Source of the DNA: a virus
Direction: 5' to 3' (one strand)
DNA length: 64,000 bases
IMG/VR virus record: IMGVR_UViG_3300031555_006030
Shown here: positions 1-64,000 of the stretch, one piece after another
How the letters are laid out: each line of letters begins with the position of its first letter
How positions within the stretch are numbered: position 1 is the stretch's first letter
Program-made: the position numbers and the translations under genes
Notes under the pieces: model-generated
Database searches by the model: none
The model's input: the letters and a program-made list of their open reading frames with translations, nothing else
What the model was told of the DNA's origin: nothing

Positions 1-129
1 AATTCGGTCAGACTGATTTGTACCATATATCACTAAAATCTCTTGACAGAGAAAAGGAGAAATCTTAATAAGAGTGGTTACATTATAGATATAGCAATCT
101 TTAATTTTAATAAACATATTTATACCCCC

Positions 130-477
130 TTAATAAGTATCGTATCCGAGGATTTCGGCAGTCTCTTCGTCAATCAATTCATCAAAGACCGCATAATCGA
201 AGTTGTCGTCCGCTACCTCTTGACACTTTGCGATAAAGTCTTCCATTTCCTCTCCGTCCTCTTTTTTGAGTTCGACAAGGAAAACCTCCCCGCTCTCTTT
301 ATCATAGAATTTAGCGTCAAGATAATCTCCGACTTTTGTTGTTTCCCATATCTGTTCGTTGCTCATTTGTTTTACCTCTCTTTTATGTATTTGTATCAAG
401 AGCAAGTTGTCTGTCTGCTCTAAACTACTCAATGGTTTCGGGTATCTCAACCGTGCGTTCTCCGAGTTTTCGTTCAT
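130..477 (-). CDS. hypothetical acidic early protein
   Basis: 115-aa minus-strand ORF from the ORF track. The overlapping plus-strand ORF 43-423 is low-complexity and is read as an antisense artefact. Confidence 0.5.
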   Translation of the reverse strand: MNENSENARLRYPKPLSSLEQTDNLLLIQIHKREVKQMSNEQIWETTKVGDYLDAKFYDKESGEVFLVELKKEDGEEMEDFIAKCQEVADDNFDYAVFDELIDEETAEILGYDTY

Positions 478-559
478 CGTTTCCGAGCCTTGCTCTTGAT
501 TACATACATATTATATCATAAATAAATCTATTTGTCAAGTGTTTTTGCAAAAGTTTTTT

Positions 560-700
560 GAAATATCGAATAAGTTTACAAAATGTTCATAATTTAACAG
601 TAGGTGCTAAACTATTGGCTTTACGGGTAACAAATTTGAAATGAAAGGTTCATAATTTTGCGTAAAAAAGTTTACAAACTGTTCACAATTTCTTAAACCG
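560..700 (-). promoter_or_regulatory. early intergenic region with repeated TTTACAAA-TGTTCA(C/T)AATTT motifs (putative operator or promoter elements)
   Basis: Copies are seen directly at 573-597 and 668-692, with a partial copy at 641-653. The core TTGTTCACAA is palindromic. Confidence 0.4.
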
Positions 701-757
701 GCCCGCGCGCGAATGTGTGCGGGCCGGGCAAACAAAAGAAGAGGGCTTGCGCCCTCT
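700..757 (-). terminator. two GC-rich hairpins downstream of gene 757-1041 (minus strand)
   Basis: The hairpins are ccggcccgc...gcgggccgg and aagagggcttgcgccctctt; on the minus strand the latter is followed by CTTTTGTTTG. Confidence 0.45.
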
Positions 758-1041
758 TACTGCATATCCACGGTGCGTTCTTCAACAATCATAACGGTGT
801 CGGTTAAGAACACGGGATTGCGCCACTCCTCATAGAAGCCCATTCCGTCATCTACGAGTTCGGCTCTGTTGCCAATCGTTCTCTTGACATAGTCAATAGC
901 CTTGTCACGGGTAGAGAAAAGCGCAGGCGCGTGGTCTTCGACTTCCCAAGGATTAGGTCCTAAAATCTTGCGCATGGTGGCGGTCCAGATGGTCATAGCA
1001 GATACCTCTTGTAATATGTAGTCAGTAAGAGAGCCTTGCAA
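757..1041 (-). CDS. hypothetical early protein
   Basis: 94-aa ORF with a TTG or ATG start, sitting downstream of a consensus promoter. Confidence 0.5.
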   Translation of the reverse strand: MQGSLTDYILQEVSAMTIWTATMRKILGPNPWEVEDHAPALFSTRDKAIDYVKRTIGNRAELVDDGMGFYEEWRNPVFLTDTVMIVEERTVDMQ

Positions 1042-1105
1042 GGAAGGAGTGCATGTTGCGAGGGTGCTTTTTCAACCCTTATCTCCTCTCCCCTACTGCT
1101 CTTAT

Positions 1106-1134
1106 ATTATACCACATATCGGGATAGAAGTCAA
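1106..1134 (-). promoter_or_regulatory. sigma-70-type promoter (TTGACT, 17-nt spacer, TGgTATAAT)
   Basis: The reverse complement of 1106-1134 reads TTGACTtctatcccgatatgtggTATAAT. It is followed by a leader ATATAAGAGCAGTAGGGGAGAGG that is also found downstream of the promoter at 1902-1930. Confidence 0.6.
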
Positions 1135-1251
1135 TAGGCAAAATGCACAAACTTTCAGCGCCAAATTTGTGCAACCTGCACAGATCGCGTAAATCGTGCC
1201 GCGGCGGGCGGTCGCGGCACGGCGAAAAGAAGAGGGCGCATTTGCGCCCTC

Positions 1252-1449
1252 TTAATATGGGTATACTGACATTCTGCGGATCATTGTGGCGTCACCTTGT
1301 TGCTTCAAGGTGCGCTCGGCTTCTTTCGCTTTTCGCTCCAAGAGATATTCACCACAGCAATACCACCCTTCGCCCACAAGGACATAGAGTTTCCACACGG
1401 TGTGCTTCATCATTCCTCGTTTTCCTCCTCTATAATCTCTAAATCCCAC
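1252..1449 (-). CDS. hypothetical small Cys-containing protein
   Basis: ORF-track entry. The true start is probably the internal ATG overlapping the upstream stop. Confidence 0.3.
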   Translation of the reverse strand: MGFRDYRGGKRGMMKHTVWKLYVLVGEGWYCCGEYLLERKAKEAERTLKQQGDATMIRRMSVYPY

Positions 1450-1589
1450 TCATATCCAAGGGGGTTAACAGGGTCAAGCCAAGTCCATTCATAGTCCTCG
1501 CAGAATTGGACGGCTTCATCGAAAGTGGGGAAGGAACGGAGTTTTTTCTCCGTCCCCCCAAGAGAGAAAGCATATACATTGAATACCAT
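1410..1589 (-). CDS. hypothetical small acidic protein
   Basis: The internal Met of ORF 1410-1715 abuts the stop of the upstream gene at 1591. Confidence 0.3.
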   Translation of the reverse strand: MVFNVYAFSLGGTEKKLRSFPTFDEAVQFCEDYEWTWLDPVNPLGYEWDLEIIEEENEE

Positions 1590-1590
1590 A

Positions 1591-1845
1591 TTAGCACTCC
1601 CCCGTATAGCAACCCATATAAGGGTCAAATCCGCTTTCGTCGGAGTCGTCGTCGTAGTCAAACTCGTCGGTAAGGGGGCAGAAATCCAATCCTCGGTTAT
1701 AGGTGGCTTCAACAAGAGCCTCGGCCTCGTCCTCGGGGATTAAGCCCTGTTCGCAAAGAGCGACAACGCGCCATATGGCTTTGGTATGGACATCTTCGTG
1801 TCCAAGGTCATGGGTTGCAAGGTCTGCGGTTTGTCTGATAGTCAT
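1591..1845 (-). CDS. hypothetical early protein
   Basis: 84-aa ORF. Confidence 0.45.
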   Translation of the reverse strand: MTIRQTADLATHDLGHEDVHTKAIWRVVALCEQGLIPEDEAEALVEATYNRGLDFCPLTDEFDYDDDSDESGFDPYMGCYTGEC

Positions 1846-1901
1846 GGTATTTACCTCTTGATTATGTAGTCAGCAGGGCGGTTCTCCCTTACTGCTCTTA
1901 T

Positions 1902-1930
1902 ATTATATCACATATTGACACAAAAGTCAA
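1902..1930 (-). promoter_or_regulatory. sigma-70-type promoter (TTGACT, 17-nt spacer, TGaTATAAT), paralogous to the one at 1106-1134
   Basis: The reverse complement reads TTGACTtttgtgtcaatatgtgaTATAAT, with the same downstream leader ATATAAGAGCAGTAAGGGAGA. Confidence 0.6.
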
Positions 1931-1949
1931 TGAATATTTTGTAACATAA

Positions 1950-2045
1950 TTGCAAACAGTTTATGAACATTTCGGGACGGGATTTGTTCATACTTTATTC
2001 AAACATTTGAAACAAAAAATTTACAATTTGTTCACAATTCCATTT
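1950..2045 (-). promoter_or_regulatory. cluster of TGTTCA(C/T)A operator-like motifs upstream of the promoter at 1902-1930
   Basis: Copies occur at 1953-1968 (inverted), 1980-1991 and 2015-2040; a GC-rich hairpin lies at 2041-2066. Confidence 0.4.
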
Positions 2046-2110
2046 AGCGGCTCGCGGCGATGGGTCGCGAGCCGAGCAATAAAAAAAGGGCGCCTAAAGC
2101 GCCCCTCCAA

Positions 2111-2281
2111 TTATCCTATGGCTTGGATTACCACTTCATCGGTAGTAGACTCGTATACTGAAAACTCGGCATTGTCACTATGTGAGTACCCTTCTCCCGT
2201 ATAAGGGTCAATAATATCAAGCGCAATGTTTGCATCTTGAGGAAGTTCTTGCAGTTTTGCTATAAGTGTTTTTACAGTCAT
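2111..2281 (-). CDS. hypothetical 56-aa protein (below the ORF-track length cutoff)
   Basis: Found by manual translation of the minus strand; it has an SD-like GGAGAT 6 nt upstream of the ATG. Confidence 0.35.
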   Translation of the reverse strand: MTVKTLIAKLQELPQDANIALDIIDPYTGEGYSHSDNAEFSVYESTTDEVVIQAIG

Positions 2282-2360
2282 AATTATCTCCTTATATTAT
2301 TTTTATTTGGTGGCGCCAAGAGTTACCCCAAGGCGCCATATGGCTTTGGTATAGGTTTTC

Positions 2361-2582
2361 TTATAGCGCGTCGGGCGCACGAAAAAATACTCTGATTTTG
2401 TTATAGCCATATCTTTGCAAGTCTTTAAGTGTCCAGCCTCTTGAGTGACACAGTTTGGTTATGGCATGCTCTTGATAATATTGTTTCCGTTCGTAGTATG
2501 CTTCGGGAGAGGGTACCTCTATGCGGTACCCTGCTTCCTTATATCCCTTGTCACTTGATAACTTTACATATGCGTATATCAT
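2361..2582 (-). CDS. hypothetical early protein
   Basis: 73-aa ORF. Confidence 0.45.
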   Translation of the reverse strand: MIYAYVKLSSDKGYKEAGYRIEVPSPEAYYERKQYYQEHAITKLCHSRGWTLKDLQRYGYNKIRVFFRAPDAL

Positions 2583-2594
2583 GCTTCCCTCCCA

Positions 2595-2774
2595 TTAAGC
2601 ATAGGCATACATCATAATATCCGCTATGCACTCTTGTAAGTCATCACCGTCAGCCGTCCATCCTGTAAAATCAAAGCCTTCTTCTACAAGGTCTTCATAC
2701 CATTCAAGCATTTGCCATCCTTCGATAGCTTCAAAAACAACCTGCCCATTATTGTCGCAAATCTCAAAATACAT
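2595..2774 (-). CDS. hypothetical 59-aa acidic protein
   Basis: Manual translation of the minus strand between the track ORFs. Confidence 0.35.
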   Translation of the reverse strand: MYFEICDNNGQVVFEAIEGWQMLEWYEDLVEEGFDFTGWTADGDDLQECIADIMMYAYA

Positions 2775-2804
2775 TATATATACCTTCCTTTCATATGGGG
2801 CGGT

Positions 2805-3050
2805 TTATACCGCCCCTATTCTTTCGAGCATATGCTCTTCGTACTGTGCGCTTATATCCTCTTCCATGTCATACTTCTGCGCTAATTCCTCATAGTATGC
2901 CATGAGTCCCTCGTGGGCTTCCCTGACCTCTCGGTCAAGGGCGTCCACGGCTTCCTCAAATTCCGCTTGCTTGCGGTTGTCTATGTATCTATCAATAAGC
3001 ATATTCCCAATCTCCTCTCTCGGTATGGATAGTGATAATATAATCGTCAT
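2805..3050 (-). CDS. hypothetical early protein
   Basis: 81-aa ORF. Confidence 0.45.
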   Translation of the reverse strand: MTIILSLSIPREEIGNMLIDRYIDNRKQAEFEEAVDALDREVREAHEGLMAYYEELAQKYDMEEDISAQYEEHMLERIGAV

Positions 3051-3231
3051 GGTCTATGGTCATGCCGTGAATATCACAGCACTCATTGTCTGCCCAATCA
3101 AAGGCAAGTCGCGCATAAATGCGGTGGTGATTATCAAATACCTCTTTGAGTATGGCTCTTGTCGTATCCATATCTTTACCCCCTTTAATCAATGTATACT
3201 TTGCAAATATTGCCATAAACTCGACCGCCAA
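2992..3231 (-). CDS. hypothetical early protein (true start probably internal)
   Basis: 79-aa ORF that overlaps its neighbour. Confidence 0.35.
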   Translation of the reverse strand: MAVEFMAIFAKYTLIKGGKDMDTTRAILKEVFDNHHRIYARLAFDWADNECCDIHGMTIDHDDYIITIHTERGDWEYAY

Positions 3232-3355
3232 AATTATTAGCGTCGCATGCGTTTATAATTTCTTCTTCCGTCATGCCGTCATAGTTTTTAATTCCGTAGG
3301 TTTCCGCGCCGTACTCTTTCATAAGTAAAGTTTTTTCAAAGTTTGCATTTTTCAT
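3185..3355 (-). CDS. hypothetical small protein
   Basis: The internal ATG sits just downstream of the promoter at 3414-3442 and has an SD. Confidence 0.4.
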   Translation of the reverse strand: MKNANFEKTLLMKEYGAETYGIKNYDGMTEEEIINACDANNFGGRVYGNICKVYID

Positions 3356-3413
3356 TTTGTTTACCTCTCTTTTTTTGTTTTTTGTTGAGTGACTCTCTTG
3401 CCCCTCTGTGCAT

Positions 3414-3442
3414 ATTGTACCACAGTTTGGATTGATTGTCAA
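3414..3442 (-). promoter_or_regulatory. sigma-70-type promoter (TTGACA, 17-nt spacer, TGgTACAAT)
   Basis: The reverse complement reads TTGACAatcaatccaaactgtggTACAAT. A direct repeat TTGTGAACAAATTGTGAACAAA lies just upstream at 3466-3492. Confidence 0.55.
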
Positions 3443-3705
3443 TAGGAAAATGAAAATTTCTTTTTGAATTTTTTGTATTTTCTTTTTGAACAAATTGTGA
3501 ACAAATTTTGGGTGTCTTTTGGTAAAAATTGGAAAACTACGCCACATTGTAAAGCTTTACGGGATTTTAACTTTTTAGCACGCTAAAGTGGTTTTGCTCG
3601 CGACAATTCTCTCCTAGAAAATTCAAATAATTTCAAAAAACGATAACCATTTAATAACGCATAATAAAAGAGGGATTTTAAATAAAATCCCTCTTTATCA
3701 CCTAT

Positions 3706-4401
3706 TCAATTTGATTTTTTACGCATGCGTCTCTGTTTAGCTTTTTCGGCCGCTCTCGCGCGTTTCTTTTGTTTACTCCACTCTTTCTCTCTTTTTAACT
3801 CTGCCGCAATATTCTCAATTTTCTCTCCAAGACCAACCCTTACCCATGTCCTATAATGCGCCTCAATGGGCCCACACGCGCTCTCTGCGCCAATCTTCAC
3901 AATTTCTCCTACATGTCTAAAAAAGAAACATACAGGCGGCATATGTGTTACGATATCATTTTTGTTTCTATATACTTTAAAGGTGCGCCAGCGCTCTTTT
4001 AATTTTTGCGGCAGGCGCCAACCCGCATAAATACGCGGGGCTTCGAATCCATATCCTAGTATATGATCTCCTTGGCGCAAATCTCCTCTATGGAACCAAA
4101 CACATTCATGACAAAGTGCGGCGAGCGCGCCTCCATGACTATATCCTACTACTACAATTCTGCGCCATCTATAGCTTCCATTTTCCATAGGATCCTCTTC
4201 AAGAATCTTATTAATAATAATATCCTCTACTGTTTTCCAGCACTTTAGAAAACCGCCGTGCACACGATAAGAGATTTCCATATCTTTATAGGGGCGGCGC
4301 CAATAGGAGAAATTATTGCGCCAATCATCTAAGCCATCGCTTGGTTCAAAGAAAATATATAAAATCCCCTCGCCTGAATCCTCTATGAATCCATAGTCCA
4401 C
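3706..4401 (-). CDS. alpha/beta-hydrolase, lipase class 3-like protein
   Basis: GYSHGGALAAL matches the GxSxG nucleophile elbow of the Lipase_3 family; the C-terminus is K/R-rich. Confidence 0.55.
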   Translation of the reverse strand: MDYGFIEDSGEGILYIFFEPSDGLDDWRNNFSYWRRPYKDMEISYRVHGGFLKCWKTVEDIIINKILEEDPMENGSYRWRRIVVVGYSHGGALAALCHECVWFHRGDLRQGDHILGYGFEAPRIYAGWRLPQKLKERWRTFKVYRNKNDIVTHMPPVCFFFRHVGEIVKIGAESACGPIEAHYRTWVRVGLGEKIENIAAELKREKEWSKQKKRARAAEKAKQRRMRKKSN

Positions 4402-4459
4402 TCCATCTCCTACCTAAGTATAGATTTTATCTTTGTTACACATTTTAAAAAGTTCTAAC

Positions 4460-4648
4460 TCAGTCATCATTTTCAAGTACCTCTAAAGGTTTGTTTAACA
4501 CTGCGGTCAACATCTCTTGTTCGCGGCGGCTATCAACATATCCTGCATCATATGCACCATCAATAGCAGCTTCAAACTCGGCAAGAGTAAGAGTAATAAA
4601 TTCACATCCATTTTTATCTTTGCTTACTTTAACGATAATTGGTTTCAT
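4460..4648 (-). CDS. hypothetical early protein
   Basis: 62-aa ORF. Confidence 0.4.
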   Translation of the reverse strand: MKPIIVKVSKDKNGCEFITLTLAEFEAAIDGAYDAGYVDSRREQEMLTAVLNKPLEVLENDD

Positions 4649-4989
4649 GCGCCCACCTCGCTATTCGGCGCTGAAGGGTGCAGCTCAATCTTCTTTGTAT
4701 CTGGATCGCCGCCAAGATCAATAATATGATATATATATTCGCCTCTTTTAATCGTTCCAACAAAGCACGCATATCTATCTCTTGAATTAAAGATGTGATC
4801 CATCTCCCAACCAGTCCCTACACATGCCATTAGATGATCTTCATATTCAGCAGTTGTGTCTACTTTTGCCCAAAAACATAAATTATTATGAGCATCGGCG
4901 CCAACACTTAACACTATTGCGCCCTTAGGCATTCTATATACCTGATTAATAAAATCTGGTTCAATTTTATATTTCCAAATAGTTTGCAT
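4645..4989 (-). CDS. hypothetical early protein
   Basis: 114-aa ORF. Confidence 0.45.
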   Translation of the reverse strand: MQTIWKYKIEPDFINQVYRMPKGAIVLSVGADAHNNLCFWAKVDTTAEYEDHLMACVGTGWEMDHIFNSRDRYACFVGTIKRGEYIYHIIDLGGDPDTKKIELHPSAPNSEVGA

Positions 4990-5067
4990 TATTTTTCTCC
5001 TTTAATAATCTTTAATTATATTATATCTTGAAAATTTTAAAATGTCAAGCCAAAACTCCTCGATCTA

Positions 5068-5096
5068 TTGACATTTTTCAAAATTTTTGGTATAAT
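5068..5096 (+). promoter_or_regulatory. consensus sigma-70 promoter at the start of the plus-strand late module
   Basis: TTGACAtttttcaaaatttttggTATAAT has an exact 17-nt spacer and an extended -10 TG; it lies about 30 nt upstream of the gene at 5128. Confidence 0.65.
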
Positions 5097-5127
5097 TTGA
5101 TTAAAGATAGATGAAAGGAGCCATAAT

Positions 5128-6297
5128 ATGGAAAAAATAACCTTATCAGACATTCTGCCAGAAGAAGACCCAGATACCGAAGACTCGGCTCCTGAACAAG
5201 AGGCAGAAGTTATTGAGGAGAAATTACTCGAAGAAAATATTGAATCTACTATTAAGCTAGACTATAAATTAAAAACCTGCGAAGAGCGCGCCGACCTTGT
5301 TAATAAGATCGTGGCGCAAACCCCTAAGGAGAAATTAAGCAATCGCTATTTAGAGATTTTAGGTGATTACATAATGGGCGGCATTAGTAAAGAAGAAAAA
5401 AAGGCGCGCCTATACTTGACTGATAATCGCTTGATAACGATTAATAAGCGCGAAACTTCTTTTGAAGGATTGGCAGAAAAGTTTGAAAATGGCGAAGATG
5501 GAATTTATAATTTGATGGTAAATGATAAAAATGTTTTACTTACACCTAAAATTGGAATTACAGATGAAGATATTAACACAATTCCTGGATTAAAAGAGCT
5601 TAAAATTCAAATGCAAGCCACTGAAGAGGCGATAAAAGCGGCAACTGGTAAAAAAAAGTATTTACTTAAAAAGTAGTTGATTGAAATGCGCCGTGATTAG
5701 TATGCGCTTAAGAATTCTGCTAAGCCTCCTATGTATTTGGCGCCCACGCCGCATGGATTAAACAAAGTTGACCTCTCTGAGCATCGGTGGGTTGATTCAA
5801 ATGGAAATCCTCAAAGCGATGGGCTAATATCCTTCTTTAATCCAGTTCACATTTTGGCAATTTTAAGTAATTACAATGCGTTAAAGTTAGAGACCAATGG
5901 GCGCTATCAAAATGACTTTTATTATCTTATGGAAGATTTTGACTTACTCTTGAATAAAAGCCTTGAAAAATATCCCCATTTTTTAGATTTCTTAAAAATG
6001 AAATTTGATGGAAAGACTAGCGCAGAAATTCAAACCATGTTAAAAGAAAAATATAATATCTCTTATTCAATTTAGTATATATCTTCTTTATGGAGAACTA
6101 AAATTCCAAAAATAATTGCAGAGAAGGCGCAAAATGATTATTTAATATGGCATTATACCAATGTAGAAAAGGGCGTTTGGAAAAAGTGCTCTTGTTGTAA
6201 ACAGCTAAAACCTTCTAGCACACGTTTTTTTTCAAAAAATAACACCAGTAAAGATGGATTGTATAGCATTTGTAAAGAGTGCAGAAATAAAAAATAA
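5128..6297 (+). CDS. hypothetical protein with a C-terminal Cys4 zinc ribbon
   Basis: Three in-frame track ORFs (5128, 5731 and the tail) are joined by reading TAG as sense. Every codon across the gaps was checked, and the gene ends in TAA at 6295-6297. Three TAG codons. Confidence 0.5.
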
Positions 6298-6370
6298 ATA
6301 TCAATTTTAATGAAATGATATTGTTCTATTTTTACTTTCAATAGAATTAACTACGAAAGGAGAATAATAA

Positions 6371-7582
6371 ATGGCAAAATATCATTGTGATAAATGCAAT
6401 AAAGAATTAGAAGAAGTTAATTTTTATAAATATCGAGACGGTAGTTATGTAGAATTGTGTAAAAAATGTTTAACAATGCATGTGGATGTTTTTGATCCAA
6501 GTACTTTTACATGGCTATTAGAAAAACTCGATGTTCCTTATATTCCACAAGAATGGAATACGGTTATTGAAAAGAAAATGGCGAAAAAGCCTGATGCGCC
6601 AATTTCACATTCCGCTGTTTTTGGATCTTACTTATCGAAAACAAAACTAAAATAGTGGAAAGACTTTTATTGGGCAGATAATGAAAAAATATAGGAAATG
6701 TATTTTTAGCAAAGCGCCTAGGCGTCTGCGGAAAAAGCTGAACTTGATGCAATGTATCAAGAGCAATTTGAATCTGGCTAGATTTCTGAAGCATAGTATA
6801 AAACTCTTACATCCCCCAAAGCGCGTAACGATTAGATGATGAGTATGCTAGCGGCGCATGGCCCTTATCTAGGAGAAAATAATCCATATGATGAAACTCA
6901 ATTTCTTGATGATGCGGAGATTCCTGATCCTGCAGCACACATGACTCAAGAAGAAAAGATTACTTTTGCAATGAAGTGGGGTAAGTTTTATAAGCCAAGT
7001 GAATGGGTTGAACTTGAAACAGATTATCAAAAGATGAAGAAGTCTTTTGATATTTAGGACGCAGACTCTGAGAATACTTTAATCCTTTTGTGTAAAACGA
7101 ATTTAAAAGCAAATCAAGCTATTGATTGCGGAGATATTGAAGGATTCCAAAAATTGTCTAAAGTGTCTGAGTCATTACGTAAATCAGCAAAATTCACTGC
7201 GGCGCAAAATAAAGAGCAAAAAGGCGACTTTGTTGATTCTGTTGGAGAACTTATAGCTATATGTGAACGAGATGGCTTTATTCCACGTTTTGCAACAGAT
7301 ATTCCTCAGGATAAAGTTGATATGACTTTAAAAGATATGAATGAATATGTGCGAAAGTTAGTTACTCAAGATTTAGGATTTGGACAACAAATTGAGGACT
7401 CGTTGAAAAAGATTATGATTCAAAATGAAATGAATAAAGAAGCCGAACGCCGCCAAGAGGAAGAAGGAGAAGATTATGATCCTTATGCGCCTACGGAACT
7501 TGATGATGAAGATATTATTGAACACTATGATAATCTTCTAGAAATGAGAAAGAAAGACCGAGATCTCTTGGAGAAAGAGTGA
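6371..7582 (+). CDS. hypothetical protein with an N-terminal zinc ribbon (possibly a terminase small subunit or DNA-binding protein)
   Basis: ORFs at 6371, 6836 and 7088 are in one frame and are separated only by TAG codons (about seven). The gene ends in TGA and overlaps the terL ATG. Confidence 0.45.
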
Positions 7583-7586
7583 TATT

Positions 7587-8206
7587 ATGGCAGTTCAAGA
7601 TTTAATTAATCTCGCTCTTGAAGGGGGCTAGAAAAAGATTGGTATTTCTGAAGAGCGAATAAGAGTTTAGATTCCAATAATTCGTTAGTATGTAGCTTAT
7701 TGGCGTGAGTACCCAGATATGTTTGTAGAGTTTCTTTGTGGTTCTAATCCAGAGAACTTTTCACTATTCTTTTATTAGCGTCTTTTTTTGCGCGCAGTTA
7801 TGCGTCATAGATATGCTTATGCCACTTTCCCTCGTGCATATTCAAAGAGCTTCTTATCAGTACTTGTTTTAATGCTTAGATGCATACTTTATCCCGGTAG
7901 TCATTTATTCGTTACTACAGGCGGCAAAGAGTAGGCGGCGGGTATTGCTAAAGAAAAGTCAGATGAGCTTTGTAAGTTAATACCTGGTTTAAAAAATGAA
8001 CTAGATATGACAAGAGGTAAAACTAAAACTAGTAAAGATAATATTGAATTAATATTCAAAAATGGTTCAAAATTAGACATTATGGCTGCGCGCCAGTCCT
8101 CTCGTGGTAAACGTGCTACTGGTGGTTTAATGGAGGAATGTATTCTTATAGACTAGACCTTGTTGAATGAAGTAATAATCCCTAGATACTGGGGCGCAGC
8201 AGCGTG
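7587..8206 (+). CDS. terL: terminase large subunit, ATPase domain (exon 1; includes TAG codons)
   Basis: It has a deviant Walker A PRAYSKS and the pattern RGKRATGGLMEECILID (Arg finger and Walker B). The reading frame ends at TGA 8204-8206 and is followed by GC-rich non-coding RNA. Confidence 0.6.
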
Positions 8207-9293
8207 AGCTACTGTGGAAAACGGTGTGAACCTGTGATACAAGGGTGTGGATCTTCGGATCTGCTAACGGGGAACAGTCAAAAACCCCGTGCCAAGCTTC
8301 ACCGTATGGTGTTGAAGGTGTAGAGACTATCCGGGATGAGTGTACCGGTTAGGGTGGAATTGATCACCACTCGAAGCGCACCGCAACTAAAAATTTTGGT
8401 CAAATTTTGATAATATTGCTACTTTAAATTTTATATATTCATGAAAGGGAATAATCCCGGGATAGAATGTAAATCAAAAGGAGTAATATTATGTGGAAAA
8501 AATTTTATTTTGAAGGTGTTGAAACAGATTATAGTGTTTCAACAGAAGGGGTAGTAAGAAAAGACACAACAGACTATATTTTATCACAATCTTCTTAGCA
8601 GGATTATAAATTTGTAACTTTGCTTATAGCAGGAAAACAAAAAAGAATGAGAGTGCATAGAATGGTGGCTGAAACTTTTCTTGACAATCCAGAAAAGAAA
8701 CCTTATGTAAATCATATTAATGGTAATCGTGGAGATAATAATGTTGAGAATTTAGAATGGGTTACTCCCTCAGAAAATACTCAGCATGCTATAGAAACTG
8801 GTTTATTCATGTCCGGTAGGGCAAGACCAGTAATTCAATATAATCTTGACGGTGTGCAGATGGCAACCTTTGAAAGTGTCTCTGAGGCAGCTCGTCAAAC
8901 AGGCGGTTCACAAAGCAAAATCACAATGTGTTGCAGACGTCAAAGATAGACAGCTAATGATTACCAATGGAGATATTATGATGATATTCAAGATGTGACC
9001 AAAATTGAGAAAAAATTTATAACGGGCAAAAAGGTTGCTCAATGTGATGAAAATGGAAATATTTTGGCAATTTTTCCAAGTTTCAAAGAAGCGGCGAGAG
9101 CCGTAGATGGGACCTCTTCAGCCATTAGCAGAGTATGCAGTGGTATGAATATTCGTCACAAAGGTTATAAATGGAAATTAGTTGATGATATAGTCCAAGA
9201 AGACATCTAATAGATGTTTTCTTGACCATGAACGTAGACCGAAGACTTTCAGACGGCTCTCGTATAGAAGATGAGACTGTTAACAAATCGTAG
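8207..9293 (+). mobile_element. putative group I intron interrupting terL (boundaries approximate)
   Basis: It begins with a ~250-nt stretch of ~50% GC with stops in all frames and a GATCTTCGGATC tetraloop hairpin. An R-like GTAGAGACTATCC at 8320-8332 and an S-like GATATAGTCC at 9187-9196 can form P7 (GACUAU paired with AUAGUC). The HNH ORF lies between them. Confidence 0.5.
8490..9210 (+). CDS. HNH homing endonuclease (NUMOD4 N-terminus, HNH_3 core, two IENR/NUMOD-like C-terminal repeats)
   Basis: The sequence reads YSVSTEGVV...HRMVAETFL...VNHINGNRGDNNVENLEWVTPSENTQHA. The repeats FESVSEAARQTG and FPSFKEAARAVDG follow. Two in-frame TAG codons; the gene ends in TAA. Confidence 0.7.
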
Positions 9294-10373
9294 ATTTATG
9301 TGACTACCGCAGGATGGAAAAACAGCTTCGCATACGAGAAACTTATAGAACTTCTTATTCGTCAGATTATCTACCCTGATGAAGCAGTTGTTATGGGTGG
9401 AACTTGGCGCATTCCTGTTATGGAAAAATTATTGAAGAAAAGTTTTATTGAGGAATTAAAGCTTGATGGAACTTATAATGATGCATCTTTTAGCCGTGAA
9501 TATGAGTCAGAGTGGTCTGGAGATGCCGAAAATGCGTTTTTCTCTGCAGAAAAGTTTGATAAACATCGTCAATTATTACAGCCAGAATATGAATTCTCTG
9601 GCCGCACCTCTAAAAATGGTTATTATGTATTAGGAATTGACGTTGGCCGTTTTAAATGCACTACAGAGGTATGTGTATTTAAAGTTACTCCATAGATATA
9701 GGGCGCTGCACATAAATCTTTAGTTAATCTCTATTCTTATGAAGCAGAGGACTTTGAAGCGCAAGCTATTAAAATTAAGAAGTTATTTTATAAATACAAG
9801 GCGCGTATTGCGGCAATAGACGCGAATGGTCTTGGCGCAGGTCTAATTGACTTTATGACAAAAGGTCAAGAAGATCCAGAAACAGGAGAATATTTACCTC
9901 CTTTTGGAGTTGAAGGCGGAACCTCAGACGAGTTTAATGAATAGTATAAGAAAATTAAGGGTCCCGGTGTTGAGGAAAATGCTATGTATTTAATTAAAGC
10001 TAATGCGCCTATTAATACAGAAGCACATACTTATGTTCAAACTCAATTAGTTGGTGGTAAAATTAATTTATTAATAGATGAAACTTAGGCTAAAACTAAA
10101 TTGATGACAACTAAGATGGGATAGGAAATGGATGCGGCCAAGCGCGCAGAGTATCTAAAACCTTTTACTTTAACCACCATCTTGCGCGAGCAATTATTAA
10201 ATTTAGTAGAAGACAACGAAGGTGTTAATATTATTCTTAAGTAGTCTTCAAGAAGTATTCCCAAAGATAAATTTTCTGCTTTTGAATATGGTTTATATTA
10301 TATTAAACAAGAGGAAGATCGTAGTAGAAAAAGAAAGAAAAGAAACATATCTGAAATGATGTTCTTCTCGTAA
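9294..10373 (+). CDS. terL: terminase large subunit, nuclease domain (exon 2)
   Basis: IYVTTAGWKNSFAY matches the motif III consensus (iiSTPnG.NhFY). YVLGIDVGR marks the start of the RNase-H-like nuclease domain. It is in frame with ORF 9300, spans several TAG codons and ends in TAA at 10371. Confidence 0.6.
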
Positions 10374-10445
10374 CAAAATTTCGGACAATTTTAAATAAAC
10401 TATATTACACATTTTTTATATAACAATAGTAAAGGAGTGATACAA

Positions 10446-10802
10446 GTGAAAGCAAGTCGCGGAGAGATTAAAATTTGTGATATTTTAACTGAAGCGGGTG
10501 TCTCTTTTACTGAAGAATATTCATTTCCAGATCTTGTTGGACATACTAAAACCCCTTTGCGTTTTGATTTTGCGGTTTTAGATGATGATGGAGAAGTTGA
10601 TTTTTTAATTGAATATCAAGGTATCCAACATTATGAGCCCAAGTCTAAATTTGGCGGTGTAGCAGGTTTACGCCAATAGCAATACTATGATATGTTAAAA
10701 AGGGAATATTGTAAAAAACACAATATTCCCTTGGTTTTAATTCCTTACTATGACGAAGGAAGAATAAACTATGACTATATTTTTAAGGCTGCTGGTTATT
10801 GA
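10446..10802 (+). CDS. small PD-(D/E)xK/DUF559-like nuclease-fold protein
   Basis: The pattern DFAVLDDDGEVDFLIEYQGIQHY is present. One TAG codon; ends in TGA. Confidence 0.4.
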
Positions 10803-10827
10803 CAAGATTTAAAATTTTGAATATAAT
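10799..10827 (+). promoter_or_regulatory. consensus sigma-70 promoter immediately upstream of the portal gene
   Basis: TTGACAagatttaaaattttgaaTATAAT has a 17-nt spacer. Confidence 0.6.
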
Positions 10828-10844
10828 ATTTAGAGAAAGAAGAG

Positions 10845-12455
10845 GTGCTTAACTTGAATAACAGAATACAAGAGATTCATTCTAAAGGTTTTGATATAAG
10901 CACCCCAAGAAGTGCTCCAGTAGATGGAAATGTTATTCCAGAGTTGGACTATTCAAAGATAAAAGTAGGAATTAGACATCTTGACGACGCAGTCGTTAAT
11001 TTGGGTAATTATAAGAAACTTGATCCTCGTATGACAAAAGAGCGTATTTAGCAGGCTATTGCTAGAGGCGATATAGAGTTTATGAGAGAGGCTTCTGAGT
11101 TCTACTTTAAAGTAAGTGGTATTTATTCTAGACTTTGTAAACACCTTGCTAATTTTTATAGATACGACTGGTTCATTATTCCTTATGCTACTTCAAATAA
11201 AGTTACTCCAGATAAGATTATTGAAGGTTTTGATAAAAATAGTGCTTATCTCGATGCTTTTGGCGTAAAAGAGTATTTTGGCGAAGTGGCATTAAAAATA
11301 ATGCGCCAAGGGTGTTATTACGGATATATTATTGAGGATACAGATACTGCGCAAGTGCAAGAGCTTTTGCCAAGATACTGTAGATCAAGATATAGCGTAA
11401 AGGGACGTCCGGCAGTAGAGTTTAACATGAAGTTTTTTGATGACTTCTATAAAGATAAAGATCAGCGCCTTCGTATCTTAAAAATGTTTCCACGAGATTT
11501 TCAAAAAGGATATACTGCTTATATTAATGGATAGTTAATTCCAGACTTTCCTGGAGATACTGCGGGATGGTATTTGCTCGACCCAGAGCATACTATGAAA
11601 TTTAATATTAATGGCGAAGATTATCCTCCTTTTATTTCGGTTATTCCACATATTATTGATTTGGATGCCGCTCAAGAGTTGGATAGAAAGAAAATGGCTC
11701 AAAAGCTTCTCAAAATCATTATTTAGAAAATGCCATTAGATAAAAATGGCGATTTGATATTTGATGTTGATGAAGCACAACAGCTTCATAATAATGCTGT
11801 TAGAATGTTAGGTAAGGCTATTGGTATTGATGTATTAACAACTTTTGCAGAGGTAGAAGTTGCTGATATGGCAGATAAAAATACTGCTACTACTATTGAT
11901 GAATTAGAAAAGGTTGAGAGAACCGTTTATAATGAATCTGGTACTGCACAAAATTTATTTAATACCGATGGTAATATCGCATTAGAAAAGAGCATTCTTG
12001 ATGATGAAGCGAATATGTATAACCTTCTTCTTCAATTTTAGTCATTTTTAAATTATATTATCAAACCTTTGAATAAAAATCCAAAAAAGTTATATTATAA
12101 AGTTGAAATACTTCCTACAACAATTTATAATTATAAAGATATGTCAAAAATTTATAGAGAACAAAGCGCGCAAGGCGGCTCTAAGCTGCTTGCTAGCATT
12201 GCTTTAGGACAATCTCAATCGGCAGTTTTAGCAACTGCAAAGTTTGAAAACGAGGTTCTTGACATTTCTAGTCTCTTCCAATCTAAGCAACAAAAAGAAG
12301 AGGCAAAAGCAAAAATTCAAAATAGCAACAAACCTGCTGAAAATAATGAAAACAAGTAGGAAGAAGTTGTTGAAAAAAAGAAAGTCGGCAGACAAGAAAA
12401 GCCTGATGATCAAAAAAGCGAAAAAACAATTCGCAATAAAGAAGCTATGAGCTAA
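10845..12455 (+). CDS. portal protein (SPP1 gp6-like)
   Basis: Four in-frame track segments (10845, 11082, 11730, 12069) are separated only by TAG. YSRLCKHLANFYRYDWFIIP is a portal-like segment. TTG start; ends in TAA. Confidence 0.75.
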
Positions 12456-12472
12456 GGAGAGGAGAAACGCAA

Positions 12473-13894
12473 ATGCATAAATCAGTTGCTACGATAAGCT
12501 CTCCTGAGTTTATCAATTTACAACCCCTTGATATCAATCCACTTATGAGCGCCTGTGAGATTAAGGTCTTATATGTCGGTGAAAATCGAAACAGATCCTA
12601 TATTACCAAAGATGTCGCAACGGAAATGGCGAAGACATTACGCGGCGCGCCCATTGTTGGTTATTATAAGGAAGAAAAAGAAGACTTTAGAGACCATGGC
12701 CGTGAAGTTATTATTGATGACGAGGGCATTAAATTTAACTGCAAAACCGTTCCTTATGGTTTTGTAGCTCCAGACGCAAAGGTATGGTTTAAAGAATTTG
12801 AAGATACCAATGATTTTGGAGAAACTATTTTGAGAGAGTATCTAATGACTACTGGATATTTGTGGACCGGTCAATTTGAAGAGTGTAAGTCCGCCGTTGA
12901 GAGTGATGGCAAGCCGCAATCAATGGAATTGGATGAAGATACCTTACAAGGGCACTGGGAAACCAATACTCGTGGCATGGATTTCTTTATTATAAATGAC
13001 GCAATTTTTTCAAAACTTTGCATTTTGGGCGATGACATTGAGCCTTGTTTCGAAGGCGCTAGTGTTACTGCGCCAAATGTTAGTGCGTCTTTTACAAAGG
13101 TAGACGATACCTTTAGACAAACATTATTTACTATGATGCAGGAACTTCAAACTGCATTACAAGGAGGTCAGCAAATGAACAACGATGTTGTTGAAAATGT
13201 TGTTGTCGAGGAGCCTGTAGTTGAGTTTAGCGCTGAGCCTGAGTTTGAGCCGGTTGTTGAACCTAGCTTTGAGCCAGAGCCTGAGACACCAGCAGAACCT
13301 TCTTTTGCTGCATCACAAGAGCCAGTTGTTGAAGATGCGCCAGTCGTTGCTGAAGAGCCTGTGACTGAGCCTGTTGTGGATGAACCTGTAGTTGAGCCAG
13401 TTGCAGATCCAGAACCTGCGGCTGAACCTACTCCTATGGATCCTGAACCGGCGTCCGCGCCTTCTATAGAGGAGCAGTTTACTGCGCTTCAAGCAGAGTA
13501 TGCAGATCTTCAGAGTAGATTCTCTACTCTTGAGTCTGTCCACAATGATCTTCAATCTAGATTCTCAACTCTTGAAACTGCGCATGCAGAACTTGTTGAA
13601 TTTAAAAGACTAAGTGACGATGCAAAGAAAGATGAAATGATTGGAAAATTCTACATGCTTAGCGATGATGATAAGGCAGATATTATTTCAAACAAAGCTA
13701 ATTACACTGTAGAAGAAATTGAAGAAAAACTTTCTGTAATTTGTTTCAGAAAAAAGGTCAATTTTGAATTAGAGGATAACTCTAAAATTAATAATAAAAT
13801 AGAGCAACCAGCTGTGACATTTAATGTGTCCGACCTTGGCGTTGCTTCTAAGCCCGACTGGTTAAAAGCAGTCGATAATGCGAAAAATCAATAA
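12473..13894 (+). CDS. scaffolding protein (acidic; EPVV and LQSRFSTLE repeats)
   Basis: A 473-aa uninterrupted ORF between portal and capsid, with a coiled-coil/acidic repeat region and no TAG codons. Confidence 0.55.
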   Translation: MHKSVATISSPEFINLQPLDINPLMSACEIKVLYVGENRNRSYITKDVATEMAKTLRGAPIVGYYKEEKEDFRDHGREVIIDDEGIKFNCKTVPYGFVAPDAKVWFKEFEDTNDFGETILREYLMTTGYLWTGQFEECKSAVESDGKPQSMELDEDTLQGHWETNTRGMDFFIINDAIFSKLCILGDDIEPCFEGASVTAPNVSASFTKVDDTFRQTLFTMMQELQTALQGGQQMNNDVVENVVVEEPVVEFSAEPEFEPVVEPSFEPEPETPAEPSFAASQEPVVEDAPVVAEEPVTEPVVDEPVVEPVADPEPAAEPTPMDPEPASAPSIEEQFTALQAEYADLQSRFSTLESVHNDLQSRFSTLETAHAELVEFKRLSDDAKKDEMIGKFYMLSDDDKADIISNKANYTVEEIEEKLSVICFRKKVNFELEDNSKINNKIEQPAVTFNVSDLGVASKPDWLKAVDNAKNQ

Positions 13895-13914
13895 TTTTAA
13901 GGAGGACATATAGC

Positions 13915-14436
13915 ATGGCTACTACTATTAAGCGTATTGGATTTGGTCAGGTTGAGCCTAATCATTTATCCGCTCAAAGAAATGGTCAAGTTTACGCACA
14001 ACTTCCTTGTAATAAGGATATCGCTATTCTTGAGAATGGTCAGTTCGTAAAGTATGACTATAAAACTGGCGAAGTTAACTTCACAGGCGCCGGCGAGTGG
14101 ATGCTCGTTATGAATGAAGTTAAAATTTATGATGCAAGAGAGTCTTATAAAGATTTTGCTCTTGTAAAGACAAATTATGATGATGGAATTATGGTTCCTA
14201 GAGTTCTTGCAACTCATGTTGGAGATATTTACACTACAAACTGCCTTGAGAAGGGAAATACTTCTGGTAAGGCTGAACTTGTTGGTACTGAGGAAATTGA
14301 TGTTGGAACCGAGCTTAAGATTAACGCTCAAGGTTTCCTTTCTACCGAAGGTACTAGCGATATTGTATTCCAAGTTGTAAAAGTTTATACAATGCCTGAT
14401 GGCCAACAAGGCATCAAGGTTATGCGTATTCAATAA
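13915..14436 (+). CDS. hypothetical head protein (possibly decoration)
   Basis: 173-aa ORF with no TAG, located between the scaffold and capsid genes. Confidence 0.4.
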   Translation: MATTIKRIGFGQVEPNHLSAQRNGQVYAQLPCNKDIAILENGQFVKYDYKTGEVNFTGAGEWMLVMNEVKIYDARESYKDFALVKTNYDDGIMVPRVLATHVGDIYTTNCLEKGNTSGKAELVGTEEIDVGTELKINAQGFLSTEGTSDIVFQVVKVYTMPDGQQGIKVMRIQ

Positions 14437-14456
14437 TAAAAGGGAGGGAAATAGTA

Positions 14457-15494
14457 ATGGCATTAAATAGAGAAGATTTACGTACATTAGCAATGCAGAC
14501 AGCAGGCGCTAATCCTTCTGCTCCCGTTGCATACTCGTTTAGCGGCACTAATTATAGTTATGCAGATTTAAACCAAGCTCTTCGTAATGAGTTAAAAGAG
14601 CTTGTTGGTTCATATGCTCTTTGGAGAGAAAATCATAATGTTGTGTTTGCACTTATGGAAGAAATTATCACAGATAAACTTCCTGCCAAGGTTATGCAAC
14701 AATATGGCGCCTTCGCTGAAATTAAAACTTATAAACAGGGTGAAAAGCCTATCTTTACTCAAAAGATTACTGAGGCTTCTCGTAGACGTGCAAAGCAATT
14801 CGTAACCAAGGTTGGTTCTGCTGGTCGTTATGAAGTTTTCAAGCTTGATGGTCGTAGCTACGAAGTAACTACATCGGCTATCGGTGCAGCTTGTCAAATC
14901 GCTATTGAGGAATTCCTTGATGGACGCGTTGATATGGCTACCCTTATCGACATTATTATGGAGGGTATGGATGACAAGATTTATCTTGAAATCGCTAATG
15001 CTCTTATCGCAACTGTTGAGACAATTCAGACTGCGAATAAGTTTAAGACTGATAAGTTTGATGAAGGTGAAATGGATGCGCTTCTTGCAGTTGCCGATTC
15101 TTATGGTAATGGCAGATCTACGATCTATTGCACATTTGAGTTTGCATCTACAATGATTCCTGCAGAGGGTTGGGTATCTGACACAATGAAGGATCAAATG
15201 TGGGCAAATGGTTACCTTGGTAATTACAAGGGACATCAAGTAATTGTTCTTCGTCAGTCTTTCACTGATGAAACAAATACAAAGAAAGTCATTGATCCTG
15301 CTTATGCTTGGATTATTCCTGGCGGAGCTGAAAAGCCTGTTAAGATTGCCTTTGAAGGTGATACTTGCATTAAGGAAGAGGATAATGATGACTGGTCTAA
15401 GGGCATTCACTTCTATAAGAAGGTTGGAGTTGCCGCTATCGTTAATAATGATATTTGTGTTTATCAAAACACATCTCTCACACTTGATAGATAA
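14457..15494 (+). CDS. major capsid protein
   Basis: 345-aa ORF in the expected position, followed by a strong terminator. No TAG. Confidence 0.65.
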   Translation: MALNREDLRTLAMQTAGANPSAPVAYSFSGTNYSYADLNQALRNELKELVGSYALWRENHNVVFALMEEIITDKLPAKVMQQYGAFAEIKTYKQGEKPIFTQKITEASRRRAKQFVTKVGSAGRYEVFKLDGRSYEVTTSAIGAACQIAIEEFLDGRVDMATLIDIIMEGMDDKIYLEIANALIATVETIQTANKFKTDKFDEGEMDALLAVADSYGNGRSTIYCTFEFASTMIPAEGWVSDTMKDQMWANGYLGNYKGHQVIVLRQSFTDETNTKKVIDPAYAWIIPGGAEKPVKIAFEGDTCIKEEDNDDWSKGIHFYKKVGVAAIVNNDICVYQNTSLTLDR

Positions 15495-15504
15495 TTAAGA
15501 TAAA

Positions 15505-15550
15505 GCAAGAGGGAAGAGAAGATATACTTCCCTTCCCTCTTAAATTTTTT
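15505..15550 (+). terminator. rho-independent terminator after the capsid gene
   Basis: An agagggaag...cttccctct stem is followed by TAAATTTTTTA. Confidence 0.5.
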
Positions 15551-15573
15551 AGGAGATAAAAGGAGTTAAAAAT

Positions 15574-16152
15574 ATGTTAAATAACACTGATAAAATTAGA
15601 ATTGAAAATAGATCTAATTCTATTGTTTCGTATCATGTGCCAGAATCCAATACTATTAGACGTTTTGTTGGAAATGAAGTAAAAGAAGTTTCTATGGGAG
15701 AATTGCGTCAAGCGATTCAAATTCCCGGCACTAGAAGATTAATTGAAAGTGATTTAATTATTCATAGCAAAGAAGCAGTCGATGAATTGCTACCTAATGC
15801 TGAGCCCGAATATTTTTATAATACTAAGGATGTAGAGTTTCTTTTAGAGCGTGGTACACTTGATCAGCTTTATGATGCTCTTGACTTTGCGCCAGAGGGT
15901 GTCGTTCAACTAATTAAAGATGAAGCTGTTAAGACCAATCTTAATGATATGCGCAAGAGAGAGGCTATATTAGAGAAAACAAACTTTGATGTTACTAAGG
16001 CTATTGAAATTAGACGCTTAAGTGAAACTGCAGTTAAAACCGAAGTAAAAACAAGACGCGCAACCCCTTTAACTGAAGATGCTGTTGAAAATAAGTCTGA
16101 AACACCTACAAGACGCATGAGCGCGCCTAAGTATACTATCGTCAAAGAATAA
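15574..16152 (+). CDS. hypothetical structural protein
   Basis: 192-aa ORF with no TAG. Confidence 0.45.
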   Translation: MLNNTDKIRIENRSNSIVSYHVPESNTIRRFVGNEVKEVSMGELRQAIQIPGTRRLIESDLIIHSKEAVDELLPNAEPEYFYNTKDVEFLLERGTLDQLYDALDFAPEGVVQLIKDEAVKTNLNDMRKREAILEKTNFDVTKAIEIRRLSETAVKTEVKTRRATPLTEDAVENKSETPTRRMSAPKYTIVKE

Positions 16153-16178
16153 TATATAAAGAAAAGGGGTGATTAATA

Positions 16179-17142
16179 ATGAATATTATTATACCATCAC
16201 TTGATTCCGTTAAAATAACAGAGACAAATTCTGCGTCTTTAACTACAACTAAAATATTTATTATAAGTAATTATATACCACAAACTCTTATATTAACAAA
16301 TACTGCTAAGCAAGAGTTTAATTGTATTTTAATTAGAGATGAAAAGCAAGATAAGTTTTCTTTGGGTTTAAATTGCTATTTAATAAGCTCTAAAGAAAAT
16401 ATTCCTGCTGGAGGATATACGGGAAAATTAACCGTAATAGAAGATGTTGAAAATGCTACTTAGAAAATAATTGATCTTGGATCTTTTGAATTTTCTTCAG
16501 GATTAGTAGATGAACATGCTCCAATTTATATTAAAGAAAGAAGAATTGGGGAGATTACTACACCAATTTTAGCATAGGATTTAAATTCTCAATAGATTAT
16601 TTTCTATATTTAGAAATCTTATGATGGAATATCTTTTTTGGATGAAACAAAAACTGTATGGGTAGATTATATACCAGCAGATTTTGAGCCTATTTATGAT
16701 CCAAACACTGGAAAAACATTAGAATTTTTATCGTCAAACGACGTAGAAGTTGATGATGCTAATCCTGAACCCGAAAGTGGAATTGATTGGATTAGATTAA
16801 TATGGGATGTTCCTAAAGCTGCAATGAGAGCTCCTGGAGAGGTTAAGTTTGCCATTTCTGTTTTAAACAGCTTTGCAAAAGAAACCTAGTCTGTAAGTTA
16901 TGTTTGGCAGACTTTTCCATCATCTTTTATAGTATATAAAAATCTTGGTTCTCGTCCTGAACTTCCAGTAGAAAGTCAAGATGACAGTGATTTTGCAACT
17001 GAACTTGATAATCGTGTTAAAGATTTAGAAAAAGCAGTAGACGCCTTATAGACTTTAGATAATACATCTGATAAAACAGATTATAAATTTGAATTAGGCG
17101 GAGGCGGAGCAGACTCTGTATTAAATGAGGAGGCAACGACAT
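16179..17142 (+). CDS. hypothetical structural protein (six TAG codons)
   Basis: ORFs 16179 and 16638 share a frame and are joined through TAGs; the gene ends in TGA at 17140. Confidence 0.45.
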
Positions 17143-17755
17143 GACTGATTTAAATGTTATTTATAACAGCTTTCTTGATTAGATTACAGATGATATGTAT
17201 ATGGAATTAACAAAAGAAGAAACAGAAAGTATGCTGTTTAATCTTTTTGAAAGCGCCTTACCGTGGTTTGAGTTTCCTCGTTTTGATTTATTTAGTTATG
17301 ATAAAGAGTTTGGCATGTATAAAGCAAATTTAACTTATGAAGAGATTAAAATTATCTCAATCTATATGATCGTTGAGTGGATTGGACAATAGTTAGCAAA
17401 TATTGAACTAGTTCGCATGAAATATAGTGGTAGTGATTTTAAGTTTACTTCTTAGGCTAATCATATGCATAAGCTCAAAGATATGCAAAAGGAATATGAG
17501 AGAAAAGGATTCCATTTGCAAAGACTATATAAGCGAAGAAAAGCAGATATAAATGGAGTTATGAGATCTACTTTTGGAAGTATAATGGATCCTCCTCAAA
17601 CACCTGTTTTCATAGACAGTGTTGCCGCTAAAAACGCAATTGAAAAATTAAATGAAGAAGTAAAAGGATTGCAACAATTTGTTGGAAATCAAGCAAACAC
17701 TAATCCTACTGATGATGAAGAGGTAATTATCTCTGGCGGAAAAGCTTTATAGTAA
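17141..17755 (+). CDS. head-tail connector/adaptor-like protein
   Basis: ORFs 17195 and 17465 are in frame with the ATG at 17141. TAG codons are present; ends in TAA. Confidence 0.45.
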
Positions 17756-17767
17756 GGAGATATTGCC

Positions 17768-18085
17768 ATGCTGTTAAAGTACGATTTTAATATTGATAAC
17801 AATGCAATTCAAGCAAATCTTAAGAGATTAACAAATCAAGTTTATAAATTGCTCCCAATAAGAGAAGAGGGCGCCGATTGGTAGAAACCTTTAACCACTA
17901 TCTTAGAGGAGTTGTCTGGAATGGACAGTTTGTTTTTCGGTCAACATACTGTTTTATTTACTTTAATCTGTAAGCTTGAAGGACTTTTTAATTTAACTGA
18001 AAAAAATGATTTCTTATTATATCGAGGAATTATTTTTGAATGTTTAAATCTATTAAGTGAGTTAAATAAAATATGTCAGGTTTAA
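17768..18085 (+). CDS. hypothetical head-tail joining protein
   Basis: ATG at 17768; one TAG; ends in TAA at 18083 and overlaps the next gene's start. Confidence 0.4.
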
Positions 18086-19098
18086 CGGATTTACAAAAAA
18101 GATTAAACTATCGCGGCGGCGCGCGATAGATAGACCGAATGATTGCGGATAAAGAACGAAGCTTAAATAAGGCATTACTTTATTCGTATTAGTCTGCAAC
18201 TATTGAATTAGTTAAAAACGGCAATTAGTTTAGATGTTTAATTAATCCAAACAAACTTACAATGGAAGCAGACGATAAAGTTATTTCAATACCTTTTGAA
18301 GATATCTGTCTCAATACAGAAAAACCCGAAGGTGAAATTACTTCAACTGGTAAGTAGAAGATTGATTTAGCCGTTGGTGATGTTGTAAAGTGGAAAGGAA
18401 AAACAGAAGATAGAGATACTTATTGGATTGTTTATTCTTAGTATTTACAAGAGACTGCCTATTTTAGAGGTCAAATGCGCCAATGTGAATCTGAGCCTAT
18501 TTCTATTAATGGAGTAGATTATTACTTCTATCTTAAGGGTCCTGATGAGAAAGGAATCGATTGGCAAAAATCTAAGCGTTTTATTTTTAACGATTTGAAT
18601 TATTCGTTAGAAATTTATATTACTAAGACAATAGAATCAAATGAGTTCTTTCAAAGATTTAAAAAATGTAAAGTCTTAGGGAAAAATTGGGAAGTACAAG
18701 CAGTTGACAGATATTCAACTGATGGTATTTTGATTGTTTATTTAAAAGAAGATTATGAGAATAAATGGGAAGATGCGCCGGACCAGGTTGAAGAAGATAT
18801 TATCTAGTCTGAACCAGAAACGCCAGCTACATTTGGTCTTAAACAGGCACCAGCGCCTGTTTCTCCAAGCATTGAAGGGCCAAATGAGGTATATCCTTAT
18901 GACATCGCTTCCTATAGCATTCTTAATGCAACTGGTGGTCAGTGGTTTTTAAGCAACAAGCGCGCCCGCATTAAGAGTTCTAATGATTCTTCTGTTGTAG
19001 TTGAGATTACTACTGGCAGAAGTGGTAGTGTTAGCTTAATATATAGAGTTGAAGGTATGAATGATATTACTTATAATATTAATATACTTTCATTATGA
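18073..19098 (+). CDS. hypothetical tail/neck protein with a C-terminal Ig-like region
   Basis: In frame with ORF 18475; six TAG codons; ends in TGA. Confidence 0.45.
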
Positions 19099-19115
19099 GA
19101 TAAAAGGAGTTTGTT

Positions 19116-19685
19116 ATGCAGAGAAATTTAATTGATACAAAACCATTAACTTCATCATTTCTTTCTTGTGAAAAAGATACGGAGCTTATTTTACGAAAGC
19201 TTTTTGTTGAGTCTTGTCAACATGGAGAGACTCTTAAAAAATTATTAGTAGTTTAGGCGCCAGATGTTCTTGACAAGAATTATGATGTAAGTGAGTATAC
19301 ATTAAAAAAGCTAATTGATGAAGAGTATATTAATATGGATCCTCTTATTAAGTTGCCAGAACATGCTCAAATCAAGGCTTTTATGGGACTTCATTTTGAT
19401 AACTTTACACCCAATGCAACGAATCCAGAGTTTAGAGATTCTATGATTCATATTGATGTTGTTTGCCACCATGACCATTGGCATCTTGGAAACTATCGTC
19501 AAAGACCTTTTAAAATTTTAGGTTAGATTGATGGTATTTTAAATAAGAGTAAATTGACCGGTATTGGTCAAATTAATTTTGTAGGATGTAGTAAAGCGGT
19601 TCTTAATGAGGATTGGAGTGCTTTTGCGCTAACCTATATGGCAATTCATGGAAGCGAGGACAAGATTCCTTTTGTTGAAGAATGA
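19116..19685 (+). CDS. hypothetical tail-completion-like protein
   Basis: In frame with ORF 19335; two TAG codons; ends in TGA. Confidence 0.45.
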
Positions 19686-19686
19686 G

Positions 19687-20424
19687 TTGGTTTTACTCTC
19701 TGGAGCAGATATTCCTTTTGTTGAAGGAACTGTAACCATTCACTAGCCAAAATTATATGAAATCTCTATGCTTGGAGAAGAGGCTTTATTTATTGGCTGT
19801 GAATTGTTGCGTTTTAGCAAAGATATATTAAATATTGAGGACAAAAATAGATTAATCAATTAGAAAGATTTTAATATATTAATGTCGATAATGAATGATA
19901 ATAGTGAATCAATGATATTTAATGTATCTTGTGCAAAACAAGTGTTAGAATTAATTTTCCCATTGTATGAAGTTATTTATACTCCAATGGCAATTTTACT
20001 TGTTGATCGGAATGATAGCACTACTTTGTGTGGAGAAATTAATTCAGAGAATTTTGATGCTTTTAAAGATATCTTAAATTAGATGTTTTGTTTAAAAAAA
20101 GCATCCTCTGCGCCTACTTATAACGCGTAGAGCGAATTAGCGAAACAGATTGCGGAAAAGTTTAAGCGTAGACAACAAAAGCTTGCCGAATTATAGTCGT
20201 CTACTAGTAAAAAGAAAATTGCAGTCTTTAGTAGATATATTTCGATATTAACAGTTGGATAGCATAAGGATATGAATTCTTTTATGTAGTACACTGTTTA
20301 TCAATTATTTGATGAATTTCAGCGGTGGGAGCTTAAAGTAGCTTTTGATAGTTATGTATAGGCGCGCATGGCTGGGGCAAAAGATTTAGAAGAACCTTAG
20401 GATTGGATGAAAGACCTCCATGAA
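19687..20424 (+). CDS. hypothetical protein (tail terminator position)
   Basis: TTG start; in frame with ORF 19882. Codons were checked one by one; six TAG codons; ends in TAA. Confidence 0.4.
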
Positions 20425-20465
20425 TAAAAGTTCTTAATATTAAAATTATAAGGAGGATAAGTCCT

Positions 20466-21347
20466 ATGAAATTTGGCGTACGCGAAATATGCAATGTCGT
20501 TTTCAAGGCTAAGTCACAGGTTAAGATTGGTAATACTACTTTCCAAGCCGGTCAACCCGTCCTTTATATCGATAGTGCAAAAACTTCTACTCTTGAAGGT
20601 GCTGCTACAACAGTTTATGCAACCGGTGGACGTGGAAATTCAAGATTACTTGCTTGGGAAGGAGAGAAGACTTTAACATTTACTGTTGAAGATGCTCTTC
20701 TTTCTCCTATTGGATTTGCTATTCTTTCTGGAGCAGGTCTTTTCAAGGGTAAGGAAGGTGACTCTGAAAAGGTTCATGTTCATGCAACGGCAACCGTCTC
20801 TTTTGATGATGAAGGTAAAGTTGATTTAGCTAACGCTTTATCTGCGTATGATGGCACAGAAGAACTTGATACAGTATCTCCTATTTATGTTTTAGAGATG
20901 GATGGAGACGATATTGTAGGTGAACCTAAAACAGCAACAGCAACAGCTGAAAAAACTACCATTACGGTAACTGGTTTAGAAGGAAAAACAGCATTTGTAG
21001 ATTTCTACATTTTAAAAGATGCTGGTAAAGTAAGTGAGCTTCAAATTGACGCTGAAACTTTTGCTGGCTACTTTTATGTTGAAGCCAACTGCCTATTCAA
21101 GAGAAAGAAGGATGGAGTTGATATGCCTGCAGAATTAACACTTCCTAAGGTTAAGATTCAATCTAACTTTACTTTCAGCATGGCGGCAACTGGCGATCCT
21201 TCAACATTTACTTTCACAATGGATGCAATGCCTGATTACACATTCTTTGATAAGACTCGTAAAGTTCTTTGCGCAGTTCAAATTATTGAGGATGCTGTTG
21301 GCGGAAATATCGTTGTTGATTCAGTATTTGACGAAGATTACGTCTGA
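20466..21347 (+). CDS. major tail protein
   Basis: 293-aa TAG-free ORF upstream of the chaperone and tape-measure genes, followed by a terminator. Confidence 0.6.
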   Translation: MKFGVREICNVVFKAKSQVKIGNTTFQAGQPVLYIDSAKTSTLEGAATTVYATGGRGNSRLLAWEGEKTLTFTVEDALLSPIGFAILSGAGLFKGKEGDSEKVHVHATATVSFDDEGKVDLANALSAYDGTEELDTVSPIYVLEMDGDDIVGEPKTATATAEKTTITVTGLEGKTAFVDFYILKDAGKVSELQIDAETFAGYFYVEANCLFKRKKDGVDMPAELTLPKVKIQSNFTFSMAATGDPSTFTFTMDAMPDYTFFDKTRKVLCAVQIIEDAVGGNIVVDSVFDEDYV

Positions 21348-21354
21348 TTTAAAT

Positions 21355-21405
21355 AAGCACTTTATGGAGGAAGGAGGCGCGCCCGGCGCCACCTTCCTTT
21401 TATTT
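21355..21405 (+). terminator. rho-independent terminator after the major tail gene
   Basis: A ggaaggaggcgc...gcgccaccttcc stem is followed by a T-run. Confidence 0.5.
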
Positions 21406-21424
21406 TATAGATAAGGAGAGAGAG

Positions 21425-23138
21425 ATGAAAAAAAGAGAAAAATACAGATCTGCGCATGGTTGGTTTTATACTTATTATTACGCCAGTGATTATATTAAAA
21501 ATTATGGTGGTTCAGATGCAATTGAAAGAGCTTTAATGGAAACACATATAGAAAGTATTAAAAATCAAATTGCTAATAATCCTCTTTTTATCTCTTCTGA
21601 AGATGCAAAAAGAATTTAGATAATTTTAAATAGAAGAATAAAAAATCAAAATAAATAGATGCAAACTCTTTTACAAGCGGCAAAAAATGATCCGAATTCT
21701 GAGGCACATAAAGCTTTAATTGCATATATTTAGTAGTTGGGTAAAAAAGTGGATATTCAAACCGCAGAAGAAATTTTGCAAAAGTTAGAATGGGACGAGG
21801 TTTCTGGAGTATATAAATATACTGGAACCAATAATTTTTTTGACTCTAAAAAAACTGCATTTTATACCTGGTCACCTGGGGATGCCTCAATTTATCGTGT
21901 AAAAAGTAAAGCTTTAGAAAAAATAAATAGTTTTTTAAAAATTCTTTTAGAGACATTTTCAGAAGAGCAAATAAAATCTGTATAGAAGTCGATAGATGCA
22001 TTAAAAGATATTAAAAAAGATATAGAAAACGAAGATTGGTTAAATAATCCAACTATAAAAACCTTAGAAAGAAAAGACTCAATTCCTATTGAATATACTC
22101 GAACAGTAGAAGGACAAGAGTTAGATATTGCCAACGCAATATTTTCTTATATTTCAAATATAAAAAATGCTTTATCAGGAATAAGTGAAATTAATAAAAA
22201 CTTATCTTGGATTTATGCAGAATTAGTTGGTAACATAGCAGGATCATACGCAAAACCAATTGCAGAAGAAAAGCTAGCAAAAGAAATTTAGAACTGGGCA
22301 AAAAAAGGAAACACTAATTCTGGAAAAACTCATACTAGAGTTAAAAATCAAAAAACTTTTATAGATGCACAGGTCAGACTTTTAGATTAGGATTTTTTAT
22401 CAGCTACTCAAAAGGCAATAGATGAAGAAAAAGAGAAAGCAAAAAGACATATTGAATCTTATATTTAGAAAGTAAATAAAAATAGTAATAATGTACAATA
22501 TTCTTTAAAACCACAAGTCAGCGCTTAGGGAAAAGCTGATGCAGAATTGACAGTTACTATTGATAATAAAAAGAAAAAACTTGGAATGTCTTTTAAAAAC
22601 TATAATTTGGAAACAGGAAATGGAATTACTTTACAAGACTCTGGTTTCTTATTAAATTATCTTGCAGATGCTCCTTCTGACTATTTTATGGAACATATTC
22701 TAAATATTTATGCAGAACATCCAAGTGAGGGACAAGAATCTTCTTATGCTCAGCAAGTTAATGGTTTAAGAGAGAAGGCAAAGAATGCTTTAAAAATAAA
22801 TTTATTATTTAGTGCATTAACTGGTTATAATTAGGGAAGAAGAGGTCGAGAAGCATAGCTATTAGTTGTATATAATAAAAACAGTGGCGCAAAAAAAGGA
22901 GAACTTCCTCCAGTTAAAGTATATAGTATGGGATCAATAGTCTTAGATATTTTAGATAATCAAGATTTTTCTGCTATAAGAACTACACCTAATTTTTCAA
23001 ACACGCTATTTGAAAATACATGGGAAAACTCTATTGATAATAGTCCAAATAAAAAAGAAGCTGCATTAAGAAACACAAAATTATTATATGAGGCAAGATA
23101 GAAAAATATCTCTGTTTCTTTGGCAAAACGCATATTGT
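21425..23138 (+). CDS. hypothetical 570-aa protein (about 13 TAG codons)
   Basis: ORFs 21425, 21737 and 22547 share one frame and are linked only by TAG; ends in TAA. Confidence 0.45.
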
Positions 23139-23141
23139 AAC

Positions 23142-23170
23142 TTGACAAGTTAAAAAATTTTTTCTATAAT
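23142..23170 (+). promoter_or_regulatory. consensus sigma-70 promoter inside the late module
   Basis: TTGACAagttaaaaaattttttcTATAAT has a 17-nt spacer. Confidence 0.55.
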
Positions 23171-23211
23171 ATATATAGAAAACAAATCGAGATAAAAGGA
23201 GATTAATTAAT

Positions 23212-23730
23212 ATGAATTTTAAAGATTTAGATATTAAATTAATAAATGAATATAATACTTTTAACTTTAACGGTAATGAAATTAAAGTATTAAAATATCT
23301 TCCAATTGAAGATAAATTTGATTTAATTATGATTGCTCTTCAAAAATCTGTTACTAATGGTATTTATAATCCAATTAGACTTCAAACATTTTTTGAATTA
23401 AATATTATGTATCTTTATACTGATATTTTATTTGAGGTTGAGGAAAGAGTTGATGAAGGAGTACTTTATGATAAAATTAAAACATCGGGCCTCTTAGGAA
23501 AAGTGATGGAAAATATTGAAGAAAGCGAGATGCTTGAATTAAGTCACTTTTTGAGTGAGTGTTTAGAACTTGAAAAGAATTATCGCAATAGTGCGGCTGC
23601 AATTGTATCCAAAATTGTTGATGATTTGCCAAAGAACGCAGAAGCTGCAAAAGACATTGTTGATAATTTTGATAAAGAGAAGTATAGTGAAGCTTTAAAT
23701 TTTGCCAGATCCATTGGAATGAAGATTTAA
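23212..23730 (+). CDS. putative tail assembly chaperone
   Basis: 172-aa acidic TAG-free ORF directly upstream of the tape-measure gene. Confidence 0.4.
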   Translation: MNFKDLDIKLINEYNTFNFNGNEIKVLKYLPIEDKFDLIMIALQKSVTNGIYNPIRLQTFFELNIMYLYTDILFEVEERVDEGVLYDKIKTSGLLGKVMENIEESEMLELSHFLSECLELEKNYRNSAAAIVSKIVDDLPKNAEAAKDIVDNFDKEKYSEALNFARSIGMKI

Positions 23731-23734
23731 GGTC

Positions 23735-23795
23735 AATTTAAATTAATATAATTACCCTATTTATTATAATTAATAAGTAGGGTATTTTTATATCC
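23735..23795 (+). terminator. hairpin plus T-run after the chaperone gene
   Basis: taccctatttat...ataagtagggta is followed by TTTTTA. Confidence 0.4.
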
Positions 23796-23819
23796 AATAA
23801 AGAGTTAAAGGAGGATATT

Positions 23820-26800
23820 ATGGGTAAAAATTAGGCAAGATTAGGTATTGGTATTGATTTTAATGTTAATACTGCTAGTTTAAATAATGTAAAGTAGTCT
23901 CTTGAGAAACTAAGAAAAATGAGCAAGGATGAAATTGAAAAATCTGGAGGCAATATTCTTGGCTTATCTAATATGAAAACAAAAAGCTGGAAAAACGATC
24001 TTGGCGATATGCGAAAAGAATTAGCATCATTGGAAAAGGCCTTTGAAGCAGCGTATAATCCAAAACTGGGTACATATGAATTAAATAAATTTAATGAAAG
24101 CTTGAAAGTGTCTGGAACTACTGCAGGATAGGCCTTTGCCACCATTGCAAATTATGGCACCGAGGGAAAAACAGCATTGCTTGATATGACTACAAGTATG
24201 TTAGCTATTGACCGAGTTGGGAAACAAACAAATGAAACCTTTAAAAAACTTGGCGATACAATGATGAATACCATTAGATGGACTATTACATCTACAATTA
24301 TTAACAGTATTTCAAGCGCTATTCAATAGGCATTTAATTATGCGGTAGATTTAGATGGTGCACTGAATGATATTATGATTGTTACCGATAAATCTTCGCG
24401 TGAAATGGAAAATTTTGCAAAATCTGCGAACAAGGCGGCAAAAGAGCTTGGCGCCTCTACTCGAGATTATACAGAAGCATCTTTAATATATTATCAATAG
24501 GGTTTAAGTGATGCAGAAGTTAAGGCGCGTACAGAAACAACTGTAAAAGTAGCTGCTATCACAGGATAGAATGCAGATGTTGTTTCTAAACAACTTACTG
24601 CTGTATGGAATGGTTATAAGGTTAGTGCCGAAGAGTCAGAAATGTATATTGATAAACTTTCTGCCGTTGCAGCAAGTACCGCAGCCGATCTTGAAGAATT
24701 ATCAACTGGTATGTCTAAAGTGGCTTCGGCTGCTAATGTTATGGGTGTTGGAGCTGATTCATTAAACGCTTAGCTTGCAACAATTGTTTCAGTTACTCGC
24801 GAAGCACCAGAATCTATTGGTACAGCTTTAAAAACAGTATATGCGCGTATGAGTGATATTGAAGCTGGACTAGATACTGAAACCACATTAGGTGAGTACA
24901 CTTCTCAAATGGCTCAAATGGGCATTAACGTACTAGATGCTAATGGTAAATTGCGTGATATGGAAGATATTATTAATGAAATCGGTAACGGATGGTCAAC
25001 CATGACTCGCGAATAGCAAGTATCCTTGGCGCAATCTATTGCTGGTACTAGATAGTATTCCCGTATGATGGCATTATTTGATAATTGGGGCATGTATCAA
25101 GAACAGTTTAATGTCTCTATGGAAGCTACTGGTACTTTAAATCAATAGCATATTGAGTACCTATAGTCGATTGAAGCACATCAAAACAAATTAAAAGCTT
25201 CGGCCGAAGGATTATATGATGCAATTTTTGATTCAGACTCTATTAAAGGAGTTTATGATGTTTTAAGTGGCTTTACTGAAATGGTAACTGGTTTAGTTAA
25301 AGGTTTAGGTGGAATGCCAGGTATCCTTTCTGTTATGTTAATGTTAATTACCACTCTTGGAAAAAGAAACATGCAAGATCTTATAATAAAAAGAGAGTCT
25401 AATAAGTTACAGGCATAGCTGTATAGAACATAGATGGAAAATAGTTAGGCTACTATTAAAAGTCTTGAAGAAGAAGTAAAAGGTCGTACGGAGTTAAAAG
25501 AATAGCTTCAAGACATCTTAGATCTTGAAAAAAGAATTATTGAATAGTCAGATAATTTAACTGATGATTAGTTTAATAATTTATAGGCTGGTATTAAACA
25601 ATATGCTGAAAATTTAAAGGCTGTTATTGCTATTGAAAAAGAATATAATAATATTAAAGCTGAACGAGATCAATTAAAGTAGTCTTTATCAGGTGAAACT
25701 ACTCAAACTTTTAAAAATGAAGCTGGCGAAAGAGTTGTAAGTTATGATTTAAAAAATAAAGAAAATGTAAAAGGAAGAATAGGAACAATAGAAGCGCGAA
25801 AGCGGTTATCCGACTTGGAAAAGGCAGAACATAAGGCCACTTTTAATCAAAATGCAAAATAGCTAACAAAACAAGAGTAGGATGAATTAAAATTTTTAAG
25901 AGAGTATTTACCATTAGCTGAGCGTAAATTAAAACTAGACGAAGAGTTAAAAAAAGCAGAAGAAAAATTAGCTAATGCAACTGAAAACACTGCTAACGCT
26001 AATAAAAACTTAAAAAGTAGTATGAATGACAGTCTTGATGCAGTAGGGCGCGCGGCAGTTGTGACTGAGGTTGCATAGGGGATTGCCTCGGTTGGCATGA
26101 CTGCAGCGATGGCTTCGGGGGCAGTACAATCTTTTGCAAGCGCTATGAGCGCTTCTGGAGGAGGCTTTTCAGATTTTCTTGGAGGTATTACCGGAGTAGC
26201 GGGTGCAGCTGGCTCAATGATAGGTAATATTACAGCTGCAAACAGAGCATTAAAAAAAGCAGGGCCTACTGCGCAAAGAGTAGGAGCAAAAATTTAGCTT
26301 GCTTTTGGCTGGGTAAGTCTTGTAATCGGTGCTCTTTCTGCGTTAATTTAGATAGTAAAGGAATTTAATTAGGCGCAAATAGATAGCGCAAATGCTACAA
26401 TTGAAGCAGAGCGAGAGAGATAGAAAGAACTTTAGAAAACCTTAGATTTAGAATAGTCTTTTTTAAAATTATATGAAACATATCAAAAAACTGGTGAAGA
26501 AACTGAATAGTTAATTTCTGCTACGGAGTAGATGTGTGAAGCTCTTGAAAGCTCTTAGTTAAAAGCTCTTGCCGCAGCTGGAGCATATGATTAGTTAGCA
26601 GCGTCTATTAGAGACAAAACTTCTGCAACATATGATGATTTGGCACAATCTGCTAATGCAGAAAAAAGCGCGGCAGAGACGAAATTAAACAAAGTAAAGG
26701 CTTCTAACACTGGAGGTATTGCAAATGCATCAGAAACTCTGGATTATATTAACGCAGGAGATTCTGTAACAGATGGAGATGCAGAAAACTTAGAAATTTT

Positions 26801-29423
26801 AAAAAATATTTTTGAAAACAGTAATAATGATAAAGTACGAGCTTTAATTTCACATAGCGATGACTATAATATTTGGTTTAAACGCATGGCCAATATGACA
26901 GCTGAAGAAAAATCATTATTTTACCATGCCCTTAAAGAGGCCACCGCGCAAGATGGATGGAATACAAGTTCAAAAAGTGAGCTAAATAAGAAAGTTCGAA
27001 AAATTTTAGATGATGAAGATTTTGCAGGAGCTGTTGCTGATTATGATACCGCAAATAAAACTGGTTCCACTGCGAAGGTTGCAAAATCAGTTAGTCAAAA
27101 CTCATATTCAAAATCGACCTCTATAAGCTAGTTTAAAACAGATCGTGAAGCTCTTATTTAGGATATAAAAAACTCACAAAATATTGACTATGACACCGCT
27201 GCTTCACGAGTAGATGCCCAATATGCTAAGGTAGGAGATTCAAATGCTTAGGCATTATTGGCTAGAACATAGTGGTTACAAGGTAGTGTTCAAGCAAAAA
27301 CTATGACACAAGAATTTGCGGATGAGTTAGCAGGAAAAATATCGTTAGATCAGCTAGGCACATCAGGTTTTAATGCATTAAAAACAATTGATTTATCAAC
27401 TTTTACCGGCTCTGCAAAAGATCTTGTGGATGCAGCAAAGACAAAGGCAGTTGAGCTACAAGATGAAGCATGGACTGAGTTTGGAGAATCTCGTCTTAAA
27501 GTTCTTGAAAAAAATTATAACGATTTAGAAAAAACTATTGATGAATCAGTTGGCTCGGATAAAGCAAAAAAGATTTTAGAGTTAAATAAAAATCTAGAGG
27601 CTTAGCAAGTAATTTTGTAGTCCCTTAGTGAAGAAGAACAAAAAGCTTTTGATAAAAAAGTAAAAGAATTTAAAACAAAAACAGGCATTGATTATACAAA
27701 TCCAGAAGATGCTAAGGACTTAATTGCAAAAAAATATGCTAATGATGAAGATAAAAGAGCAGAATATTTATAGTTGCTACAAGATGTAACTACTGCTGAA
27801 ATAGCCTATAACGATGCCACTAAAGCGGTTACTGAAAATCAAGAGCAAATATATCAAAAGAAACTTGAATCATTTGATACAGAGCTTGAATATTTAGACA
27901 CTTTAAAAAGTCGTTATGAGAGTCTTCAAGGTACTCTTTAGGAAGTTGCAGACTTATACAAGAAAATTTATGGTGAAAATGAATTTTCTAAAATGGTTGA
28001 GTTGTACGATTCTATGGCATTGTTATCTTCTACGTCTTATGGAAAAGCTGGAGAGAAATATCAAACATTACTAAATGCGACGAATCAGGGTGGTTTTACG
28101 GGCGCCGATGGGGTTTGGTATAGTTTTGAAGATGACGCCTCTCGACAAAAATATTTAGATGAGCTTGTTGCGGCAGGAGGAGATTATGTAAGTGCATTAA
28201 CAAGTCATGTTGAGCTTCTTAGAGAGAAGATGGCTAATAGTATTAATGCAGCTTTTCAAGAGAGTGCAAAAAGAGCTACTGGCAAAGGTCTTGATTATCT
28301 TGATCGAGAATGGAGATATATTCAAGAAGATGCAGATAAATATTTAGATACAGTAGAAAAAACTTATCGCATTGAAAACCTTGAACTTGATGTTAAAGAG
28401 AAAATTAATAAGTTGACTAATAAGAGCGCCTAGGCGCGCCTTTCTAGTGAACTTGATAGACAGCTTAGCGTTTTGCGCGAAATGGATAAGCTTTCTGAAG
28501 AAGATATTACTCGCGCCGAACAAAAACTTTCACTTCTTGAAGCTGAGATTGCTCTTGAGAATGCGCGTAATAATAAAAATAAGATGCGTTTAGTTCGTGG
28601 AGCAGACGGCACTTATAGTTATCAATATGTGGCAGATCAATAGGCTATTGCTGCCGCCGAGAGGTAGAAGAGAGAGGCTCAATAGGCAGTTTATGACTCT
28701 TCTAAATCAAGTTACATGGGCACTGTTGATGAATTTAATTCATTGCGCTAGTCTTTTGCTGAAGAATATGCGTCTGCCGCAACCGATAAAGACAAATAGC
28801 AAGTAGTGGCTAAATATAGAGAGTGGTTTGGCACAGCCATAGAGCGTAATCAAGTCGCTTTAGGTGATTTTAGAAAAGCTGGAGGAACAGCTAGTTCTGG
28901 AATGCAAACTTGGTTAGATGCTTTCTCTACTGGTGGTAGCAATGCTTTAATGGAGGAATTAATTAAAGCGGCAGAGGCTACTAATTACACCGATGAAATT
29001 AAATCTATCACTGGAGATGTTGGTAACATTGCTAGTGATATTAGAGGTATGGCTGAAAAATTTGGAATATAGCCATCTTCCAATGACACAGGAGGATATA
29101 CAGGTTCTTGGGGATTAGATGGTAGACTTGCAATTCTTCATGAAAAAGAGTTGGTTCTTAATAAACAAGATACTAGCAATATTTTGCAATCTGTAGAAAT
29201 TGCGCGAGCTCTTTAGTCTAAGATGCTTGATACTGTCTCTTCAATGCGCGTAACCCCAATGACGCGCGCATTTACAGATTCTAATAATTCTTCTACTATT
29301 GAACAAAGAGTAGAAATTCATGCAGAGTTTCCAAATGCTACTAATCATAGTGAAATTGAGCAAGCTTTTGATAATCTTGTTGGATTAGCTACATAGCATG
29401 CCTATAAAAATACTCGTGGATAA
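23820..29423 (+). CDS. tail tape measure protein (about 1867 aa; about 50 in-frame TAG codons)
   Basis: Track ORFs 23919, 26097, 26640, 27303, 27993 and 28806 are all congruent mod 3 with the ATG at 23820. The protein is long, coiled-coil-rich, alpha-helical and Ala/Gln-rich; it ends in TAA at 29421. Confidence 0.75.
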
Positions 29424-29435
29424 TTAAAATAATTT

Positions 29436-29480
29436 GACCAAAAGATGTTAATAGCAAACATTGATATCTTTTGGTCATTT
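29436..29480 (+). terminator. rho-independent terminator after the tape-measure gene
   Basis: A perfect 11-bp stem gaccaaaagat/atcttttggtc is followed by TTTTT. Confidence 0.55.
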
Positions 29481-29540
29481 TTAATTAAAGAAAATATTCA
29501 ATTTTTTATAATATAAAGTAGAGAAAAAGGAGTGAGTTCA

Positions 29541-29806
29541 TGAATAGTACAGATTATTCTAATGCAATTTTTAATTCTATTGATATAATAGTAGATAAAA
29601 AATTGCGAGAACTAGGTTTTGATAAAACCATAAAATGCAAAGTGAAAGCCGATACCTCAGAGAATGCTTTAGTTAGTGTTGAATATTAGGGCATTACTTT
29701 TTTTGCAGACAGGCTAGATAAAATATATAAAAAAGATGATATTGTATATGTTCTCATACCACAAAATGATATGAGTAATAAAAAATTTATTATTGGAAAA
29801 AAATAA
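29541..29806 (+). CDS. small ORF region with a frame break (34-aa ORF 29541-29645, then a -1 frame 29642-29806)
   Basis: Codon-by-codon reading hits TGA at 29643 in the ATG frame, while a GTG-initiated frame continues to TAA at 29804. Confidence 0.25.
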
Positions 29807-29844
29807 TAAATTTACCTTGAGAAAAAGGAGGTTTTTTATATTAT

Positions 29845-32013
29845 ATGAGTAATAAGACTATAGTAGAAGTTAATCTTGGATATGCTATAATTAAAGATGG
29901 TAAATTATATGTTGAATAGACCATTACTTATTCAGATGGCACTATAGAAACAGAAGAATAGTAGTTATCTTTTCCAGTGATTGACGCGGATGAAACTAAA
30001 GTTCCTAGTAATGTTGTTAATAGTAGCGATTAGAGAATTGCTAGAGCTTATGTTAGAGTTGAAGAAGGTGAGGAGAGTTAGGTTTATGGACCAATGTATT
30101 TTACCTCAAATATGGAAAATATTTTATTTACTCCTACTACTGAGGACGCTATTATCAAACATAAAAGGTCTTTAAAAGATGTGTTATTTGGCAAATTTGA
30201 TGATAACAACAAGTTAATAAACCATTATGACTTTAACCCAGATGTTACTTCTTTTTATCATGAAATTTTAAGTACCAAAAGCGAATGGGAAAAAGATCTT
30301 TTTGGTATTTATATGATAAAATCATACTCTGATTTAAAAGAAATTTACAAAAGTGATGGAAAAACTCCTCTTAGTAGCGAAGAAAAACAACGCTTTGAAG
30401 GGAAAAATCAAGGAGATTATTTAGGATCCTTCTTGGCGGAGGGAGATATTACTAGTTTACTCTTAATTCCTTTTATTGATGAAAAAGGAGCTTTGTAGTA
30501 TCGCTTAGTTGGAGAAGATGATTTAATATATTTTAATTTTGATATAACTAAGGGAGAAAACAAAACTTCTGTTTGGCAAGCTTTACTTGAGAATAGCCAT
30601 TTGTTAGATTTAGTAAGTGGTGAAAAATATATAGATCCAACTTATTTAATTGCGTCTCAAGAAGAAGTTCTAAATATAATTCCAGAATGGACAGATTCTA
30701 TTGAAGCAGAAAAAGAAACAAAATCTGCGGACAATAATAAATTAGTTACATTATAGGGATTAAAAGACTATGATAAAAAGCTAAGAACTTGGATTCCATT
30801 GGAACCAGGAGAGGGTAGTGATTCATTACAAACTCCACAGTTATCAGAAACCGATTCTCCAAATTCAGTAAAGGGAGAAAGATCATTTGCTATTGGGTCT
30901 GGCAACACTATAGATCAGGCTCATTTTATATCTGGCGCCATTGGTAAGGGATTAAAGTCCAACAATAGCTCAGAGTTGGTTATTGGAGAATATAACGATG
31001 ATACTCTTGATGGGTATGCTCCTTATTTTGAAGTGGGTACGGGTACATCTTCTTTAAATAGAAAAACCAAGTTTTATGTAACTGATAAGTTTGTATAGGT
31101 TAGTGGTAATAAGCTTAATTATATTAATAATAATTTTGCTAATGAAGATGGAAAAATTCTTAGACTGGAAAATACTTGTGGAATTGGAGGCACTTCATCT
31201 GGTTATCCTTATTTAAAGCTTTGGGAAATATATGATACTAATACAGGTAATAGAAGATTAGATATTGTTCCTTCGATTAATGCATCTGCGACTAATCGAC
31301 TAAATTTAGGATAGAGTTAGTATCGTTTTGGCAATATTTATACAGATGCGGTTATAACTAACAGTCTTACTGTTGAAGGAGACGGTTTTTCTGTTGGTAA
31401 AATATATGAGCTAGAAGAACTTTATTGGAAAAGTAGTAATAGTTCAATTGGTAGGTTTTTAAGATTTGAAGGTGATTTAATTGCTCCAGGTTTAGATTAT
31501 ACCATTAATCTTGGAAAAGATGAGTCAAGATTTAATAATATTTACACTTATAATATAGATATTTTAGGAAAAATCTAGAGTCATAAAATAGATTTAACAA
31601 GAACTAATCATAGTAGTTATGTATAGCAAGAATTGATTGTTTTTGAAAACGAATGTGGTTTTGGAAATAATTATAATAGCTATAAAGACGAGGGAGCTAA
31701 ACTTTAGCATTTTTAGATTTAGACTTGGAATGAGAGTGGAAGTAATCATGTTGCTCTTCAACCCTTTAGCGATAGTTTAATGGATTTAGGATATAATAAT
31801 CATACTTATAGAACCGTTTGGACGAATAGTATCAGAACCACAGATGGATACCTTCATTTTTATCCACAATTGGGTTTACATGGGGTTACAATAAGTTTAA
31901 CAGGTTTAAATATTGATACAGACATAAGTTCTTAGGATGATATTTCTAATGTTATAACAATCCTCTTTGCAGATGGTAAAAAAGGATATGTACCGATTCA
32001 ATTGAAATCTTAA
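29845..32013 (+). CDS. distal tail/baseplate protein (722 aa; about 20 TAG codons)
   Basis: ORFs 30094 and 30799 are in frame with the ATG at 29845 and joined through TAGs. The position after the tape-measure gene suggests a distal tail or baseplate role. Confidence 0.5.
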
Positions 32014-32017
32014 TTAT

Positions 32018-32050
32018 AAAGGGCGGCGGTCCGCCGCCCTATTAATATTA
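32018..32050 (+). terminator. GC-rich hairpin terminator
   Basis: agggcggcggtccgccgccct is followed by an A/T run. Confidence 0.45.
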
Positions 32051-32144
32051 AAAATACATTTAATTAAATACTATTAATTAGCCACATTAATCTGAAAAGA
32101 TGATTAATGAATTATAATAATTCTTTGAAAGGAGATTAAGAATA

Positions 32145-34352
32145 ATGGCAAGCAACAAAGAAATGAAAGCGCGTATTGTTAATAAACACGATATTGAAGC
32201 TAATTGGCTTAAGGCAGTTAATTTTATTCCTTTGTAGGGAGAAATTATTATTTATGATGCCGAAACTTCTTCTGATAGTCTAGAAGGAACGGGTAGAATA
32301 GAAAGAATAACACTGCCTAGGTTTAAAGTTGGAGATGGAGTTAGCACTGTTAACAATTTGCCTTTTACTAAAACAGAATTGGCTTATTACAAAGAAGATG
32401 TTGACAATAAAACAAGTGAAGTTTTTATAAAAAACACTGATGATTATTACAAAGACGGATCTATTTCTGGTTTTAAAGTTCAAGATAATCAAACTACTAT
32501 TGTTGCTGAGGATAAGCACGGAGGTCATGATTATGGACAAGACTTGCACCATACAGATTCATAGATTGAAGTATCTACGCAGTTTCTTAAGTTAAGTAAT
32601 GAAAGAAAAGATGAAATCTGGATACGCGATGAAAACGATTATTTCACAGGTGAAACTGAATATTATACAAATAATAGTTCGATAGAAATGAAGAACGGTA
32701 ATGTTTCTATTGAGACTTCAGGAAAGCTTTTATATAATAATAATGAAGTAGGAACAGCAGGTAAAAAAACTTCTAATGAAGGAGAGGTTTTTAACGACTA
32801 TAAGTATAATAAAGCTTCTGGATTTAGATCTCACGCAGAGGGTTCTCAAACTCAAGCAACTAAAGACAATACTCATGCAGAGGGTTTTAGAACGCATGCA
32901 GCTAACAATAACGCGCATGCTGAAGGTAGCGGAACAACCGCAAGTGGAATATCCTCTCATGCAGAAGGTAATGAATCGATAGCTATGGGTAATTATTCTC
33001 ATGCAGAAGGTATAAAAACTCAAGCAAACCAAACAAGCGCGCATGCAGAAGGAGATAATACCCTTGCTAATGGAGAAGGTTCTCATGCAGAAGGTATATT
33101 GTCTGAGGCTGTTGGACCAGCCTCTCATGCCGAAGGATCTTCAACCAAAGCTATGGGAGTAGCGTCCCACACAGAAGGCAGAGATACGGTTGCAAAGGGC
33201 GAAGCAGCTCATGCAGAAGGACATTCTACTATTGCAGAAGGAAAAGAATCTCATGCGGGAGGATTGAACGCGAGAGCGGTTGGAGATTATTCTTTTGCTC
33301 ATGGTATTCGAGCAGAGGCGCTTGGTAAAAATTCTTATGCTTTGGGTGCAGACACAGAAGCCACAGCGGATCATGCAATAGCAATGGGTAATAAAACCTT
33401 GGCTAGTGGAACAGAATCTATGTCTATTGGTTATGGAACGAGTGCACTAGGAAATCACTCTTTTGCGCAAGGTGCGTTAACTCTAGCAAGAGGAGAAAAT
33501 TCTATTGCTACTGGTTAGGGAACGGTTGCGGCTAAAGATAATTCTTATGCTGGTGGTTATGGAGAATATGGTGATACTTATACTTTTTATAAAGTATCTG
33601 ACAATATTGGAGTATGCCAAAATGTTGAAAATGATTTTATAAATGGATTAGAGTATCCAGTTGTTCTTCATTATCCCAATGCTGTTACGATGTGTATAAT
33701 GACACCTCATCATGTATATGATGAGACTGCTGGTTTCCATTATATGGAGACACAATGTAGCTTTAGCAGATCCTTAAAGGAAGAGGTAAGCTCTTTTACA
33801 GTTATAAAAGCAACCATAGCCAATCATAATAATTCTTTTGCTCATGGAGTTAGAGTTGAAACAGGTAGAGATAATCAAGCAGTATTCGGACAATATAACA
33901 AAGTAGATTCTTCCGCTTTGTTTATTATTGGTAATGGAGATAATAACACCCCTAAAAACGCTTTTGTGATTACTGATGATAATAAAGCTTATATAGATGA
34001 CAAACAAATCCTTGTAAAAGGAGATGTTCCTACTAAAATTAGTGAATTTACAGACGCTAAAGACTATGTAGAAAAAGTAAAGAATTCTGCAGATGCTCGA
34101 GAGTCTGTTACAATAGAAAGAGGTTTTATGTCATCTGAAATGAGTAAATCTTTAGTATTTATAGATCCAGATAAAGTTGAATTACGCAGTAGTGTTTCAT
34201 TAGTAGATCCTGGTAGCTCAAAAACTCCTTATTCAACAATTCTTTCTGTCGGTGAAAAAGTAATGATAAATGACAAAGAAGTTACAACTGTTGATATGGT
34301 TCCAACAATTTCATTAGCTCTTGCTAGTGATATTGAAAGTTTATTTAATTAA
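32145..34352 (+). CDS. tail fiber/receptor-binding protein paralog 1 with S-H-A-E-G beta-roll repeats
   Basis: ORFs 32358, 32688 and 33690 are in frame with the ATG at 32145. It has more than 10 consecutive 14-residue repeats of the form HAEGxxTxAxGxxS. It ends with the QAVFGQYN...ALFIIGNGxxNTPKNAF module. Confidence 0.6.
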
Positions 34353-34408
34353 TGCCACGCATAACTGAAAAGATGTTATGATGTTTAAATTTGAAAGGAG
34401 ATAAATTT

Positions 34409-37400
34409 ATGGCAAATTATGATAAAATTATTGATTTTGAACTTCTTCAATTGTATGACGAGAAAATTAAAAACTACATTGTAGAACAAGCTCCTATAGT
34501 TGAAGGCGTTTATAAATTTAAAGGCAGTGTTAATGAATATAGCCAACTTCCTGCGCTGGCCGAAGTTGGAGATGTTTATAATGTTGTTAACTTAAATGGA
34601 ATGAATTTTTCTTGGACAGGTAGTCAATGGGATGCGCTTGGCGCCGAACTTGTGGGTAAGCGAGGTTCCGTAAATAGCGCGGAAATATTTAATGATTATT
34701 CAAGAAATACAGCTACTGCTATTTATGCACACGCCGAAGGCGCAAATACTCATGCAACTGGCGCAAACTCTCATACCGAGGGTTGGGGAACACACGCAAC
34801 AAACAACAATGCGCACGCTGAGGGCGGTGGCACGCATGCTGAGGGCGCAGATTCGCATACTGAGGGTAATAGTACTTATGCAACTGCTAATACGGCTCAT
34901 GCAGAGGGGTATGCAACTAGAGCGGAGGCAGCATAGTCTCATGCAGGCGGTGATCACTCTAATGCAAAACATGCAGTTTCTTTTGTGCATGGTTCTTATG
35001 TAAACTCTTCTCGTACTAATCAAGCTGTCTTTGGACAATATAATGCAGATGATACAGAAGCATTATTTATTGTGGGTAATGGATCTTCTAATAATAGAAA
35101 AAATGCTTTTAAAGTAAATATAGATGGAACCGCTTATGCAGGAGATAAAAAGATTCTTGTTGAAGGAGATGTCTCAGACAATGGCTCTTCTGTTGGATAG
35201 CAAGGAGCTGGTATTACAGATGAAATCTTCAATGGTTATTCTGGAAATGGGTTAAACACAGCGTCGGGCGGCTATACGCATGCTGAGGGGTATGCAACAA
35301 AAGCAACTAATAACAATGCCCATGCAGAAGGCAATAGCACAGAAGCCAGTGGAGAACACTCTCATGCAGAAGGGTATTTTACTATAGCTTCGGCAAATCA
35401 AACGCATGCTGAAGGCGCCAATACAAAGGCAACGGCTAGCGCCGCACATGCTGAGGGATATCAAACTGCGGCTGAGGGGAATTTTTCTCATGCGGAAGGC
35501 GCATATAATAAAGCAACAGGCGGATCTTCTCATGTTGAAGGCGGTCATGCAAGAACGGCAGATCAATTAACTCGTCGCGGTGGTAGAAACATTGCGGCAG
35601 GCGGTTCTGCGCATGCCGAGGGTATAAGCACATGCGCAGGAAGTGAGTTTAATCATCTTGGAGCACATGCTGAAGGCGCTTATACTAAAGCTTTGGCGCC
35701 CTATGCGCATGCTGAAGGTTGTGGTTATATTGGAGATATCTCTTATCAAGGTTCAATGAGTCCTGCGGAAGGAGAAACTCAAAAAACTAATATTTGTATT
35801 ATCCCTTCTCTTGCTAGTGAATTCCGTAGTGTTGGAGATATTTTAATTCTTCAAAGTATAGAAGAACCAGATAAAGAATATGATGTAACTATTCAAGAAA
35901 TTAAAGATGATGGTTCTTTGGTATTGGATCTTTCTTTTGGTATAAATTTTACATTTAACGCTAAACGAGTTTATCCTACTACAGCTAATGGTAAGGCATC
36001 ACACACTGAAGGATATGGTACGTATGCCACCAATGATTTTACACATGCAGAAGGAAATAGAGCACGAGCAACCGGGGATTGGGCCCATGCTGAAGGTGGT
36101 TATAGCATTGCGCAAGGTAGTGCTGCGCACGCAGAGGGTGGACATGTTAAAGACAGGAATAACGATATCTATATTGGTGGAGGAACCAACGCTATTGGAG
36201 GAGCTTCTCACTCAGAGGGTATGACAACTCAAGCCGGTTCAGAGTTTACTCATTATGGCGCACATGCTGAAGGAGTATTCACGAAGGCTCTTGGCGAAGG
36301 CGCTCATGCTGAAGGAGCAGGATTTATTATTTCTCTTCCATTTACCGCAGAAGGTGGAGACGAACATCCGAATGCAAAAGTTGGAGAAGCTACAAATGCA
36401 TTTACAATATCATTTCATTCCGATGAAGAGGCCGATTCTTTTTCTTCTTATCTTAGTCTCGGTGATGTTGTTAGATTTACAGAATTAAGCTTGCCAACTA
36501 AAAGTTTTGATGCATAGATTGAAAACATTTCTGTAGGAGGTTATGCTTCTTGTCGGATAAAAAATAGTTTATTAAAATATGGAACTAGTTATAGCATTTC
36601 AAAAGTAATATTTAACGAAGCACAAGGCAAAGCTTCTCATGTAAGTGGTATTGGAACAAAAGCAACGGCAGATGCTCAAACTGTTATTGGTAAATTTAAC
36701 GAAACTAATGATGATGCTTTATTCATTGTAGGAAATGGAACATCAGATACTCGAAGCAATGCTTTTACTGTAGACACAGATGGAAATGCTTATGCTGGCA
36801 ATGGCGGTAAACTTATAACAGCAAGCGAAAAAGGACTTTTCTCTAATGCTTTAAAAGGTAATATAAGCGGAGAGGTTATTAGCATTATTGATGTTTCACC
36901 TATTGTACATGAAATGGGCGTTAAGGTAGAGAGTAAAAATCTTATATCCTATCCGTATTATAACACCTCAAAAACAGAAAACGGAGTAACTATTACTGAC
37001 AATGGAGATGGTAGTCTAACACTTAACGGAACTGCAAGTGGTAGTATTATATTTTACTTGCAGAACAAGCCTACGCTTAGCGAGGGTACATATACAATAA
37101 GCGGTGGTACTACTGATATAGTTGTTTACGCAAGAAAAAATGCTACTACATGGATTGAAACAGGATCGGGAGCGCCTTCCACGGGTGTTGTAAATAAAGG
37201 TGATGTAATTAACATGATTGGGGTGCTAATCAATAGCGGTAAAACCTTCGACAATGTAACCATCTATCCACAGATTGAAAAAGGTACAGTAGCAACGGCA
37301 TACACGCCATATATTGAGGATATAAGCGTAGTAAGGATGTACGCACAAGGCAAAAACTTATTTAATAATGATACATCATTAATTAAAAAGTTAAACTATA

Positions 37401-37942
37401 CGGGTAGAGATGGCAGTAAATATACAAGATGCGGTTATGAAATACATTTGCCTGCTGGTGAATATGTATTAAGTGTAAAAACCAATGTAACAAATAGATA
37501 TATTTATACTTGTGTTAATGATACAGAAGGAAATTTTATAACAGATGCTATGTATACATTAGAAGGCACAATTAAAACAGATGGTTATGTCGTAGCCGCC
37601 GCGAATATACATCCTGTTGTTTATAAGCTAAAAGAAAATTATGTTATTTATATATACGACGGGGTAGATGAAAACGAAGAGAATGCAAAAGTGGTATTTA
37701 GCCTTATGCAAATTCAACTTGAAAACGGCAAGGTTATTACAGAATATGAACCTTTTATCGAGCCTATTGAGTACACAGTAGCAGCAGACGGCACGGTAAA
37801 GGGAGTAAATTCTATTTATCCTAACATAACACTTACAACAGATACACATGGCGCTTTAATTAGTGCAGAATATAACAGAGATTTAAATAAAGCTTTTGCC
37901 GAGCTTTATAACGCAATTATTTCTATGGGAGGTAATGTATAA
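34409..37942 (+). CDS. tail fiber/receptor-binding protein paralog 2 (1177 aa; two HAEG-repeat blocks and two NAF modules)
   Basis: Track ORFs 34391, 34985, 35693 and 36914 are all in one frame. The gaps contain only TAG (at 34934, 35198 and 36515); ends in TAA at 37940. Confidence 0.6.
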
Positions 37943-38136
37943 TGTTTAGCATGTAGCAGTTTATAAAAAGGGGACTTTTGGATGCAGTTGGAAAGATGTC
38001 TGATTATCAAGTTATTCTTAATGCTGCGGGATGGCATGAGAAGGGTGTCTTGACGGAAGACGATCTGAAGGAGATCGACGAAAAGATCAATGCTCAATAT
38101 CCTGAAGTTGAAACAGAAAACGAAGAGTTAGTTTAA
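37942..38136 (+). CDS. XkdX-like small protein
   Basis: A 64-aa protein ending in GVLTEDDLKEIDEKI. It follows the fiber gene with a TAATG overlap; one TAG codon. Confidence 0.4.
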
Positions 38137-38149
38137 TTAAAAATAAAAA

Positions 38150-38185
38150 TCTCTTATAGCCTACTAAAAAGTAGGCTATAAGAGG
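38150..38185 (+). terminator. perfect 14-bp hairpin ctcttatagcctac/gtaggctataagag
   Basis: Seen directly; the downstream T-run is weak. Confidence 0.4.
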
Positions 38186-38263
38186 CTTAAAATGAAATTA
38201 TAAAAGCCGCTATTTGTCTGGAAAGATGATGAATAGAAAATTCTTTGAAAGGAGATTAAGAAT

Positions 38264-40270
38264 ATGGCGACAGTAAATAATAGTAGTGTTCGTATTATTA
38301 ATAAACATGATATTGAAGCTAAATGGTTGACAGTTTCTAACTTTATTCCAAAAGCAGGAGAAATCATTGTTTATGATATTGAGATAGATAAAGATGAATA
38401 GGTTTTAGATTTGACTGGGACAGGTAGAACGAAGCCTTATACTTACCCTCGATTTAAAATTGGTGATGGAAAGACGATCTTAAAGGACTTGCCCTTTTAG
38501 GGAGTTGGAAAATCGTATTCAGAAGGTGAAGTATTTAATGACATTAAAAATAATGAAGCCACTGGTAAATTTTCACATGCAGAGGGTTCTTAGACAAAAG
38601 CTTTAAGAGCTTATTCACATGCTGGAGGATACGATTCAAAAGTTAGCGGGAAAAAAATTGCAGTTGTTGATTATGAAGACTGGGTTGATACCGAAGATAT
38701 TCAAATTTTTAATGAAACAGAATAGGAAGATGGTAGTATATCTATAACTTTTCCAAACGATGAATATTTTTATTTTAGTACCCAATGTGCATTACAAGGA
38801 ATAAATATTAAAATTGGAGATAAAATTCGATATAATTGGACATATGGGGGACAAACTGGTGAAGGTAGTGGAGAAATAACAGATATTTGGAATAATTTTC
38901 TTTAGGTAAATGGTAGTTATATTTTTGCTATAGAAGAAGCGTAGGATTACACTTATTCTAATTGGCAAATAAGCAAAGCAATATATGGGCAAACAGAGGC
39001 GGGTATTGCAGCTTTTGTTCATGGAACCGGACTTTCTGCAACAGCAGATAATCAAGCTGTCTTTGGACAGTATAATGAAAATGACGCAGATGCGTTGTTT
39101 ATTGTGGGCAATGGAACGCAGTATGCATAGAAAAACGCCTTTGTTGTTGATAACGAAAAGGCTGTTCTTCATGGAGAATAGATTGCAACACTTAGTGATA
39201 TTCCAAAAGTTCCTACAAAGATTAGTGCATTTACAAATGATATTGGTTACACTAGTGTTGGTAAGCCCTATGGGGAAGCTGGTGGAGAGGTGTTTAACCA
39301 TACCACTTACAACAAAGCTTCAGGTACCTTTGCTCATGCAGAAGGATCTCAAACTCAAGCAACAAATGATAATACACATGCAGAAGGTTTTAAAACTATA
39401 GCGAGCGGTTTAAATGCACATGCTGAGGGTGGTGCAACAACTGCAAGTGGAGATAATTCTCATGCAGAAGGAAATCAAACTATTGCAAGTGGAAAATACG
39501 CTCATGCTGGTGGCGCAAACTCAGAAGCTAGTGGTAACTACTCATTTACACATGGTATTCGCTCTAAAGCAACTGGTAAAAATTCTTACGCCTTTGGCGC
39601 AGATGTTCAAGCTACAGCAGACCATGCGATGGCAATTGGTAATGAAACTTTGGCATCTGGAACGGAATCAATAGCTATCGGATATGCAACTGCTGCTTTT
39701 GGGAGACATTCTATTGCAAGTGGCGCATTAACAGTGGCAGAAGGAGAAAATTCAGTCGCAGGAGGTTTAGGAACCGGTATTGGTCCTGGTTATACCATTA
39801 AGGGAACGGGCTTAGGCCATTTTGTTATTTCTGAAACAGTAGCATGGGTAGCTGGAGATTTAGTAATAATTAGTCTTGTAAATGATTCTCGATTATTAGT
39901 GGCAAAAATTGAGAGCATTGTTCGTAGCGAAGATAATGTTTACACAGAAATAACAATGAATCCTCAATTCGAAAACATAGATATTGTTGGTGCTACTATT
40001 AAATTAGCATAGCCTTCTTTAGCTCAAAAAAATGCTTCTTTCGCACATGGTATTTCAGTACAGTCTACTGTAGATGCGCAAGCAGTATTTGGAAAATATA
40101 ATGAAGTTAATAATGATGCTTTATTTATTATTGGCAACGGAAGTAGCAACACTCCTTAGAACGCCTTTATTGTAACAACTTCAAACGAAGCTTATTTAAA
40201 TGGTTCACCCGTTCTGACCGTGGAGAATATTAGCACTTTCATTCCATCAGCAGAAGGAGGTAGTTTCTAA
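38264..40270 (+). CDS. tail fiber/receptor-binding protein paralog 3 (HAEG repeats; two NAF modules; about 11 TAG codons)
   Basis: In frame with ORF 39290. Its N-terminal 40 aa are paralogous to the gene at 32145 (NKHDIEA.WL...NFIP..GEII.YD); ends in TAA. Confidence 0.6.
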
Positions 40271-40668
40271 TGACAAAATATCTTATTGATGAAAGCACTT
40301 TAACAGCTCTTGGAGATGCCGTTCGAGAAAAAACAGGAAGTAGCGCTACTTTGTCCTTAAATGAAATGATTGATTCTATTAAAAACATCTCAGGAGAAAA
40401 TGGAGGAAATAATGGAGTAGGATCAGTAGATTCTGTAGGATATGTTGTTTAGAATGCGGATTCAGGCGGCGGTTTTGAATTTTCTCCTGATCCACAATGG
40501 TACAATAATGCAGGAATGTTAGTTTTTGTTAAAAGTCCAACTAATAAAACTGGATTTGCAACAATTAATAATTTGGGTGGAAATGACTATGAATTAACTC
40601 CAAGTTATATTGACATTTGGGGAGTAGATGAATTTGAGGGGTCTTCTATTTATAAATATATATTATAA
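40270..40668 (+). CDS. hypothetical small tail-associated protein
   Basis: Its ATG overlaps the previous stop; one TAG codon; ends in TAA. Confidence 0.4.
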
Positions 40669-40671
40669 GTA

Positions 40672-40712
40672 ACATTAGGCGCGGATTAAATTCCGCGCTT
40701 AATTTTTTTAGG
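40672..40712 (+). terminator. rho-independent terminator
   Basis: A gcgcggaat/attccgcgc stem is followed by TTAATTTTTTT. Confidence 0.5.
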
Positions 40713-40798
40713 TCATTTTAGTTGATTTTGATTTAATGATTTTTTATATTATTTTGTATAGAGATTAATAATTCTGGAAAGGAGGAAAATAAAACTAC

Positions 40799-41303
40799 AT
40801 GTCAGAATTTTTACAATTGCTAGCTACATATGATATTGTAACAATTTTAACTATTGCTATTCTTGTAATAGTTGGTATTTACAAATTAATTGTATGGAGT
40901 AAGAAAACTTGGGCGCAGAGAGAAGTCTTTAAGAAAGAAAATATTGAAAAAGGTGTAGAAATTCAGCGCCAAAAAGATAAGGAACTTGAGGCTGAGCAAG
41001 AAGAAGAAACTCGTTTACAAAGACTTGAGTCAGCTATTGAAGCTCTTGCTCTTGTAAACGAAGAACAACAAAAACATATTGCTCTTTTAATTGAGTCTGA
41101 TTAGCTTAACATCAAAGCTTGGATTAAAGATCAGCATGAGAAATGGATGGCGCTTGGCGCAATAGATAGTCAAAGTTTAGACCTATTGGAATAGCGCTTC
41201 GGAATATACGAAGAAGAGGGCGGCAATAGCTGGGCGCGCCGCCTTATGGATGATATTAGAGGATTACCTTTAATTACCGTGGTTCCAGTTCATCCAGAAT
41301 AGT
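40799..41303 (+). CDS. membrane protein with an N-terminal transmembrane helix and coiled coil (holin-like or XhlA-like candidate)
   Basis: Hydrophobic segment TYDIVTILTIAILVIVGIYKLIV; in-frame TAG codons; ends in TGA. Confidence 0.35.
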
Positions 41304-41335
41304 GATAAATTAAGAGATAAAAGGAGTTGATAAAT

Positions 41336-43790
41336 ATGGCTGAAGATACGAGACTATATCCGCCAATTATTGATAATACCATTGGCGCCTTCGAGTTAAA
41401 GAAGGCGCAAGATGGTAAAACATATATGCCTATAAAACTTTATTTTTAGACAAACAAAGCAGATTATTCTTATAACTGTGTTCTTGTAAAAGTTGAATAT
41501 GATGGAAAAGCCGTTTTAAGAGATACGGTTATTTGTTTGCCTATTAACATAGTACGAGAACCTACTTTATTATTAAAAAATTTAGCTAATCAAGAATATT
41601 ATTCTGGAGAGCTTGATATAACCTATTTTAATAAGGATGACTTAAAAATTAATAAAGGATTTAATATTTATATAGCAGCGGTTTCTGAAAGCGTAGTTCC
41701 AGGTACAGATTATTCAAAAGTAGACATTGATAAAGTTATTAGTAATATTTCTACAACTGATTTTGTATTAAAGTCGGAATATTCTAATTATCACTCTGAG
41801 TGGAGTGCTGTGGCTGTTAAATATGCCATTCCTGAAATTAGCTTTCCTATGTTTGGAGGACTAACCAAAGAAGAGTTTTCTCAGGCGCCTAATGTAAAGT
41901 TTGACAATAAGCTTTTAGTGAACAATAATCCTTTTTTATATTTATATGATGCTTACCGTATTAAAGGAATGCTTGAGTTTAAAGATTTACCAACAGACAT
42001 TGCTTACGGTGACACAGAATTTTATGATTTTAGCGATCCAATAGGAGAAAATGATACTCTTCTGTGGTATTAGGTATAGCTTTTAGATGTTTCTAAAACA
42101 GGAAGTTCCTAGAAAATAGATTCAACTGCATCTAGAGAATACTTAGATTATTTTTACGATGCAACTGGTAGGGCTTTTGTATATGAGTTTAAAAAAGATT
42201 TAGAAACTATATACATGGAGAAGCTAAAAAAGGGCGGCGGCAATTTTGAAATAGTTGGAATATACTAGACTCGAAAAGGATATCTAGGTAGTTTTAACTA
42301 TACCTTAAAGACTTCGACTGTTGAAGTTCTATTGGGAGAAGATTCTTTTATTTAGCCAGATAAAAACCTTTGGCTAACCGAGTTTAAAGCAGAAAGCTTT
42401 CCTTCTCATGGGGGAATTTTCTTAAGTTGTAAGGCAACTAAAGTTTCTGAGTATGTTTCTCCAGTAGGTATATTTAGAATAGAACGAGCAATTGATAAGG
42501 ATGGCGCAGATGGAATGGCGCTATCTTATGAAACCATTTATGAAGAAACTGGTATGATTACTGGACAATATTTTGTATATTTGGATTAGAGCGCTGAAAG
42601 TGGAATCCCCTATAAGTATCGTATTTGTTTCTCTTATACGGCAGACAAACTTAATGGAACTGATGAAAATGGAAATCCTTTATATCAAACAGTTTCTTAT
42701 TTTGCGGTAGACAAAAATAAAAGAGGTACTATTACTATAGAAGAGTGGGAGCCAACAATATCAGACTTCTATTGCACTGATGATAAAGATCATATCATCT
42801 TAATAGAAGATATGTTTTTAACTTCTCAAGATATGACGCTGAAGATTCGTTTTGATCCTGCCTTAACTCAATATAAGAGAAACTATTAGGATATCATTAC
42901 TCCAACTTTAGGTGGCGCATATCCTTTTGTTAGAAGAAATGGCGCACAGTTGTATAAAACCTTTACTATTGGTGGATTAATTTCTTATCATGGAGACCTT
43001 AATGAACTTTCTTTAAGCAGTTCAGAAGAACGAATCAATGAAGAAAACTGGTTAAAAGAACCTTATTTATTTTATAATAAAAATACAGCTTCTAATTATG
43101 CAATTTCTTATAAAATGTTTTCGTAGTTAAGTCGTTATGAGCAAGAAAGAGTAAGAGAAAAACTGTTTAGAGAACAGGTTTTAGAATTTTTATATAAAGA
43201 TCAGCTTTTGCTATTTAAGTCATTCCAAGAAGGAAATTCTTTTATTCGATTGAGCAATATATCATTAACCTCTAAAAAAGAGCTTGATAGAAATATTTAT
43301 TCTTTTACTGCAACTGCAACTGAAGTTCAAGAAGCTAATGACGCCAATTACAGAAAGTTCTTTTCAAATCTAAAAGAAGATTTGACTTATGTTTTAACAC
43401 GCCTTTTTGTGAAAGCTTCAGCGTTTAATGGAGAAGCTGTTACTATTAGTAATGATGATTTAGTTGATTTAGATGAAAGTTACGGAGATGACTTTTCTCT
43501 TGTTACCGTATAGAGTGAGTTGCAATATGCAATTAATCCTGCGGCTAGCTTAACTAATAATGAGCACTGGACTTCTGAAATTAACCCAGATTTAACTTAT
43601 TATACAGAAGCTGGATAGAGGGTAAAACCAGAATCTTATAAATTAGAGGGAGAGTCTATTGAACGATATCGTTTTAGTTTGAGAAAAATGCCTCGTACTA
43701 GAACAGTAAATATAAAAACAACAACTTCTGAGTGTCATGGAACGGCTATTAATTTATATTATTAGCCATATACCTTTGATCTTAATTAAT
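41336..43790 (+). CDS. hypothetical large tail/baseplate protein (818 aa)
   Basis: ORFs 41537 and 43208 are in frame with the ATG at 41336; many TAG codons; ends in TAA. Confidence 0.45.
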
Positions 43791-43804
43791 AGGGGGGTGA
43801 AATA

Positions 43805-46474
43805 ATGGCACATAGTAGATATGAATATTTGTCTAATCCAGTTATGCTAGATTATATCTCTAAACTTTAGCACCGAACTTAGTGGACTAGATTAATTATT
43901 TTAAATCGACAAGATTTGCCCCTTAAGGCAATCGAAGGGCGCGCCACTGGAGGTTCTATTACAATAAATAGTGCCTCCGCCGTAAGGCGCACAGGTTCTA
44001 TTACTCTTGTTACCGACTATGATAAAAGTACTAGAGCTGATACTGATGATCTTGATATTATGAATGAGGTCACAAATATAAAAACGCTTATCTCAATGAA
44101 TAAACGAGTTTAGGTTGAAATTGGTATAAAAAACACTGGAGGTCAGTATCCTGACTTTGATATTTTCTGGATACCCTTGGGTACTTTTGTCATTTCAAAT
44201 GCCTCGGTTTCTTATAATAATCAAGGTATCACAATAAGCTTGAAACTAAATGATAAAATGGCTCTTTTGAATGGAGAAGAAGGAGGCACTTTTTCTATTG
44301 AAATGACTCATTCTCCATTAGAAGATGGTCCAGTAAAATATAAAGACTTAATAAAGTCTCTAGTTTGTATCATGGGTGAGTTACCAGAATGGCAGGTAGT
44401 TATTGAAGATATTCCAGATACTACTGAATAGATTTTGACTTGGAATCCAACTATAGAGGTAAAAGGATTTGGACATAATGATGAATATGGAATAATTAAT
44501 GTTGATAAAAGTGGAGAGCCCCCTAATGTAGATATTATAGAAGGTTCGACAGAAATTGTAATAGACTCAGATAGAACAGACTTGCCTTATGGTTTAGAAA
44601 ATTATCTAAAAACAAAACTTCCTACTGATATATGGGTAATTTTTTTTAATAGCGGAACTGAATAGTGGGAGAACTTTAAAGCTTCTAACTATGAATATAA
44701 ACCTGTTACTTTTAATGATGGAATAATAAAACAATGTTATACTTTTCTAATAGACAAAGGCTGGCAACCAGAGAGGCGTTTTGTAAATAAAGTATGGTTT
44801 AGAGGGCTTGTTGACGAACCTATTACTGGGTTACCTTCATTGTATTTAAATACTAAAAACTCTGAAAATATTGAAGGAAATATACAAGTTGGGTTTTTAT
44901 CAACTGATAATGAGATAAGATAGAGTTACGATACTGTTTTTTGGCCCGGAGCTGTTGTAGGATATACGACTACTGATTTTACATATCCAACAGGTAGCGA
45001 ATTAACTTCATAGGTAGGAGAATCAATCTAGTCTGTTTTAGAGAAAATTAAAAATTCTCTAGGTAACTATGAATATTTCTTTGATGTGGATGGAGTATTT
45101 CATTTTCAAGAAATCAAAAACTACTTAAACGAAGGAAATACTTCAGATAATTGGGAAACAGCTTTAGTAGATAAGTATTTTCTAAAAACGAGAAAAAACA
45201 AAGCTGTATACTCATTTAAAAATAGTGAATTGATAACTTCATATTCTAATGATCCTTAGTATACCAATATTAAAAATGACTATGCTGTTTGGGGAGAGAC
45301 TAATGATTAGTAGTCTTCAATATATTATCATTTAAGACTTATGAAGGATTTAGACTAGGGCAAAAAAGAGTGGGGCGTATTTTATAAAGATAATTATTAT
45401 AGTCTTAGAGGATAGTTAGAAGAGATTGCACTTGTATCTAACGACCCAGACTTACAAGAGGGAACAACAGGGAGTGGCTCTACCAACAATGTGATATTTG
45501 GAACATGGCTATTAAATGATCAAATATCTTTTAAAGATACTTCTTTTTCCTCTAAAAATAATATATCAGCTATTGGAAAAACGGGATTAACATTATAGGT
45601 TAATAATGAAGAAAGTAAATTGTCTTTTTAGTCCGAAGATAATTCTACTGAAACTATTTATGAAAATGGCTCATGGAGTTTAAACTCAGGAAGAATATTG
45701 ACTTTTGTAGGAACAGTGGAACAGGATAGTGACTTTTACAACTGGCTTAGACAAAATGCAGTTCCTTGTTAGAAATATACTTTTTCTGACTGGCGCATTA
45801 ATTCTTTTTTAGAAGCTAAATTAAAACAGTAGAATAAGCAAACTTTAAAACCTCTTGAGTATGAACTTTTGAATTTTTTACCTTCTTCCTTTAGAATTGC
45901 AAATATAACAGGAAAAAAATGGGAGTTCGTAACAAAACCTTTTATAACCTACTTTATAGATGCTATTGATGTTAATAGTCCTAATCTTCCACCTGAGATT
46001 GATATAAAAAACTTTTCAATAGAAGATATTGGATAGCGTACAAAAACAATCTAGGATAAAGATATTGATTGTATTTTTGTAGATAATTATCCGCAATATC
46101 TATATTATCAAGAAGTAGCTCCTTTAACAAAAAAAACCCCAGTAGACTATTCAAATTTTGAAGTAGCTAATACAGTAAATGCTAACGAATAGCTATTGGG
46201 TGCAGACTTTTTTGAAAAATCTGTTACTACATCATTAGCTCAAAATCCTGCATATGACGCTTTGCGCATAAGTATCCATGAACATTTAAGTTATAATAAT
46301 AATATTAATATATAGACAATGCCTGTTTATCATCTTGATGTAAACTAGCGCATCGAAGTTGAAAATGATGAGGCTGATATTCATGGTGACTATATTATTA
46401 AGAGCATTACCATTCCACTTGGTTTGGATGGCATGATGAATATTTAGGCGCAAAAGGCAGTAGAGCGAATTTAA
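43805..46474 (+). CDS. hypothetical large tail/baseplate protein (889 aa; about 25 TAG codons)
   Basis: ORFs 43916, 44177 and 44435 are in frame. I walked every codon from 44666 to 46474 and found only TAG internal stops; ends in TAA. Confidence 0.5.
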
Positions 46475-46480
46475 TATAAA

Positions 46481-46592
46481 AATAAAGGAACTCAATTTGA
46501 GTTCCTTTTTTATTGAAAGAATTAGTTTAATTGAATTTTAATTGAATAGGGTTAAAATGATTTCCTCATCACATTGATGAGGATTTTTTTAT
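46481..46592 (+). terminator. two tandem rho-independent terminators
   Basis: ggaactcaatttgagttcc plus a T-run, and cctcatcacattgatgagg plus a T-run. Confidence 0.5.
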
Positions 46593-46688
46593 TCACCTGC
46601 TAAATTTTAAAATTTATATCAAAATTAAATAAAAGCATTAGTTAAATTTTAATATAAATTTGAACAAGAGTGAAAGGAGTTCAAAAGT

Positions 46689-47159
46689 ATGTATAATAAT
46701 CTATCTCAGGCACCTGCATATTATTATGTGCCACAACAATTTTAGAGAGGCGCGGCGGCCGCTCAAGGATCTTTAGACCAGACCCCTACTCAAACGGCAA
46801 TGACCGGCGCCCCATATCCAATGCCTTCTCTATTGCCAGCGCAACAAAATTTTATTAAAGGTCGTCCAGTAGTTTCGATCGACGAAGCAAGAGCTAGTCA
46901 GATTGATTTAGATGGTTCACTTTATGTTTTCCCTGATCTAGGAAATAAGAAAATTTACACCAAATAGATCAATATGGATGGAACTGCAACCTTTAATGTG
47001 TTTGAGTTAACTGCGCCTGCGAAAGAGGCGCCAGCCCCGGTTTATGTTACCAAAGACGAGCTTGACGAAATTTTAACTAACTTTAAAGCATCCTTAGTCT
47101 AGGCAAAACCGAAAGAAGCTGCACCGGCGCCCAAACCAACACAAAATTTTAATCTATAA
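46689..47159 (+). CDS. hypothetical protein
   Basis: Stitched through three TAG codons; ends in TAA. Confidence 0.35.
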
Positions 47160-47170
47160 GGAGGTATAAC

Positions 47171-47419
47171 ATGTCTTACAATGTAGACCCCGCATATTTA
47201 ATTATGCAAATGCGTCAAGGTAAAAACCCTGAGCAACTTATGATTGACATTCTCGAAGGAGAAGCGTCCTAGAACCCAATTATGGGAAACCTATTGACAA
47301 TGGCAAAAGATAATCGTACTGCAGATATTGAAAGATTTGCGCGTAATCTTGCTAAGGAATAGGGTATTGATTTTGATAAGGAATTCAGTAGATTCAAAAA
47401 GCAGTATTTTGGACTCTGA
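47171..47419 (+). CDS. hypothetical small protein
   Basis: Two TAG codons; ends in TGA, which I checked. Confidence 0.35.
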
Positions 47420-47455
47420 TTTCTAAATATATTTTATTAAAGGAGGACATTAATT

Positions 47456-48319
47456 ATGTTCAATTCAACAACTGGATACTCTTTATCCGACATCGCTGCT
47501 GTAACAGGTAGCAATAGAGGAAATGGTGGTTTCGGTGATGGCTTCGGCGAAAACGGATGGTGGATCATCCTTTTATTCCTCTTCACTGGATGGGGAAGAA
47601 ATGGCTGGGGTGGAAACGGTGGATCTAATGATGGAAACGGATACATGATCAACCCTTATTTCTGCGGCTCAGCTCCATGTGCAACTAAAGATGATGTTCG
47701 TGCAGCCATTGATCAGCAAACTCTCGTTTCTAAACTCGATAACCAGACCTATGGTTTGGCCGACAGTACCTATGCATTAAGCAATGCAATTACAAGTGGT
47801 TTCCATGGAGTAGACAACGCTATCTGTACTCTTGGTTACCAAAATCAGGCTGGTTTCACTGCTCTTGGTAATCAGTTAGCTAATTGTTGCTGCGATACTC
47901 GCGCCGCAATCGCTGACGTGAAAACTCAAGGTGTGATGAATACCAACGTACTCTCAAGCCAGCTCGCCGCTTGTTGCTGCGACCTTGAGAAATCTTCTAT
48001 GGAAGATCGTTTTGCCGCTCAAACCTATAACTGCAATACGCTTCAAGCTATTGACAAACTTGGCGACAGAATCATTGACTTTATGACTCAAGACAAGATC
48101 GCTTCTCTTACTGCAGAGAATCAGTCTCTTAAGTTCGCCGCTTCTCAGGCTGCTCAAAATGCGTTTATTACTGCAAACCAAGATGCGCAGACTGCAGAGC
48201 TTATTCGTAGACTTTCTACTCCTTGTCCCGTTCCAGCATATGTGGTTCCCAACCCTAACTGCTGCTACGACTATCAAGTAACTAGAAACTACGGTTGCGG
48301 AAGCTGCTCTAGCTTCTAA
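47456..48319 (+). CDS. Gly-rich membrane protein with a YjcZ-like N-terminus and a Cys-rich (CCCD) C-terminal domain
   Basis: The N-terminus reads GNGGFGDGFGENGWWIILLFLFTGWGRNGWGGNGG, followed by CCCD repeated twice and CCYDY...GCGSCSSF. No TAG. Confidence 0.5.
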   Translation: MFNSTTGYSLSDIAAVTGSNRGNGGFGDGFGENGWWIILLFLFTGWGRNGWGGNGGSNDGNGYMINPYFCGSAPCATKDDVRAAIDQQTLVSKLDNQTYGLADSTYALSNAITSGFHGVDNAICTLGYQNQAGFTALGNQLANCCCDTRAAIADVKTQGVMNTNVLSSQLAACCCDLEKSSMEDRFAAQTYNCNTLQAIDKLGDRIIDFMTQDKIASLTAENQSLKFAASQAAQNAFITANQDAQTAELIRRLSTPCPVPAYVVPNPNCCYDYQVTRNYGCGSCSSF

Positions 48320-48345
48320 TTAATTAAATGGAGGCTTAGATAAGA

Positions 48346-48765
48346 ATGGAATTAACAGCTAATGCTCTACAAACAGTAGAGGTAAATCAGAATGTTTTAT
48401 TTACTGATACTCCCGTATGTGGTAGCTGTAGCATACTCCATCGTGATGGCAGTGGTCAAGTGACTCTTCGTGGAATCACTAGCCAATGTCGCGCAAGATT
48501 TAAGGCTTTCTTCAGCGGGAATATTGCTATTCCCGCTGATGGAACTGTTGAGGCAATCTCACTTGCGCTTGCGATCAATGGAGAAGCTATTGCATCTACA
48601 ACAATGATTCAAACTCCTGCAGCAGTTGAAGAGTTTGCTAATGTGGCTAGCGCAGTGTACATTGATGTTCCTGCAAATTGTTGTGTAACAGTCAGTGTAA
48701 GAAACACAAGTGCTCAAGCTATTGATATTCAAAATGCAAATTTAATTATCGAAAGGGTGGCATAA
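48346..48765 (+). CDS. BclA C-terminal-domain-like (C1q/TNF-fold) protein
   Basis: The C-terminus ...PANCCVTVSVRNTS...NANLIIERVA resembles the ...SIIIEKVA ending of BclA. No TAG. Confidence 0.45.
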   Translation: MELTANALQTVEVNQNVLFTDTPVCGSCSILHRDGSGQVTLRGITSQCRARFKAFFSGNIAIPADGTVEAISLALAINGEAIASTTMIQTPAAVEEFANVASAVYIDVPANCCVTVSVRNTSAQAIDIQNANLIIERVA

Positions 48766-48784
48766 TATGGAAAAATTAAAGTAG

Positions 48785-49483
48785 ATGAAAGAGGCGCTTG
48801 TGGGTTGCGTTCAAGGCCAGATCTATGGTAACATGGAAAAGGTTGATGCGCAAGAATTGGGCGCCGCAGTGGATATGATTAAAGATCTTTCAGAAGCCAT
48901 TTACTATTGCACAATTACAGAAGCAATGGAAGAAGAGGGCGAAGGAAAAGAAGAAAAAGGCAAGCACGGAATGATGTATTATCCTCGCACTACTCCAATG
49001 TATCATATGCCTTACCCTATTGAAATGTATGATCCTCGTTATAGAGAGAGATATAACTCTGGCTCTATGTACGCGCAAAATTCTGGCGGAAATAGCGGCA
49101 GTGGCTCTTCTAATGGTGGTAACAATGGATCTAACTCTAATAGCGGCAATATGCGCGGATATCATGAAGGTATGATGCCGATGGAAGAACCATGGCGTCC
49201 TATGTATAATGATGGTTCTATGTATGCAATGTATGAACGCGGTGGAAATCGCAATTACATGGAAGGAATGATGCGCGATCCTAGAGAAGGAAGAAGCGGT
49301 GAACGCCGCAAGATGTATATGGAAGGTAAAGGAATGAAGGATAAAACTCATCAAATGAAAGAGCTTGAAACTTACATGACCGAGCTTTCTCAAGACTTAA
49401 CCGAAATGATTCAGGATGCTTCTCCTGAAGAAAAACAATTATTACAACAAAAGATTAGCACTCTCGCAACAAAAATTAAATAA
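48785..49483 (+). CDS. low-complexity Met/Tyr/Gly-rich protein (spore-coat-like composition)
   Basis: It contains MMYYPRTTPMYHMPYPIEMYDPRYRERY and MYAMYERGGNRNYMEGMM. No TAG. Confidence 0.45.
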   Translation: MKEALVGCVQGQIYGNMEKVDAQELGAAVDMIKDLSEAIYYCTITEAMEEEGEGKEEKGKHGMMYYPRTTPMYHMPYPIEMYDPRYRERYNSGSMYAQNSGGNSGSGSSNGGNNGSNSNSGNMRGYHEGMMPMEEPWRPMYNDGSMYAMYERGGNRNYMEGMMRDPREGRSGERRKMYMEGKGMKDKTHQMKELETYMTELSQDLTEMIQDASPEEKQLLQQKISTLATKIK

Positions 49484-49485
49484 TC

Positions 49486-49806
49486 ATGTTCACAATAAAC
49501 GGAGAACAATGGTGGATAGTCTTAGTAATGCCATACGACGTTGCACTTTTAATGCCGAACGGTGACTTTGCTATTGGGGCGTGTAATGACTCTACTAAGA
49601 CTATTTATATCAGCAATGAACTTCATGGTGAGGCATTTGAAAAAGTATTGTGTCATGAGCTAGTCCATGCCGCTATGTTTGCATATGATGTTAGGTTAGA
49701 GCACGATGAAGAGGAGTTGTTAGCGGAAATAATCGCTACTTTTGGCGAGGAAATAATAGATTTGACTGATATAATGTTCGAGAGAATAAGAAGAGGAAGA
49801 TATTAA
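49486..49806 (+). CDS. ImmA/IrrE-like (DUF955) HExxH metallopeptidase-domain protein
   Basis: TIYISNELHGEAFEKVLCHELVHAAM matches the family pattern. No TAG. Confidence 0.45.
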   Translation: MFTINGEQWWIVLVMPYDVALLMPNGDFAIGACNDSTKTIYISNELHGEAFEKVLCHELVHAAMFAYDVRLEHDEEELLAEIIATFGEEIIDLTDIMFERIRRGRY

Positions 49807-49825
49807 AATCTTCCTCTTTTATTTT
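49785..49825. terminator. bidirectional hairpin terminator closing the late module
   Basis: aagaggaagat/atcttcctctt is followed by TTTATTTTT. Confidence 0.5.
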
Positions 49826-50334
49826 TACCATTCTAAAGCAGCACTATAATCTTTTTCTTTTTTTGGATGTAAATATGCATAACCAATACAGATAGCATCT
49901 GCTATATCATCATTAACTAAGGATAATCCATATGTTTGATTTGCAAAAGCTATGTCTTTTTGCTTTTTCTATTCTCTTTTTGACCCGCGCCCGTCTTCTA
50001 TTCCACATACTGAGCGCCAAGAGCTAGGATAAACTAATTCGATCTATACTTCAGGATGCTTATCATGCATTTCAATATGAATTAGCGCCTATAGATACAT
50101 TAAGGCTTTAAAGGTATTTGTATTTTTACTATGATCTGGAATAACTTCTTCCATCACAATCTTTTCAATGCCCAACTATTCTACTATTGCAAGAATATTA
50201 TCAACCATTTTATGTATTCTTTTATATAAATCATTTGAAGATGCTGTAATACAGCTCTATCCCATTAACTCTTTATCTTTAAAAATTGCTACTCCCGTGC
50301 TTTTTGTAGAGCAGTCTAGTGCAAGTAAATACAA
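49825..50334 (-). CDS. RuvC-like Holliday junction resolvase (contains five in-frame TAG codons)
   Basis: Manual minus-strand translation gives YLLALDCSTKSTGVAIF...DIADAICIGYAYL. It has a TTG start after GGAGGTG. The ORF track misses it because of the TAGs. Confidence 0.55.
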
Positions 50335-50360
50335 AATATATGCACCTCCATTCTAATCAT

Positions 50361-50389
50361 ATTATACTTGAAATTTTTTATAAAGTCAA
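50361..50389 (-). promoter_or_regulatory. consensus sigma-70 promoter for the RuvC-like gene
   Basis: The reverse complement reads TTGACTttataaaaaatttcaagTATAAT; a terminator hairpin at 50391-50418 lies just upstream. Confidence 0.55.
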
Positions 50390-50401
50390 AAAGAAGTAGC
50401 A

Positions 50402-50632
50402 TTATTCTGCTACTTCTTCGTTTTTATTCTTTTCATTCTCAACTGCTGTGTTATATTCAGTTTCAGCTTTCTTTAATTCTTGTTCTACAAGATTTGTAAG
50501 ATCTGCGCCGAGAGTATCAAAAATTGCCTTCATTTCGTATAGCGGAACACCTTGTTGAACAAAATAATTTACAGTATTGATTAAAGCATTTTGAGCTTCA
50601 TTGTGTAATAAGATTGCAGGTTTCTATGCCAT
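50402..50632 (-). CDS. hypothetical 76-aa protein with TAG as codon 3
   Basis: The sequence reads ATG GCA TAG AAA..., with an SD GGAGAAAGAAA; ends in TAA. Confidence 0.35.
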
Positions 50633-50649
50633 TTTCTTTCTCCTTGTGT

Positions 50650-51150
50650 TTAATTAGAGCCGGTTGATCCAAAACCACCTTCTCCACGAGCGGTAGTTCC
50701 AATATTATCTACTTCATCAAATACCACAGAGATATAAGGTTGAACAACAAGTTGAGCAATACGCTCACCATGTTCAATATATTGTAGTTCATTACTTTCG
50801 TTTTTTAGAGCCACGATAATTGGACCTCGATAATCTGCATCAATAACTCCGACTTTATTCGCGGGTGCAAGTCCTCTTTTTGTTGCCATACCAGAGCGTG
50901 CATAGATTGCGCCAAACGTGCCTTGAGGAAGCGCAATAGCAATGCCTGTAGAAATCTTGCGTACTTCGCCAGGAAGAATTGTAGCTCGATCTAAACTACC
51001 AAGATCAGCATGAAGATCATAACCCGCTGCCCACTTGCTACCTTGGGTGGGCGCATGTGCAGAAGGGGAAAGTTTTACATAATCAATATGAGTATTCCAA
51101 TTACCATTTTCATCACACGATTTTACAGTTACCATATCAAAATGCTCCAA
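50650..51150 (-). CDS. dut: dUTP diphosphatase
   Basis: Motifs AAGYDL, ARSG, GVIDADYRG and RGEGGFGSTG are present. Confidence 0.8.
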   Translation of the reverse strand: MEHFDMVTVKSCDENGNWNTHIDYVKLSPSAHAPTQGSKWAAGYDLHADLGSLDRATILPGEVRKISTGIAIALPQGTFGAIYARSGMATKRGLAPANKVGVIDADYRGPIIVALKNESNELQYIEHGERIAQLVVQPYISVVFDEVDNIGTTARGEGGFGSTGSN

Positions 51151-51388
51151 TCTTATATTCTACGCTTGCTTCTCCACAAGGCTCTTTAGCATCATCAAAT
51201 ACTTTAACTAAAGTTACAATAAAATATTCATCAATGATTTCGCCTTTTGCTTTACGCTCTTTTTTTACAGAAGAGTACTTAGAAAGTACATAACGCCCAT
51301 CTGCTTTGGCTGCACTGATAAGCTCTGTTGCTTCGGCTTCAGTGTCTGCGCGATGTTCTTCTGTTGTTTTCAATAAATATTTAGCCAT
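51137..51388 (-). CDS. hypothetical protein
   Basis: 83-aa ORF. Confidence 0.4.
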   Translation of the reverse strand: MAKYLLKTTEEHRADTEAEATELISAAKADGRYVLSKYSSVKKERKAKGEIIDEYFIVTLVKVFDDAKEPCGEASVEYKIGAF

Positions 51389-51409
51389 ATCCTTTTATCT
51401 CCTTTAGTA

Positions 51410-51676
51410 TTAGACATAATTAATTCTTATGTCATTAACTCCAAAATCCAGCATTGATTTCTCTTGAAACTCATGCACAAGCCCTTCTGCATAGCTATGG
51501 GTACCTGAAAAATCAAGACGATTAATAGTATATTTGTTAACTAGGGCTGTAAGAGTATCGCTTAAGTTTTCAGGCTCAACCCCCATTTGATCTATAAGGG
51601 CGCCATCTTTAAATACATAAAGTTTTTGAAAACGCTCGGTTGGCGAGGTCCAAATTACAATTCTATCGTATGTCAT
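51410..51676 (-). CDS. hypothetical protein
   Basis: 88-aa ORF. Confidence 0.4.
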   Translation of the reverse strand: MTYDRIVIWTSPTERFQKLYVFKDGALIDQMGVEPENLSDTLTALVNKYTINRLDFSGTHSYAEGLVHEFQEKSMLDFGVNDIRINYV

Positions 51677-51687
51677 ATTATATCTCC

Positions 51688-52116
51688 TTAATATTCAAGA
51701 ACGGCATTGCCATACGGAAATAAATAGTATGCAAAGCATCCTTCTTCATTACGAATCCATATTTCCCAAGAATTAGCATCTTGTTCATCAATAATTAATA
51801 AACTACCTCTATTTGTCATACAGTCAATAATATCTTCCACTGCCTGATAAATTGTCTGTGGTTTGGCTATTGCCCAAGAGCTAGTTTTGTCAAGATTAAA
51901 CAAAGTATAATCACGCAATTCGTGACATAGAAGCATTAAATACTTTTGATTAAAAATATTTGTAATCCATGTGCGTAAATGCTCTTTCGCTAATTGAAGC
52001 TCTGTAGCAGTTATTTCTGGTTCATTTTCCATTAATTGCTTATTAACTTCGTATAAACTACCAAAAGAAACCTCTGAAGTTCTCTGTGGAATTTTATCTG
52101 TATAATTGGCCTTCAT
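51688..52116 (-). CDS. hypothetical protein
   Basis: 142-aa ORF. Confidence 0.4.
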   Translation of the reverse strand: MKANYTDKIPQRTSEVSFGSLYEVNKQLMENEPEITATELQLAKEHLRTWITNIFNQKYLMLLCHELRDYTLFNLDKTSSWAIAKPQTIYQAVEDIIDCMTNRGSLLIIDEQDANSWEIWIRNEEGCFAYYLFPYGNAVLEY

Positions 52117-52171
52117 TTATTTTCTCCTTAAATTACTTATATTATAATTATAATTTAATTTTTTATATTTG

Positions 52172-52363
52172 TCAATCTTCTTTAATATATAAACCACAAT
52201 TACAGATTGCGCCAATGGGCGCCTCACGAAACTCTTTACACATGCATTTAGTGTCTGCACAGCGATAAATTTCAAGCACACAAGGACAATGACCTTGCGC
52301 CTCTTTTATTGCTGCACGAATAACGCTAGCAAATTCTGGATCTGCATATTGTTTTATTTTCAT
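52172..52363 (-). CDS. small Cys-rich (zinc-binding?) protein
   Basis: It contains CPCV...CADTKCMCKEF...CNCG. Confidence 0.35.
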   Translation of the reverse strand: MKIKQYADPEFASVIRAAIKEAQGHCPCVLEIYRCADTKCMCKEFREAPIGAICNCGLYIKED

Positions 52364-52842
52364 TAACTAATCCTTTCTGCATATTGATTTGGACTTGCGA
52401 GTTTTACTCCTAGCACTTCATCAAAATGAGATTCACAATTAGGAATATAGCGTCCAAATTTAACTACTATATTGGGAAACTGTTTTAATTGAGTTAATTC
52501 ATTTTCAATCTCATTTTTATTATAACCCGTGTAAATAACAATATCATCATCTATAGAATAACAATTACGAAATTGAAAAACAAAGTTGCGCAGATCTTCA
52601 ATAGAATCAAAAGGCTCTAGACCTTGGAATACCACCGCGCGCGTAATCGGATTTTTTCTATAGGTTTTAATAATACTTTCTATTGAGTAATTTAATAGTG
52701 GGGCATTAGCTAGTGGCCCATTTTGGCACACTGGCTTACCACATTCTTTATCGCATTTGAAACTGCAATAAGGTGATTCTATTGTCATACATGGCACTTT
52801 ATAATTAACAAAATCTTCAAATATAATGCCTCGTGTAATCAT
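52363..52842 (-). CDS. nrdG: anaerobic ribonucleotide reductase activating protein-like protein
   Basis: A Cys cluster plus an AVVFQGLEP segment resembling the GGEP motif; the start overlaps the nrdD stop (ATGA). Confidence 0.5.
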   Translation of the reverse strand: MITRGIIFEDFVNYKVPCMTIESPYCSFKCDKECGKPVCQNGPLANAPLLNYSIESIIKTYRKNPITRAVVFQGLEPFDSIEDLRNFVFQFRNCYSIDDDIVIYTGYNKNEIENELTQLKQFPNIVVKFGRYIPNCESHFDEVLGVKLASPNQYAERIS

Positions 52843-54776
52843 TTATTAATAGGCTCCCACTTTCTCATTTTATATTCATTTGTGCGCTCTTTTGACCAAG
52901 TCTTAATTGGTGTATAAAAACCAACAATTCGAGTATACTCTGTTTCAACAGGTCTACCACACTGAGGGCAAGTGCGTCCATAAAATGCATGATTATTGTC
53001 ACATGCTTGAATCTTTGTGTTAAATGCAAAATAAGTTACCCCAGCATCGGAGATATAGTTTACCATATCCCAAGCCTTTTCAAAGCTATCAAAGGGGGCG
53101 TCTATGTTTGCATGAAGAATGGAACCTCCGTTACAATAACCGTCAAACTCTGCGGCAATACGCACACGCTCTGCAAGAGTGGTCTGAATACCAAGAGGGA
53201 TAAACTGGTTGCCATAAAGAGGTAGATCAAAGACTTCTGCATTTGGATAGAAGAATTTATCTTTGCGCATTAGTTTCGCGGCGGCCGACTCTCCGGGAAT
53301 TTGCTCGGTATTAATGTGATAATCGGCACCCATTTCTGCTATAAATTCATCTGCTACTTGGCGCATTGTTTCAAAAATTAACTTACCAAGGCGAGAAGCA
53401 TCTTCTGTGTAGAATACATTGCCAAATTCATCAGTATGAGTATATCCAAAGCGTTTCATAGTTTCATATACTCCAATAAAACCTATTGTGTTATAAAGAT
53501 GCTCGAAATCAACCAGTCCATTGGAAAAATTTGGTAAAAGTCCTTTCTCAACATTGCGACGAATGATATTTCGTACGCAGTGTAAAGCTTCAAGATTAAG
53601 TCTTGTACGATACTTAAGTTGTTCAATATATTCTTCTTCTGTTTCAACATCAAGCGCAAGGCGCGCAAGATTGATTGTAGACACCTTTACAGAGCCAACT
53701 TTAAGTGCGGTTCCTCCGATACTATTAAAATAACCTAGGTCTTTAATATCACTCTTCAAACGGCAACAGTTAGAAAGTGAAGTTACAGAGTCATCAATAA
53801 ATAAATTACTATCAGACCAGCGCATGTTGTGCTTTACGGCCCAGCGTGCAAATTCTTCATCCTGGAATTTTCCTTCTTGTTTTAAAAGAGAGATTGAAAG
53901 GACTGGGAAAGTAAACATATTCTTGTCTCTAATATCAGCAACGGTTTCCATATACCACTTCTGGAATTCAATAACCTCTTCCTCATAGTCAATCATAAAT
54001 TCTCCATTGGGGAATGTACTGCCGCCAAACAGAGCTTCATAATAAGGATGGTCGAACACGCTTGTATTAGTAAACGCAGATTGCGACCCATCGCGAACAT
54101 ACGGTTGGTTCACCGCGTAAACAAAACGCTGGAAGTTTTGGCGCGCATATTTCTCTCCATTGCCACTGCTCTTGATACCGAGATAATCTTCTTCCATATC
54201 CTTGTGCCAGAAGTAATACATATAAGGAATAAGGTTAGGAAGACCAACGGCACCTGAAGAGCGATTAGAAGCGTAACTAATATATTCTTTAACAAAGTCT
54301 ACAAAAGTGGTTAAGTGTTGTGCAGGCTCTGGATTAAATGGAGCGCCGATAAAGTATAGTCCTTTTTCAGCTAGATCTTTAAGATCATAAGCGAAACAGT
54401 AATGTTTAAAGGTCGAAGTATCGGCATCATGCATATAGAGCTGTCCAATCCACTCTGCTCGTAACCACTCGTTTGCGCGCTTAAATCCAAAATGTTTTTG
54501 CATTTCATAGTGAATCTTATTATAAGATAACAATTTTCTATGAGGCTTAGGCATCTCATTTAATAGAGTAACCATATCCTTTTTACTAACATTGCTATTG
54601 CCATCAATGCTCGCATCTGCGACGACTTTAGTATCGATAAAGGAGCTAATAAAGTCAGTATAAGATAATTGTTCATCAGCGAATCCATTCAATTTTGCCA
54701 TTTCAGTACCAAATTCATCTTGCATTTTGTTATAAGCGGTAACAAAATTTTTTTTCAATTTAACATTAATTTCCAT
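52839..54776 (-). CDS. nrdD: anaerobic ribonucleoside-triphosphate reductase (class III)
   Basis: The C-terminus has a CPQCGRP zinc ribbon and the glycyl-radical motif RIVGFYT. The likely start is MEINVKL at 54776 (the track start at 54851 is too early). Confidence 0.8.
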   Translation of the reverse strand: MEINVKLKKNFVTAYNKMQDEFGTEMAKLNGFADEQLSYTDFISSFIDTKVVADASIDGNSNVSKKDMVTLLNEMPKPHRKLLSYNKIHYEMQKHFGFKRANEWLRAEWIGQLYMHDADTSTFKHYCFAYDLKDLAEKGLYFIGAPFNPEPAQHLTTFVDFVKEYISYASNRSSGAVGLPNLIPYMYYFWHKDMEEDYLGIKSSGNGEKYARQNFQRFVYAVNQPYVRDGSQSAFTNTSVFDHPYYEALFGGSTFPNGEFMIDYEEEVIEFQKWYMETVADIRDKNMFTFPVLSISLLKQEGKFQDEEFARWAVKHNMRWSDSNLFIDDSVTSLSNCCRLKSDIKDLGYFNSIGGTALKVGSVKVSTINLARLALDVETEEEYIEQLKYRTRLNLEALHCVRNIIRRNVEKGLLPNFSNGLVDFEHLYNTIGFIGVYETMKRFGYTHTDEFGNVFYTEDASRLGKLIFETMRQVADEFIAEMGADYHINTEQIPGESAAAKLMRKDKFFYPNAEVFDLPLYGNQFIPLGIQTTLAERVRIAAEFDGYCNGGSILHANIDAPFDSFEKAWDMVNYISDAGVTYFAFNTKIQACDNNHAFYGRTCPQCGRPVETEYTRIVGFYTPIKTWSKERTNEYKMRKWEPINK

Positions 54777-55437
54777 ATCTCCAATGATATCCTCCTGTTG
54801 TTTGTAAAATTCCTTGGCAACAACGAGATATATTTTCATGATGTAAGCCAAGTTCTTTCTCTGCTTCTGCTAGAGATTTAAAAGTTTTGTTTAGTTCTAC
54901 ACAATATACACTAGTAGTCCTTTGATCTATTGAAGATGGAATATTATTGGATAGAAAATCTTCATAGTATGCCCAATGAAATTTATAAGCAGTGTGTAAT
55001 TTACCACGACAGCAAGCAATAATGTTTGCATTTGCGAATCCTTTGAGTCGCTCAATCTCTTTGGCGCTATCAAAAATCTCTTGTGTTTCTAAACATATAA
55101 TTTTTCTTTTAGTTTTGCAACTGTTGCTCATTTTTTGACGAGATTCTATCGAATATTCATTATTTAATCCGCCACTTTTTATATTATAACCGTTATTTAC
55201 AGTATCATATTTTGTAATAAGCTCTTCTTTTTGATTTGCTTCTTGTAAAGTTAGGTTTTGACATAAAATAGTTTGTTCAAAATTATCCCAGCCATATTTT
55301 TTAATAGCATTATAAAATTTAATACAGCCAGTATAATTGGATGGATGGCAACGACGAGCCATATCTTTAGACTAACCAATGTATTTTTTACCATTTGTTT
55401 TATTAGTATAGCAGTAAATACAATATTGATTATCCAT
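54766..55437 (-). CDS. free-standing GIY-YIG homing endonuclease with TAG inside the catalytic motif
   Basis: The sequence reads MDNQYCIYCYTNKTNGKKYIG-TAG-SKDMARR. Two NUMOD-like C-terminal repeats follow. It overlaps nrdH by 8 nt and nrdD by 11 nt. Confidence 0.6.
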
Positions 55438-55639
55438 TAGCATGCTCCTTTAACCATTTTATAGCTTCTGGAAATTTATAAGTTACATTATCAACTTTAA
55501 GAATTGGCGCCGAACGGAATCCTAAAGCAACCATAGTCTCTTGGTCAGAGACAATTCTGTATTCAATTCCCGCTGAATCAAGCTTTGCCTTTAAGACAGC
55601 ACATTGCGGACATCCTGTGGAATATAAAGTAATATCCAT
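55430..55639 (-). CDS. nrdH: glutaredoxin-like NrdH
   Basis: It has a CPQC redox motif in a 69-aa protein. Confidence 0.6.
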   Translation of the reverse strand: MDITLYSTGCPQCAVLKAKLDSAGIEYRIVSDQETMVALGFRSAPILKVDNVTYKFPEAIKWLKEHANG

Positions 55640-55696
55640 TTCATTTTCTCCTTATCATTTAATTTTGTATTTATTATAAAAATTATAATAAATAAT

Positions 55697-56365
55697 TTAA
55701 TTATCTTTGACCTCGTTTTCAATTGATTCTGCCTTTGTCGCCATTGAGCTTTCCCAACGCATAATAGTCTCGAATGAAGTATCAGCGCCTAACGCCTCCC
55801 ACATTTCACTTATTGCATCAAGACAACTGTTTGAAGCAGTTAAAAGGTCTAAATCTGCGCCATCCCAGTTGTCAATTTGATACCTATCAAAATCTAAAGC
55901 AGAAAAATCTTTTTCATCAGTAAAGTATCGTCTACACATTTCAGCACAGTCAGGGACTTCTTCTCTATTAAGATAGCGCATTAAACGCTGTTTGTCAGGC
56001 GCAGTTACTTCAAAGACTATAACATCTAGTCGAGAGTCTTCAAGCAATGCTTCTACTCCTGCGGGATTAAACACTCCAATGTTGATTTTGTCTTTTGAGA
56101 GAGATTCAAGAGTAGTTCCATAGAACCAATCTCTAAACTCTGTTGCTTCAAGCATATCTCCATTAAGCACTTTGCGTGTAAAATCATTAAGTGAAATAAA
56201 GTGATAATTTACTCCCTCTACCTCACCCTCTCGTGCCGGACGCGTAGTGCAGCTGACAATAGGGTGAAACATGAGTGGATGAAGTTCACAAGTTGCCTTT
56301 TGAATTGAGTCTTTACCTGCGCCCGCTTTCCCTATGAGCGCAACTACTTGATATTTATTTTCCAT
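55697..56365 (-). CDS. guanylate kinase / nucleoside monophosphate kinase
   Basis: P-loop GKAGAGKDS, plus TTRPAREGEVEGVNYHFIS. Confidence 0.65.
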   Translation of the reverse strand: MENKYQVVALIGKAGAGKDSIQKATCELHPLMFHPIVSCTTRPAREGEVEGVNYHFISLNDFTRKVLNGDMLEATEFRDWFYGTTLESLSKDKINIGVFNPAGVEALLEDSRLDVIVFEVTAPDKQRLMRYLNREEVPDCAEMCRRYFTDEKDFSALDFDRYQIDNWDGADLDLLTASNSCLDAISEMWEALGADTSFETIMRWESSMATKAESIENEVKDN

Positions 56366-56537
56366 TTTTATTTTCTCCTTTTGTCTGTCTTTTTAAAAAT
56401 AGTTTACTTTCTTCTGTTGCTTGAGAGAGATATTTTTCTAAAATATCTCTCTCAAAAGCATAGTCGTAATTAACAACCATTTGATATGAATAACTATTTT
56501 CATAGTTTTCAATAGTTTTCTTTTCAATTATTATCAT
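56355..56537 (-). CDS. hypothetical small protein
   Basis: 60-aa ORF. Confidence 0.3.
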   Translation of the reverse strand: MIIIEKKTIENYENSYSYQMVVNYDYAFERDILEKYLSQATEESKLFLKRQTKGENKNGK

Positions 56538-57935
56538 TCTTCCATGTCCTTTCTTTCATGCACCAATTCCATATCGCGCCCATCATTGAAAAGCGAAATC
56601 TTATAGATTTGATGAGTAGGTGTGTGCTTATAGGTTTTGGTTACGAACTGATCACCTCGTCTAAAACCAGTTAAGAGTAGCATCGTTCCTCTCTTGAACC
56701 AGCCCTTCTCCGTCACCTTTTTAGACCCATCATCTTGAAGCTCCGACAATTGCTTCTTGTATTGCGCGTAATATTCTTTCGTAAACTTAACCGTTACAAC
56801 ACCCGAGGGGGTCAATAGGGTAATGGATGCTTTGTTATCATTCTTTGCGATTACAGTTCCAATGATTTTATGCGTTTTCCAAATTGGAATTTGTTGACCA
56901 TTGCGCTTAAAGTAATAATCAACTTCTGGCTCTTCTGGAAGCGCAAAGAAGTTTGAAATGCCATACTTGTAGGTATCAACATTCGCTAACTCATGCTCGT
57001 GATAATAGAAACACAAGGATTCCATTTCCCAAGAGGACAAAGAACCTTGGGCATATTTATTCCAAGCATCTATAAAGAGCTGCTTATTAAGTTCGTGCAA
57101 AACCTCGCTCTGATGCTCTTTTAACCAATCTCTGGCGCCATCCATTTGTTTTTGATAAATTCCATCCCAAGTTTTTTGTTGAATACAAGTTAAACCATTA
57201 ATAATCTCTAACTTTTCAATATCAAAGTTATCTTTATAGAATTTATCACAGGGTTCATCAAACACAAAATATTTTCCAACTTTTGTATTTGCTTTAAGAT
57301 ATTTATTAAACTCAAACACTCTGCGCTCAAAGTCAAGCGACTCTGGAACCAATCTACGCTGAATAAGTCCATTGAAGTTTTGTAAGGTTAATTTACTTTT
57401 AGGTTCACAAGCTTTCGATAAATAATATGCCATTACTACAAATCTTGGGTGAATATTTAACTCTTTACCCCATTCTATCTCAAGCTTATCAAAAGCGCCC
57501 GCCTTAATAAGAGAAATCATCTGCGTTTTATTAAGCGGACAGCGCTCCATGAAGTCTGCGATATTCGCGTACGGTCTGCCGCTTATTATCTGCTCAATAA
57601 CTTCACTATTGATTCCACTTAACGCTTTCATACCAAAAAGGATTTGATTATTTTCTACATCGGGTTTAAAACTAAATTGAGATTTATTTATGTCTACCAA
57701 AGACACATCGATACCAGCGGATAAAATATCACCAAGCGCTTTTGCCAGCTTAGTATAATCTGTCTGCTTGTCTTTTGCCTCTTCGTCATCATCCTCGTTA
57801 TCATATCCTTCAAGCGAACCACTATTGACAATTAAGTTTGCAGTATTCCAATAGATAGGATTCCATCTTGTGGCGGCGTATGCCGTCTGGAAACCAATGA
57901 AGCTGTAAGCGAGCGCATGGATAATACTAAAACTA
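56534..57935 (-). CDS. dnaE: DnaE-like DNA polymerase III alpha, C-terminal exon 2
   Basis: The in-frame sequence upstream of track ORF 56534-57706 reads FSIIHALAYSFIGFQTAYAATRWNP, matching the DnaE pattern [24 protein letters not shown]. The 5' boundary is approximate. Confidence 0.6.
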
Positions 57936-59125
57936 TCACGTAAATCCAGTATTCCTACTGGCGTAGACTATCTCTTACTTATCTTTGAGAGTAAGATAAG
58001 TACACCCATTTCCCGCCTCGTACCAATAGAGGAGGTACTTCCGATCTCACTCGGAATAGTCGTTACAGGGTTTTAAAGGATAACTTAATTTTTCATCATA
58101 AAAACATTCTCCAACCTTAATGCGGCGAACAGTTTCTTCGGAAGCTTTTACCATTTCTGCAATTTCTCTATTGGAAAAAGAAGTAGTTAACAAAAGCTCT
58201 TTAATTTTATTCGCGCGCTGTTCATTTGCAGATATTTTTCGGATTGGATAAGAAGGATATAATCCTTTTCTTAATGTTCCAGCATTAATTTTTTTAACAG
58301 TGGAATATCCTAATCCTAGCATTCTTGCAATTTCTGCTAAGCTATAAGTTGAATTTAATAGAAGTTCAATTAATTCATCATAGTCTTTATCCTCTTTATA
58401 GTATTTACAAAGTGGATATTCTTCATTTTCATCAAAATAATAAATACCATGATTTAGAGAAGAAATGAAAGAGGCGCTTGCGCCATACTTAATAGTAATA
58501 TCTAAAAATGGTGTTTTATCTTTGATGAGTTGCTTCATGTCTTGGATTTCTTCTTTTGTCCAGGTTCTAGCATGCTCTCGAGAATCTCCTCCCCAAGAAA
58601 CATTATATCCTTTGCCAGTACTGCAATGAGATTCTAATTTTTTAACCCAATATTTTTCTCTTTCATTTACTTCTTGGATATCTTCTGTGTAGAGCTTCTC
58701 AAGTAAAGATATTTCAAAAGCGGCTTCTCCATATTGTCTTATCTTTTGATGAATTAAATTATTATAAGATGAAGCCTTCTCATTGAAAGCGCATGAGCGA
58801 TGTTCTCTTACTCTTCTATTAAAATTGTTTGTTTGACCAACATATTTATGTTGATTAATTTTGTTTGTGTAGCAGTAAATATAATACATACCATTTCTCT
58901 CCTTTTTAATATTATATTACTGTTATCATTATCCTTTAATTTCCCACGGGATTGTCTGATAACAGTTAGGATATTTTTTGTATCCTCACTGTTATATAAG
59001 ATTTCCCCGTTAGCATTTATCTAAATTTGACCTTAATTTTAAAAATTTTTTAGATAAATACCCCACTGGTTAGTGGAAAAGGTGTATAGGGGCAAGTTTT
59101 TGTTTACCCCATTTGCGGGCCAATA
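57936..59125 (-). mobile_element. putative group I intron in dnaE (boundaries approximate)
   Basis: An S-like AAGAGATAGTCTACGCC at 57961-57977 and an R-like ACGACTATTCC at 58054-58065 can form P7 (GACUAU paired with AUAGUC). A P8-like hairpin CTTATCTT...AAGATAAG lies between them. The GIY-YIG ORF sits inside, and there are stops in all frames. Confidence 0.5.
58047..58889 (-). CDS. GIY-YIG homing endonuclease (intron-encoded; standard code)
   Basis: The N-terminus reads YYIYCYTNKINQHKYVGQTNNFNRRVREH; the C-terminus has a helix-turn-helix. Confidence 0.7.
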   Translation of the reverse strand: MYYIYCYTNKINQHKYVGQTNNFNRRVREHRSCAFNEKASSYNNLIHQKIRQYGEAAFEISLLEKLYTEDIQEVNEREKYWVKKLESHCSTGKGYNVSWGGDSREHARTWTKEEIQDMKQLIKDKTPFLDITIKYGASASFISSLNHGIYYFDENEEYPLCKYYKEDKDYDELIELLLNSTYSLAEIARMLGLGYSTVKKINAGTLRKGLYPSYPIRKISANEQRANKIKELLLTTSFSNREIAEMVKASEETVRRIKVGECFYDEKLSYPLKPCNDYSE

Positions 59126-61620
59126 CCATGCTTCCAAACATAATGACCCATGCATGGAGAGCTAGCTTGATCAAGAACTTGCTGTTGCAAAGCAGGGATC
59201 TTAGACATTTGCTTTTTTCCGACGATTTTTCTGGCGGCGTTGGCATCTGCAAGGCTAAACCCACAAATCTTAGGATCCATCAACATCTGCATCATCTGCT
59301 CCTGAGAAGGGGGAACGCCGTGAGACTTTAAGAAATAAGGTTTCAATACTTCTTGTTCCTCTTTTGTGAGTCCATATTCATCCATTTCTTTATACCAAAG
59401 GTTGATGTTATTCTTAAAACGAACATATTTTTCCATTGGTGTTTCCTGACCTTTTTCATTGGTCATAAGTCGCATCAGTCCATTGGCGTCCGCTAACTCA
59501 AGAATACTTGATGGACGAATCTTCTTAGCGGCTTGGGCGCCCACATCCGAGTCAAATTGAAAAAGACCTAATACTGCAACATCTTGGATTGGTTTCCAAT
59601 ACTTTTCTTCTTCAATGGGAAGAACATTCGGATGAAAATATTTATCATATATCTGGCGCAAGGTCATATCTGACTCTAACTCACCAGTCTCTTGCAGCAT
59701 GTTAATAGTCTCTACAAGCTTGTCTTGCACTTCCGTTACGAGGAAGTCGTATTTCACCATTCCAAGTGCTTCACAAGTGTGAAGGTCAAATTGCGTTATA
59801 ACTTCGCCTTTTGGCGTTCTCATGAAGGCGCCAAACTCATATGGATCTTCATCAAACAAGATTACTCCAGATGCGTGAGATGAGCGCTTATTCTTAAGAC
59901 CTTCAATCGAGGTCATAATTTCCAAAAGTCCAGGATAATGATTTACTTCTCTAACGAATGATGCTACTGGTTTACGATCTTTGTCTGGATTACCATTAAC
60001 AACATCACTAATACTCCACAAGAAACCACGCTCTTGCGGCACAAGAGAAGTTAGATACTGCGCCATGTCAACATCAATACCGTCTGGATATTCTTCACTA
60101 CGATATCCGCGGCAAGCGGTCAATATCGCGCTCTTTGTAGTCTCTGTACCAAAAGTTGCGATAAGTGTGCAACCCAAATTGGCGCGAGACAATTCATCAA
60201 TATTTGCATTAAACTTGGCGCCACGCTCCTCTTTAATCTTCTTAAGGATATAGGGTCTTTTACTCGGACATAGATCTAAGTCTATATCACCTAGCTCTAC
60301 TCTTTCCTTATTGAGATATCGCCAGAAAGGCAAGTCCCACTCAATCGGATCAAGCTGAGTAACTCCAAGAAGATAATGGTTTAGACCTGAGCAGCTTGAA
60401 CCACGACCGGCGCCAACCATAGAGCCACATTCCCAGAAGAGATTAATATAATGCTGAAGTGTAACAGGATATGCAAACATATTCGTTTCCAGCTTCTCAC
60501 TAATCGCTCTCTTGATATCTGCCTCTTCTTCAAGTCTTGAAAGATACTGTGTTTCAAGATGACCTATTTCCACTAATTTATTTACACATTCATTTACCCA
60601 ATATCTCTCAACGACATTATCTGAATTATACATATCATCAAGTATTGGAAACTCTGTTTGCTGTTGTCTTTTAGGATATTCTCTTACTTCAACTTTAGGA
60701 ATTCTTTGCTTATGTCGAATACTATAATTTTCAATTTTATCATAGATAGATAAGCTATTTTCAAATAAATTGCTAATATACTCATCATCATTGAAAGATT
60801 TTCGTAAGTTTTCAAAAATCTCGTCTTCAGTTTGAAGATAAGAATACTCATAGAAGCTATCTACCTCTCTCTCACCGCCCTTTGAATTAAGATACGCTTT
60901 ATGAACATATCTATCTTCCTTTGAGAGATAGTGCGCGTCACTACCAATTACCATTGGAATTCGCATTGCTTCAGAGATTTGACGCAACTTTTTATTAACC
61001 ACTATCTGATCTCTTGAAGCGGCGGGTGCGCATTCCAAATAAAAGTCATCTCTAAAAAGATTCTTACACCAAGAGATAAAATCAACTATATGATTATACT
61101 CTTGCTGTCTTGTTTCCATGTCAAACATCGCTTCTGCGCTTAACATATTTGCAACTGCTGTTGATAACTCTCCACCGAGACAAGCAGTTGTTGCTATAAG
61201 TGAACTTGGATATTTGTTTACGATTTCTTCAAGATCTGACTTAAGAGTTACCACTCTTTCCATACCACGATCCCAATAACTATTGAGCCAAGCGCGTGAT
61301 GATAATTCTCTTAATGCGCGCCACCCAGTAGCATTTTTAGCCAAAAGTATAAAGTGATAATACTTTTGACTCATATCTCTTGTATCACAGAGATATATTT
61401 CATTTCCAAGAGCAATTTTGAAATCAGGATGCTCTTCTCTTATCTTTTCGCCATAAAAACTTGCGGCTGGTAGATTACTTAACGACTCATGGTCTGTAAT
61501 ACTTATACCTGCAAGTCCAATCTTCACAGCCTTATCAATTAAATCTTCTACGCGGTTAATACTATCAAGCAGTCTTGTATTTGAAGTATCTGTGTGCGTG
61601 TGTATTTCAAATCGAAGCAT
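59104..61620 (-). CDS. dnaE: DnaE-like DNA polymerase III alpha, exon 1 (PHP, palm and fingers)
   Basis: It has the PHP signature HTHTDTS and catalytic aspartates in ELGDIDLDLC, plus QFDLHTCEALGMVKYDFL. The last ~10 codons before the stop at 59104 are probably intronic. Confidence 0.75.
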   Translation of the reverse strand: MLRFEIHTHTDTSNTRLLDSINRVEDLIDKAVKIGLAGISITDHESLSNLPAASFYGEKIREEHPDFKIALGNEIYLCDTRDMSQKYYHFILLAKNATGWRALRELSSRAWLNSYWDRGMERVVTLKSDLEEIVNKYPSSLIATTACLGGELSTAVANMLSAEAMFDMETRQQEYNHIVDFISWCKNLFRDDFYLECAPAASRDQIVVNKKLRQISEAMRIPMVIGSDAHYLSKEDRYVHKAYLNSKGGEREVDSFYEYSYLQTEDEIFENLRKSFNDDEYISNLFENSLSIYDKIENYSIRHKQRIPKVEVREYPKRQQQTEFPILDDMYNSDNVVERYWVNECVNKLVEIGHLETQYLSRLEEEADIKRAISEKLETNMFAYPVTLQHYINLFWECGSMVGAGRGSSCSGLNHYLLGVTQLDPIEWDLPFWRYLNKERVELGDIDLDLCPSKRPYILKKIKEERGAKFNANIDELSRANLGCTLIATFGTETTKSAILTACRGYRSEEYPDGIDVDMAQYLTSLVPQERGFLWSISDVVNGNPDKDRKPVASFVREVNHYPGLLEIMTSIEGLKNKRSSHASGVILFDEDPYEFGAFMRTPKGEVITQFDLHTCEALGMVKYDFLVTEVQDKLVETINMLQETGELESDMTLRQIYDKYFHPNVLPIEEEKYWKPIQDVAVLGLFQFDSDVGAQAAKKIRPSSILELADANGLMRLMTNEKGQETPMEKYVRFKNNINLWYKEMDEYGLTKEEQEVLKPYFLKSHGVPPSQEQMMQMLMDPKICGFSLADANAARKIVGKKQMSKIPALQQQVLDQASSPCMGHYVWKHGIGPQMG

Positions 61621-61623
61621 TTA

Positions 61624-61806
61624 TTACTCCTCATCTAAAGCGTTCTCAATTTCGTTACATTTATCTTCTATTGCTTGAATAATAAGCGCCATCGCAGGAA
61701 AGCTTAAACCTGCTCTATTCATATTATCTACAAATCGACAATCTTCACTCATTAAAAATTCTCTTACCTCTTGAATTGTTTCTCTGTCAATTGATGTACT
61801 AAACAT
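61624..61806 (-). CDS. hypothetical small protein
   Basis: 60-aa ORF. Confidence 0.35.
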   Translation of the reverse strand: MFSTSIDRETIQEVREFLMSEDCRFVDNMNRAGLSFPAMALIIQAIEDKCNEIENALDEE

Positions 61807-61903
61807 ATTTATTATTCTCCTTTCGCATACTTTTATATATAATAATTATAACTTATTTTTTACAATAAATCAAGCCGTATCACCTGATACGGCTTTTATT
61901 ATT

Positions 61904-62095
61904 TTAAAGCGTGTCTAAAATTATGCGCCAATTATTATAGTTGACTTCGGTTCTAATCATACGCATACCTCCTGCATCATTAACCAGCCATAAATTAGAT
62001 CCATATGGTGCAGGTTCAATTTCTGCTATAAAGCGTGTATTGATAATGATAGAATGGCTAGAATCATAGGGTTGAATTTCTACAAATTGCTTCAT
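61904..62095 (-). CDS. hypothetical small protein (the internal start abuts the upstream stop)
   Basis: ORF 61904-62134, trimmed to Met14. Confidence 0.3.
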   Translation of the reverse strand: MKQFVEIQPYDSSHSIIINTRFIAEIEPAPYGSNLWLVNDAGGMRMIRTEVNYNNWRIILDTL

Positions 62096-62334
62096 TATTC
62101 CCTCCAAATATGAATTGGTAAATTGTATCGGCAAGGAAAGACATTGATTATCTTTCGATCTTGACTATAAGAACAATAAACATCAAAACCTCGTTTCTTC
62201 ATTTGGTACTCAATAATCTCCTCTTTAAGCAAGCCAAGATGTGTGTAGTTTTTAGCTCTTTGCTCTTCGATATAGTTATTAAGATACTCAAAAGTTTCTT
62301 TTATTGCTTGTTCATATTTTTCTGTCATAGCCAC
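62095..62334 (-). CDS. hypothetical protein
   Basis: 79-aa ORF. Confidence 0.35.
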   Translation of the reverse strand: MAMTEKYEQAIKETFEYLNNYIEEQRAKNYTHLGLLKEEIIEYQMKKRGFDVYCSYSQDRKIINVFPCRYNLPIHIWRE

Positions 62335-62335
62335 C

Positions 62336-63514
62336 TCATTTCCGCACTATTACGCACTTATCGGCCGCTCTAGTCACAGCCGTATAAAGCCAGCGCTGGT
62401 GCTCTTCTTTCCCGAACGGGAAGTTTTCTTCAAATATCAACACCTTATCGAATTGTGAACCTTGAGCCTTGTGCGTCGTGATAGCGTAACCATAAGTAAA
62501 CTCTTTGGGAACCATCCAAGAAAGATTTTCACTTTTCATAAGGCGCCATTCGACTTTCTGATCAAGACTCTTTTTACCTTCGAGTATAAGTTTCTTATCC
62601 ATCATCAAATCATGGAAATATGAACCAGTCTCCGTAATAATATCTGTACGGATAATATTAAAAGTACCTCCACCATTAATAAAAGAAGGATATCGTAGTG
62701 TTTGAGCGTAGTTGTTACATAACACACCAATGGTTCCATTTATCAATGGGTTTTCATCATTATCAAGAATATCCCAATAGTTGCGAAGACAAATTACCTT
62801 ATCGCCTTCTTGAGGTTCCCCTTCGCGCCCAAGCAGCTCGCGCATATGATTATTAATCCCGATACGAGTATCATTTTTGGCGCATAGTATCTGATCTGCC
62901 CACATATACATACCTTCTACAAGGTCTGCTTTATCAATGATTTTTACATCTTTGCCATCAAGCAGCTCTAAGGGGCGTCCGGCGCGAATATCCATAGAGA
63001 CTCTTATAATCTCTGACTCTTGCGCTTGGCGATGAATTTCATTAAGGAAAACGTGCGGCTTATCGAGAAGATGGTTATCATCCTCAGGGTTAATAGGTGG
63101 AAGCTGAAATGGGTCGCCGAGGAATATTACATGAACCTGATGCCTTAAGAGCTGTTTAATCAAGTCTTTTGATACCATCGAGCACTCGTCAACTATAATC
63201 AGCTTGTAAGGTTCGATATCAGGCAATGGAAGTCTAAAGAAGGTTCCGTCAGACTTAGGTCTGTGTTCATAAAGCAGACGGTGAAGAGTGCTTACATTTT
63301 TATTACCTTTCTGTTGAAGAACATTACAAGCTTTGCCAGTAAAGCAGGCGTATACAACCTCATTCTCGGGGATCTGAAGTGCTGCGACTAAGAACTTAAC
63401 CAGGGTTGACTTACCAGATCCAGCATATCCCGAAATGACTGTATACTTTTCCCCTGCCTTATATCGTTGAAGTGCGATCGTAAGTCCAGTTAATTGCTGA
63501 TCGGTTAAGACCAT
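62336..63514 (-). CDS. Dda/RecD-like SF1 DNA helicase
   Basis: Walker A GYAGSGKST, Walker B LIIVDECSMV, and the motifs LGDPFQLPPI, TTHKAQGSQFD and LYTAVTRA. Confidence 0.75.
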   Translation of the reverse strand: MVLTDQQLTGLTIALQRYKAGEKYTVISGYAGSGKSTLVKFLVAALQIPENEVVYACFTGKACNVLQQKGNKNVSTLHRLLYEHRPKSDGTFFRLPLPDIEPYKLIIVDECSMVSKDLIKQLLRHQVHVIFLGDPFQLPPINPEDDNHLLDKPHVFLNEIHRQAQESEIIRVSMDIRAGRPLELLDGKDVKIIDKADLVEGMYMWADQILCAKNDTRIGINNHMRELLGREGEPQEGDKVICLRNYWDILDNDENPLINGTIGVLCNNYAQTLRYPSFINGGGTFNIIRTDIITETGSYFHDLMMDKKLILEGKKSLDQKVEWRLMKSENLSWMVPKEFTYGYAITTHKAQGSQFDKVLIFEENFPFGKEEHQRWLYTAVTRAADKCVIVRK

Positions 63515-63849
63515 ATTGCCTCCTTTACTTTGTCAAGAGTTTTCTCAAGGTCTTTATAATCTTCCTCCAGATCTTCGTATTTAACCATTAGAGTATCATA
63601 TTCTTCCTTTTGTTCTTTAATAGTATCTTCAAGAGCCTCGATTTCTTCTTCAAATTCTTCGCGTTCGGTTAAATCAAGATCGCTCACTGTGCTATCAACA
63701 GTATCATAAATATCTTTTAATTCGGCTTCACAAATATTTCTATCTGCGGCTGTTTCAAAGAATTGTGATTCATACTTGTAGCATCTTTCGATCAGTTGCT
63801 TTGTAATTTCTATCATTTGTTTATTAACAGGTAGTATTTTATCTTCCAT
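63505..63849 (-). CDS. hypothetical acidic coiled-coil protein
   Basis: 114-aa ORF that overlaps the helicase start. Confidence 0.4.
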   Translation of the reverse strand: MEDKILPVNKQMIEITKQLIERCYKYESQFFETAADRNICEAELKDIYDTVDSTVSDLDLTEREEFEEEIEALEDTIKEQKEEYDTLMVKYEDLEEDYKDLEKTLDKVKEAIWS

Positions 63850-64000
63850 TATTTATCCTCCAATTTATATCCGTATTTCTTTATCATCTCATCTTCTTTA
63901 TCCCACTCAATACAAGGCTTAATAGAGAAATAAACATACTGCGCTATAGCCCAGATTTCATTCGGTGGTGCTTTAACGCATCTCAGATTCTCTTTAGTAG

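What the first reader, a model, noticed from the sequence alone, without database searches (positions are those of the whole stretch)
12473..23730. TAG use anticorrelates with expected protein abundance
About 1650 codons in scaffold, the 13915 protein, major capsid, the 15574 protein, major tail and the chaperone-like 23212 protein hold zero TAG. The interleaved minor or low-copy proteins carry about 2-3% TAG: tape measure about 50, the 21425 gene about 13, and the 16179 and 18073 genes 6 each. At that density a 345-codon gene would be expected to carry about 8. The pattern fits TAG being read less efficiently than ordinary sense codons and acting as a translational throttle or timer, with the most abundant virion proteins purged of it.
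Basis: seen in the sequence. Interest (0 to 1): 0.7.

Follow-up and report, generated by a model that had tools for sequence, protein, structure and literature searches.

The report
Abundant phage coat proteins avoid TAG
In this gut phage, which reads the stop codon TAG as glutamine, the proteins made in the largest amounts (capsid, a probable capsid decoration protein, tail tube) almost never use TAG, apparently because TAG is a poorly translated codon that selection removes from highly expressed genes.

Summary
TAG use among the 36 late genes is strongly uneven even after correcting for glutamine content (G-test p=5e-11; the six named genes have 0 TAG in 52 Gln-type codons, P≈7e-10).

The pattern is conserved for only three of the six genes: the major capsid protein (14457), the 13915 protein (probable decoration protein) and the tail tube (20466). 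In 43 of 43 TAG-recoded relatives, spanning 18 lineages, these three have TAG/Gln of 0.02-0.05, against 0.16-0.49 for the other genes. The protease/scaffold (12473), 15574 and 23212 are only mildly depleted clade-wide. For 15574, 20466 and 23212 the zero in this window is not significant on its own.

TAG avoidance tracks avoidance of classic rare codons (ATA rho=+0.92; also CGA, CGG, AGG, GGG). Relatives that do not recode TAG show the same codon bias in the same genes.

An unrelated crAss-like clade repeats the pattern against measured virion copy numbers (rho=-0.75).

Best reading: TAG is an ordinary but very poor glutamine codon, purged by expression-linked selection and fed by AT mutation pressure elsewhere. 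An adaptive "throttle or timer" is not required, and three sequence tests found no sign of one.

The parts
14457..15494 (+). Major capsid protein (HK97 fold), 345 codons. 0 TAG, 9 CAA, 4 CAG. It has the strongest codon bias in the window.
   Evidence: tblastn matches annotated major capsid proteins of Bacillus phages Kirov and Thrax, and the capsid gene of Phass-1 at 47% identity. All of the top 50 Foldseek PDB matches to the AF2 model are HK97-fold capsid or encapsulin chains. PC1 of synonymous codon use is 3.47. Across the clade TAG/Gln is 0.016, and 35 of 43 recoded relatives have zero TAG.
13915..14436 (+). 173-codon beta-rich protein between the protease/scaffold gene and the capsid gene; probable head decoration or cement protein. 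0 TAG in 10 Gln-type codons.
   Evidence: AF2 model with pLDDT 84. The best PDB fold matches are ~156-aa chains in the capsid structures of phages FCWL1 and T1, but the match is weak (E 3e-3 and 6e-3, TM about 0.4). PC1 is 3.23. Clade-wide TAG/Gln is 0.020, with zero TAG in 35 of 43 relatives.
20466..21347 (+). Tail tube (major tail) protein, 293 codons. 0 TAG in 6 Gln-type codons.
   Evidence: PHROG 2729, 'virion structural protein'. Homologous to Kirov_43, annotated 'tail tube protein'. PC1 is 2.23. Clade-wide TAG/Gln is 0.048, with zero TAG in 18 of 27 relatives.
12473..13894 (+). Prohead protease-like N-terminal part joined to an acidic, coiled-coil, scaffold-like C-terminal part; 473 codons. 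0 TAG in 17 Gln-type codons here.
   Evidence: Residues 21-244 match Kirov_34, annotated 'putative prohead protease'. It is TAG-free in the window and its closest relatives. Clade-wide TAG/Gln is 0.187 and only 8 of 41 relatives have zero TAG. Codon bias is weak (PC1 0.60).
15574..16152 (+). 192-codon protein of unknown role, just downstream of the capsid gene. 0 TAG, but only 4 Gln codons.
   Evidence: Not significant on its own (p=0.31). Clade-wide TAG/Gln is 0.181. No codon bias (PC1 -0.05).
23212..23730 (+). 172-codon protein in the tail-chaperone position, upstream of the tape measure gene. 0 TAG, but only 2 Gln codons.
   Evidence: Not significant (p=0.56). Its orthologues carry TAG (clade-wide 0.163; one TAG each in L001 and L004). 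Codon use resembles the minor genes (PC1 -1.82).
23820..29423 (+). Tape measure protein, 1,867 codons. 49 TAG, 53 CAA, 5 CAG.
   Evidence: Homologous to the Kirov tape measure protein.
11031..12455 (+). Portal protein. 5 TAG in 27 Gln-type codons.
   Evidence: PHROG 2739, portal, E=9e-64. Clade-wide TAG/Gln is 0.186.
16179..20427 (+). Six head-tail joining and neck genes: 16179, 17141, 17768, 18073, 19116 and 19648. They carry 6, 4, 1, 6, 2 and 9 TAG.
   Evidence: For the five with orthologues, clade-wide TAG/Gln is 0.29-0.49. 19116 resembles the Kirov tail terminator and 19648 resembles Kirov_42.
21425..23140 (+). 571-codon fast-evolving gene of unknown function. 12 TAG.
   Evidence: 25% identity to the L004 orthologue, which has 15 TAG.
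7587..10373 (+). Large terminase in two exons (about 7587-8184 and 9225-10373). 13 TAG in total.
47456..48319 (+).
   Evidence: 0 TAG in 17 Gln-type codons, p=0.0013. PC1 is 2.20. The only family match is PHROG 16490, of unknown function. No Pfam match.
50402..63849 (-). Early/replication arm on the - strand, which is almost free of in-frame TAG. It includes a DnaE-like Pol III alpha gene, NrdD and a helicase.
   Evidence: At most one in-frame TAG per called ORF.

Best explanation
The window comes from a large (~135 kb class) siphovirus of the Phass-1-like group. It reads TAG as glutamine.

Within this code, TAG is a genuine synonymous Gln codon but a very poor one. In a sequenced relative it is decoded by a phage-encoded tRNA(CUA). 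I infer that this tRNA competes with host release factor 1 on the ribosome.

Two forces then shape where TAG occurs:
- AT-biased mutation pressure (a single CAG to TAG transition) keeps feeding TAG into weakly selected genes, where it reaches 30-50% of Gln codons.
- Selection on translation scales with the amount of protein made. It removes TAG from the genes producing hundreds of copies per virion (capsid, probable decoration protein, tail tube) and keeps the preferred CAG there. The same selection removes ATA, CGA, CGG, AGG and GGG from those genes.

Shown: the TAG distribution, its conservation, that TAG means Gln, the parallel with rare-codon avoidance, and the replication in a second clade.

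Inferred: that the cost of TAG is slower or prematurely terminated translation, and that the three proteins are the most abundant ones in this clade.
For: 1. TAG codes for Gln. Window TAG sites align mainly with CAA, CAG or TAG in relatives. In unrecoded relatives 40-44% of them align with Gln, at least as often as CAA/CAG sites do.

2. Synonymous codon use with Gln left out separates the same genes without supervision. PC1 is 3.47 for the capsid protein, 3.23 for 13915, 2.23 for the tail tube and 2.20 for 47456. Across late genes PC1 against TAG fraction gives rho=-0.60, p=6e-4. An index trained only on the scaffold and capsid genes predicts TAG fraction in the other late genes (rho=-0.53, p=0.004).

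3. Clade level. The capsid, 13915 and tail tube genes together have lower TAG/Gln than the rest in 43 of 43 recoded loci and in 18 of 18 lineages defined at 85% MCP identity.

4. Across 16 orthologue groups TAG/Gln correlates with ATA/Ile (rho=+0.92, p=3e-7), CTT/Leu (-0.90), AAG/Lys (-0.84) and CAG/(CAA+CAG) (-0.74). The same three genes show the same bias in 16 unrecoded relatives.

5. In pooled counts TAG is the third most avoided codon in the three core genes (log2 -3.63). Only CGG and CGA are more avoided (-3.73), and ATA follows (-2.81). CAG is the most preferred (+2.06).

6. Lack of time does not explain it. Synonymous sites are saturated even against the closest relatives (identical codon at 0.63-0.75 of conserved two-fold sites), and only about a quarter of TAG positions are shared.

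7. Gene transfer or tighter protein constraint do not explain it. Capsid-protein distances agree with portal and terminase distances (rho 0.72-0.78). Mean pairwise identity is 59% for the capsid protein, 60% for the portal and 64% for the terminase.

8. Independent clade. In four TAG-recoded relatives of phiCrAss001, TAG/Gln is 0.04 for gp32 and 0.02 for gp36. Both have 9 copies per asymmetric unit of a T=9 capsid, roughly 535 per virion (PMC10172136). Proteins present at 6-24 copies have 0.08-0.42. Spearman rho=-0.75, p=0.013; Fisher p=5e-12.

9. The relative Phass-1 carries a tRNA(CUA) within a 33-tRNA cluster on its standard-code arm.
Against: - There is no expression, proteomic or suppression-efficiency measurement for this phage or its clade. 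Abundance is inferred from homology, gene order and codon bias.
- The decoration-protein assignment of 13915 rests on a weak fold match (TM about 0.4).
- No suppressor tRNA lies in the 64 kb window, so the decoding agent for this particular genome has not been seen.
- The host, and therefore its tRNA pool, is unknown. 'Optimal' codons are defined internally.
- Shine-Dalgarno strength, an independent proxy for expression, does not separate the TAG-free genes (rho=-0.08, p=0.67).
- The protease/scaffold, which should also be abundant, is not depleted clade-wide (0.187).
Confidence: 0.7

Rival explanations
1. Adaptive throttle. TAG is kept in low-copy genes because each TAG lowers the yield. The number of TAGs would then set virion protein stoichiometry within operons whose genes all have strong ribosome-binding sites.
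For: TAG load is graded, roughly in the inverse order of expected copy number. The tape measure protein has 49 TAG and the neck genes have TAG/Gln of 0.29-0.49. The portal, the protease/scaffold, 15574 and 23212 lie at 0.16-0.19, and the three core genes at 0.02-0.05. Nearly all late genes have equally strong Shine-Dalgarno sites, so initiation alone does not obviously set the ratios. In the crAss-like clade TAG/Gln falls as measured copy number rises.
Against: TAG positions are uniform along genes (KS p=0.42). They turn over quickly between relatives. TAG frequency in minor genes simply follows other AT-rich rare codons. TAG:CAG in minor genes (1,917:832, or 2.3:1) is lower than the comparable first-position pair TTG:CTG (1,169:234, or 5:1), so TAG is not above mutational expectation. 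Unrecoded relatives reach the same stoichiometry problem without TAG and show the same codon-bias gradient. At 95% read-through per codon only 8% of tape measure chains would be completed, so the effect per codon must be small.
Confidence: 0.15
2. Assembly poisoning. TAG is avoided in lattice-forming proteins because truncated products are dominant-negative in capsid or tube assembly, not because those proteins are abundant.
For: The three strongly depleted proteins all form repetitive lattices. TAG is depleted about 12-fold, more than ATA at about 7-fold.
Against: The same genes avoid many ordinary rare codons that cause no truncation, and they do so in unrecoded relatives too. TAG sites are conserved as Gln as well as CAA/CAG sites are, so there is no sign of ambiguous decoding. 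The portal and the ring proteins also form oligomers, yet they carry TAG. This reading may add to the main explanation rather than replace it.
Confidence: 0.08
3. Timing. The TAG-free proteins must be translated before the suppressor tRNA accumulates, so they are kept in the standard code like the early genes.
For: Early and replication genes are TAG-free, and a published model proposes that the code switches during infection. The suppressor tRNA of Phass-1 lies on the standard-code arm.
Against: The TAG-free genes are interleaved on the same strand and at close spacing with TAG-rich genes, including the portal, which is needed to nucleate proheads. Timing does not predict the strong general codon bias of exactly these genes, nor the same bias in unrecoded relatives.
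Confidence: 0.05
4. Artefact of history or composition: the TAG-free genes were recently imported from unrecoded phages, are more conserved, or simply contain little Gln.
For: Genes 15574, 20466 and 23212 do have few Gln codons (4, 6 and 2), so their zeros in this window are individually non-significant.
Against: The effect survives correction for Gln and for Gln+Lys+Glu (p=5e-11 and 5.6e-12). Capsid-protein distances agree with portal and terminase distances, and the nearest neighbour of a recoded locus by capsid protein is itself recoded in 35 of 43 cases. The capsid protein is no more conserved than the portal or the terminase. Synonymous sites are saturated.
Confidence: 0.02

Closest known systems
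TAG-to-Gln (code 15) recoding of late genes in gut phages (Ivanova 2014; Yutin 2021, PMC7886860; Borges et al., bioRxiv 10.1101/2021.08.26.457843; Peters 2022, PMC9523058)
   Same: In-frame TAG restores full-length structural genes. The replication arm stays in the standard code. TAG is never used as a stop. A sequenced relative carries a phage tRNA(CUA).
   Different: Those studies contrast late genes with early genes and test only for gene families enriched in TAG (lysis genes, a crAss tail protein). None of the texts I searched reports that the most abundant late proteins are systematically TAG-free.
Phass-1 and the proposed Phassvirus group (PMC10607447; OQ749652)
   Same: Capsid protein 47% identical, with the same gene order from terminase to tail tube. 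DnaE-like polymerase. TAG recoding of the terminase and tape measure genes. Related contigs of about 130-136 kb.
   Different: This window is a separate lineage; megablast finds no phage record covering more than 2% of the region. That paper names TerL and the tape measure, of the four signature proteins it analysed, as the ones containing TAG. It draws no conclusion about abundance.
Expression-linked codon usage bias in bacteria and phages (general knowledge), including avoidance of ATA, CGA, CGG, AGG and GGG in highly expressed genes
   Same: TAG behaves quantitatively like these codons, both across genes and across the clade.
   Different: The avoided codon is a reassigned stop. Its cost probably includes termination by release factor 1, which is inferred and not measured here.
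Reassigned UAA/UAG in ciliates are used less in highly expressed genes (PMC10553269)
   Same: The direction of the effect is the same, and those authors offer the same interpretation (translational inefficiency of reassigned codons).
   Different: That is a cellular genome with a fixed code and no competing release factor activity for those codons. Here a virus imposes the code on a host that presumably uses the standard code.

Membership tests
Code-15 (TAG=Gln) recoded phage | In-frame TAG in conserved phage genes; reading TAG as sense restores full-length ORFs | tested here: met
   Summed length of ORFs of 100 aa or more rises from 10,514 to 21,183 aa. Portal, terminase and tape measure genes become intact.
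Code-15 (TAG=Gln) recoded phage | TAG positions align with Gln in homologues that use the standard code | tested here: met
   Against unrecoded L006, 14 of 34 window TAG sites align with CAA or CAG, and no other residue exceeds 3. In L006, L010 and L049, 40-44% of TAG sites are Gln, at least as many as at CAA/CAG sites.
Code-15 (TAG=Gln) recoded phage | TAG is not used as a terminator | tested here: met
   Stops of the 36 late genes are 28 TAA and 8 TGA. Stops of the - strand ORFs beyond position 49,800 are 14 TAA and 6 TGA.
Code-15 (TAG=Gln) recoded phage | Recoding is concentrated in structural/late genes while replication genes stay in the standard code | tested here: met
   200 TAG in + strand genes between 5128 and 49806. 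There are 0-1 per gene in - strand genes from 50402 to 63849.
Code-15 (TAG=Gln) recoded phage | Phage-encoded suppressor tRNA with anticodon CUA | tested here: inconclusive
   The 64 kb window has no tRNA gene, and neither do the structural blocks of 26 relatives. The relative Phass-1 has tRNA(CUA) at 105,747-105,820 in a tRNA cluster outside the homologous region. The window covers only about half of a genome of this class.
Phass-1-like large siphoviruses | Homologous and collinear terminase, portal, protease, capsid and tail tube module, plus a DnaE-type polymerase | tested here: met
   tblastn of window proteins against Phass-1 gives collinear hits from terminase to tail tube (28-49% identity) and a Pol III alpha hit at 37%. 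Related contigs are 130-136 kb.
Expression-linked codon bias (translational selection) | The genes that avoid the focal codon show independent bias at other amino acids | tested here: met
   PC1 of codon use without Gln. Lys, Ile, Leu, Phe, Val and Gly codon choices differ at p from 8e-11 to 4e-3. Orthologue-group correlations reach rho up to 0.92 in magnitude.
Expression-linked codon bias (translational selection) | The bias correlates with measured protein abundance | tested here: inconclusive
   This is met in the crAss-like clade using cryo-EM copy numbers (rho=-0.75, p=0.013). No abundance data exist for the window's own clade.
Expression-linked codon bias (translational selection) | Preferred codons match the host's abundant tRNAs or its highly expressed genes | not testable with these tools
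   The host is unknown. Homologues in Bacillus and Enterococcus phages and AGGAGG-type ribosome-binding sites only suggest a Bacillota host.
Programmed rare-codon attenuator (throttle) | Regulatory codons are conserved in position or clustered (for example near the 5' end) | tested here: not met
   TAG is uniform along genes (KS p=0.42). Only about 25% of TAG positions are shared with relatives of 70-80% amino-acid identity.
Programmed rare-codon attenuator (throttle) | The codon is used above mutational expectation in the regulated genes | tested here: not met
   TAG:CAG is 2.3:1 in minor genes, against 5.0:1 for TTG:CTG (counts).

The most novel reading that the evidence does not exclude
TAG load is an evolved elongation-level dial. 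All late genes have similarly strong ribosome-binding sites, so the number of TAG codons, each with a small chance of termination, would set the relative yields of virion proteins. These yields range from hundreds of copies (0 TAG) to a handful (49 TAG in the tape measure protein). The rule would hold across unrelated recoded phage clades.
Probability: 0.15. Interest if true: 0.7.

Novelty: new variant of a known kind. Interest (0 to 1): 0.45.

Why it matters
Current accounts of stop-codon recoding in phages treat late and structural genes as one recoded block, used to delay late gene expression. This analysis shows a strong and conserved exception inside that block, found in two unrelated clades. 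The proteins made in the greatest numbers are kept in the standard code.

Three things follow.
- Suppression of TAG appears to be good but not free during infection, which bounds its efficiency. Forty-nine TAGs are tolerated in one essential gene, yet about 6-8 are not tolerated in the capsid gene.
- TAG density, like ATA or CGA density, becomes a sequence-only indicator of which uncharacterised virion genes are highly expressed. Here it flags 13915 and 47456.
- Gene callers that pick one code per genome block should expect code-11-compatible genes inside code-15 blocks.

The pattern can be tested directly by metaproteomics or by recoding experiments.

Tried and rejected
- Shine-Dalgarno duplex energy as an independent proxy for expression shows no relation to TAG fraction (rho=-0.08).
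- A 5' clustering of TAG, as a gate would predict, is absent.
- Recent import of capsid genes from unrecoded phages is rejected.
- Higher protein conservation of the capsid protein is rejected.
- TAG restricted to variable or ambiguity-tolerant sites is rejected.
- The idea that the phage tRNA set covers only the A-ending codons common in minor genes is not supported. Phass-1 carries both Lys-CUU and Lys-UUU, and both Gln-CUG and Gln-UUG, among others.
- Pfam gave nothing for the six TAG-free genes, and PHROGs mostly returned families of unknown function.
- PDB sequence searches with the capsid profile and the tail tube protein gave nothing useful.
- Megablast of the region against the phage collection found only a 239-base match at 75% identity.
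- Rfam found no RNA family in the window or in the terminase insertion.
- My impression that the 49825 protein is RuvC-like was not borne out by Pfam, so I dropped it.

Full report
**What the window is**

Reading only TAA and TGA as stops doubles the summed length of ORFs of 100 aa or more, from 10,514 to 21,183 aa. This gives a continuous + strand late block from about 5128 to 49806.

- The block encodes a terminase, a portal (PHROG 2739), a protease/scaffold, the capsid protein, neck proteins, the tail tube, a 1,867-aa tape measure protein and YadA-like fibres.
- A - strand replication arm follows, with DnaE-like Pol III alpha, NrdD and a helicase.
- No gene ends in TAG, and the window holds no tRNA gene.
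- The capsid protein is 47% identical to that of Phage Phass-1, a published 136-kb TAG-recoded gut phage (PMC10607447).
- It is about 39% identical to genes in ~140-kb Enterococcus phages, and 23-25% identical to annotated major capsid proteins of large Bacillus siphoviruses.
- Gene order matches Bacillus phage Kirov: portal, 'prohead protease' (=12473), a small protein (=13915), the capsid protein, then 'tail tube protein' (=20466), then the tape measure protein.
- An AF2 model of the 14457 protein (pLDDT 65) matches only HK97-fold capsid and encapsulin chains in the PDB.
- A better model of the 13915 protein (pLDDT 84) weakly matches ~156-aa chains in the T1 and FCWL1 capsid structures. This suggests a decoration protein.

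**Checking the observation**

- Across 36 late genes (200 TAG, 326 CAA, 73 CAG), TAG use relative to CAA+CAG is highly uneven (G=118.7, p=5e-11).
- The six named genes have 0 TAG in 52 Gln-type codons (P=7e-10), and none of 20,000 label shuffles reproduced that.
- Correcting for Gln+Lys+Glu content gives p=5.6e-12.
- Taken singly, only 12473, 14457 and 13915 are significant. Genes 15574, 20466 and 23212 contain very few Gln codons.

**What TAG encodes**

Window TAG sites align mostly with CAA, CAG or TAG in relatives. In relatives that do not recode, 40-44% of them are Gln. CAA/CAG sites align with Gln in 20-36% of cases.

TAG is therefore a faithful Gln codon and is not confined to variable positions.

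**An independent signal in the same genes**

Synonymous codon use at other amino acids differs sharply between TAG-free and TAG-bearing late genes.

| Codon share | TAG-free late genes | TAG-bearing late genes |
|---|---|---|
| AAG among Lys | 0.53 | 0.24 |
| ATA among Ile | 0.07 | 0.26 |
| TTC among Phe | 0.30 | 0.13 |
| CTT among Leu | 0.52 | 0.27 |

- An unsupervised principal component of codon use, with Gln left out, puts the capsid protein, 13915, the tail tube and 47456 at the top. It correlates with TAG fraction (rho=-0.60, p=6e-4).
- An index trained on two genes predicts TAG fraction in the others (rho=-0.53, p=0.004).
- The protease/scaffold, 15574 and 23212 do not share this bias.

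**Comparative test**

A capsid-protein profile retrieved 80 related loci from IMG/VR. After removing duplicates, 43 are TAG-recoded, 16 are not, and 9 are intermediate.

Pooled TAG/Gln in the recoded loci:

| Gene | TAG/Gln |
|---|---|
| Capsid protein (14457) | 0.016 |
| 13915 | 0.020 |
| Tail tube (20466) | 0.048 |
| 23212 | 0.163 |
| 15574 | 0.181 |
| Portal | 0.186 |
| Protease/scaffold (12473) | 0.187 |
| Terminase and neck genes | 0.29-0.49 |

- The three core genes together are below the rest in 43 of 43 loci and in 18 of 18 lineages.
- Across orthologue groups TAG/Gln tracks ATA/Ile (rho=+0.92), CTT/Leu (-0.90), AAG/Lys (-0.84) and the CAG share (-0.74).
- The same three genes show the same bias in the unrecoded relatives, so the gradient exists without recoding.
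- In pooled counts TAG is the third most avoided codon in the core genes, at about 12-fold. Only CGG and CGA are more avoided, and ATA, GGG and AGG follow. CAG is the most preferred.

**Excluding simpler causes**

- Synonymous sites are saturated even against the closest relatives, and only about a quarter of TAG positions are shared. Lack of time is therefore excluded.
- Capsid-protein distances agree with portal and terminase distances, and the capsid protein is no more conserved than they are. Import from unrecoded phages and tighter constraint are therefore excluded.

**Replication in an unrelated clade**

The phiCrAss001 capsid protein retrieved 80 Steigviridae loci, of which seven are TAG-recoded. 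I used four independent ones, together with copy numbers from the cryo-EM atlas of phiCrAss001 (PMC10172136).

- TAG/Gln is 0.04 for gp32 and 0.02 for gp36. Both have nine copies per asymmetric unit of a T=9 capsid.
- It is 0.08-0.42 for the 6- to 24-copy portal, ring, hub and muzzle proteins.
- Spearman rho=-0.75, p=0.013; Fisher p=5e-12. ATA avoidance runs in parallel.

**Mechanism**

The simplest account is mutation-selection balance on a synonymous codon.

- Single CAG to TAG transitions under AT pressure feed TAG into weakly selected genes.
- Selection proportional to expression removes it from the most translated genes.

The physical cost is inferred. It would be slower decoding by a phage tRNA(CUA), and occasional termination by release factor 1.

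- Phass-1 carries such a tRNA in a 33-tRNA cluster on its standard-code arm.
- Forty-nine TAGs in the tape measure gene mean that read-through per codon must be high. At 99% about 61% of chains finish; at 95% only about 8% do. A 6-8-TAG capsid gene would then lose only a few per cent, and that is the size of effect that codon-usage selection acts on in the most expressed genes.

**Throttle or timer**

I found no sequence evidence that TAG in minor genes is maintained for regulation.

- There is no 5' clustering.
- Positional turnover is fast.
- TAG:CAG (2.3:1) is below the TTG:CTG ratio (5:1) in the same genes.

One observation leaves room for the idea. Shine-Dalgarno sites are uniformly strong across late genes and do not track TAG, so something other than initiation may contribute to stoichiometry.

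The early-versus-late 'timer' is the published model, and the capsid result does not bear on it.

**Literature**

The phage recoding papers I could search report TAG enrichment in late, structural and lysis genes, and they test only for enrichment. I found none reporting that the most abundant virion proteins are exempt.

The Phass-1 paper says that, of the four signature proteins it analysed, TerL and the tape measure contain TAG. It does not comment further on the capsid protein or the polymerase.

The same tendency is reported for reassigned codons in a ciliate (PMC10553269). The result is thus an expected consequence of codon-usage theory, but I did not find it documented for recoded phages.

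**Limits**

- Gene starts are approximate (first ATG after a stop).
- Pooled counts include related genomes. The 18-lineage sign test and the use of four crAss-like lineages address this only in part.
- Abundance in the window's own clade is inferred, not measured.

Noticed in passing
window 8185-9224 (ORF 8491-9210): The large terminase gene is interrupted by a 1,040-bp insertion at a single point. Relative L007 and the other recoded relatives have an uninterrupted 581-aa gene. The insertion encodes an I-HmuI-like HNH/NUMOD homing endonuclease that itself contains 2 TAG. This is probably a mobile intron, but Rfam finds no group I or group II intron model.
   Followed up: partly
window 47456-49483: Three adjacent late-strand genes are nearly TAG-free (0, 1 and 1 TAG), and at least two have strong 'high-expression' codon bias. 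They encode a 287-aa Cys-rich protein with a hydrophobic segment, a 145-aa protein (PHROG 20016) and a 238-aa Met/Tyr/Gly/Asn-rich low-complexity protein. Their function is unknown. They could be abundant products or recent acquisitions.
   Followed up: partly
window 49825-50265 (- strand): The first gene of the otherwise TAG-free - strand arm carries 5 TAG among 7 Gln-type codons. Strand is therefore not a perfect proxy for which code a gene uses. No Pfam family matched.
   Followed up: partly
window 32145-34352, 34409-37942, 38264-40270: Three paralogous fibre genes are rich in 'SHAEG' repeats; Pfam finds YadA head repeats in the 32145 protein. Two of the three have unusually low TAG/Gln (0.18 and 0.12) for large late genes.
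   Followed up: no
loci L009, L018, L033, L034, L041, L066-L068, L073: Relatives with only 3-9 in-frame TAGs carry them repeatedly in orthologues of the neck genes 17141, 17768, 18073 and 19648. Three loci have 4 TAGs in the 105-aa 17768 orthologue alone. This may show where recoding starts, or it may reflect shared ancestry.
   Followed up: no
window, all called genes: TAG is never used as a stop, even in the standard-code - strand arm (late genes 28 TAA and 8 TGA; - strand ORFs 14 TAA and 6 TGA). TAG terminators therefore appear to have been cleared from the whole window.
   Followed up: yes
window 10374-11030 and portal start at 11031: A 650-bp stretch has no called ORF, and the portal is called at 474 aa against 517-527 aa in relatives. 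The called start has no Shine-Dalgarno site (dG -0.4). The true portal start probably lies upstream and uses a codon other than ATG.
   Followed up: no
proteins P0121-P0240: Homologues of the capsid protein carry a precomputed Pfam family, PF27364. It is absent from the local Pfam copy, so my own Pfam scan found nothing. More than 7,800 capsid-protein homologues and about 8,000 homologues of 13915 exist in metagenomes, so this phage group is very common.
   Followed up: no

Follow-up and report, generated by a model that had tools for sequence, protein, structure and literature searches.

Paralogous tail-fibre genes of a TAG-recoded gut phage encode modular β-roll heads with a probable His/Glu polar ladder

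The DNA analysed here (the window, 64,000 nucleotides of the IMG/VR virus record IMGVR_UViG_3300031555_006030) carries three paralogous genes on the + strand, F1, F2 and F3, that start at 32145, 34409 and 38264. Their identification as paralogous fibre genes in a first-pass annotation was confirmed, and the genes are real as called there, with two amendments: they are intact only when TAG is read as Gln, a recoding absent from that annotation, and the last gene of the cluster ends at 40270, the previously given end at 40668 being that of a separate ORF.

30877..31092, + strand: short YadA-like and cap-like stretch, without His/Glu, inside a 722-aa gene at 29845-32013
32145..34352, + strand: F1, tail-fibre gene, 735 aa with TAG as Gln (three in-frame TAG codons, at 32235, 32562 and 33516)
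34409..37942, + strand: F2, tail-fibre gene, 1177 aa with TAG as Gln (three in-frame TAG codons, at 34934, 35198 and 36515)
38264..40270, + strand: F3, tail-fibre gene, 668 aa with TAG as Gln (10 in-frame TAG codons)
40270..40668, + strand: separate 132-aa ORF with one TAG, without functional assignment

The cluster sits in the tail-morphogenesis module of a phage, between a tape-measure gene and tail genes: a gene of tape-measure size (1867 aa, 23820-29423) lies upstream, as do the portal, capsid and terminase genes, and a tail protein (phrog_1887, 43805-46474) is encoded downstream. The 722-aa gene upstream of F1 shows a weak BLAST match to F3 (1e-5), and on this similarity it may possibly be a distant fourth paralogue. 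The gene following the cluster had been described as XkdX-like (PF09693), an assignment that was not borne out, the 132-aa ORF having no match in Pfam (E≤1), PHROGs or NCBIfam and none by BLAST among the retrieved proteins.

Under the standard code each fibre gene is broken into 2-11 pieces, and the region might on that account be read as the decayed, stop-broken pseudogene fragments of a bacterial adhesin. Against that reading, every internal stop in F1-F3 is TAG, with no TAA and no TGA, and only with these codons read through are the genes intact at 735, 1177 and 668 aa; furthermore, in-frame TAG codons number 199 in 35 late genes versus 3 in 13 early genes (14.2 versus 0.77 per 1000 codons). 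Fibre homologues are collinear across the TAG positions, Gln is the residue most commonly aligned to the TAG codons of the terminase (5/7 in the closest relative), no autotransporter anchor was found with Pfam or NCBIfam, and related recoded phages carry a suppressor tRNA, designated tRNA-Gln(CTA) or tRNA-Sup(CTA) (PMC10607447). Decay of an adhesin thus has a negligible probability, and was counted as refuted. No tRNA was found in the 64-kb window, and hence no suppressor tRNA lies within it; Rfam at its gathering threshold likewise found nothing in the whole window, so that the split terminase harbours no group I intron recognisable by Rfam. For annotation, the consequence is that gene calling splits the fibres and most virion genes of the window into spurious fragments whenever TAG is not translated as Gln.

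The source is a TAG-recoded gut phage, probably of the genetic code 15 type (TAG to Gln) and distantly akin to the phAss-1 group, and its host is probably a member of the Bacillota. With phAss-1 and the proposed Phassvirus group, TAG-to-Gln recoded phages of the human gut, it shares a gut origin and a concentration of TAG recoding in virion genes (PMC10607447), and the capsid proteins of the two are related (47% identity). The kinship is nonetheless distant, and for phAss-1 a fibre with pectate-lyase domains has been described, not one with HAEG β-rolls (PMC10607447).

The repeat that characterises these fibres, H[ATSV][EG]G at a strict spacing of 14 residues, is present 11 times in F1; F2 has 24 copies, distributed over three arrays, and F3 has 7, over two. 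Exact HAEG is present 32 times in the three proteins, against 0.07 expected from composition and a maximum of 3 in 2000 shuffled sequences, and the 42-nt DNA copies of the repeat are only 60-75% identical to one another, which indicates that it is kept by selection on the protein and not by slippage or composition; a compositional artefact, raised at the outset as the outcome that would undo the repeat, is thereby excluded. With the register set by anchoring on HAEG, 58 layers were delineated in the window, in which Gly occupies position 8 without exception (100%), with Ala at 6 (81%), Ser or Ala at 4 (84%), Thr or Ser at 11 (78%) and Ala at 13 (79%). His stands at position 5 in 71% and Glu at position 7 in 64%; most layers therefore lack the Val/Ile that define the core positions 5 and 7 of YadA_head, and hydrophobic residues at these positions are confined to C-terminal layers. 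When counted with anchors independent of positions 5 and 7, the two residues proved to be tightly coupled, with 2284 joint occurrences out of 2435 and 2457 (1233 expected) and, in a second count, 4815 out of 5032 and 5026.

The left-handed β-roll head with its core of Val/Ile is a module familiar from textbooks on adhesins, and the proposal that the repeat is of the YadA/Hep_Hag type was upheld by several lines of comparison. Pfam YadA_head (PF05658, cut-off 25) matches F1 with 57.5 bits (1.5e-15; best stretch, residues 392-417) and F3 with 44.7 bits (1.6e-11); F2, which gave no YadA_head match, is paralogous to both, and PHROG 25468 matches F1 (5.9e-46), F2 (7.4e-47) and also F3. Searches of PDB sequences with phmmer returned only the heads of trimeric autotransporter adhesins (TAAs), namely BpaC (1.3e-15), UspA1, CbpF, YadA and EibD, and aligned the hydrophobic layers of F1 to YadA 1p9h (SYALG with SIAIG, AIAMG with AVAVG, SMSIG with SVAIG). 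Upstream of these aligned layers come the His/Glu layers, at a distance that is an exact multiple of 14 residues, and the alignment together with the strict register assigns His to layer position 5 and Glu to position 7, where YadA has the Val/Ile of NSVAIG, as had been proposed. As a stand-in for the window head, a homologue, P0003, of 50% identity and the same architecture was modelled (AF2, monomer); its head reached a pLDDT of 95-99, its His/Glu layers have the strand pattern of the hydrophobic layers, and Foldseek matched it to TAA heads only (7o23, BpaC, at 6.6e-9, then 3s6l, 3pr7, 9u93 and 3wp8). The repeat is thus one layer of a YadA-type left-handed parallel β-roll.

An identity of the fibres as trimeric autotransporter (type Vc) adhesins was nevertheless rejected, on the lack of an anchor and on the phage context. 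No Pfam or NCBIfam family for a TAA anchor, stalk or neck was found in F1-F3, the NCBIfam TAA models scoring 16-49 bits against cut-offs of 600-3000; the YadA anchor and stalk were likewise absent from the precomputed Pfam assignments of the 120 best homologues, and from six genome ORFs and eight representative matches scanned with Pfam.

The heads are modular, and their parts are arranged along the three chains as follows.

32145..32384, + strand: F1 N-terminal anchor domain, ~80 aa, common to F3 (80% identical DNA repeat D5)
32781..32819, + strand: F1 β-roll N-cap, GEVFNDYKYNKAS, the same motif preceding the HAEG arrays in F2 and F3
32820..33281, + strand: F1 His/Glu array, 11 consecutive 14-residue layers
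33282..33575, + strand: F1 hydrophobic layers of canonical YadA type, continuing the register of the His/Glu layers
33576..33830, + strand: F1 insert domain, ~85 aa, between roll and cap, differing among the paralogues
33831..34025, + strand: F1 cap, hydrophobic terminal roll layers with SFAHG / QAVFG / LFIIG / AFVIT at layer positions 4-8
34026..34349, + strand: F1 divergent C-terminal domain, ~108 aa
34718..35170, + strand: F2 head A, His/Glu layers running without insert directly into cap 1
35267..35737, + strand: F2 head B, His/Glu array in which two spacings are short and irregular
35990..36334, + strand: F2 head C, His/Glu array
36626..36829, + strand: F2 cap 2 (D4 copy at 36673)
36839..37939, + strand: F2 C-terminal tip, putatively receptor-binding, a pair of β-sandwich domains that resemble carbohydrate-binding modules
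38564..39199, + strand: F3 unit 1, with two layers of His/Glu type, then an insert of 119 aa, then cap 1
39323..39784, + strand: F3 unit 2 roll, 5 His/Glu-type and 6 hydrophobic layers
40031..40228, + strand: F3 cap 2 (cap copy at 40075)

The N-terminus of F1 is 48% identical over 68 aa to that of a homologue, P0095, whose precomputed Pfam assignment is PF18454 (Mtd_N), and the N-termini of F1 and F3 together show 37-49% identity to it; a direct Pfam search gave no Mtd_N match, and the anchor domain may be Mtd_N-like by transitivity only. The array of F1 comprises 10 layers with His at 5 and Glu at 7 followed by S-H-A-G-G, and passes into the hydrophobic layers SFAHG, SYALG, AIAMG, SMSIG, SFAQG, SIATG and SYAGG; the roll of F3 unit 2 closely resembles it, F1 having six more His/Glu layers. 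In F2, head A leads into cap 1 through SHAGG, SFVHG, QAVFG, LFIVG and NAFKV. The conserved module that had been described at the end of each gene is indeed present, in five copies (33872, 35017, 36673, 39049 and 40075), yet it is not a separate entity: the cap consists of hydrophobic C-terminal layers of the same roll, kept in its 14-residue register, and in the P0003 model it has a pLDDT above 90. That the module is followed by a divergent C-terminal domain holds for F1 and F2 but not for F3, in which ~13 aa, almost no C-terminal domain, remain after the last cap. The 1177-aa product of F2 had been taken for a fusion of two fibres with two repeat-plus-module units; it does have two caps, but with three HAEG arrays, and F3 also consists of two repeat-plus-cap units. 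Multi-head chains are normal in the family (the top-ranked HAEG matches have a median of 3 arrays per chain), and the fusion was accordingly dropped.

The insert domain of F1 has no homologues by BLAST among the retrieved proteins, and in the P0003 model its counterpart is all-β with a pLDDT of 50-66; Foldseek matches to the N-terminal β-barrels of F1-ATPase and HerA were weak, fell in this low-confidence part and were rejected. The C-terminal domain of F1 gave no match in Pfam or by BLAST among retrieved proteins. The tip of F2, for which a TAG-free segment of the window was used in the fold analysis, resembles carbohydrate-binding modules, and a scan of IMG/VR with this tip found no close relative; a DUF6929 match in F2, weak at 15.9 bits where the cut-off is 27, was disregarded.

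While the repeat had been called unusual, this description did not survive a search for relatives: 4,162 cluster representatives match it at E≤1e-30, spread over genomes and phages of Bacillota and Bacteroidota. The HAEG form, abundant in the phages and prophages of two or more bacterial phyla, is among the commonest of phage-fibre repeats, and F1-F3 are unexceptional within the large family of phage fibres to which they belong. In isolated phages members of this family are annotated as tail fibres or tail spikes, and the same 14-residue repeat as in F1-F3 is present in the Flavobacterium phage immuto 'tail spike', in the Verrucomicrobia phage P8625 'tail fiber protein', in PHROG 25468, and in the 'peptidase G2 autoproteolytic cleavage domain-containing protein' of Bacillus, Peribacillus and Paenibacillus. 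These phage and prophage fibres share with the window fibres the cap motif Q-x-V-x-G-x-[FY]-N ... G-N-G ... N-A-F, 45-50% identity over the head, and the same types of N-terminal anchor. In most of them the chain closes with an intramolecular chaperone, Peptidase_G2 or Peptidase_S74, or opens with collagen repeats; the window fibres have neither, no recognisable trimerisation chaperone (PF13884 for S74, PF11962 for G2) having been found in F1-F3 with Pfam, and differ further in their end domains, such as the tip of F2, and in their in-frame TAG codons. Mtd_N, BppU_N and collagen repeats are the other domains that accompany the repeat, never a YadA anchor in those examined, and together with the chaperone ends they supply a context of trimeric fibres, among which anchors at the N-terminus and tips at the C-terminus are exchanged as modules. 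No paper describing an SHAEG or HAEG repeat was found in the literature searched (a mention of a β-roll in CASP16 was unrelated), and the PDB holds no match to the HAEG form beyond TAA β-roll heads, so that the structure of one trimer would account for a very large number of phage receptor-binding proteins that are called 'hypothetical'.

The solved heads of YadA (1P9H), BoaA (3S6L), UspA1 and EibD have in common with F1-F3 the 14-residue layer, the invariant Gly at 8 and the Gly at 1, small residues at 4, 6, 11 and 13, the strand pattern and the presence of several heads per chain, and between the SVAIG layers of YadA and the hydrophobic layers in F1 and F3 the alignment is direct. They differ in carrying Val/Ile at positions 5 and 7, where most layers of F1-F3 carry His and Glu; moreover, F1-F3 are encoded by a phage, within a tail gene module, are synthesised in the cytoplasm, and are without signal peptide, neck, stalk or β-barrel anchor. 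In the solved trimers of BpaC and YadA, the core that surrounds the threefold axis consists of positions 5 and 7 (PMC9543794), and by homology to these TAA trimers His and Glu would face inward in F1-F3, which lends support to the polar ladder along the trimer axis that the first-pass annotation had suggested. The closest match in sequence and fold is BpaC, a Burkholderia outer-membrane adhesin whose C-terminal head (PDB 7O23; Kiessling et al. 2022) has a hydrophilic core, with Thr at 5, Asn, Ser or Thr at 7, and buried solvent (PMC9543794); its Thr/Asn core was reported as striking, and its hydrophilic layers are sealed by a few hydrophobic ones at the C-terminal end of the roll (PMC9543794), a polar-then-hydrophobic layout that is shared with the phage fibres. 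Because the core of BpaC is hydrophilic, a Val/Ile core is not obligatory for the fold; its Thr, Ser and Asn are, however, uncharged, whereas the core of F1-F3 would be ionisable, with three His and three Glu per layer.

F1-F3 are, in our judgement, probably paralogous trimeric tail fibres, serving in receptor binding or adhesion, with modular β-roll heads and an axis-facing polar ladder of His and Glu. Each chain would form one to three head units, in which an N-cap (GEVFNDY...) would be followed by a left-handed parallel β-roll with layers of 14 residues, in some units by a small β insert, and finally by three or four capping layers of hydrophobic character (xAVFG, LFIxG, NAFxV). His (5) and Glu (7) would, in most layers, point to the threefold axis, so that every trimer layer would have three His and three Glu buried in it, charge-neutral as a set. 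They would form a hydrogen-bonded and salt-bridged ladder, possibly together with water or ions buried as in BpaC, which would set the register, lend stability to the trimer and be sealed by the C-terminal hydrophobic layers. The host surface would be bound by the variable outward positions and the divergent C-terminal domains, in F2 by the two carbohydrate-binding-module-like β-sandwiches. The HAEG form would place charged, titratable residues in the core of a β-roll; this His/Glu core is an undescribed and structurally unsolved variant of a known fold, none being reported in the structures and literature searched, and a trimer structure would show whether it is tolerated through a salt-bridge ladder, water or ions.

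It is conceivable instead that His and Glu are exposed to solvent on a roll packed otherwise than the autotransporter heads, and form a charged stripe acting as a functional surface, for example in binding teichoic acid or polysaccharide or in sensing pH. Charged residues usually lie at the surface, the AF2 monomer of P0003 is confident without partners, and the trimer is drawn from homology. The HAEG layers, however, have no other conserved large hydrophobic residue able to make an interface, positions 1, 4, 6, 8, 11 and 13 being Gly, Ser, Ala, Gly, Thr and Ala, and within the same chain positions 5 and 7 switch to F/Y/I/M and L/M/I/F with register and strand pattern unchanged. His and Glu are also the most invariant positions (91% and 89%) and the outward ones vary, where a binding surface should vary; an exposed stripe is accordingly very improbable.

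Metal binding by a phage fibre is established for the tip of the T4 long tail fibre, gp37, in which seven metal sites, the His-x-His iron sites, are spread along a needle of intertwined strands. The trimeric gp37 shares with the HAEG fibres, in the form proposed for them, an H-x-[H/E] motif that recurs on a β-strand turned toward the threefold axis; it differs in fold, and its sites do not recur every 4.8 Å. By analogy, the fibres of the window could be stacks of metal sites in which the three His and three Glu of a layer, or the Glu of adjacent layers, coordinate ions near the axis. The placing of H-x-E on one face of a β-strand, at axis-facing positions, and the joint occurrence of both residues in about 94-96% of the layers having either, would be in keeping with such sites, and three His with three Glu would, by inference, suit octahedral coordination. 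The conserved succession S-H-A-G-G, S-F-x-H-G (Gly, then His, at position 7) would leave a cavity above a His triad, and BpaC can bury solvent on its threefold axis (PMC9543794). The layers of the β-roll are, on the other hand, just 4.8 Å apart (PMC9543794), and one ion per layer over ≥10 layers would be unprecedented; position 5 of BpaC lies off-axis, at the groove between monomers (PMC9543794), which makes a single His3Glu3 site per layer geometrically doubtful. Such a stack of metal sites is therefore considered unlikely, and we are similarly doubtful of the broader idea that the arrays are a continuous buried column of ionisable residues, three His and three Glu every 4.8 Å, binding a file of metal ions or protons; if true, this column would make the fibre a rigid rod dependent on pH or metal, and would be present in thousands of phage fibres. 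For the preferred polar ladder, three buried Glu per layer near the axis are electrostatically demanding and may require ions, a need that would shift the mechanism toward the ion-binding alternative. Boundary layers carry Gln and not Glu, the terminal layer of many relatives being Q-H-[VA]-Q-G, and this substitution fits hydrogen bonding better than obligate metal binding.

Under the standard bacterial code, the region at 32145-40668 yields only many short open reading frames; when it is translated straight through, three long continuous frames appear that are similar to each other. A first-pass annotation of the sequence had listed these as three fibre genes, and their continuity and mutual similarity were borne out, but the TAG read-through on which they depend had been left unstated. 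Every internal stop is a TAG, and each frame ends with TAA. The frames at 32145-34352, 34409-37942 and 38264-40270 hold 3, 3 and 10 TAG codons, respectively; with TAG read as glutamine, these genes, termed F1, F2 and F3 in that order, encode proteins of 735, 1177 and 668 aa. The two strands of the window differ in gene content:

5128-49806, plus strand: portal, capsid, terminase, a tape-measure-sized gene and tail genes
50650-63849, minus strand: DNA polymerase III alpha, NrdD, helicase and GIY-YIG endonucleases

Window-wide, 35 late or structural genes in the plus-strand span contain 199 in-frame TAG codons (14.2 per 1000 codons), and 13 early or replication genes in the minus-strand span contain 3. 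The tape-measure-sized gene (23820-29423, 1867 aa) alone holds 49, and the capsid, scaffold-like and tube-like genes (12473-16152, 20466-21347) hold none. At the 7 TAG positions in the C-terminal half of the terminase, glutamine is the commonest residue among standard-code relatives; an unannotated human faecal scaffold of 12.3 kb (L022, MT836163.1), which is the nearest public relative within the annotated collection (70% identity in the terminase and 62% in the capsid), carries an ordinary glutamine codon at 5 of these 7 positions. The window's capsid protein shares 47% identity with its counterpart in phAss-1, a phage of the human gut for which TAG as glutamine and suppressor tRNAs have been described (PMC10607447); no tRNA genes were found within the 64-kb window. 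From the restriction of internal stops to TAG, the distribution of TAG on the plus strand, the glutamines at terminase TAG positions and the kinship with phAss-1, it follows that F1-F3 are real genes solely under TAG-to-Gln recoding. The phage is of a known kind of TAG-recoded gut phage.

Within these frames, successive copies of the motif H[ATSV][EG]G lie exactly 14 residues apart: F1 has 11 copies, F2 has 24 in three arrays and F3 has 7 in two. Exact HAEG is observed 32 times, against 0.07 expected by composition and a maximum of 3 across 2000 shuffles. The repeat, which had been reported as strict, is thus genuine. The corresponding 42-nt DNA units share 60-75% identity, with a conserved core of CAT-GCN-GAR-GG. 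A compositional artefact with no homologs, which had been named as a possible refutation, fails against the divergence of these units; the repeats are old and kept by protein-level selection, and are not products of slippage.

Pfam YadA_head scores above threshold in F1 and F3, on layers directly downstream of the HAEG arrays, and PHROG 25468 (unknown function) matches the arrays themselves in all three proteins. A phmmer search against all PDB sequences returned only trimeric-autotransporter heads (BpaC at 1e-15, UspA1, CbpF, YadA, EibD, AtaA and BoaA). Structure modelling was carried out on P0003, a retrieved standard-code homologue that is 50% identical and has its N-terminus, head, insert, cap and C-terminus all as in the window protein; AlphaFold2 gave a pLDDT of 95-99 in the head and >90 in the cap, and a Foldseek search of this model against the PDB returned β-roll heads only, with BpaC at 6.6e-9. 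Because Pfam, phmmer, the P0003 model and Foldseek all give β-roll heads, the 14-residue unit is one layer of a YadA-type left-handed parallel β-roll, in agreement with the YadA-type repeat proposed in the first-pass annotation.

In F1, 18 consecutive layers stack in perfect register: ten of S-H-A-E-G, then S-H-A-G-G and S-F-A-H-G, and then six more (S-Y-A-L-G, A-I-A-M-G, S-M-S-I-G, S-F-A-Q-G, S-I-A-T-G and S-Y-A-G-G), a succession that F3 matches. HMMER pairs SYALG, AIAMG and SMSIG with YadA SIAIG, AVAVG and SVAIG; by this alignment of in-register layers, His takes the place of Val and Glu that of Ile in YadA NSVAIG, which is the register that had been argued earlier. In the P0003 model, the HAEG and hydrophobic layers form one continuous roll with an identical strand pattern. 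Investigators of BpaC, numbering the glycine as 8, reported that positions 5 and 7 form the threefold-axis core, with position 7 closest to the axis and position 5 supporting it at the inter-monomer contact, and that even positions point inside each chain; that core is hydrophilic (Thr at 5; Asn, Ser or Thr at 7) with buried water, and hydrophobic layers are found only C-terminal-most (PMC9543794). By homology to such solved trimers, three His and three Glu per 4.8-Å layer of F1-F3 would be buried around the trimer axis, which supports the earlier suggestion of a polar ladder, and the C-terminal hydrophobic layers would seal this core.

The first-pass annotation had also allowed for a metal-coordinating ladder. 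When layer anchors were chosen without positions 5 and 7, His at 5 and Glu at 7 were found to be coupled in both sets of layers, with 2284 joint occurrences of 2435 and 2457, respectively, in the first (1233 expected) and 4815 of 5032 and 5026 in the second. Three His and three Glu would make each layer charge-neutral, and the polar stretch of many relatives closes with a Q-H-[VA]-Q-G layer, in which Gln replaces Glu, preserves hydrogen bonding and is a poor metal ligand. These last layers, together with the spacing of 4.8 Å and the off-axis place of position 5 in BpaC (PMC9543794), make a stack of His/Glu metal sites along the axis improbable. The coupling, charge neutrality, Gln boundary layers, spacing and off-axis position together make a ladder of hydrogen bonds or salt bridges, in which water or an occasional ion may take part, the preferred reading. 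Each long His/Glu array is closed by a conserved two-layer transition, S-H-A-G-G and then S-F-x-H-G, which places Gly and then His at the axis position:

33240-33323, plus strand: two-layer transition in the layer stack of F1
34928-35011, plus strand: two-layer transition in the layer stack of F2
39491-39574, plus strand: two-layer transition in the layer stack of F3

This step would leave a cavity above a His triad on the threefold axis, a candidate single ion or water site, and under the metal reading the change from Gly to His at position 7 would be the most plausible single metal site. Most other family members end the polar array with Q-H-[VA]-Q-G instead.

Each gene carries the conserved module QAVFGQYN...ALFI[IV]GNG...NAF...DG.AY, as had been noted, but it is not a separate entity: it stays in the 14-residue register, with xAVFG, LFIxG and AFxVx occupying layer positions 4-8, and in the first head of F2 the HAEG layers pass into it uninterrupted. 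The module closes the C-terminal end of the β-roll as a hydrophobic cap. Its five copies (DNA repeat family D4) are divided as one in F1 and two each in F2 and F3, and HAEG arrays of unrelated genomes precede the same cap. Between roll and cap, F1, the second unit of F3 and the third head of F2 carry a divergent β insert of ~85-120 aa, which is poorly predicted in the P0003 model and has no relatives detectable by BLAST among the retrieved proteins. With a head unit taken as N-cap, β-roll, sometimes an insert, and cap, the three proteins are organised as follows:

32145-34352, plus strand: F1, an anchor followed by a single head unit and ~108 aa of C-terminal domain
34409-37942, plus strand: F2, an N-terminal anchor of another type, three arrays of HAEG layers, two caps and a tip of 365 aa
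38264-40270, plus strand: F3, an F1-type anchor, a minimal first head unit that bears a large insert, a second unit and almost no C-terminal domain

A divergent C-terminal domain after the module, described for each gene, accordingly holds for F1 and F2 but not for F3. The F1 and F3 anchors are 80% identical in DNA, and the second unit of F3 closely parallels the F1 head unit, with six fewer His/Glu layers. Among the 148 best matches of an exhaustive search, the median number of arrays is three (maximum 12), and each match has 20-78 H[AST]EG motifs. Chains with several heads are the norm in this family, and the F2 layout, earlier regarded as a two-fibre fusion, is more aptly seen as an ordinary tandem arrangement of head modules of the kind known from autotransporter adhesins.

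A word-indexed search gave >5,703 matches at E≤1e-5, and 120 of 120 among the matches listed have at least three HAEG motifs, each 14 residues from the next. The exhaustive search covered 1.84 billion cluster representatives, of which 25,691 matched at E≤1e-3, 14,959 at E≤1e-10 and 4,162 at E≤1e-30. Genomes that encode relatives come from Brevibacillus, Robinsoniella, Lachnospiraceae, Oscillospiraceae, Paraprevotella, Bacteroidaceae and Lentimicrobiaceae; isolated Flavobacterium and Verrucomicrobia phages encode them too, annotated as tail spike or tail fibre. Accompanying domains include Peptidase_G2, Peptidase_S74, Mtd_N and collagen; no autotransporter anchor was found in the Pfam lists of the 120 best homologues or in the six genome ORFs and eight representatives scanned. 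Within this very large family of phage tail fibres, F1-F3 are unexceptional. YadA-like domains within phage fibres have been noticed previously (PMC3909814); no description of the His/Glu form was found in the literature searched, and no PDB structure carrying it was matched by phmmer or Foldseek. The interest extends beyond this window to the whole family, an abundant and structurally uncharacterised β-roll with a would-be His/Glu trimer core.

Directly upstream of F1, a 722-aa gene (29845-32013) has 16 TAG codons, no family match and a short YadA-like and cap-like stretch without His/Glu (30877-31092); it may be a fourth, distant paralogue or a fibre-attachment protein. The 132-aa ORF at 40270-40668, previously called XkdX-like, has no XkdX or other family match in Pfam, PHROGs or NCBIfam. 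The 168-aa protein directly after the cluster (40799-41305), whose sole match is PHROG 4105 (unknown function), has a transmembrane-like segment at its N-terminus and a coiled-coil region, and may act in assembly or as a holin-like protein.

The large terminase subunit is encoded in two parts, 7587-8207 (206 aa) and 9228-10373 (381 aa), which together match the contiguous 589-aa TerL of Geobacillus virus E3; an HNH_3 and NUMOD homing-endonuclease ORF (8491-9210) occupies the gap, and no group I intron was detected in the window at the Rfam gathering threshold. GIY-YIG ORFs are interspersed among replication and nucleotide-metabolism genes:

52363-52842, minus strand: activase-like neighbour of NrdD
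52839-54839, minus strand: anaerobic ribonucleotide reductase NrdD
54766-55443, minus strand: putative GIY-YIG endonuclease ORF, from N-terminal sequence alone
58047-58889, minus strand: GIY-YIG endonuclease ORF, Pfam-confirmed
59104-61620, minus strand: DNA polymerase III alpha

Positions 1-5000 of the window have a GC content of 0.40-0.44 and a GC skew unlike the rest, with short ORFs on the minus strand.

Follow-up and report, generated by a model that had tools for sequence, protein, structure and literature searches.

A portable late operon of gut phages encodes a predicted BclA-type jelly-roll protein next to a cysteine-rich helical protein

Results

We analyzed a 64,000-nucleotide stretch of phage DNA (the window), in which two terminator-like hairpins on the plus strand (46484-46508 and 46563-46583, with 11- and 9-pair stems that lead into T runs) close the tail-gene operon and form the upstream boundary of a module of six plus-strand genes. 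The first gene, gA (46689..47159, 156 aa), contains three in-frame TAG codons and matches phrog_21718 (unknown function); gB (47171..47419, 82 aa, helical) contains two and was missed by standard-code ORF calling. They are followed by g1 (47456..48319, 287 aa) and g2 (48346..48765, 139 aa), both without TAG; by g3 (48767..49483, most likely 238 aa), in which codon 6 (48782-48784) is TAG; and by g4 (49486..49806, 106 aa), which has no TAG, starts 2 nt past the g3 stop, and carries an HExxH motif (LCHELVHAAM) of the SprT/M78-like metallopeptidase kind. The late module ends at a bidirectional terminator-like hairpin (49789..49820), beyond which lie convergent minus-strand early genes (dUTPase-like, NrdG-like, and NrdD-like ORFs). 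Intergenic gaps from gA to g4 measure 2 to 36 nt, and Shine-Dalgarno sites are present at gA, gB, g1, and g2; a search for a shared motif upstream of the late operons showed that the ribosome-binding site alone recurs. The genes g1, g2, and g3 are the promoter-distal core of this six-gene late operon (gA-gB-g1-g2-g3-g4), which has terminators on both sides. An earlier, sequence-only reading of this DNA had drawn the core as three ORFs of 658 codons (47456-48319, 287 aa; 48346-48765, 139 aa; and 48785-49483, 232 aa), all of which exist.

The window phage is TAG-to-Gln recoded (genetic code 15). ORF coverage nearly doubles when TAG is read as sense; the plus-strand late block contains 195 TAG in 13,185 codons (1.48%), and the interval 23742-29423 contains 49 to 50 in frame. 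In alignments with homologues, the residue most often opposite TAG is Gln, among others at the conserved g2 positions Q9, Q15, Q124, and Q129. We looked for a suppressor tRNA(CUA), and ARAGORN found no tRNA in the 64-kb window, which is part of a genome of probably 135 to 175 kb. The phage is a gut phage of a phAss-1/Herelleviridae-like lineage, and its capsid-like protein (14457-15494) is 47% identical to that of phAss-1. The host is probably a member of the Clostridia, a class at which the Firmicute host proposed earlier is plausible, given the strong Shine-Dalgarno sites, related loci that lie mostly in Clostridia MAGs, and the kinship with phAss-1.

Next, we looked into the start of g3 and the scarcity of TAG in the core, which had been described as a TAG-free trio among TAG-bearing neighbors. 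The neighbors do carry TAG (three in gA and two in gB upstream), and the trio as drawn has 0 TAG in 658 codons; however, ORF calling that treats TAG as a stop can yield only TAG-free ORFs, and the likely start of g3 adds one at codon 6. In 11 of 11 relatives examined, the g3 start lies 6 to 8 codons upstream of the earlier call, and M-E-x-L-K-x-(M/L/I)-K-E is conserved there; in 3 of the 11, the codon aligned to the window ATG at 48785 is CTA or ATA; and a Shine-Dalgarno sequence (GGGTGG) precedes the ATG at 48767. These observations indicate that the real g3 is most likely 48767-49483, with its start 18 nt upstream of the earlier call, a TAG at codon 6, and, with that TAG read as Gln, the expected peptide MEKLKQMKEALVG.

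Under a uniform Poisson null, the P value is 5.8e-5 for 0/658 and 5.7e-4 for 1/664; with a null whose per-gene rates are sampled from those seen in the late genes, it is about 0.02 (0/658) and 0.05 (1/664). Among late genes of 130 codons or more, another six contain no TAG (a run of four at 12440-16152, plus 20424-21347 and 23170-23730). TAG-free late ORFs include one (20466-21347) that matches phrog_2729, "virion structural protein," and the capsid-like ORF at 14457-15494, so described from its position, its size, and relatives in large Firmicute phages, all annotated as hypothetical. In related recoded phages, orthologues of the core genes contain in-frame TAG, often at conserved Gln (g1, 5/3223 codons; g2, 12/2221; g3, 13/2813). 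Their TAG densities (g1, 0.16%; g2, 0.54%; g3, 0.46%) are about three to ten times lower than those of gA (1.5%) and gB (1.8%), which points to some lasting avoidance; in the window, gA and gB carry TAG at normal late-gene density. TAG density showed no significant correlation with GC or GC3. GC is 0.41 to 0.45, and GC3 is 0.36 to 0.39 in g1, g3, and g4 versus 0.16 to 0.32 in other late genes, with an ordinary value in g2 (0.24).

These results indicate that the TAG depletion in g1 to g3 is real and modest, neither unique to the trio nor conserved, and that it is not a device for suppressor-free expression. The sequence-only reading had proposed expression independent of TAG decoding, which does not fit an operon in which translation of gA and gB depends on TAG decoding, g3 probably includes a TAG, and orthologues use TAG. 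We consider it rather probable that the TAG-free run is a by-product without function, arising from standard-code ORF calling, gene-to-gene TAG variation, and possibly recent import from a standard-code phage. The mis-set g3 start, the six other TAG-free late genes, the P values of 0.02 to 0.05 under the over-dispersed null, the TAG codons in orthologues, the raised GC3 of g1, g3, and g4, and the frequency of the module in phages without sign of recoding all favor this account, whereas the low TAG density of g1 to g3 across recoded relatives and the ordinary GC3 of g2 speak against it. TAG scarcity in the core would be a matter of degree, as in other presumably abundant late proteins, and may also stem from acquisition out of standard-code phages. 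Thus, in recoded phages, a gene that is TAG free under the standard code may be an artifact of start placement; moreover, TAG density varies widely among late genes, and the absence of TAG alone should not be taken for a regulatory signal.

Structure prediction gave a compact TNF-like beta jelly-roll for g2 (monomer model, pLDDT 92.3), and we take g2 to be, on the model, a stand-alone TNF/C1q jelly-roll of the BclA C-terminal type. The fold had been proposed from the sequence, together with the C-terminal NANLIIERVA, which is present. Pfam BclA_C (PF18573) was matched by 10 of 121 g2-family representatives (best E value, 1.2e-7), so that the link to the window protein is transitive: g2 itself had no match to PF18573 at E values up to 10, and the g2 profiles A4 and A6 retrieved no BclA chains from the PDB. 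Clustered at 50%, the family comprises 1047 representatives, and the 150 best are 93 to 196 aa long, none with an added stalk; we sought the full-length BclA architecture (an N-terminal exosporium-targeting segment plus collagen-like GXX repeats) in g2 and found the domain alone. The protein matches phrog_20016 (E value, 6e-57), has an invariant C112-C113 pair, and is 57 to 72% identical across divergent large phages, whereas adjacent tail genes are unrecognizable or 28 to 41% identical over part of their length. A phmmer match of g2 to the phycobilisome linker Glr2806 (E value, 1.6e-5) was rejected as a summed-repeat artifact, with per-domain E values of 1.9 to 170.

The g1 protein, which matches phrog_16490 (E value, 1.5e-49), is helical and elongated; its N-terminal segment is hydrophobic and rich in Gly, and its Cys clusters are conserved. 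From the N to the C terminus of g1, two Gly-rich segments, the first of them disordered, flank an aromatic/hydrophobic stretch of 12 residues and are followed by helices and a Pro/Cys-rich tail (PCPVPAYVVPNPNCC..GCGSC). Its structure model had a pLDDT of 50.6 and was therefore left out of the fold search; secondary structure alone was taken from it, with predicted long helices at 78-158 and 163-254 that bear the CCC motifs. The conserved cysteines are CCC, CC, and GCGC, and C144-146 are invariant across the homologues in Firmicute and Bacteroides phages. The Gly-rich N terminus, the hydrophobic stretch WWIILLFLFTGW, and two CCCD motifs are present as previously described. The Gly-flanked hydrophobic segment is kept in all g1 homologues, and its core of 10 to 12 residues is short for a membrane-spanning helix. 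The proposed likeness to YjcZ sporulation proteins did not survive: neither g1 nor the isolated N termini of five homologues had an NCBIfam or Pfam match at E values up to 10, and against the YjcZ family (NCBIfam TIGR01732 type, about 50 aa or fewer), the 287-aa g1 gave no HMM match, so that the likeness is compositional. A class I fusion protein or spanin-like membrane protein found no support for g1 either, given nonsignificant HA2 and VP80 coiled-coil matches (E values, 0.12 to 6) and the 10- to 12-residue core.

The g3 protein is helical at its ends, with a low-complexity center rich in Met, Tyr, Gly, and Arg; overall, it has 11% Met, 8% Tyr, and 12% Gly, in agreement with its first description. 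Its likeness to spore coat proteins is one of composition alone, with no coat or exosporium match in Pfam, NCBIfam, or PHROG; its homologue at one related locus (L006) matches phrog_28802. PDB sequence and profile searches with g1, g3, and profiles A1, A4, A6, and A7 gave no significant match. The first module gene, gA, encodes a protein with a Tyr/Pro/Gln-rich N terminus, a conserved core that is small and beta rich, and a helix at the C terminus, and CPD1_036 is its homologue. The last, g4, encodes a putative small zinc-peptidase-like protein whose HELVH is conserved in 12 orthologues; its Pfam scores fell under the cutoffs (SprT-like, E value of 6.7e-5 and 23.1 bits against 25.6; M78, 20.3 against 22), and its PHROG matches were phrog_1233 (1.4e-13) and phrog_87 (metallo-protease, 7.9e-5). 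Scans of g1 to g4, gA, and gB against Pfam, NCBIfam, PHROG, and PADLOC yielded only PHROGs of unknown function and the weak g4 peptidase matches.

The order gA-gB-g1-g2-g3 is syntenic in about 80 loci of gut Clostridia phages and prophages. Among related loci, g1 precedes g2 in 84 of 86, with g3 downstream in 69, gA in 44, gB in 43, and g4 directly after g3 in 13. Depending on the phage, the module sits inside head-gene clusters or after lysis genes. The head-morphogenesis clusters of many siphoviruses contain it, between Phage_min_cap2 and Phage_scaffold/MCP in related loci L089-L091, L096, L100, L006, L007, and L083; in L097, L098, L099, L102, Ceridwen, and CPD1, its place is behind holin and endolysin and ahead of early genes; and in L101 it lies at the prophage end, adjoining host hydrogenase genes. 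Of the named phages, Butyrivibrio virus Ceridwen (MN882553) has gB, g1, g2, and g3, and Clostridium perfringens phage CPD1 has gA, gB, and g1. The earlier suggestion that the genes are cargo thus keeps some life from the post-lysis loci and the prophage end and loses some to the placement in head clusters. Carriers span siphovirus-, myovirus-, and crAss-type genomes. Bacteroides phages, among them C3_41T2LP, also have g1 homologues; in these phages, hhalign of the g2 profile against ORFs downstream of g1 gave probabilities of <2% and comparison of g4 with HExxH ORFs gave only 19 to 25%. In phAss-1 and in Enterococcus and Bacillus relatives, found via the capsid-like protein, g1, g2, and g3 had no match. 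These results indicate that the operon is a portable accessory module present in very many gut phages.

Discussion

The module is widespread among phages and previously uncharacterized: our literature search found no paper describing it, and although it has thousands of database relatives and is among the better conserved gene sets of a large, abundant group of gut Clostridia phages, no function has been assigned to any of its genes. Our best explanation, which we put forward tentatively, is that this portable module is expressed late and serves to build a surface structure of stalk and knob, stapled by cysteines and probably located on virions; the by-product account of the TAG-free run is compatible with it. 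The proteins would be made late in lytic infection and would assemble in the cytoplasm, because g2 and g3 have no signal peptide. A g1 stalk and a g2 knob would form an oligomeric structure stapled by cysteines, with g3, gA, and gB as linkers or assembly factors and the g4 peptidase as a processing enzyme, and the product would be a decoration like the exosporium nap, most probably on the virion surface. The terminators that flank the operon, its short gaps, and its Shine-Dalgarno sites are consistent with this explanation, as are the preserved gene order, the identity of g2 across divergent phages, its BclA_C-type fold, and the conserved cysteines of g1 (CCC/CC/GCGC) and g2 (CC). Furthermore, the TAG density of gA and gB argues for late timing, and the virion location, probable from gene context only, follows the loci with the module among head genes. 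Against it stand the loci outside structural clusters (after lysis genes and at the L101 prophage end) and the absence of the module from phAss-1 and its Enterococcus and Bacillus relatives. Its spread over siphovirus-, myovirus-, and crAss-type genomes would be easier to reconcile with a function independent of the virion. In addition, g2 is not stalk fused in any of the 150 best representatives, its high conservation is unlike that of a receptor-binding tip, and the g1 model is poor.

Somewhat unlikely, in our assessment, is that the module is instead a non-virion accessory module (a moron) acting on the envelope of the infected or lysogenic cell, with g1 inserted in the membrane via its Gly-rich hydrophobic segment and in complex with g2 and g3; superinfection exclusion, lysis control, and envelope remodeling are possible roles. 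The retention of that segment in all g1 homologues, the position after holin and endolysin or at a prophage end, the portability across unrelated virion types, including those of Bacteroides phages, and the absence from related large phages would all suit such a role. However, the hydrophobic core is short, neither a signal peptide nor a lipobox is present in g2, g3, gA, or gB, many phages hold the module within a head-gene cluster, the TAG-bearing gA and gB tie it in recoded phages to the late, suppressor-dependent phase, and the PADLOC scan gave no match.

We regard as improbable a bolder variant, in which the genes are a self-contained kit, moved between unrelated gut phages, for an exosporium-like cross-linked coat or hair on virions or, when at a prophage end, on lysogen spores or cells. 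In such a kit, the knob would be of BclA type, the stalk helical and stapled by cysteines, and the linkers of low complexity and rich in Tyr and Gly, with a peptidase dedicated to the structure. If true, phages would possess an equivalent of the Bacillus spore nap, with possible effects on the stability of particles or on adhesion in the gut. Returning to the virion explanation, a BclA-like layer on virions would represent a novel type of phage decoration and could bear on particle stability, on adhesion to mucus or cells, and on immune recognition.

Very improbable, in our view, is the sequence-only reading itself, spore-surface cargo translated without TAG decoding in lysogeny or sporulation and laid on spores like exosporium proteins: the BclA_C-like g2 (with stand-alone ExsFA also a close structural match), the Cys-, Gly-, and Tyr-rich composition of g1 and g3, the lack of signal peptides (which would fit mother-cell assembly), the probable Clostridia hosts, and the one prophage with the module at its end recall coat and exosporium proteins, but the operon includes the TAG-dependent gA and gB and a g3 probably with TAG at codon 6, its orthologues have TAG at conserved Gln, it matches no YjcZ or coat family, head-gene clusters house it, g1 homologues occur in phages of non-sporulating Bacteroides, and the window phage looks like a large virulent type (nrdD/nrdG and dUTPase ORFs). 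The search for sporulation promoters that had been suggested found no sigma-E, -K, -F, or -G consensus in 46480-47460 or 48300-48800, the strings being those of Bacillus subtilis, which clostridial variants could escape.

Compared with known systems, the window phage shares with the phAss-1 group, which are TAG-to-Gln recoded gut phages (PMC10607447), the genome size class, the recoding of structural genes, and the predicted Clostridia host; it differs in that phAss-1 has no match to g1, g2, or g3 and the window has no suppressor tRNA in 64 kb. In PHROG, the families of g1 (phrog_16490) and g2 (phrog_20016) are both annotated "unknown function," and the viral UniProt entries A0A8S5S925 and A0A8S5SGY1, named "BclA protein," carry an automated label on similar small gut-phage proteins. 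The fold of g2 is like that of the BclA C-terminal domain and F-BclA tip fibrillum of Bacillus endospores (PF18573; PDB 1wck, 3twi, and 9h38); unlike BclA, g2 lacks the N-terminal targeting domain and the collagen-like stalk, stands alone in the 150 best representatives, and is encoded in phage late operons, not sporulation regulons. ExsFA/BxpB, a stand-alone TNF-like protein of the exosporium basal layer (PDB 7r1m), is a close structural match to g2 with no detectable sequence similarity, and a spore location for g2 is unsupported; g1, for its part, is not a homologue of ExsY/CotY (no Pfam match). TNF-like knobs are also found on phage fibers, such as the Sf6 tail-needle knob (3rwn), PRD1 P5 (1yq8), TM4 gp23 (9n6a), and the tail fibers of cyanophages A4 and A-1(L) (9k09/8ke9). 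These knobs are fused to a stalk and are usually variable, whereas the g2 knob is a separate, highly conserved gene.

A six-gene set at the end of a recoded late region

In the window, which covers part of a phage genome, + strand positions of roughly 5100 to 49806 make up the late (structural) region, in which TAG serves as a sense codon: reading it so nearly doubled long-ORF coverage, a single 1894-codon frame contained 50 TAGs, and the late genes held 195 TAGs in 13,185 codons, with Gln as the commonest partner of TAG in orthologue alignments. The tail operon ends in a pair of terminator-like hairpins (46484-46508 and 46563-46583), with a third one (49789-49820) downstream of ORF 49486-49806. 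Between these hairpins lie six tightly spaced genes (the module): gA (46689-47159), gB (47171-47419), the trio g1 (47456-48319), g2 (48346-48765) and g3 (ending at 49483), and g4 (49486-49806). Because gB (82 codons) has two in-frame TAGs, it was missed by standard ORF calling; it lies in a stretch of 297 bp that the standard code would leave looking intergenic, and it has homologues upstream of g1 in 43 related loci. The trio is part of this six-gene set and no separate unit. Module GC (47000-49800) was 0.41-0.45 versus about 0.31-0.36 in neighbouring late genes, and the GC3 values of g1, g3 and g4 (0.36-0.39) were the highest of all late genes; such values would fit import from a phage of higher GC content, although GC3 is ordinary in g2 (0.24).

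TAG scarcity in the trio

The sequence-only reading had described three consecutive TAG-free genes, and the ORFs do lie where it placed them, with the peptide features it named and zero TAG as drawn. That scarcity is partly an artefact of ORF calling, however, and is not conserved in relatives; the claim is weakened by TAGs in neighbouring genes, by the start of g3, by other TAG-free genes and by TAG in orthologues. First, five TAGs occur in gA and gB combined. Second, the probable start of g3 is 48767 instead of 48785: in all 11 relatives examined the gene begins 6 to 8 codons further 5', at a conserved M-E-x-L-K-x-(M/L/I)-K-E motif, the codon aligned to 48785 is CTA or ATA in three of them, and a Shine-Dalgarno sequence (GGGTGG) lies upstream of 48767. 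The earlier start would make TAG codon 6 (48782-48784). This TAG abuts the ATG at 48785 (TAGATG); speculatively, a ribosome treating the TAG as a stop could terminate there and restart at 48785 to give a 232-aa form of g3. Third, zero TAG is also seen in six more late genes of the window that are 130 codons or longer (12440-16152, 20424-21347 and 23170-23730). Their products include a capsid-like protein of 345 aa, an acidic coiled-coil protein resembling a scaffold and a phrog_2729 "virion structural protein", pointing to TAG avoidance as a mark of abundant structural proteins, the identities of these genes being only partly established. Under a null model respecting the gene-to-gene spread of TAG, the trio gave P values of about 0.02 (zero TAG) and 0.05 (one TAG), and a naive Poisson model gave 6e-5 and 6e-4. 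Fourth, in-frame TAGs were present in g1, g2 and g3 orthologues of six recoded phages (L009, L011, L013, L015, L025 and L035 among the related loci), several of those in g2 at the nearly invariant positions Q9, Q15, Q124 and Q129. TAG density in recoded relatives was 0.16-0.54% in g1-g3 versus 1.5-1.8% in gA and gB; avoidance is therefore lasting yet partial and does not imply independence from a suppressor. The proposal that the trio is expressed independently of TAG decoding is not supported, in view of the gA and gB TAGs, the probable g3 TAG and the TAGs of orthologues.

Protein products of the module

The g2 family is very large (5915 matches in the first search, 1047 clusters at 50% identity). 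A Pfam scan of the window g2 returned no match and g2 profile searches of the PDB by sequence did not retrieve BclA, but 10 of 121 family representatives matched Pfam BclA_C (best E value = 1.2e-7), so g2 is classed as a divergent, stand-alone BclA_C-type domain; none of the best 150 representatives was fused to a stalk. An AlphaFold model built from 55 diverse family members was all beta (pLDDT 92.3), a fold of the kind seen in Ectodysplasin A and the C1q/TNF family. The BclA-like fold called from sequence is borne out by this model and the family matches. Foldseek against viral models found likeness to 130- to 145-aa gut-phage proteins, two auto-named "BclA protein".

g1 matched phrog_16490 and has homologues in many gut phages, including Butyrivibrio phage Ceridwen and C. 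perfringens phages; those in the isolated Bacteroides phage C3_41T2LP and the crAss-like phage cr116_1 are annotated "viral fiber" and "spike protein", respectively. All of these homologues keep a Gly-rich segment, a 10- to 12-residue aromatic hydrophobic stretch and a second Gly-rich segment, followed by long helices with an invariant CCC and a Pro/Cys-rich tail ending in GCGC. The monomer model was poor (pLDDT 50.6), with only two long helices visible. Neither g1 nor five isolated N-termini matched the YjcZ family, and g3, a low-complexity centre between helical ends, matched no coat family; both likenesses were compositional.

The product of g4 is small and resembles an HExxH peptidase, with scores just under Pfam cut-offs. 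In small siphoviruses and prophages, gA is immediately preceded by gZ, a conserved gene encoding about 126 aa (L089 7494-7871, L097 7108-7488, L096 6200-6580, L100 5304-5684, L101 2248-2631), with no Pfam or PDB match; by motif alone, its invariant Cys17, His97 and Asp108/111 recall the triad of papain- or transglutaminase-type enzymes. The window lacks gZ and has g4 instead, and the module seems always to be accompanied by some predicted peptidase-like gene. Where module copies lie downstream of lysis genes, g3 is followed by another conserved gene, encoding a helical product of about 103 aa (L097 9889-10197, L102 8878-9189, L098 9871-10185, L008 1367-1687); the window showed no equivalent.

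The module in other phages

A g2 profile, scanned against species-representative genomes, picked up 80 loci, almost all of them in gut or rumen Clostridia MAGs. Among 86 loci, g1 lay directly 5' of g2 in 84, and g3 lay downstream of g2 in 69, with gA in 44, gB in 43 and g4 in 13. The module recurs in two settings: in the head-morphogenesis cluster, flanked by the minor capsid protein gene on one side and the scaffold and capsid genes on the other (L089-L091, L096, L100, L006, L007, L083), or downstream of tail, holin and endolysin genes and ahead of early genes (L097, L098, L099, L102, Ceridwen, C. perfringens phage CPD1, the window). Within the window, a 168-aa ORF with three TAGs (40799-41305) is holin/BhlA-like by architecture only (an N-terminal transmembrane helix, then a coiled coil), and the part examined yielded no endolysin. 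In L101 (JAMPDR010000023.1, 311-11086), the module comes after genes for an M23 endolysin and a holin and directly adjoins host NADH-dehydrogenase and Fe-hydrogenase genes, a prophage-end (moron) position. Since g2 is 57-72% identical among divergent large relatives whose neighbouring tail genes are barely recognisable, and since phAss-1 (a published recoded gut phage) and Enterococcus/Bacillus relatives lack the module, it is a portable accessory set under strong purifying selection. Small ORFs 3' of g1 homologues in Bacteroides phages (L003 5494-7766, L004 5469-7038) echo its style, among them one that is beta-rich and contains Cys, a short one rich in Tyr, Asp and Arg, and one with HExxH; homology to g2 or g4 was not established by profile comparison.

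Possible functions

The genes of the module are late, co-transcribed and widely conserved, and encode a BclA_C-type jelly roll, an elongated Cys-rich helical protein and a peptidase-like protein. We tentatively infer that its proteins would assemble in the cytoplasm into a stalk-and-knob structure, stapled by cysteines, that would be displayed on the virion, and we put the chance of this somewhat below even. The main rival, a complex that is not part of the virion and acts on the cell envelope, would fit the g1 hydrophobic segment, the module positions behind the lysis genes or at the end of a prophage, and portability across virion types, and we consider it rather unlikely. Spore-surface cargo, as originally proposed, is very improbable given the TAG evidence, the head-cluster contexts, the g1 homologues in Bacteroides phages and the absence of sporulation-sigma promoters (46480-47460 and 48300-48800, searched with the B. 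subtilis consensus, which clostridial variants may escape). The module is real and uncharacterised yet common in gut phages.

Relationship to known recoded phages

In contrast to phAss-1, whose genome has 36 tRNA genes of which 3 are suppressors, the 64-kb window contained no tRNA or suppressor tRNA genes. The capsid-like protein at 14457-15494 was 39% identical to counterparts in 140-kb Enterococcus phages and 47% identical to that of phAss-1, a TAG-to-Gln gut phage whose predicted host belongs to the Clostridia (PMC10607447).

Follow-up and report, generated by a model that had tools for sequence, protein, structure and literature searches.

The window, the whole 64,000-nt stretch of viral DNA analysed here, contains a plus-strand block (5128-49806) and a minus-strand replication block (50650-63849). 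Three minus-strand ORFs contain in-frame TAG codons: a gene for a RuvC-like Holliday-junction resolvase, a 76-codon ORF at the end of a dut operon, and a gene for a free-standing GIY-YIG homing endonuclease (Table 1). A preliminary description of this DNA had placed five TAG codons in the resolvase ORF, a single one as the third codon of the small ORF and another in the catalytic motif of the endonuclease, with TAG-free genes around them, and our analysis located every one of these features.

Table 1 TAG-containing genes and associated features of the 64,000-nt window.
Feature	Position	Strand	Description
Bidirectional terminator hairpin	49789..49820	.	Between the RuvC gene (-) and the last plus-strand gene (49486-49806)
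RuvC-like Holliday-junction resolvase gene	49825..50334	-	TTG start; 169 codons; five TAG, predicted to be read as Gln, at codons 26 (50259-50257), 53 (50178-50176), 82 (50091-50089), 97 (50046-50044) and 121 (49974-49972)
Sigma-70-type promoter of the RuvC unit	50361..50389	-	TTGACT-17-TATAAT (11/12), then GGAGGTG and the start codon
Intrinsic-terminator-like hairpin and T-run	50390..50419	-	Predicted to end the upstream operon at the small-ORF stop and to insulate RuvC
Small ORF	50402..50632	-	76 codons; TAG at codon 3 (50626-50624); AAGGAG-7 nt-ATG
17 TAG-free replication and nucleotide-metabolism genes (context)	50650..63849	-	dut, nrdG, nrdD, grx, gmk, both dnaE exons, SF1 helicase, small ORFs
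Sigma-70 promoter	52147..52175	-	12/12 consensus; heads orf142-orf88-orf83-dut-small ORF
Free-standing GIY-YIG homing endonuclease	54766..55437	-	223 codons; between grx and nrdD; TAG at codon 22 (55374-55372)
Group I intron in dnaE	57937..59105	-	Sequence inspection gives P1, P10 and J8/7-P7-like elements
Intron-borne second GIY-YIG endonuclease	58047-58889	-	Inside the dnaE intron; TAG-free

Long plus-strand ORFs are open only if TAG is a sense codon (for example, 23820-29423, which has 49 TAG codons), and TAG occupies 194 of the 596 Gln positions (32.6%) of the plus-strand block. None of the called genes has TAG as its terminal codon, the caller having permitted only TAA and TGA stops. Alignments of relatives show TAG and CAA or CAG trading places at the same columns, both in RuvC and nrdD and in the endonuclease and small-ORF genes. 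With ORFs that are intact only when TAG is sense, and with TAG aligned to the Gln of homologues, comparison of sequences indicates that this phage uses genetic code 15, in which TAG encodes Gln. The parts examined showed neither a tRNA synthetase nor a release factor of a code-change module, and a megablast search of 49000-62000 against INPHARED gave no match. Identical copies of the helicase protein turned up only in contigs shorter than 10 kb (5.9 kb for the one displayed), too short to extend the window. The phage is of gut type. Its promoters match the sigma-70 consensus, its ribosome-binding sites (RBS) are of the strong AGGAG kind and it is distantly related to phages of Enterococcus and Enterocloster; from these features, its host is probably a low-GC Gram-positive (Firmicutes-type) bacterium.

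PHROG matches to TerL and portal protein identify the plus-strand block as the predicted late block, devoted to packaging and structure. PHROGs also labelled one plus-strand protein as a sigma factor, and ten plus-strand proteins searched against Pfam had no match. Ten genes of this block lack TAG and form TAG-free islands, and 12/12 sigma-70 promoters stand at its head (5068, 10799 and 23142). The minus strand had been described as the standard-code early strand, a division that these islands and promoters show to be too coarse.

The resolvase ORF contains no TAA or TGA before its terminal TAA. It matched phrog_159 ('RuvC-like Holliday junction resolvase', E = 2e-20), phrog_827 and phrog_1770 (range, 2e-20 to 6e-12), and an eight-sequence profile over residues 2-158 matched the RuvC proteins of E. 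coli (1HJR, 1.1e-6) and phage bIL67 (4KTW, 6.2e-6), although as a single sequence it had no match in the PDB and scored below the Pfam RuvC cut-off (17.9 versus 22.2). Sequence identity to the family is low, but the match is full length and the catalytic D-E-D-D tetrad (D7, E62, D143 and D146) is invariant in the alignment, where it coincides with 'IDPG', 'IEQV' and 'DAADAL' of E. coli RuvC. Every relative retains 3-6 TAG codons in this gene, with TAG/CAR exchanges, at a dN/dS of 0.06-0.13 (dS ~0.8-1.2). Q82, encoded by TAG in the window, is an invariant Gln of the family, standard-code homologues included. The earlier proposal that the products need TAG read-through is supported by this residue and by the TAG/CAR swaps. 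By these comparisons the ORF is a real, conserved gene for a predicted junction resolvase; its expected role would be that of the RuvC family, resolution of branched DNA before packaging, with the difference that its expression is predicted to depend on stop-codon suppression. T4 endonuclease VII, a functional analogue, debranches DNA before packaging.

RuvC has a promoter of its own, as had been claimed, and is enclosed by terminators. The -35 and -10 elements and the RBS are kept upstream of RuvC in three relatives (L001, L003 and L004). The hairpin before the promoter has a counterpart in all relatives, with stems that differ in sequence yet remain self-complementary, and the terminator after the gene is kept as well. 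This layout of terminator, promoter, gene and terminator, shared by the relatives, marks RuvC as a predicted monocistronic unit, separate from the early transcription unit to which it had been assigned. The order dut, RuvC and convergent block also occurs in the standard-code Enterococcus phage EF1.

The small ORF, by contrast with this separate unit, is the last gene of the operon that starts at the promoter at 52175. A downstream start at Met33 was rejected, as it has no RBS, compared with AAGGAG at 7 nt for the TAG-containing start. Searches of the ORF against Pfam and PHROG found no match. Its positional homologue in L001 begins 'MAQ...' and has no TAG, that in L004 has four, and L003 lacks the ORF; their amino-acid identity is just 20-26%, which makes dN/dS uninformative. 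We take the ORF to be a genuine gene, predicted to be complete only with TAG as Gln.

The free-standing endonuclease gene overlaps the stop of grx with its start and the start of nrdD with its stop. Its product matched PHROG homing-endonuclease families (phrog_314, 3.6e-32; another, 2e-11) and carries a carboxy-terminal NUMOD/I-HmuI-like module (PF22083, I-HmuI_NUMOD-like; 36.7 bits, above the cut-off of 27). For the Pfam GIY-YIG domain it reached 21.1 bits against a cut-off of 22.6, and the motifs 'CIYCY...KKYIGqS' are present only with TAG as Gln, the TAG codon lying inside 'GKKYIGqS', a YIG-Q motif. The paralogue in the dnaE intron has 'YVGQT' where the free-standing copy has 'YIGqS', which sets this TAG opposite a Gln. 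With a dN/dS of 0.076 (dS ~0.8-1.2), the free-standing endonuclease ORF is likewise a genuine gene, whose full-length product requires TAG to be decoded as Gln.

The dnaE intron was established by comparison with uninterrupted homologues: the spliced product has a junction identical to the uninterrupted DnaE of L004. Rfam, run on the whole window at the gathering threshold and on 57600-59400 at a relaxed E-value, reported no group I intron and no tRNA. The sole in-frame TAG of the apparent downstream ORF sits in the intron, and dnaE itself is therefore TAG-free. The intron endonuclease also has no TAG; even in this one window, therefore, endonucleases are not invariably recoded.

That the TAG-interrupted ORFs are decaying pseudogenes is very improbable. 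Such decay would account for their fragmentation under the standard code and for Pfam RuvC and GIY-YIG scores just below gathering thresholds. The ORFs are nevertheless undisturbed by TAA, TGA or frameshifts, their catalytic residues are intact and their promoter, RBS and terminators are kept. The preliminary description had asked about missing full-length homologues; full-length conservation extends over four contigs, with dN/dS values of 0.06-0.13, and for RuvC and the endonuclease conservation and dN/dS effectively refute decay.

Codon usage could instead reflect where the genes came from, a mobile endonuclease bringing its TAG codons from TAG-recoded phages and RuvC or the small ORF perhaps deriving from a late module. 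The endonuclease fits such a history: it lies between grx and nrdD in L001 and L002, with two TAG codons including the same YIG one, and is absent from L003 and L004, in which grx abuts nrdD, so that the conserved site is polymorphic for its presence. Paralogues elsewhere in the relatives also have 'YIGq'. RuvC, however, has its ancestral place, behind dut and closing the replication strand, which is also its location in EF1, and vertical descent with recoding in situ is therefore simpler. Translation would in any case still need a suppressor whatever the origin, and we regard origin as an improbable explanation of the pattern.

The 17 minus-strand neighbours (3,921 codons) contain 140 CAA/CAG codons and no in-frame TAG, compared with 74 and 59 TAGs in their other two frames. 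Their TAG share of Gln codons differs from that of the plus-strand block (Fisher p = 1.3e-21), and RuvC, with five TAG to two CAA/CAG, differs from them at p = 4e-8. Single TAG codons are each weak alone (small ORF, p = 0.03; endonuclease, p = 0.07), and the excess in RuvC above the late-gene average reaches only p = 0.04. Its TAG density (5/7 Gln codons) matches the upper end of the values for late genes, and it has been kept over ~1 synonymous substitution per site. Among the three genes, RuvC is the one clear case of predicted TAG-dependent timing.

Neutral codon drift with no regulatory role might produce this pattern. If the suppressor were made early, TAG would be a slightly costly Gln codon, and CAG-to-TAG transitions would gather wherever selection for immediate or high-level expression is not strong; the three genes would then simply be weakly constrained for timing. 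TAG sites do appear and vanish between relatives at synonymous rates, and TAG occurs sporadically, mostly as single codons, in the relatives' grx, in an ATPase, a CxxC protein, small ORFs and other replication-block genes, and in nrdD either at codon 19 or at two sites within the gene. The weakness of the small-ORF and endonuclease TAGs and a suppressor with a consensus promoter inside the replication block (described below) also accord with drift. Against it, the complete lack of TAG among the core-gene Gln codons implies strong selection against TAG there, and thus decoding that is unequal over time; RuvC, moreover, keeps its TAG codons in every relative at dS ~1, above the late-gene mean. 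We consider drift a rather unlikely explanation.

A tRNA search of the window found no tRNA of any kind. Three relatives with 75-95% protein identity (L107, L110 and L112) have a tRNA(CUA) on the replication strand, with the loop CUCUAAA/C and a Gln-like acceptor and D arm. It stands alone in the replication block, has its own TTGACA/TTGATT-17-TATAAT promoter and a terminator, and maps outside the part of these genomes that corresponds to the window. We infer that the tRNA(CUA) of this phage, derived from tRNA-Gln, lies beyond the window. The relatives' genomes also have an array of at least 17 tRNAs, none of them with a CUA anticodon. Relaxed ARAGORN searches gave only false positives, such as a 'tRNA-Pyl(cta)' inside a small ORF of L003. 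Further suppressor candidates were set aside, namely two odd tRNA-like genes, one whose anticodon loop has 8 nt and one whose anticodon stem has 4 bp, and a tRNA interrupted by 39 nt that include 'CCTAG'; the canonical tRNA(CUA) was found later.

Given its location in the replication block and its consensus promoter, suppression is predicted to build up from early on, and it may be early enough for the delay to be short. The preliminary description had restricted the three products to late infection. A delay until the suppressor accumulates is defensible; restriction to late infection alone is not supported as proposed, given the TAG codons in the relatives' nrdD, grx and other replication-block genes, the sigma-70 promoters of the late block and the suppressor's own promoter. 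TAG dependence is compatible with DNA-synthesis genes and is not diagnostic of 'late'; it is better understood as 'after the suppressor accumulates'.

We think it reasonably probable that this code-15 phage gates RuvC, the small ORF and the endonuclease by TAG until after the code switch, with RuvC the clear case and the single TAGs a background. Until tRNA(CUA) accumulates and outcompetes release factor 1, translation would break off at the first TAG of each gene (codon 26 in RuvC, codon 3 in the small ORF, codon 22 in the endonuclease), and all three products would be made solely after the switch. Such a delay would suit a junction resolvase whose debranching of concatemers is required for packaging and which might do harm while replication depends on recombination. 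In the small ORF and the endonuclease, the single TAGs may represent a low background that this lineage tolerates in non-core replication-block genes and that is common in homing endonucleases, others of which contain 2-7 TAG codons in the relatives' replication blocks; they would delay both products with no adaptive value required.

Borges et al. (bioRxiv 10.1101/2021.08.26.457843) described gut phages of code 15 in which recoding is biased to late genes and replication genes are variably recoded, and metaproteomics has validated code-15 (TAG to Gln) gut phages (PMC9523058). Shared with the phages of Borges et al. are the use of TAG as a sense codon by genes for structure and packaging, a core replication set that the standard code can decode (0/140 Gln codons as TAG in the 17 genes of the window, with relatives having TAG in some) and a proposed role of recoding as a translational timer. 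Those phages carry a suppressor tRNA, whereas here the suppressor is deduced from relatives, and they differ from this phage in its heavily recoded RuvC in a host-type unit of its own and its TAG-free islands in the late block. The word 'resolvase' does not occur in the text of Borges et al. The idea of a recoded early-block endonuclease made late is already published there: Agate phages have an early gene that contains a recoded homing endonuclease, inferred to be produced only late. That endonuclease is borne by a group I intron and recoded from TGA to Trp; ours is free-standing between grx and nrdD and recoded from TAG to Gln, and the intron endonuclease of the window is TAG-free.

The phAss-1 or proposed Phassvirus group also reads TAG as Gln and has a tRNA-Sup-CTA in the replication block (PMC10607447). 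phAss-1 and the standard-code EF1 and Enterocloster phages related to it are distant relatives (RuvC, 24-30% identity) that share dnaE, nrdDG, dut and RuvC on one strand. They differ in genome layout and tape-measure size, and within the phAss-1 group TAG in dUTPase or nrdG varies among species. The phAss-1 RuvC homologue has no TAG, compared with five here; a TAG-rich resolvase is therefore not general in recoded phages.

Possibly, and we offer this only tentatively, the code switch acts as a gene-by-gene post-transcriptional timer that overrides transcription-unit membership. RuvC, under a constitutive host-type promoter, would be silenced by its TAG codons until tRNA(CUA) passed a threshold, and the number of TAGs would set the delay (five in RuvC, one each in the small ORF and endonuclease), so that branched intermediates would be protected early and debranched at packaging. 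If TAG dependence does delay RuvC, nature would here provide a compact test of recoding as a timer: a gene with a host-type promoter and five TAG codons, and next to it an operon whose single mRNA carries both dut, free of TAG, and the small ORF, with TAG as its third codon. The case also shows that such phages settle code usage gene by gene, not per block or strand, which bears on annotation tools in which each genome block is given a single code.

Three minus-strand genes in the right-hand block carry in-frame TAG codons (five, one and one) amid TAG-free neighbours, which confirms the observation made in the preliminary description. Of the 3,921 codons in the 17 other minus-strand genes of this block, 140 are CAA/CAG and none is TAG, with TAG occurring 74 and 59 times in their two other frames, whereas TAG occupies 194 of 596 Gln positions in the plus-strand block (Fisher p = 1.3e-21 against the 17 genes), including 49 in one ORF that needs TAG as a sense codon (23820-29423). 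The RuvC-like gene has five TAG versus two CAA/CAG (p = 4e-8 when compared with its neighbours and p = 0.04 with the plus block); the lone TAG of the small ORF (p = 0.03) and that of the GIY-YIG endonuclease (p = 0.07) are individually weak. As ten genes within the plus block are TAG-free, code usage is gene-specific, not strand-specific.

Coordinates of the three blocks, genes and regulatory elements in the window, a phage segment, and in related viral contigs (L107, L110, L112).
Feature	Position	Strand	Details
Left block	1-5048	minus	Small genes behind strong promoters
Middle block	5068-49806	plus	Long ORFs, open only with TAG as sense codon; PHROG matches to TerL and portal
Right block	49825-64000	minus	dut, nrdG, nrdD, glutaredoxin, guanylate kinase, DnaE, SF1 helicase
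RuvC-like ORF	49825-50334	minus	169 codons; five in-frame TAGs, no other internal stop
Small ORF	50402-50632	minus	76 codons; TAG is codon 3; strong AAGGAG site upstream
GIY-YIG protein	54766-55437	minus	223 codons; TAG is codon 22, within KKYIGqS (q, Gln from TAG)
Hairpin and T-run	50419-50390	minus	Closes operon upstream of RuvC
Promoter	50389-50361	minus	TTGACT-17-TATAAT directly after the hairpin, then GGAGGTG and RuvC start codon
Bidirectional hairpin	49789-49820		Beyond RuvC stop
L107 tRNA(CUA) unit	7086-7160	replication strand	Stand-alone promoter-tRNA(CUA)-terminator
L110 tRNA(CUA) unit	7128-7203	replication strand	As above
L112 tRNA(CUA) unit	5313-5388	replication strand	As above

TAG-free genes of the otherwise TAG-rich late block lie at 12473-16152, 20466-21347, 23212-23730 and 47456-49806 (all plus strand); they include four in a row directly after the portal gene, probably the scaffold and major capsid genes, and the last four plus-strand genes, which adjoin RuvC. 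The first gene of the block (5128-6297, plus strand, three TAGs) matches PHROG 5767, labelled 'sigma factor' (1.7e-44), with nothing in Pfam backing that label, and a 12/12 sigma-70 promoter stands immediately upstream (feature span 5068-6297). If the label is right, a late-gene transcription factor would itself need TAG read-through.

The RuvC ORF matches PHROG families of RuvC-like resolvases (scores down to 2e-20), and a profile built from the homologue alignment below aligns along the whole length of both E. coli RuvC (1HJR) and the lactococcal phage enzyme (4KTW). Residues D7, E62, D143 and D146 are invariant in an alignment with homologues called standard-code (Enterococcus phage EF1, Enterocloster phage CB457P1, phAss-1 and MT838220), as is Gln82, which is encoded by TAG in the window. 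The gene occurs in four IMG/VR contigs (83-88% identity, 3-6 TAGs each; dN/dS 0.06-0.13 with dS about 1), in which the same columns hold TAG or CAA/CAG depending on the relative (YLqAL versus YLQAL, KKQKD versus KKqKD). In the standard-code phage EF1, the homologue also follows dut as the last gene ahead of a convergent block, so RuvC sits in its ancestral place and turned TAG-rich within this lineage. The homologue in phAss-1 has no TAG.

The endonuclease has a homing-endonuclease match (PHROG, 3.6e-32) and a NUMOD-like domain, and its start and stop codons overlap the genes on either side, grx and nrdD. Contigs L001 and L002 share the element together with its YIG-TAG; L003 and L004 lack it, and there grx adjoins nrdD. 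Its dN/dS is 0.076, and the corresponding motif of its TAG-free paralogue, in the dnaE intron, is YVGQT. The alternative that TAG-bearing ORFs are pseudogenes, lacking full-length homologues when TAG is read through, was rejected for RuvC and the endonuclease: such homologues are kept with TAG as Gln, and conservation, dN/dS, TAG/CAR swaps and the intact RuvC residues argue against decay. The small ORF, which evolves fast and gave no family match, is unlikely to be a pseudogene judging from its positional homologues, of which one begins MAQ (no TAG) and another has four TAGs; it is missing in L003. The single TAGs of the small ORF and endonuclease fit a background tolerated in the lineage's non-core genes and mobile endonucleases, and may be neutral or inherited along with the element.

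RuvC has its own consensus promoter, as originally proposed, and, from its flanking signals, is monocistronic. This architecture is preserved in L001, L003 and L004, with hairpin stems that differ in sequence and remain self-complementary. A 12/12 promoter at 52175 heads an operon that includes dut and ends with the small ORF. Equally perfect 12/12 promoters are intergenic in the plus block (5068, 10799 and 23142), so promoter type is no guide to 'early' versus 'late' in this case. On the minus strand at 500-3450, repeated units ahead of small ORFs (1134, 1930 and 3442), each with a near-consensus extended -10 promoter and a conserved leader (ATAAGAGCAGTArGGGAGA...), look like immediate-early units.

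No tRNA was found in the 64-kb window. Walking along related contigs located a canonical tRNA whose anticodon loop is CUCUAAA/C and whose acceptor stem and D arm resemble those of tRNA-Gln. This tRNA(CUA) lies on the replication strand, directly downstream of TTGACA/TTGATT-17-TATAAT; a terminator hairpin comes next, with topoisomerase-like genes just beyond; the unit is separate from an array of at least 17 tRNA genes interspersed with GIY-YIG endonucleases (L037, 3918-12415). TAG also occurs in the relatives' nrdD (codon 19 in L003/L004, two internal sites in L001) and in their grx, CxxC protein, 344-residue ATPase and 597-residue protein genes, and several homing endonucleases in these replication blocks have 2-7 TAGs. 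No TAG occurs in DnaE, helicases, topoisomerase subunits or ligase exons. Together, the recoded replication-block genes and the suppressor's own promoter indicate that suppression begins building with early transcription. TAG dependence would thus amount to waiting until enough suppressor has built up, and such a delay is compatible with the nucleotide-metabolism genes of sister phages. The evidence therefore supports the proposed dependence of the three products on read-through but does not support, as stated, their restriction to late infection.

Relatives also carry odd tRNA-like genes (L024, 9475-9544; L026, 9468-9539; L037, 7281-7380 and 9003-9153). One has a 4-bp anticodon stem and the loop GTAGTAA, with an orthologue bearing an 8-nt loop (TTTCGTTT); in another tRNA the anticodon arm is extended by a 39-nt insert, and a tRNA-Lys-like gene has a second, CCA-ended tRNA-like element inserted in its anticodon loop.

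Several genes are interrupted. A 1,169-nt group I intron (57937-59105, minus strand; P1, GGGGU with GCCCC; P10, AAAACU with AGUUUU) splits dnaE and carries a TAG-free GIY-YIG endonuclease (58047-58889); Rfam did not detect it, and joining the exons gives a protein identical at the junction to DnaE of L004, whose gene is uninterrupted. At about 8181-9222 (plus strand) the large terminase gene is also split, probably by a second group I intron: exon 1 ends in ATCCCT, exon 2 starts with ACCATGAAC, and the insert has a structured GC-rich 5′ part, a final G and an HNH endonuclease ORF with two TAGs (8491-9210). The uninterrupted TerL of L022 runs across this junction (IIP|TLNVDRR). An intein of about 380 residues (C...HN|C), missing from the window's nrdD, lies within the nrdD genes of L001 (4370-7519) and L003 (3675-6749), and in L086 an endonuclease ORF with five TAGs divides the NAD-ligase gene.

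Recoding has been described as concentrated in structural and lysis genes, with replication genes variably recoded and with one recoded homing endonuclease, lying in an early gene, inferred to be made only late (Borges et al., bioRxiv 10.1101/2021.08.26.457843); TAG in dUTPase and nrdG varies across phAss-1 relatives (Babkin et al., PMC10607447); the literature searched made no mention of a recoded resolvase. The preliminary interpretation is thus partly supported, and the case is a well-supported, correct instance of a described phenomenon, its new specific element being the TAG-dense, promoter-insulated RuvC unit. Host RNA polymerase would transcribe both strands from consensus promoters, with only TAG-free ORFs completed at first and TAG-bearing ORFs read through as tRNA(CUA) rises. 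With recoding that is both dense and consistent, and with its transcription insulated, RuvC would behave as a late-class gene, consistent with a resolvase that debranches DNA before packaging.
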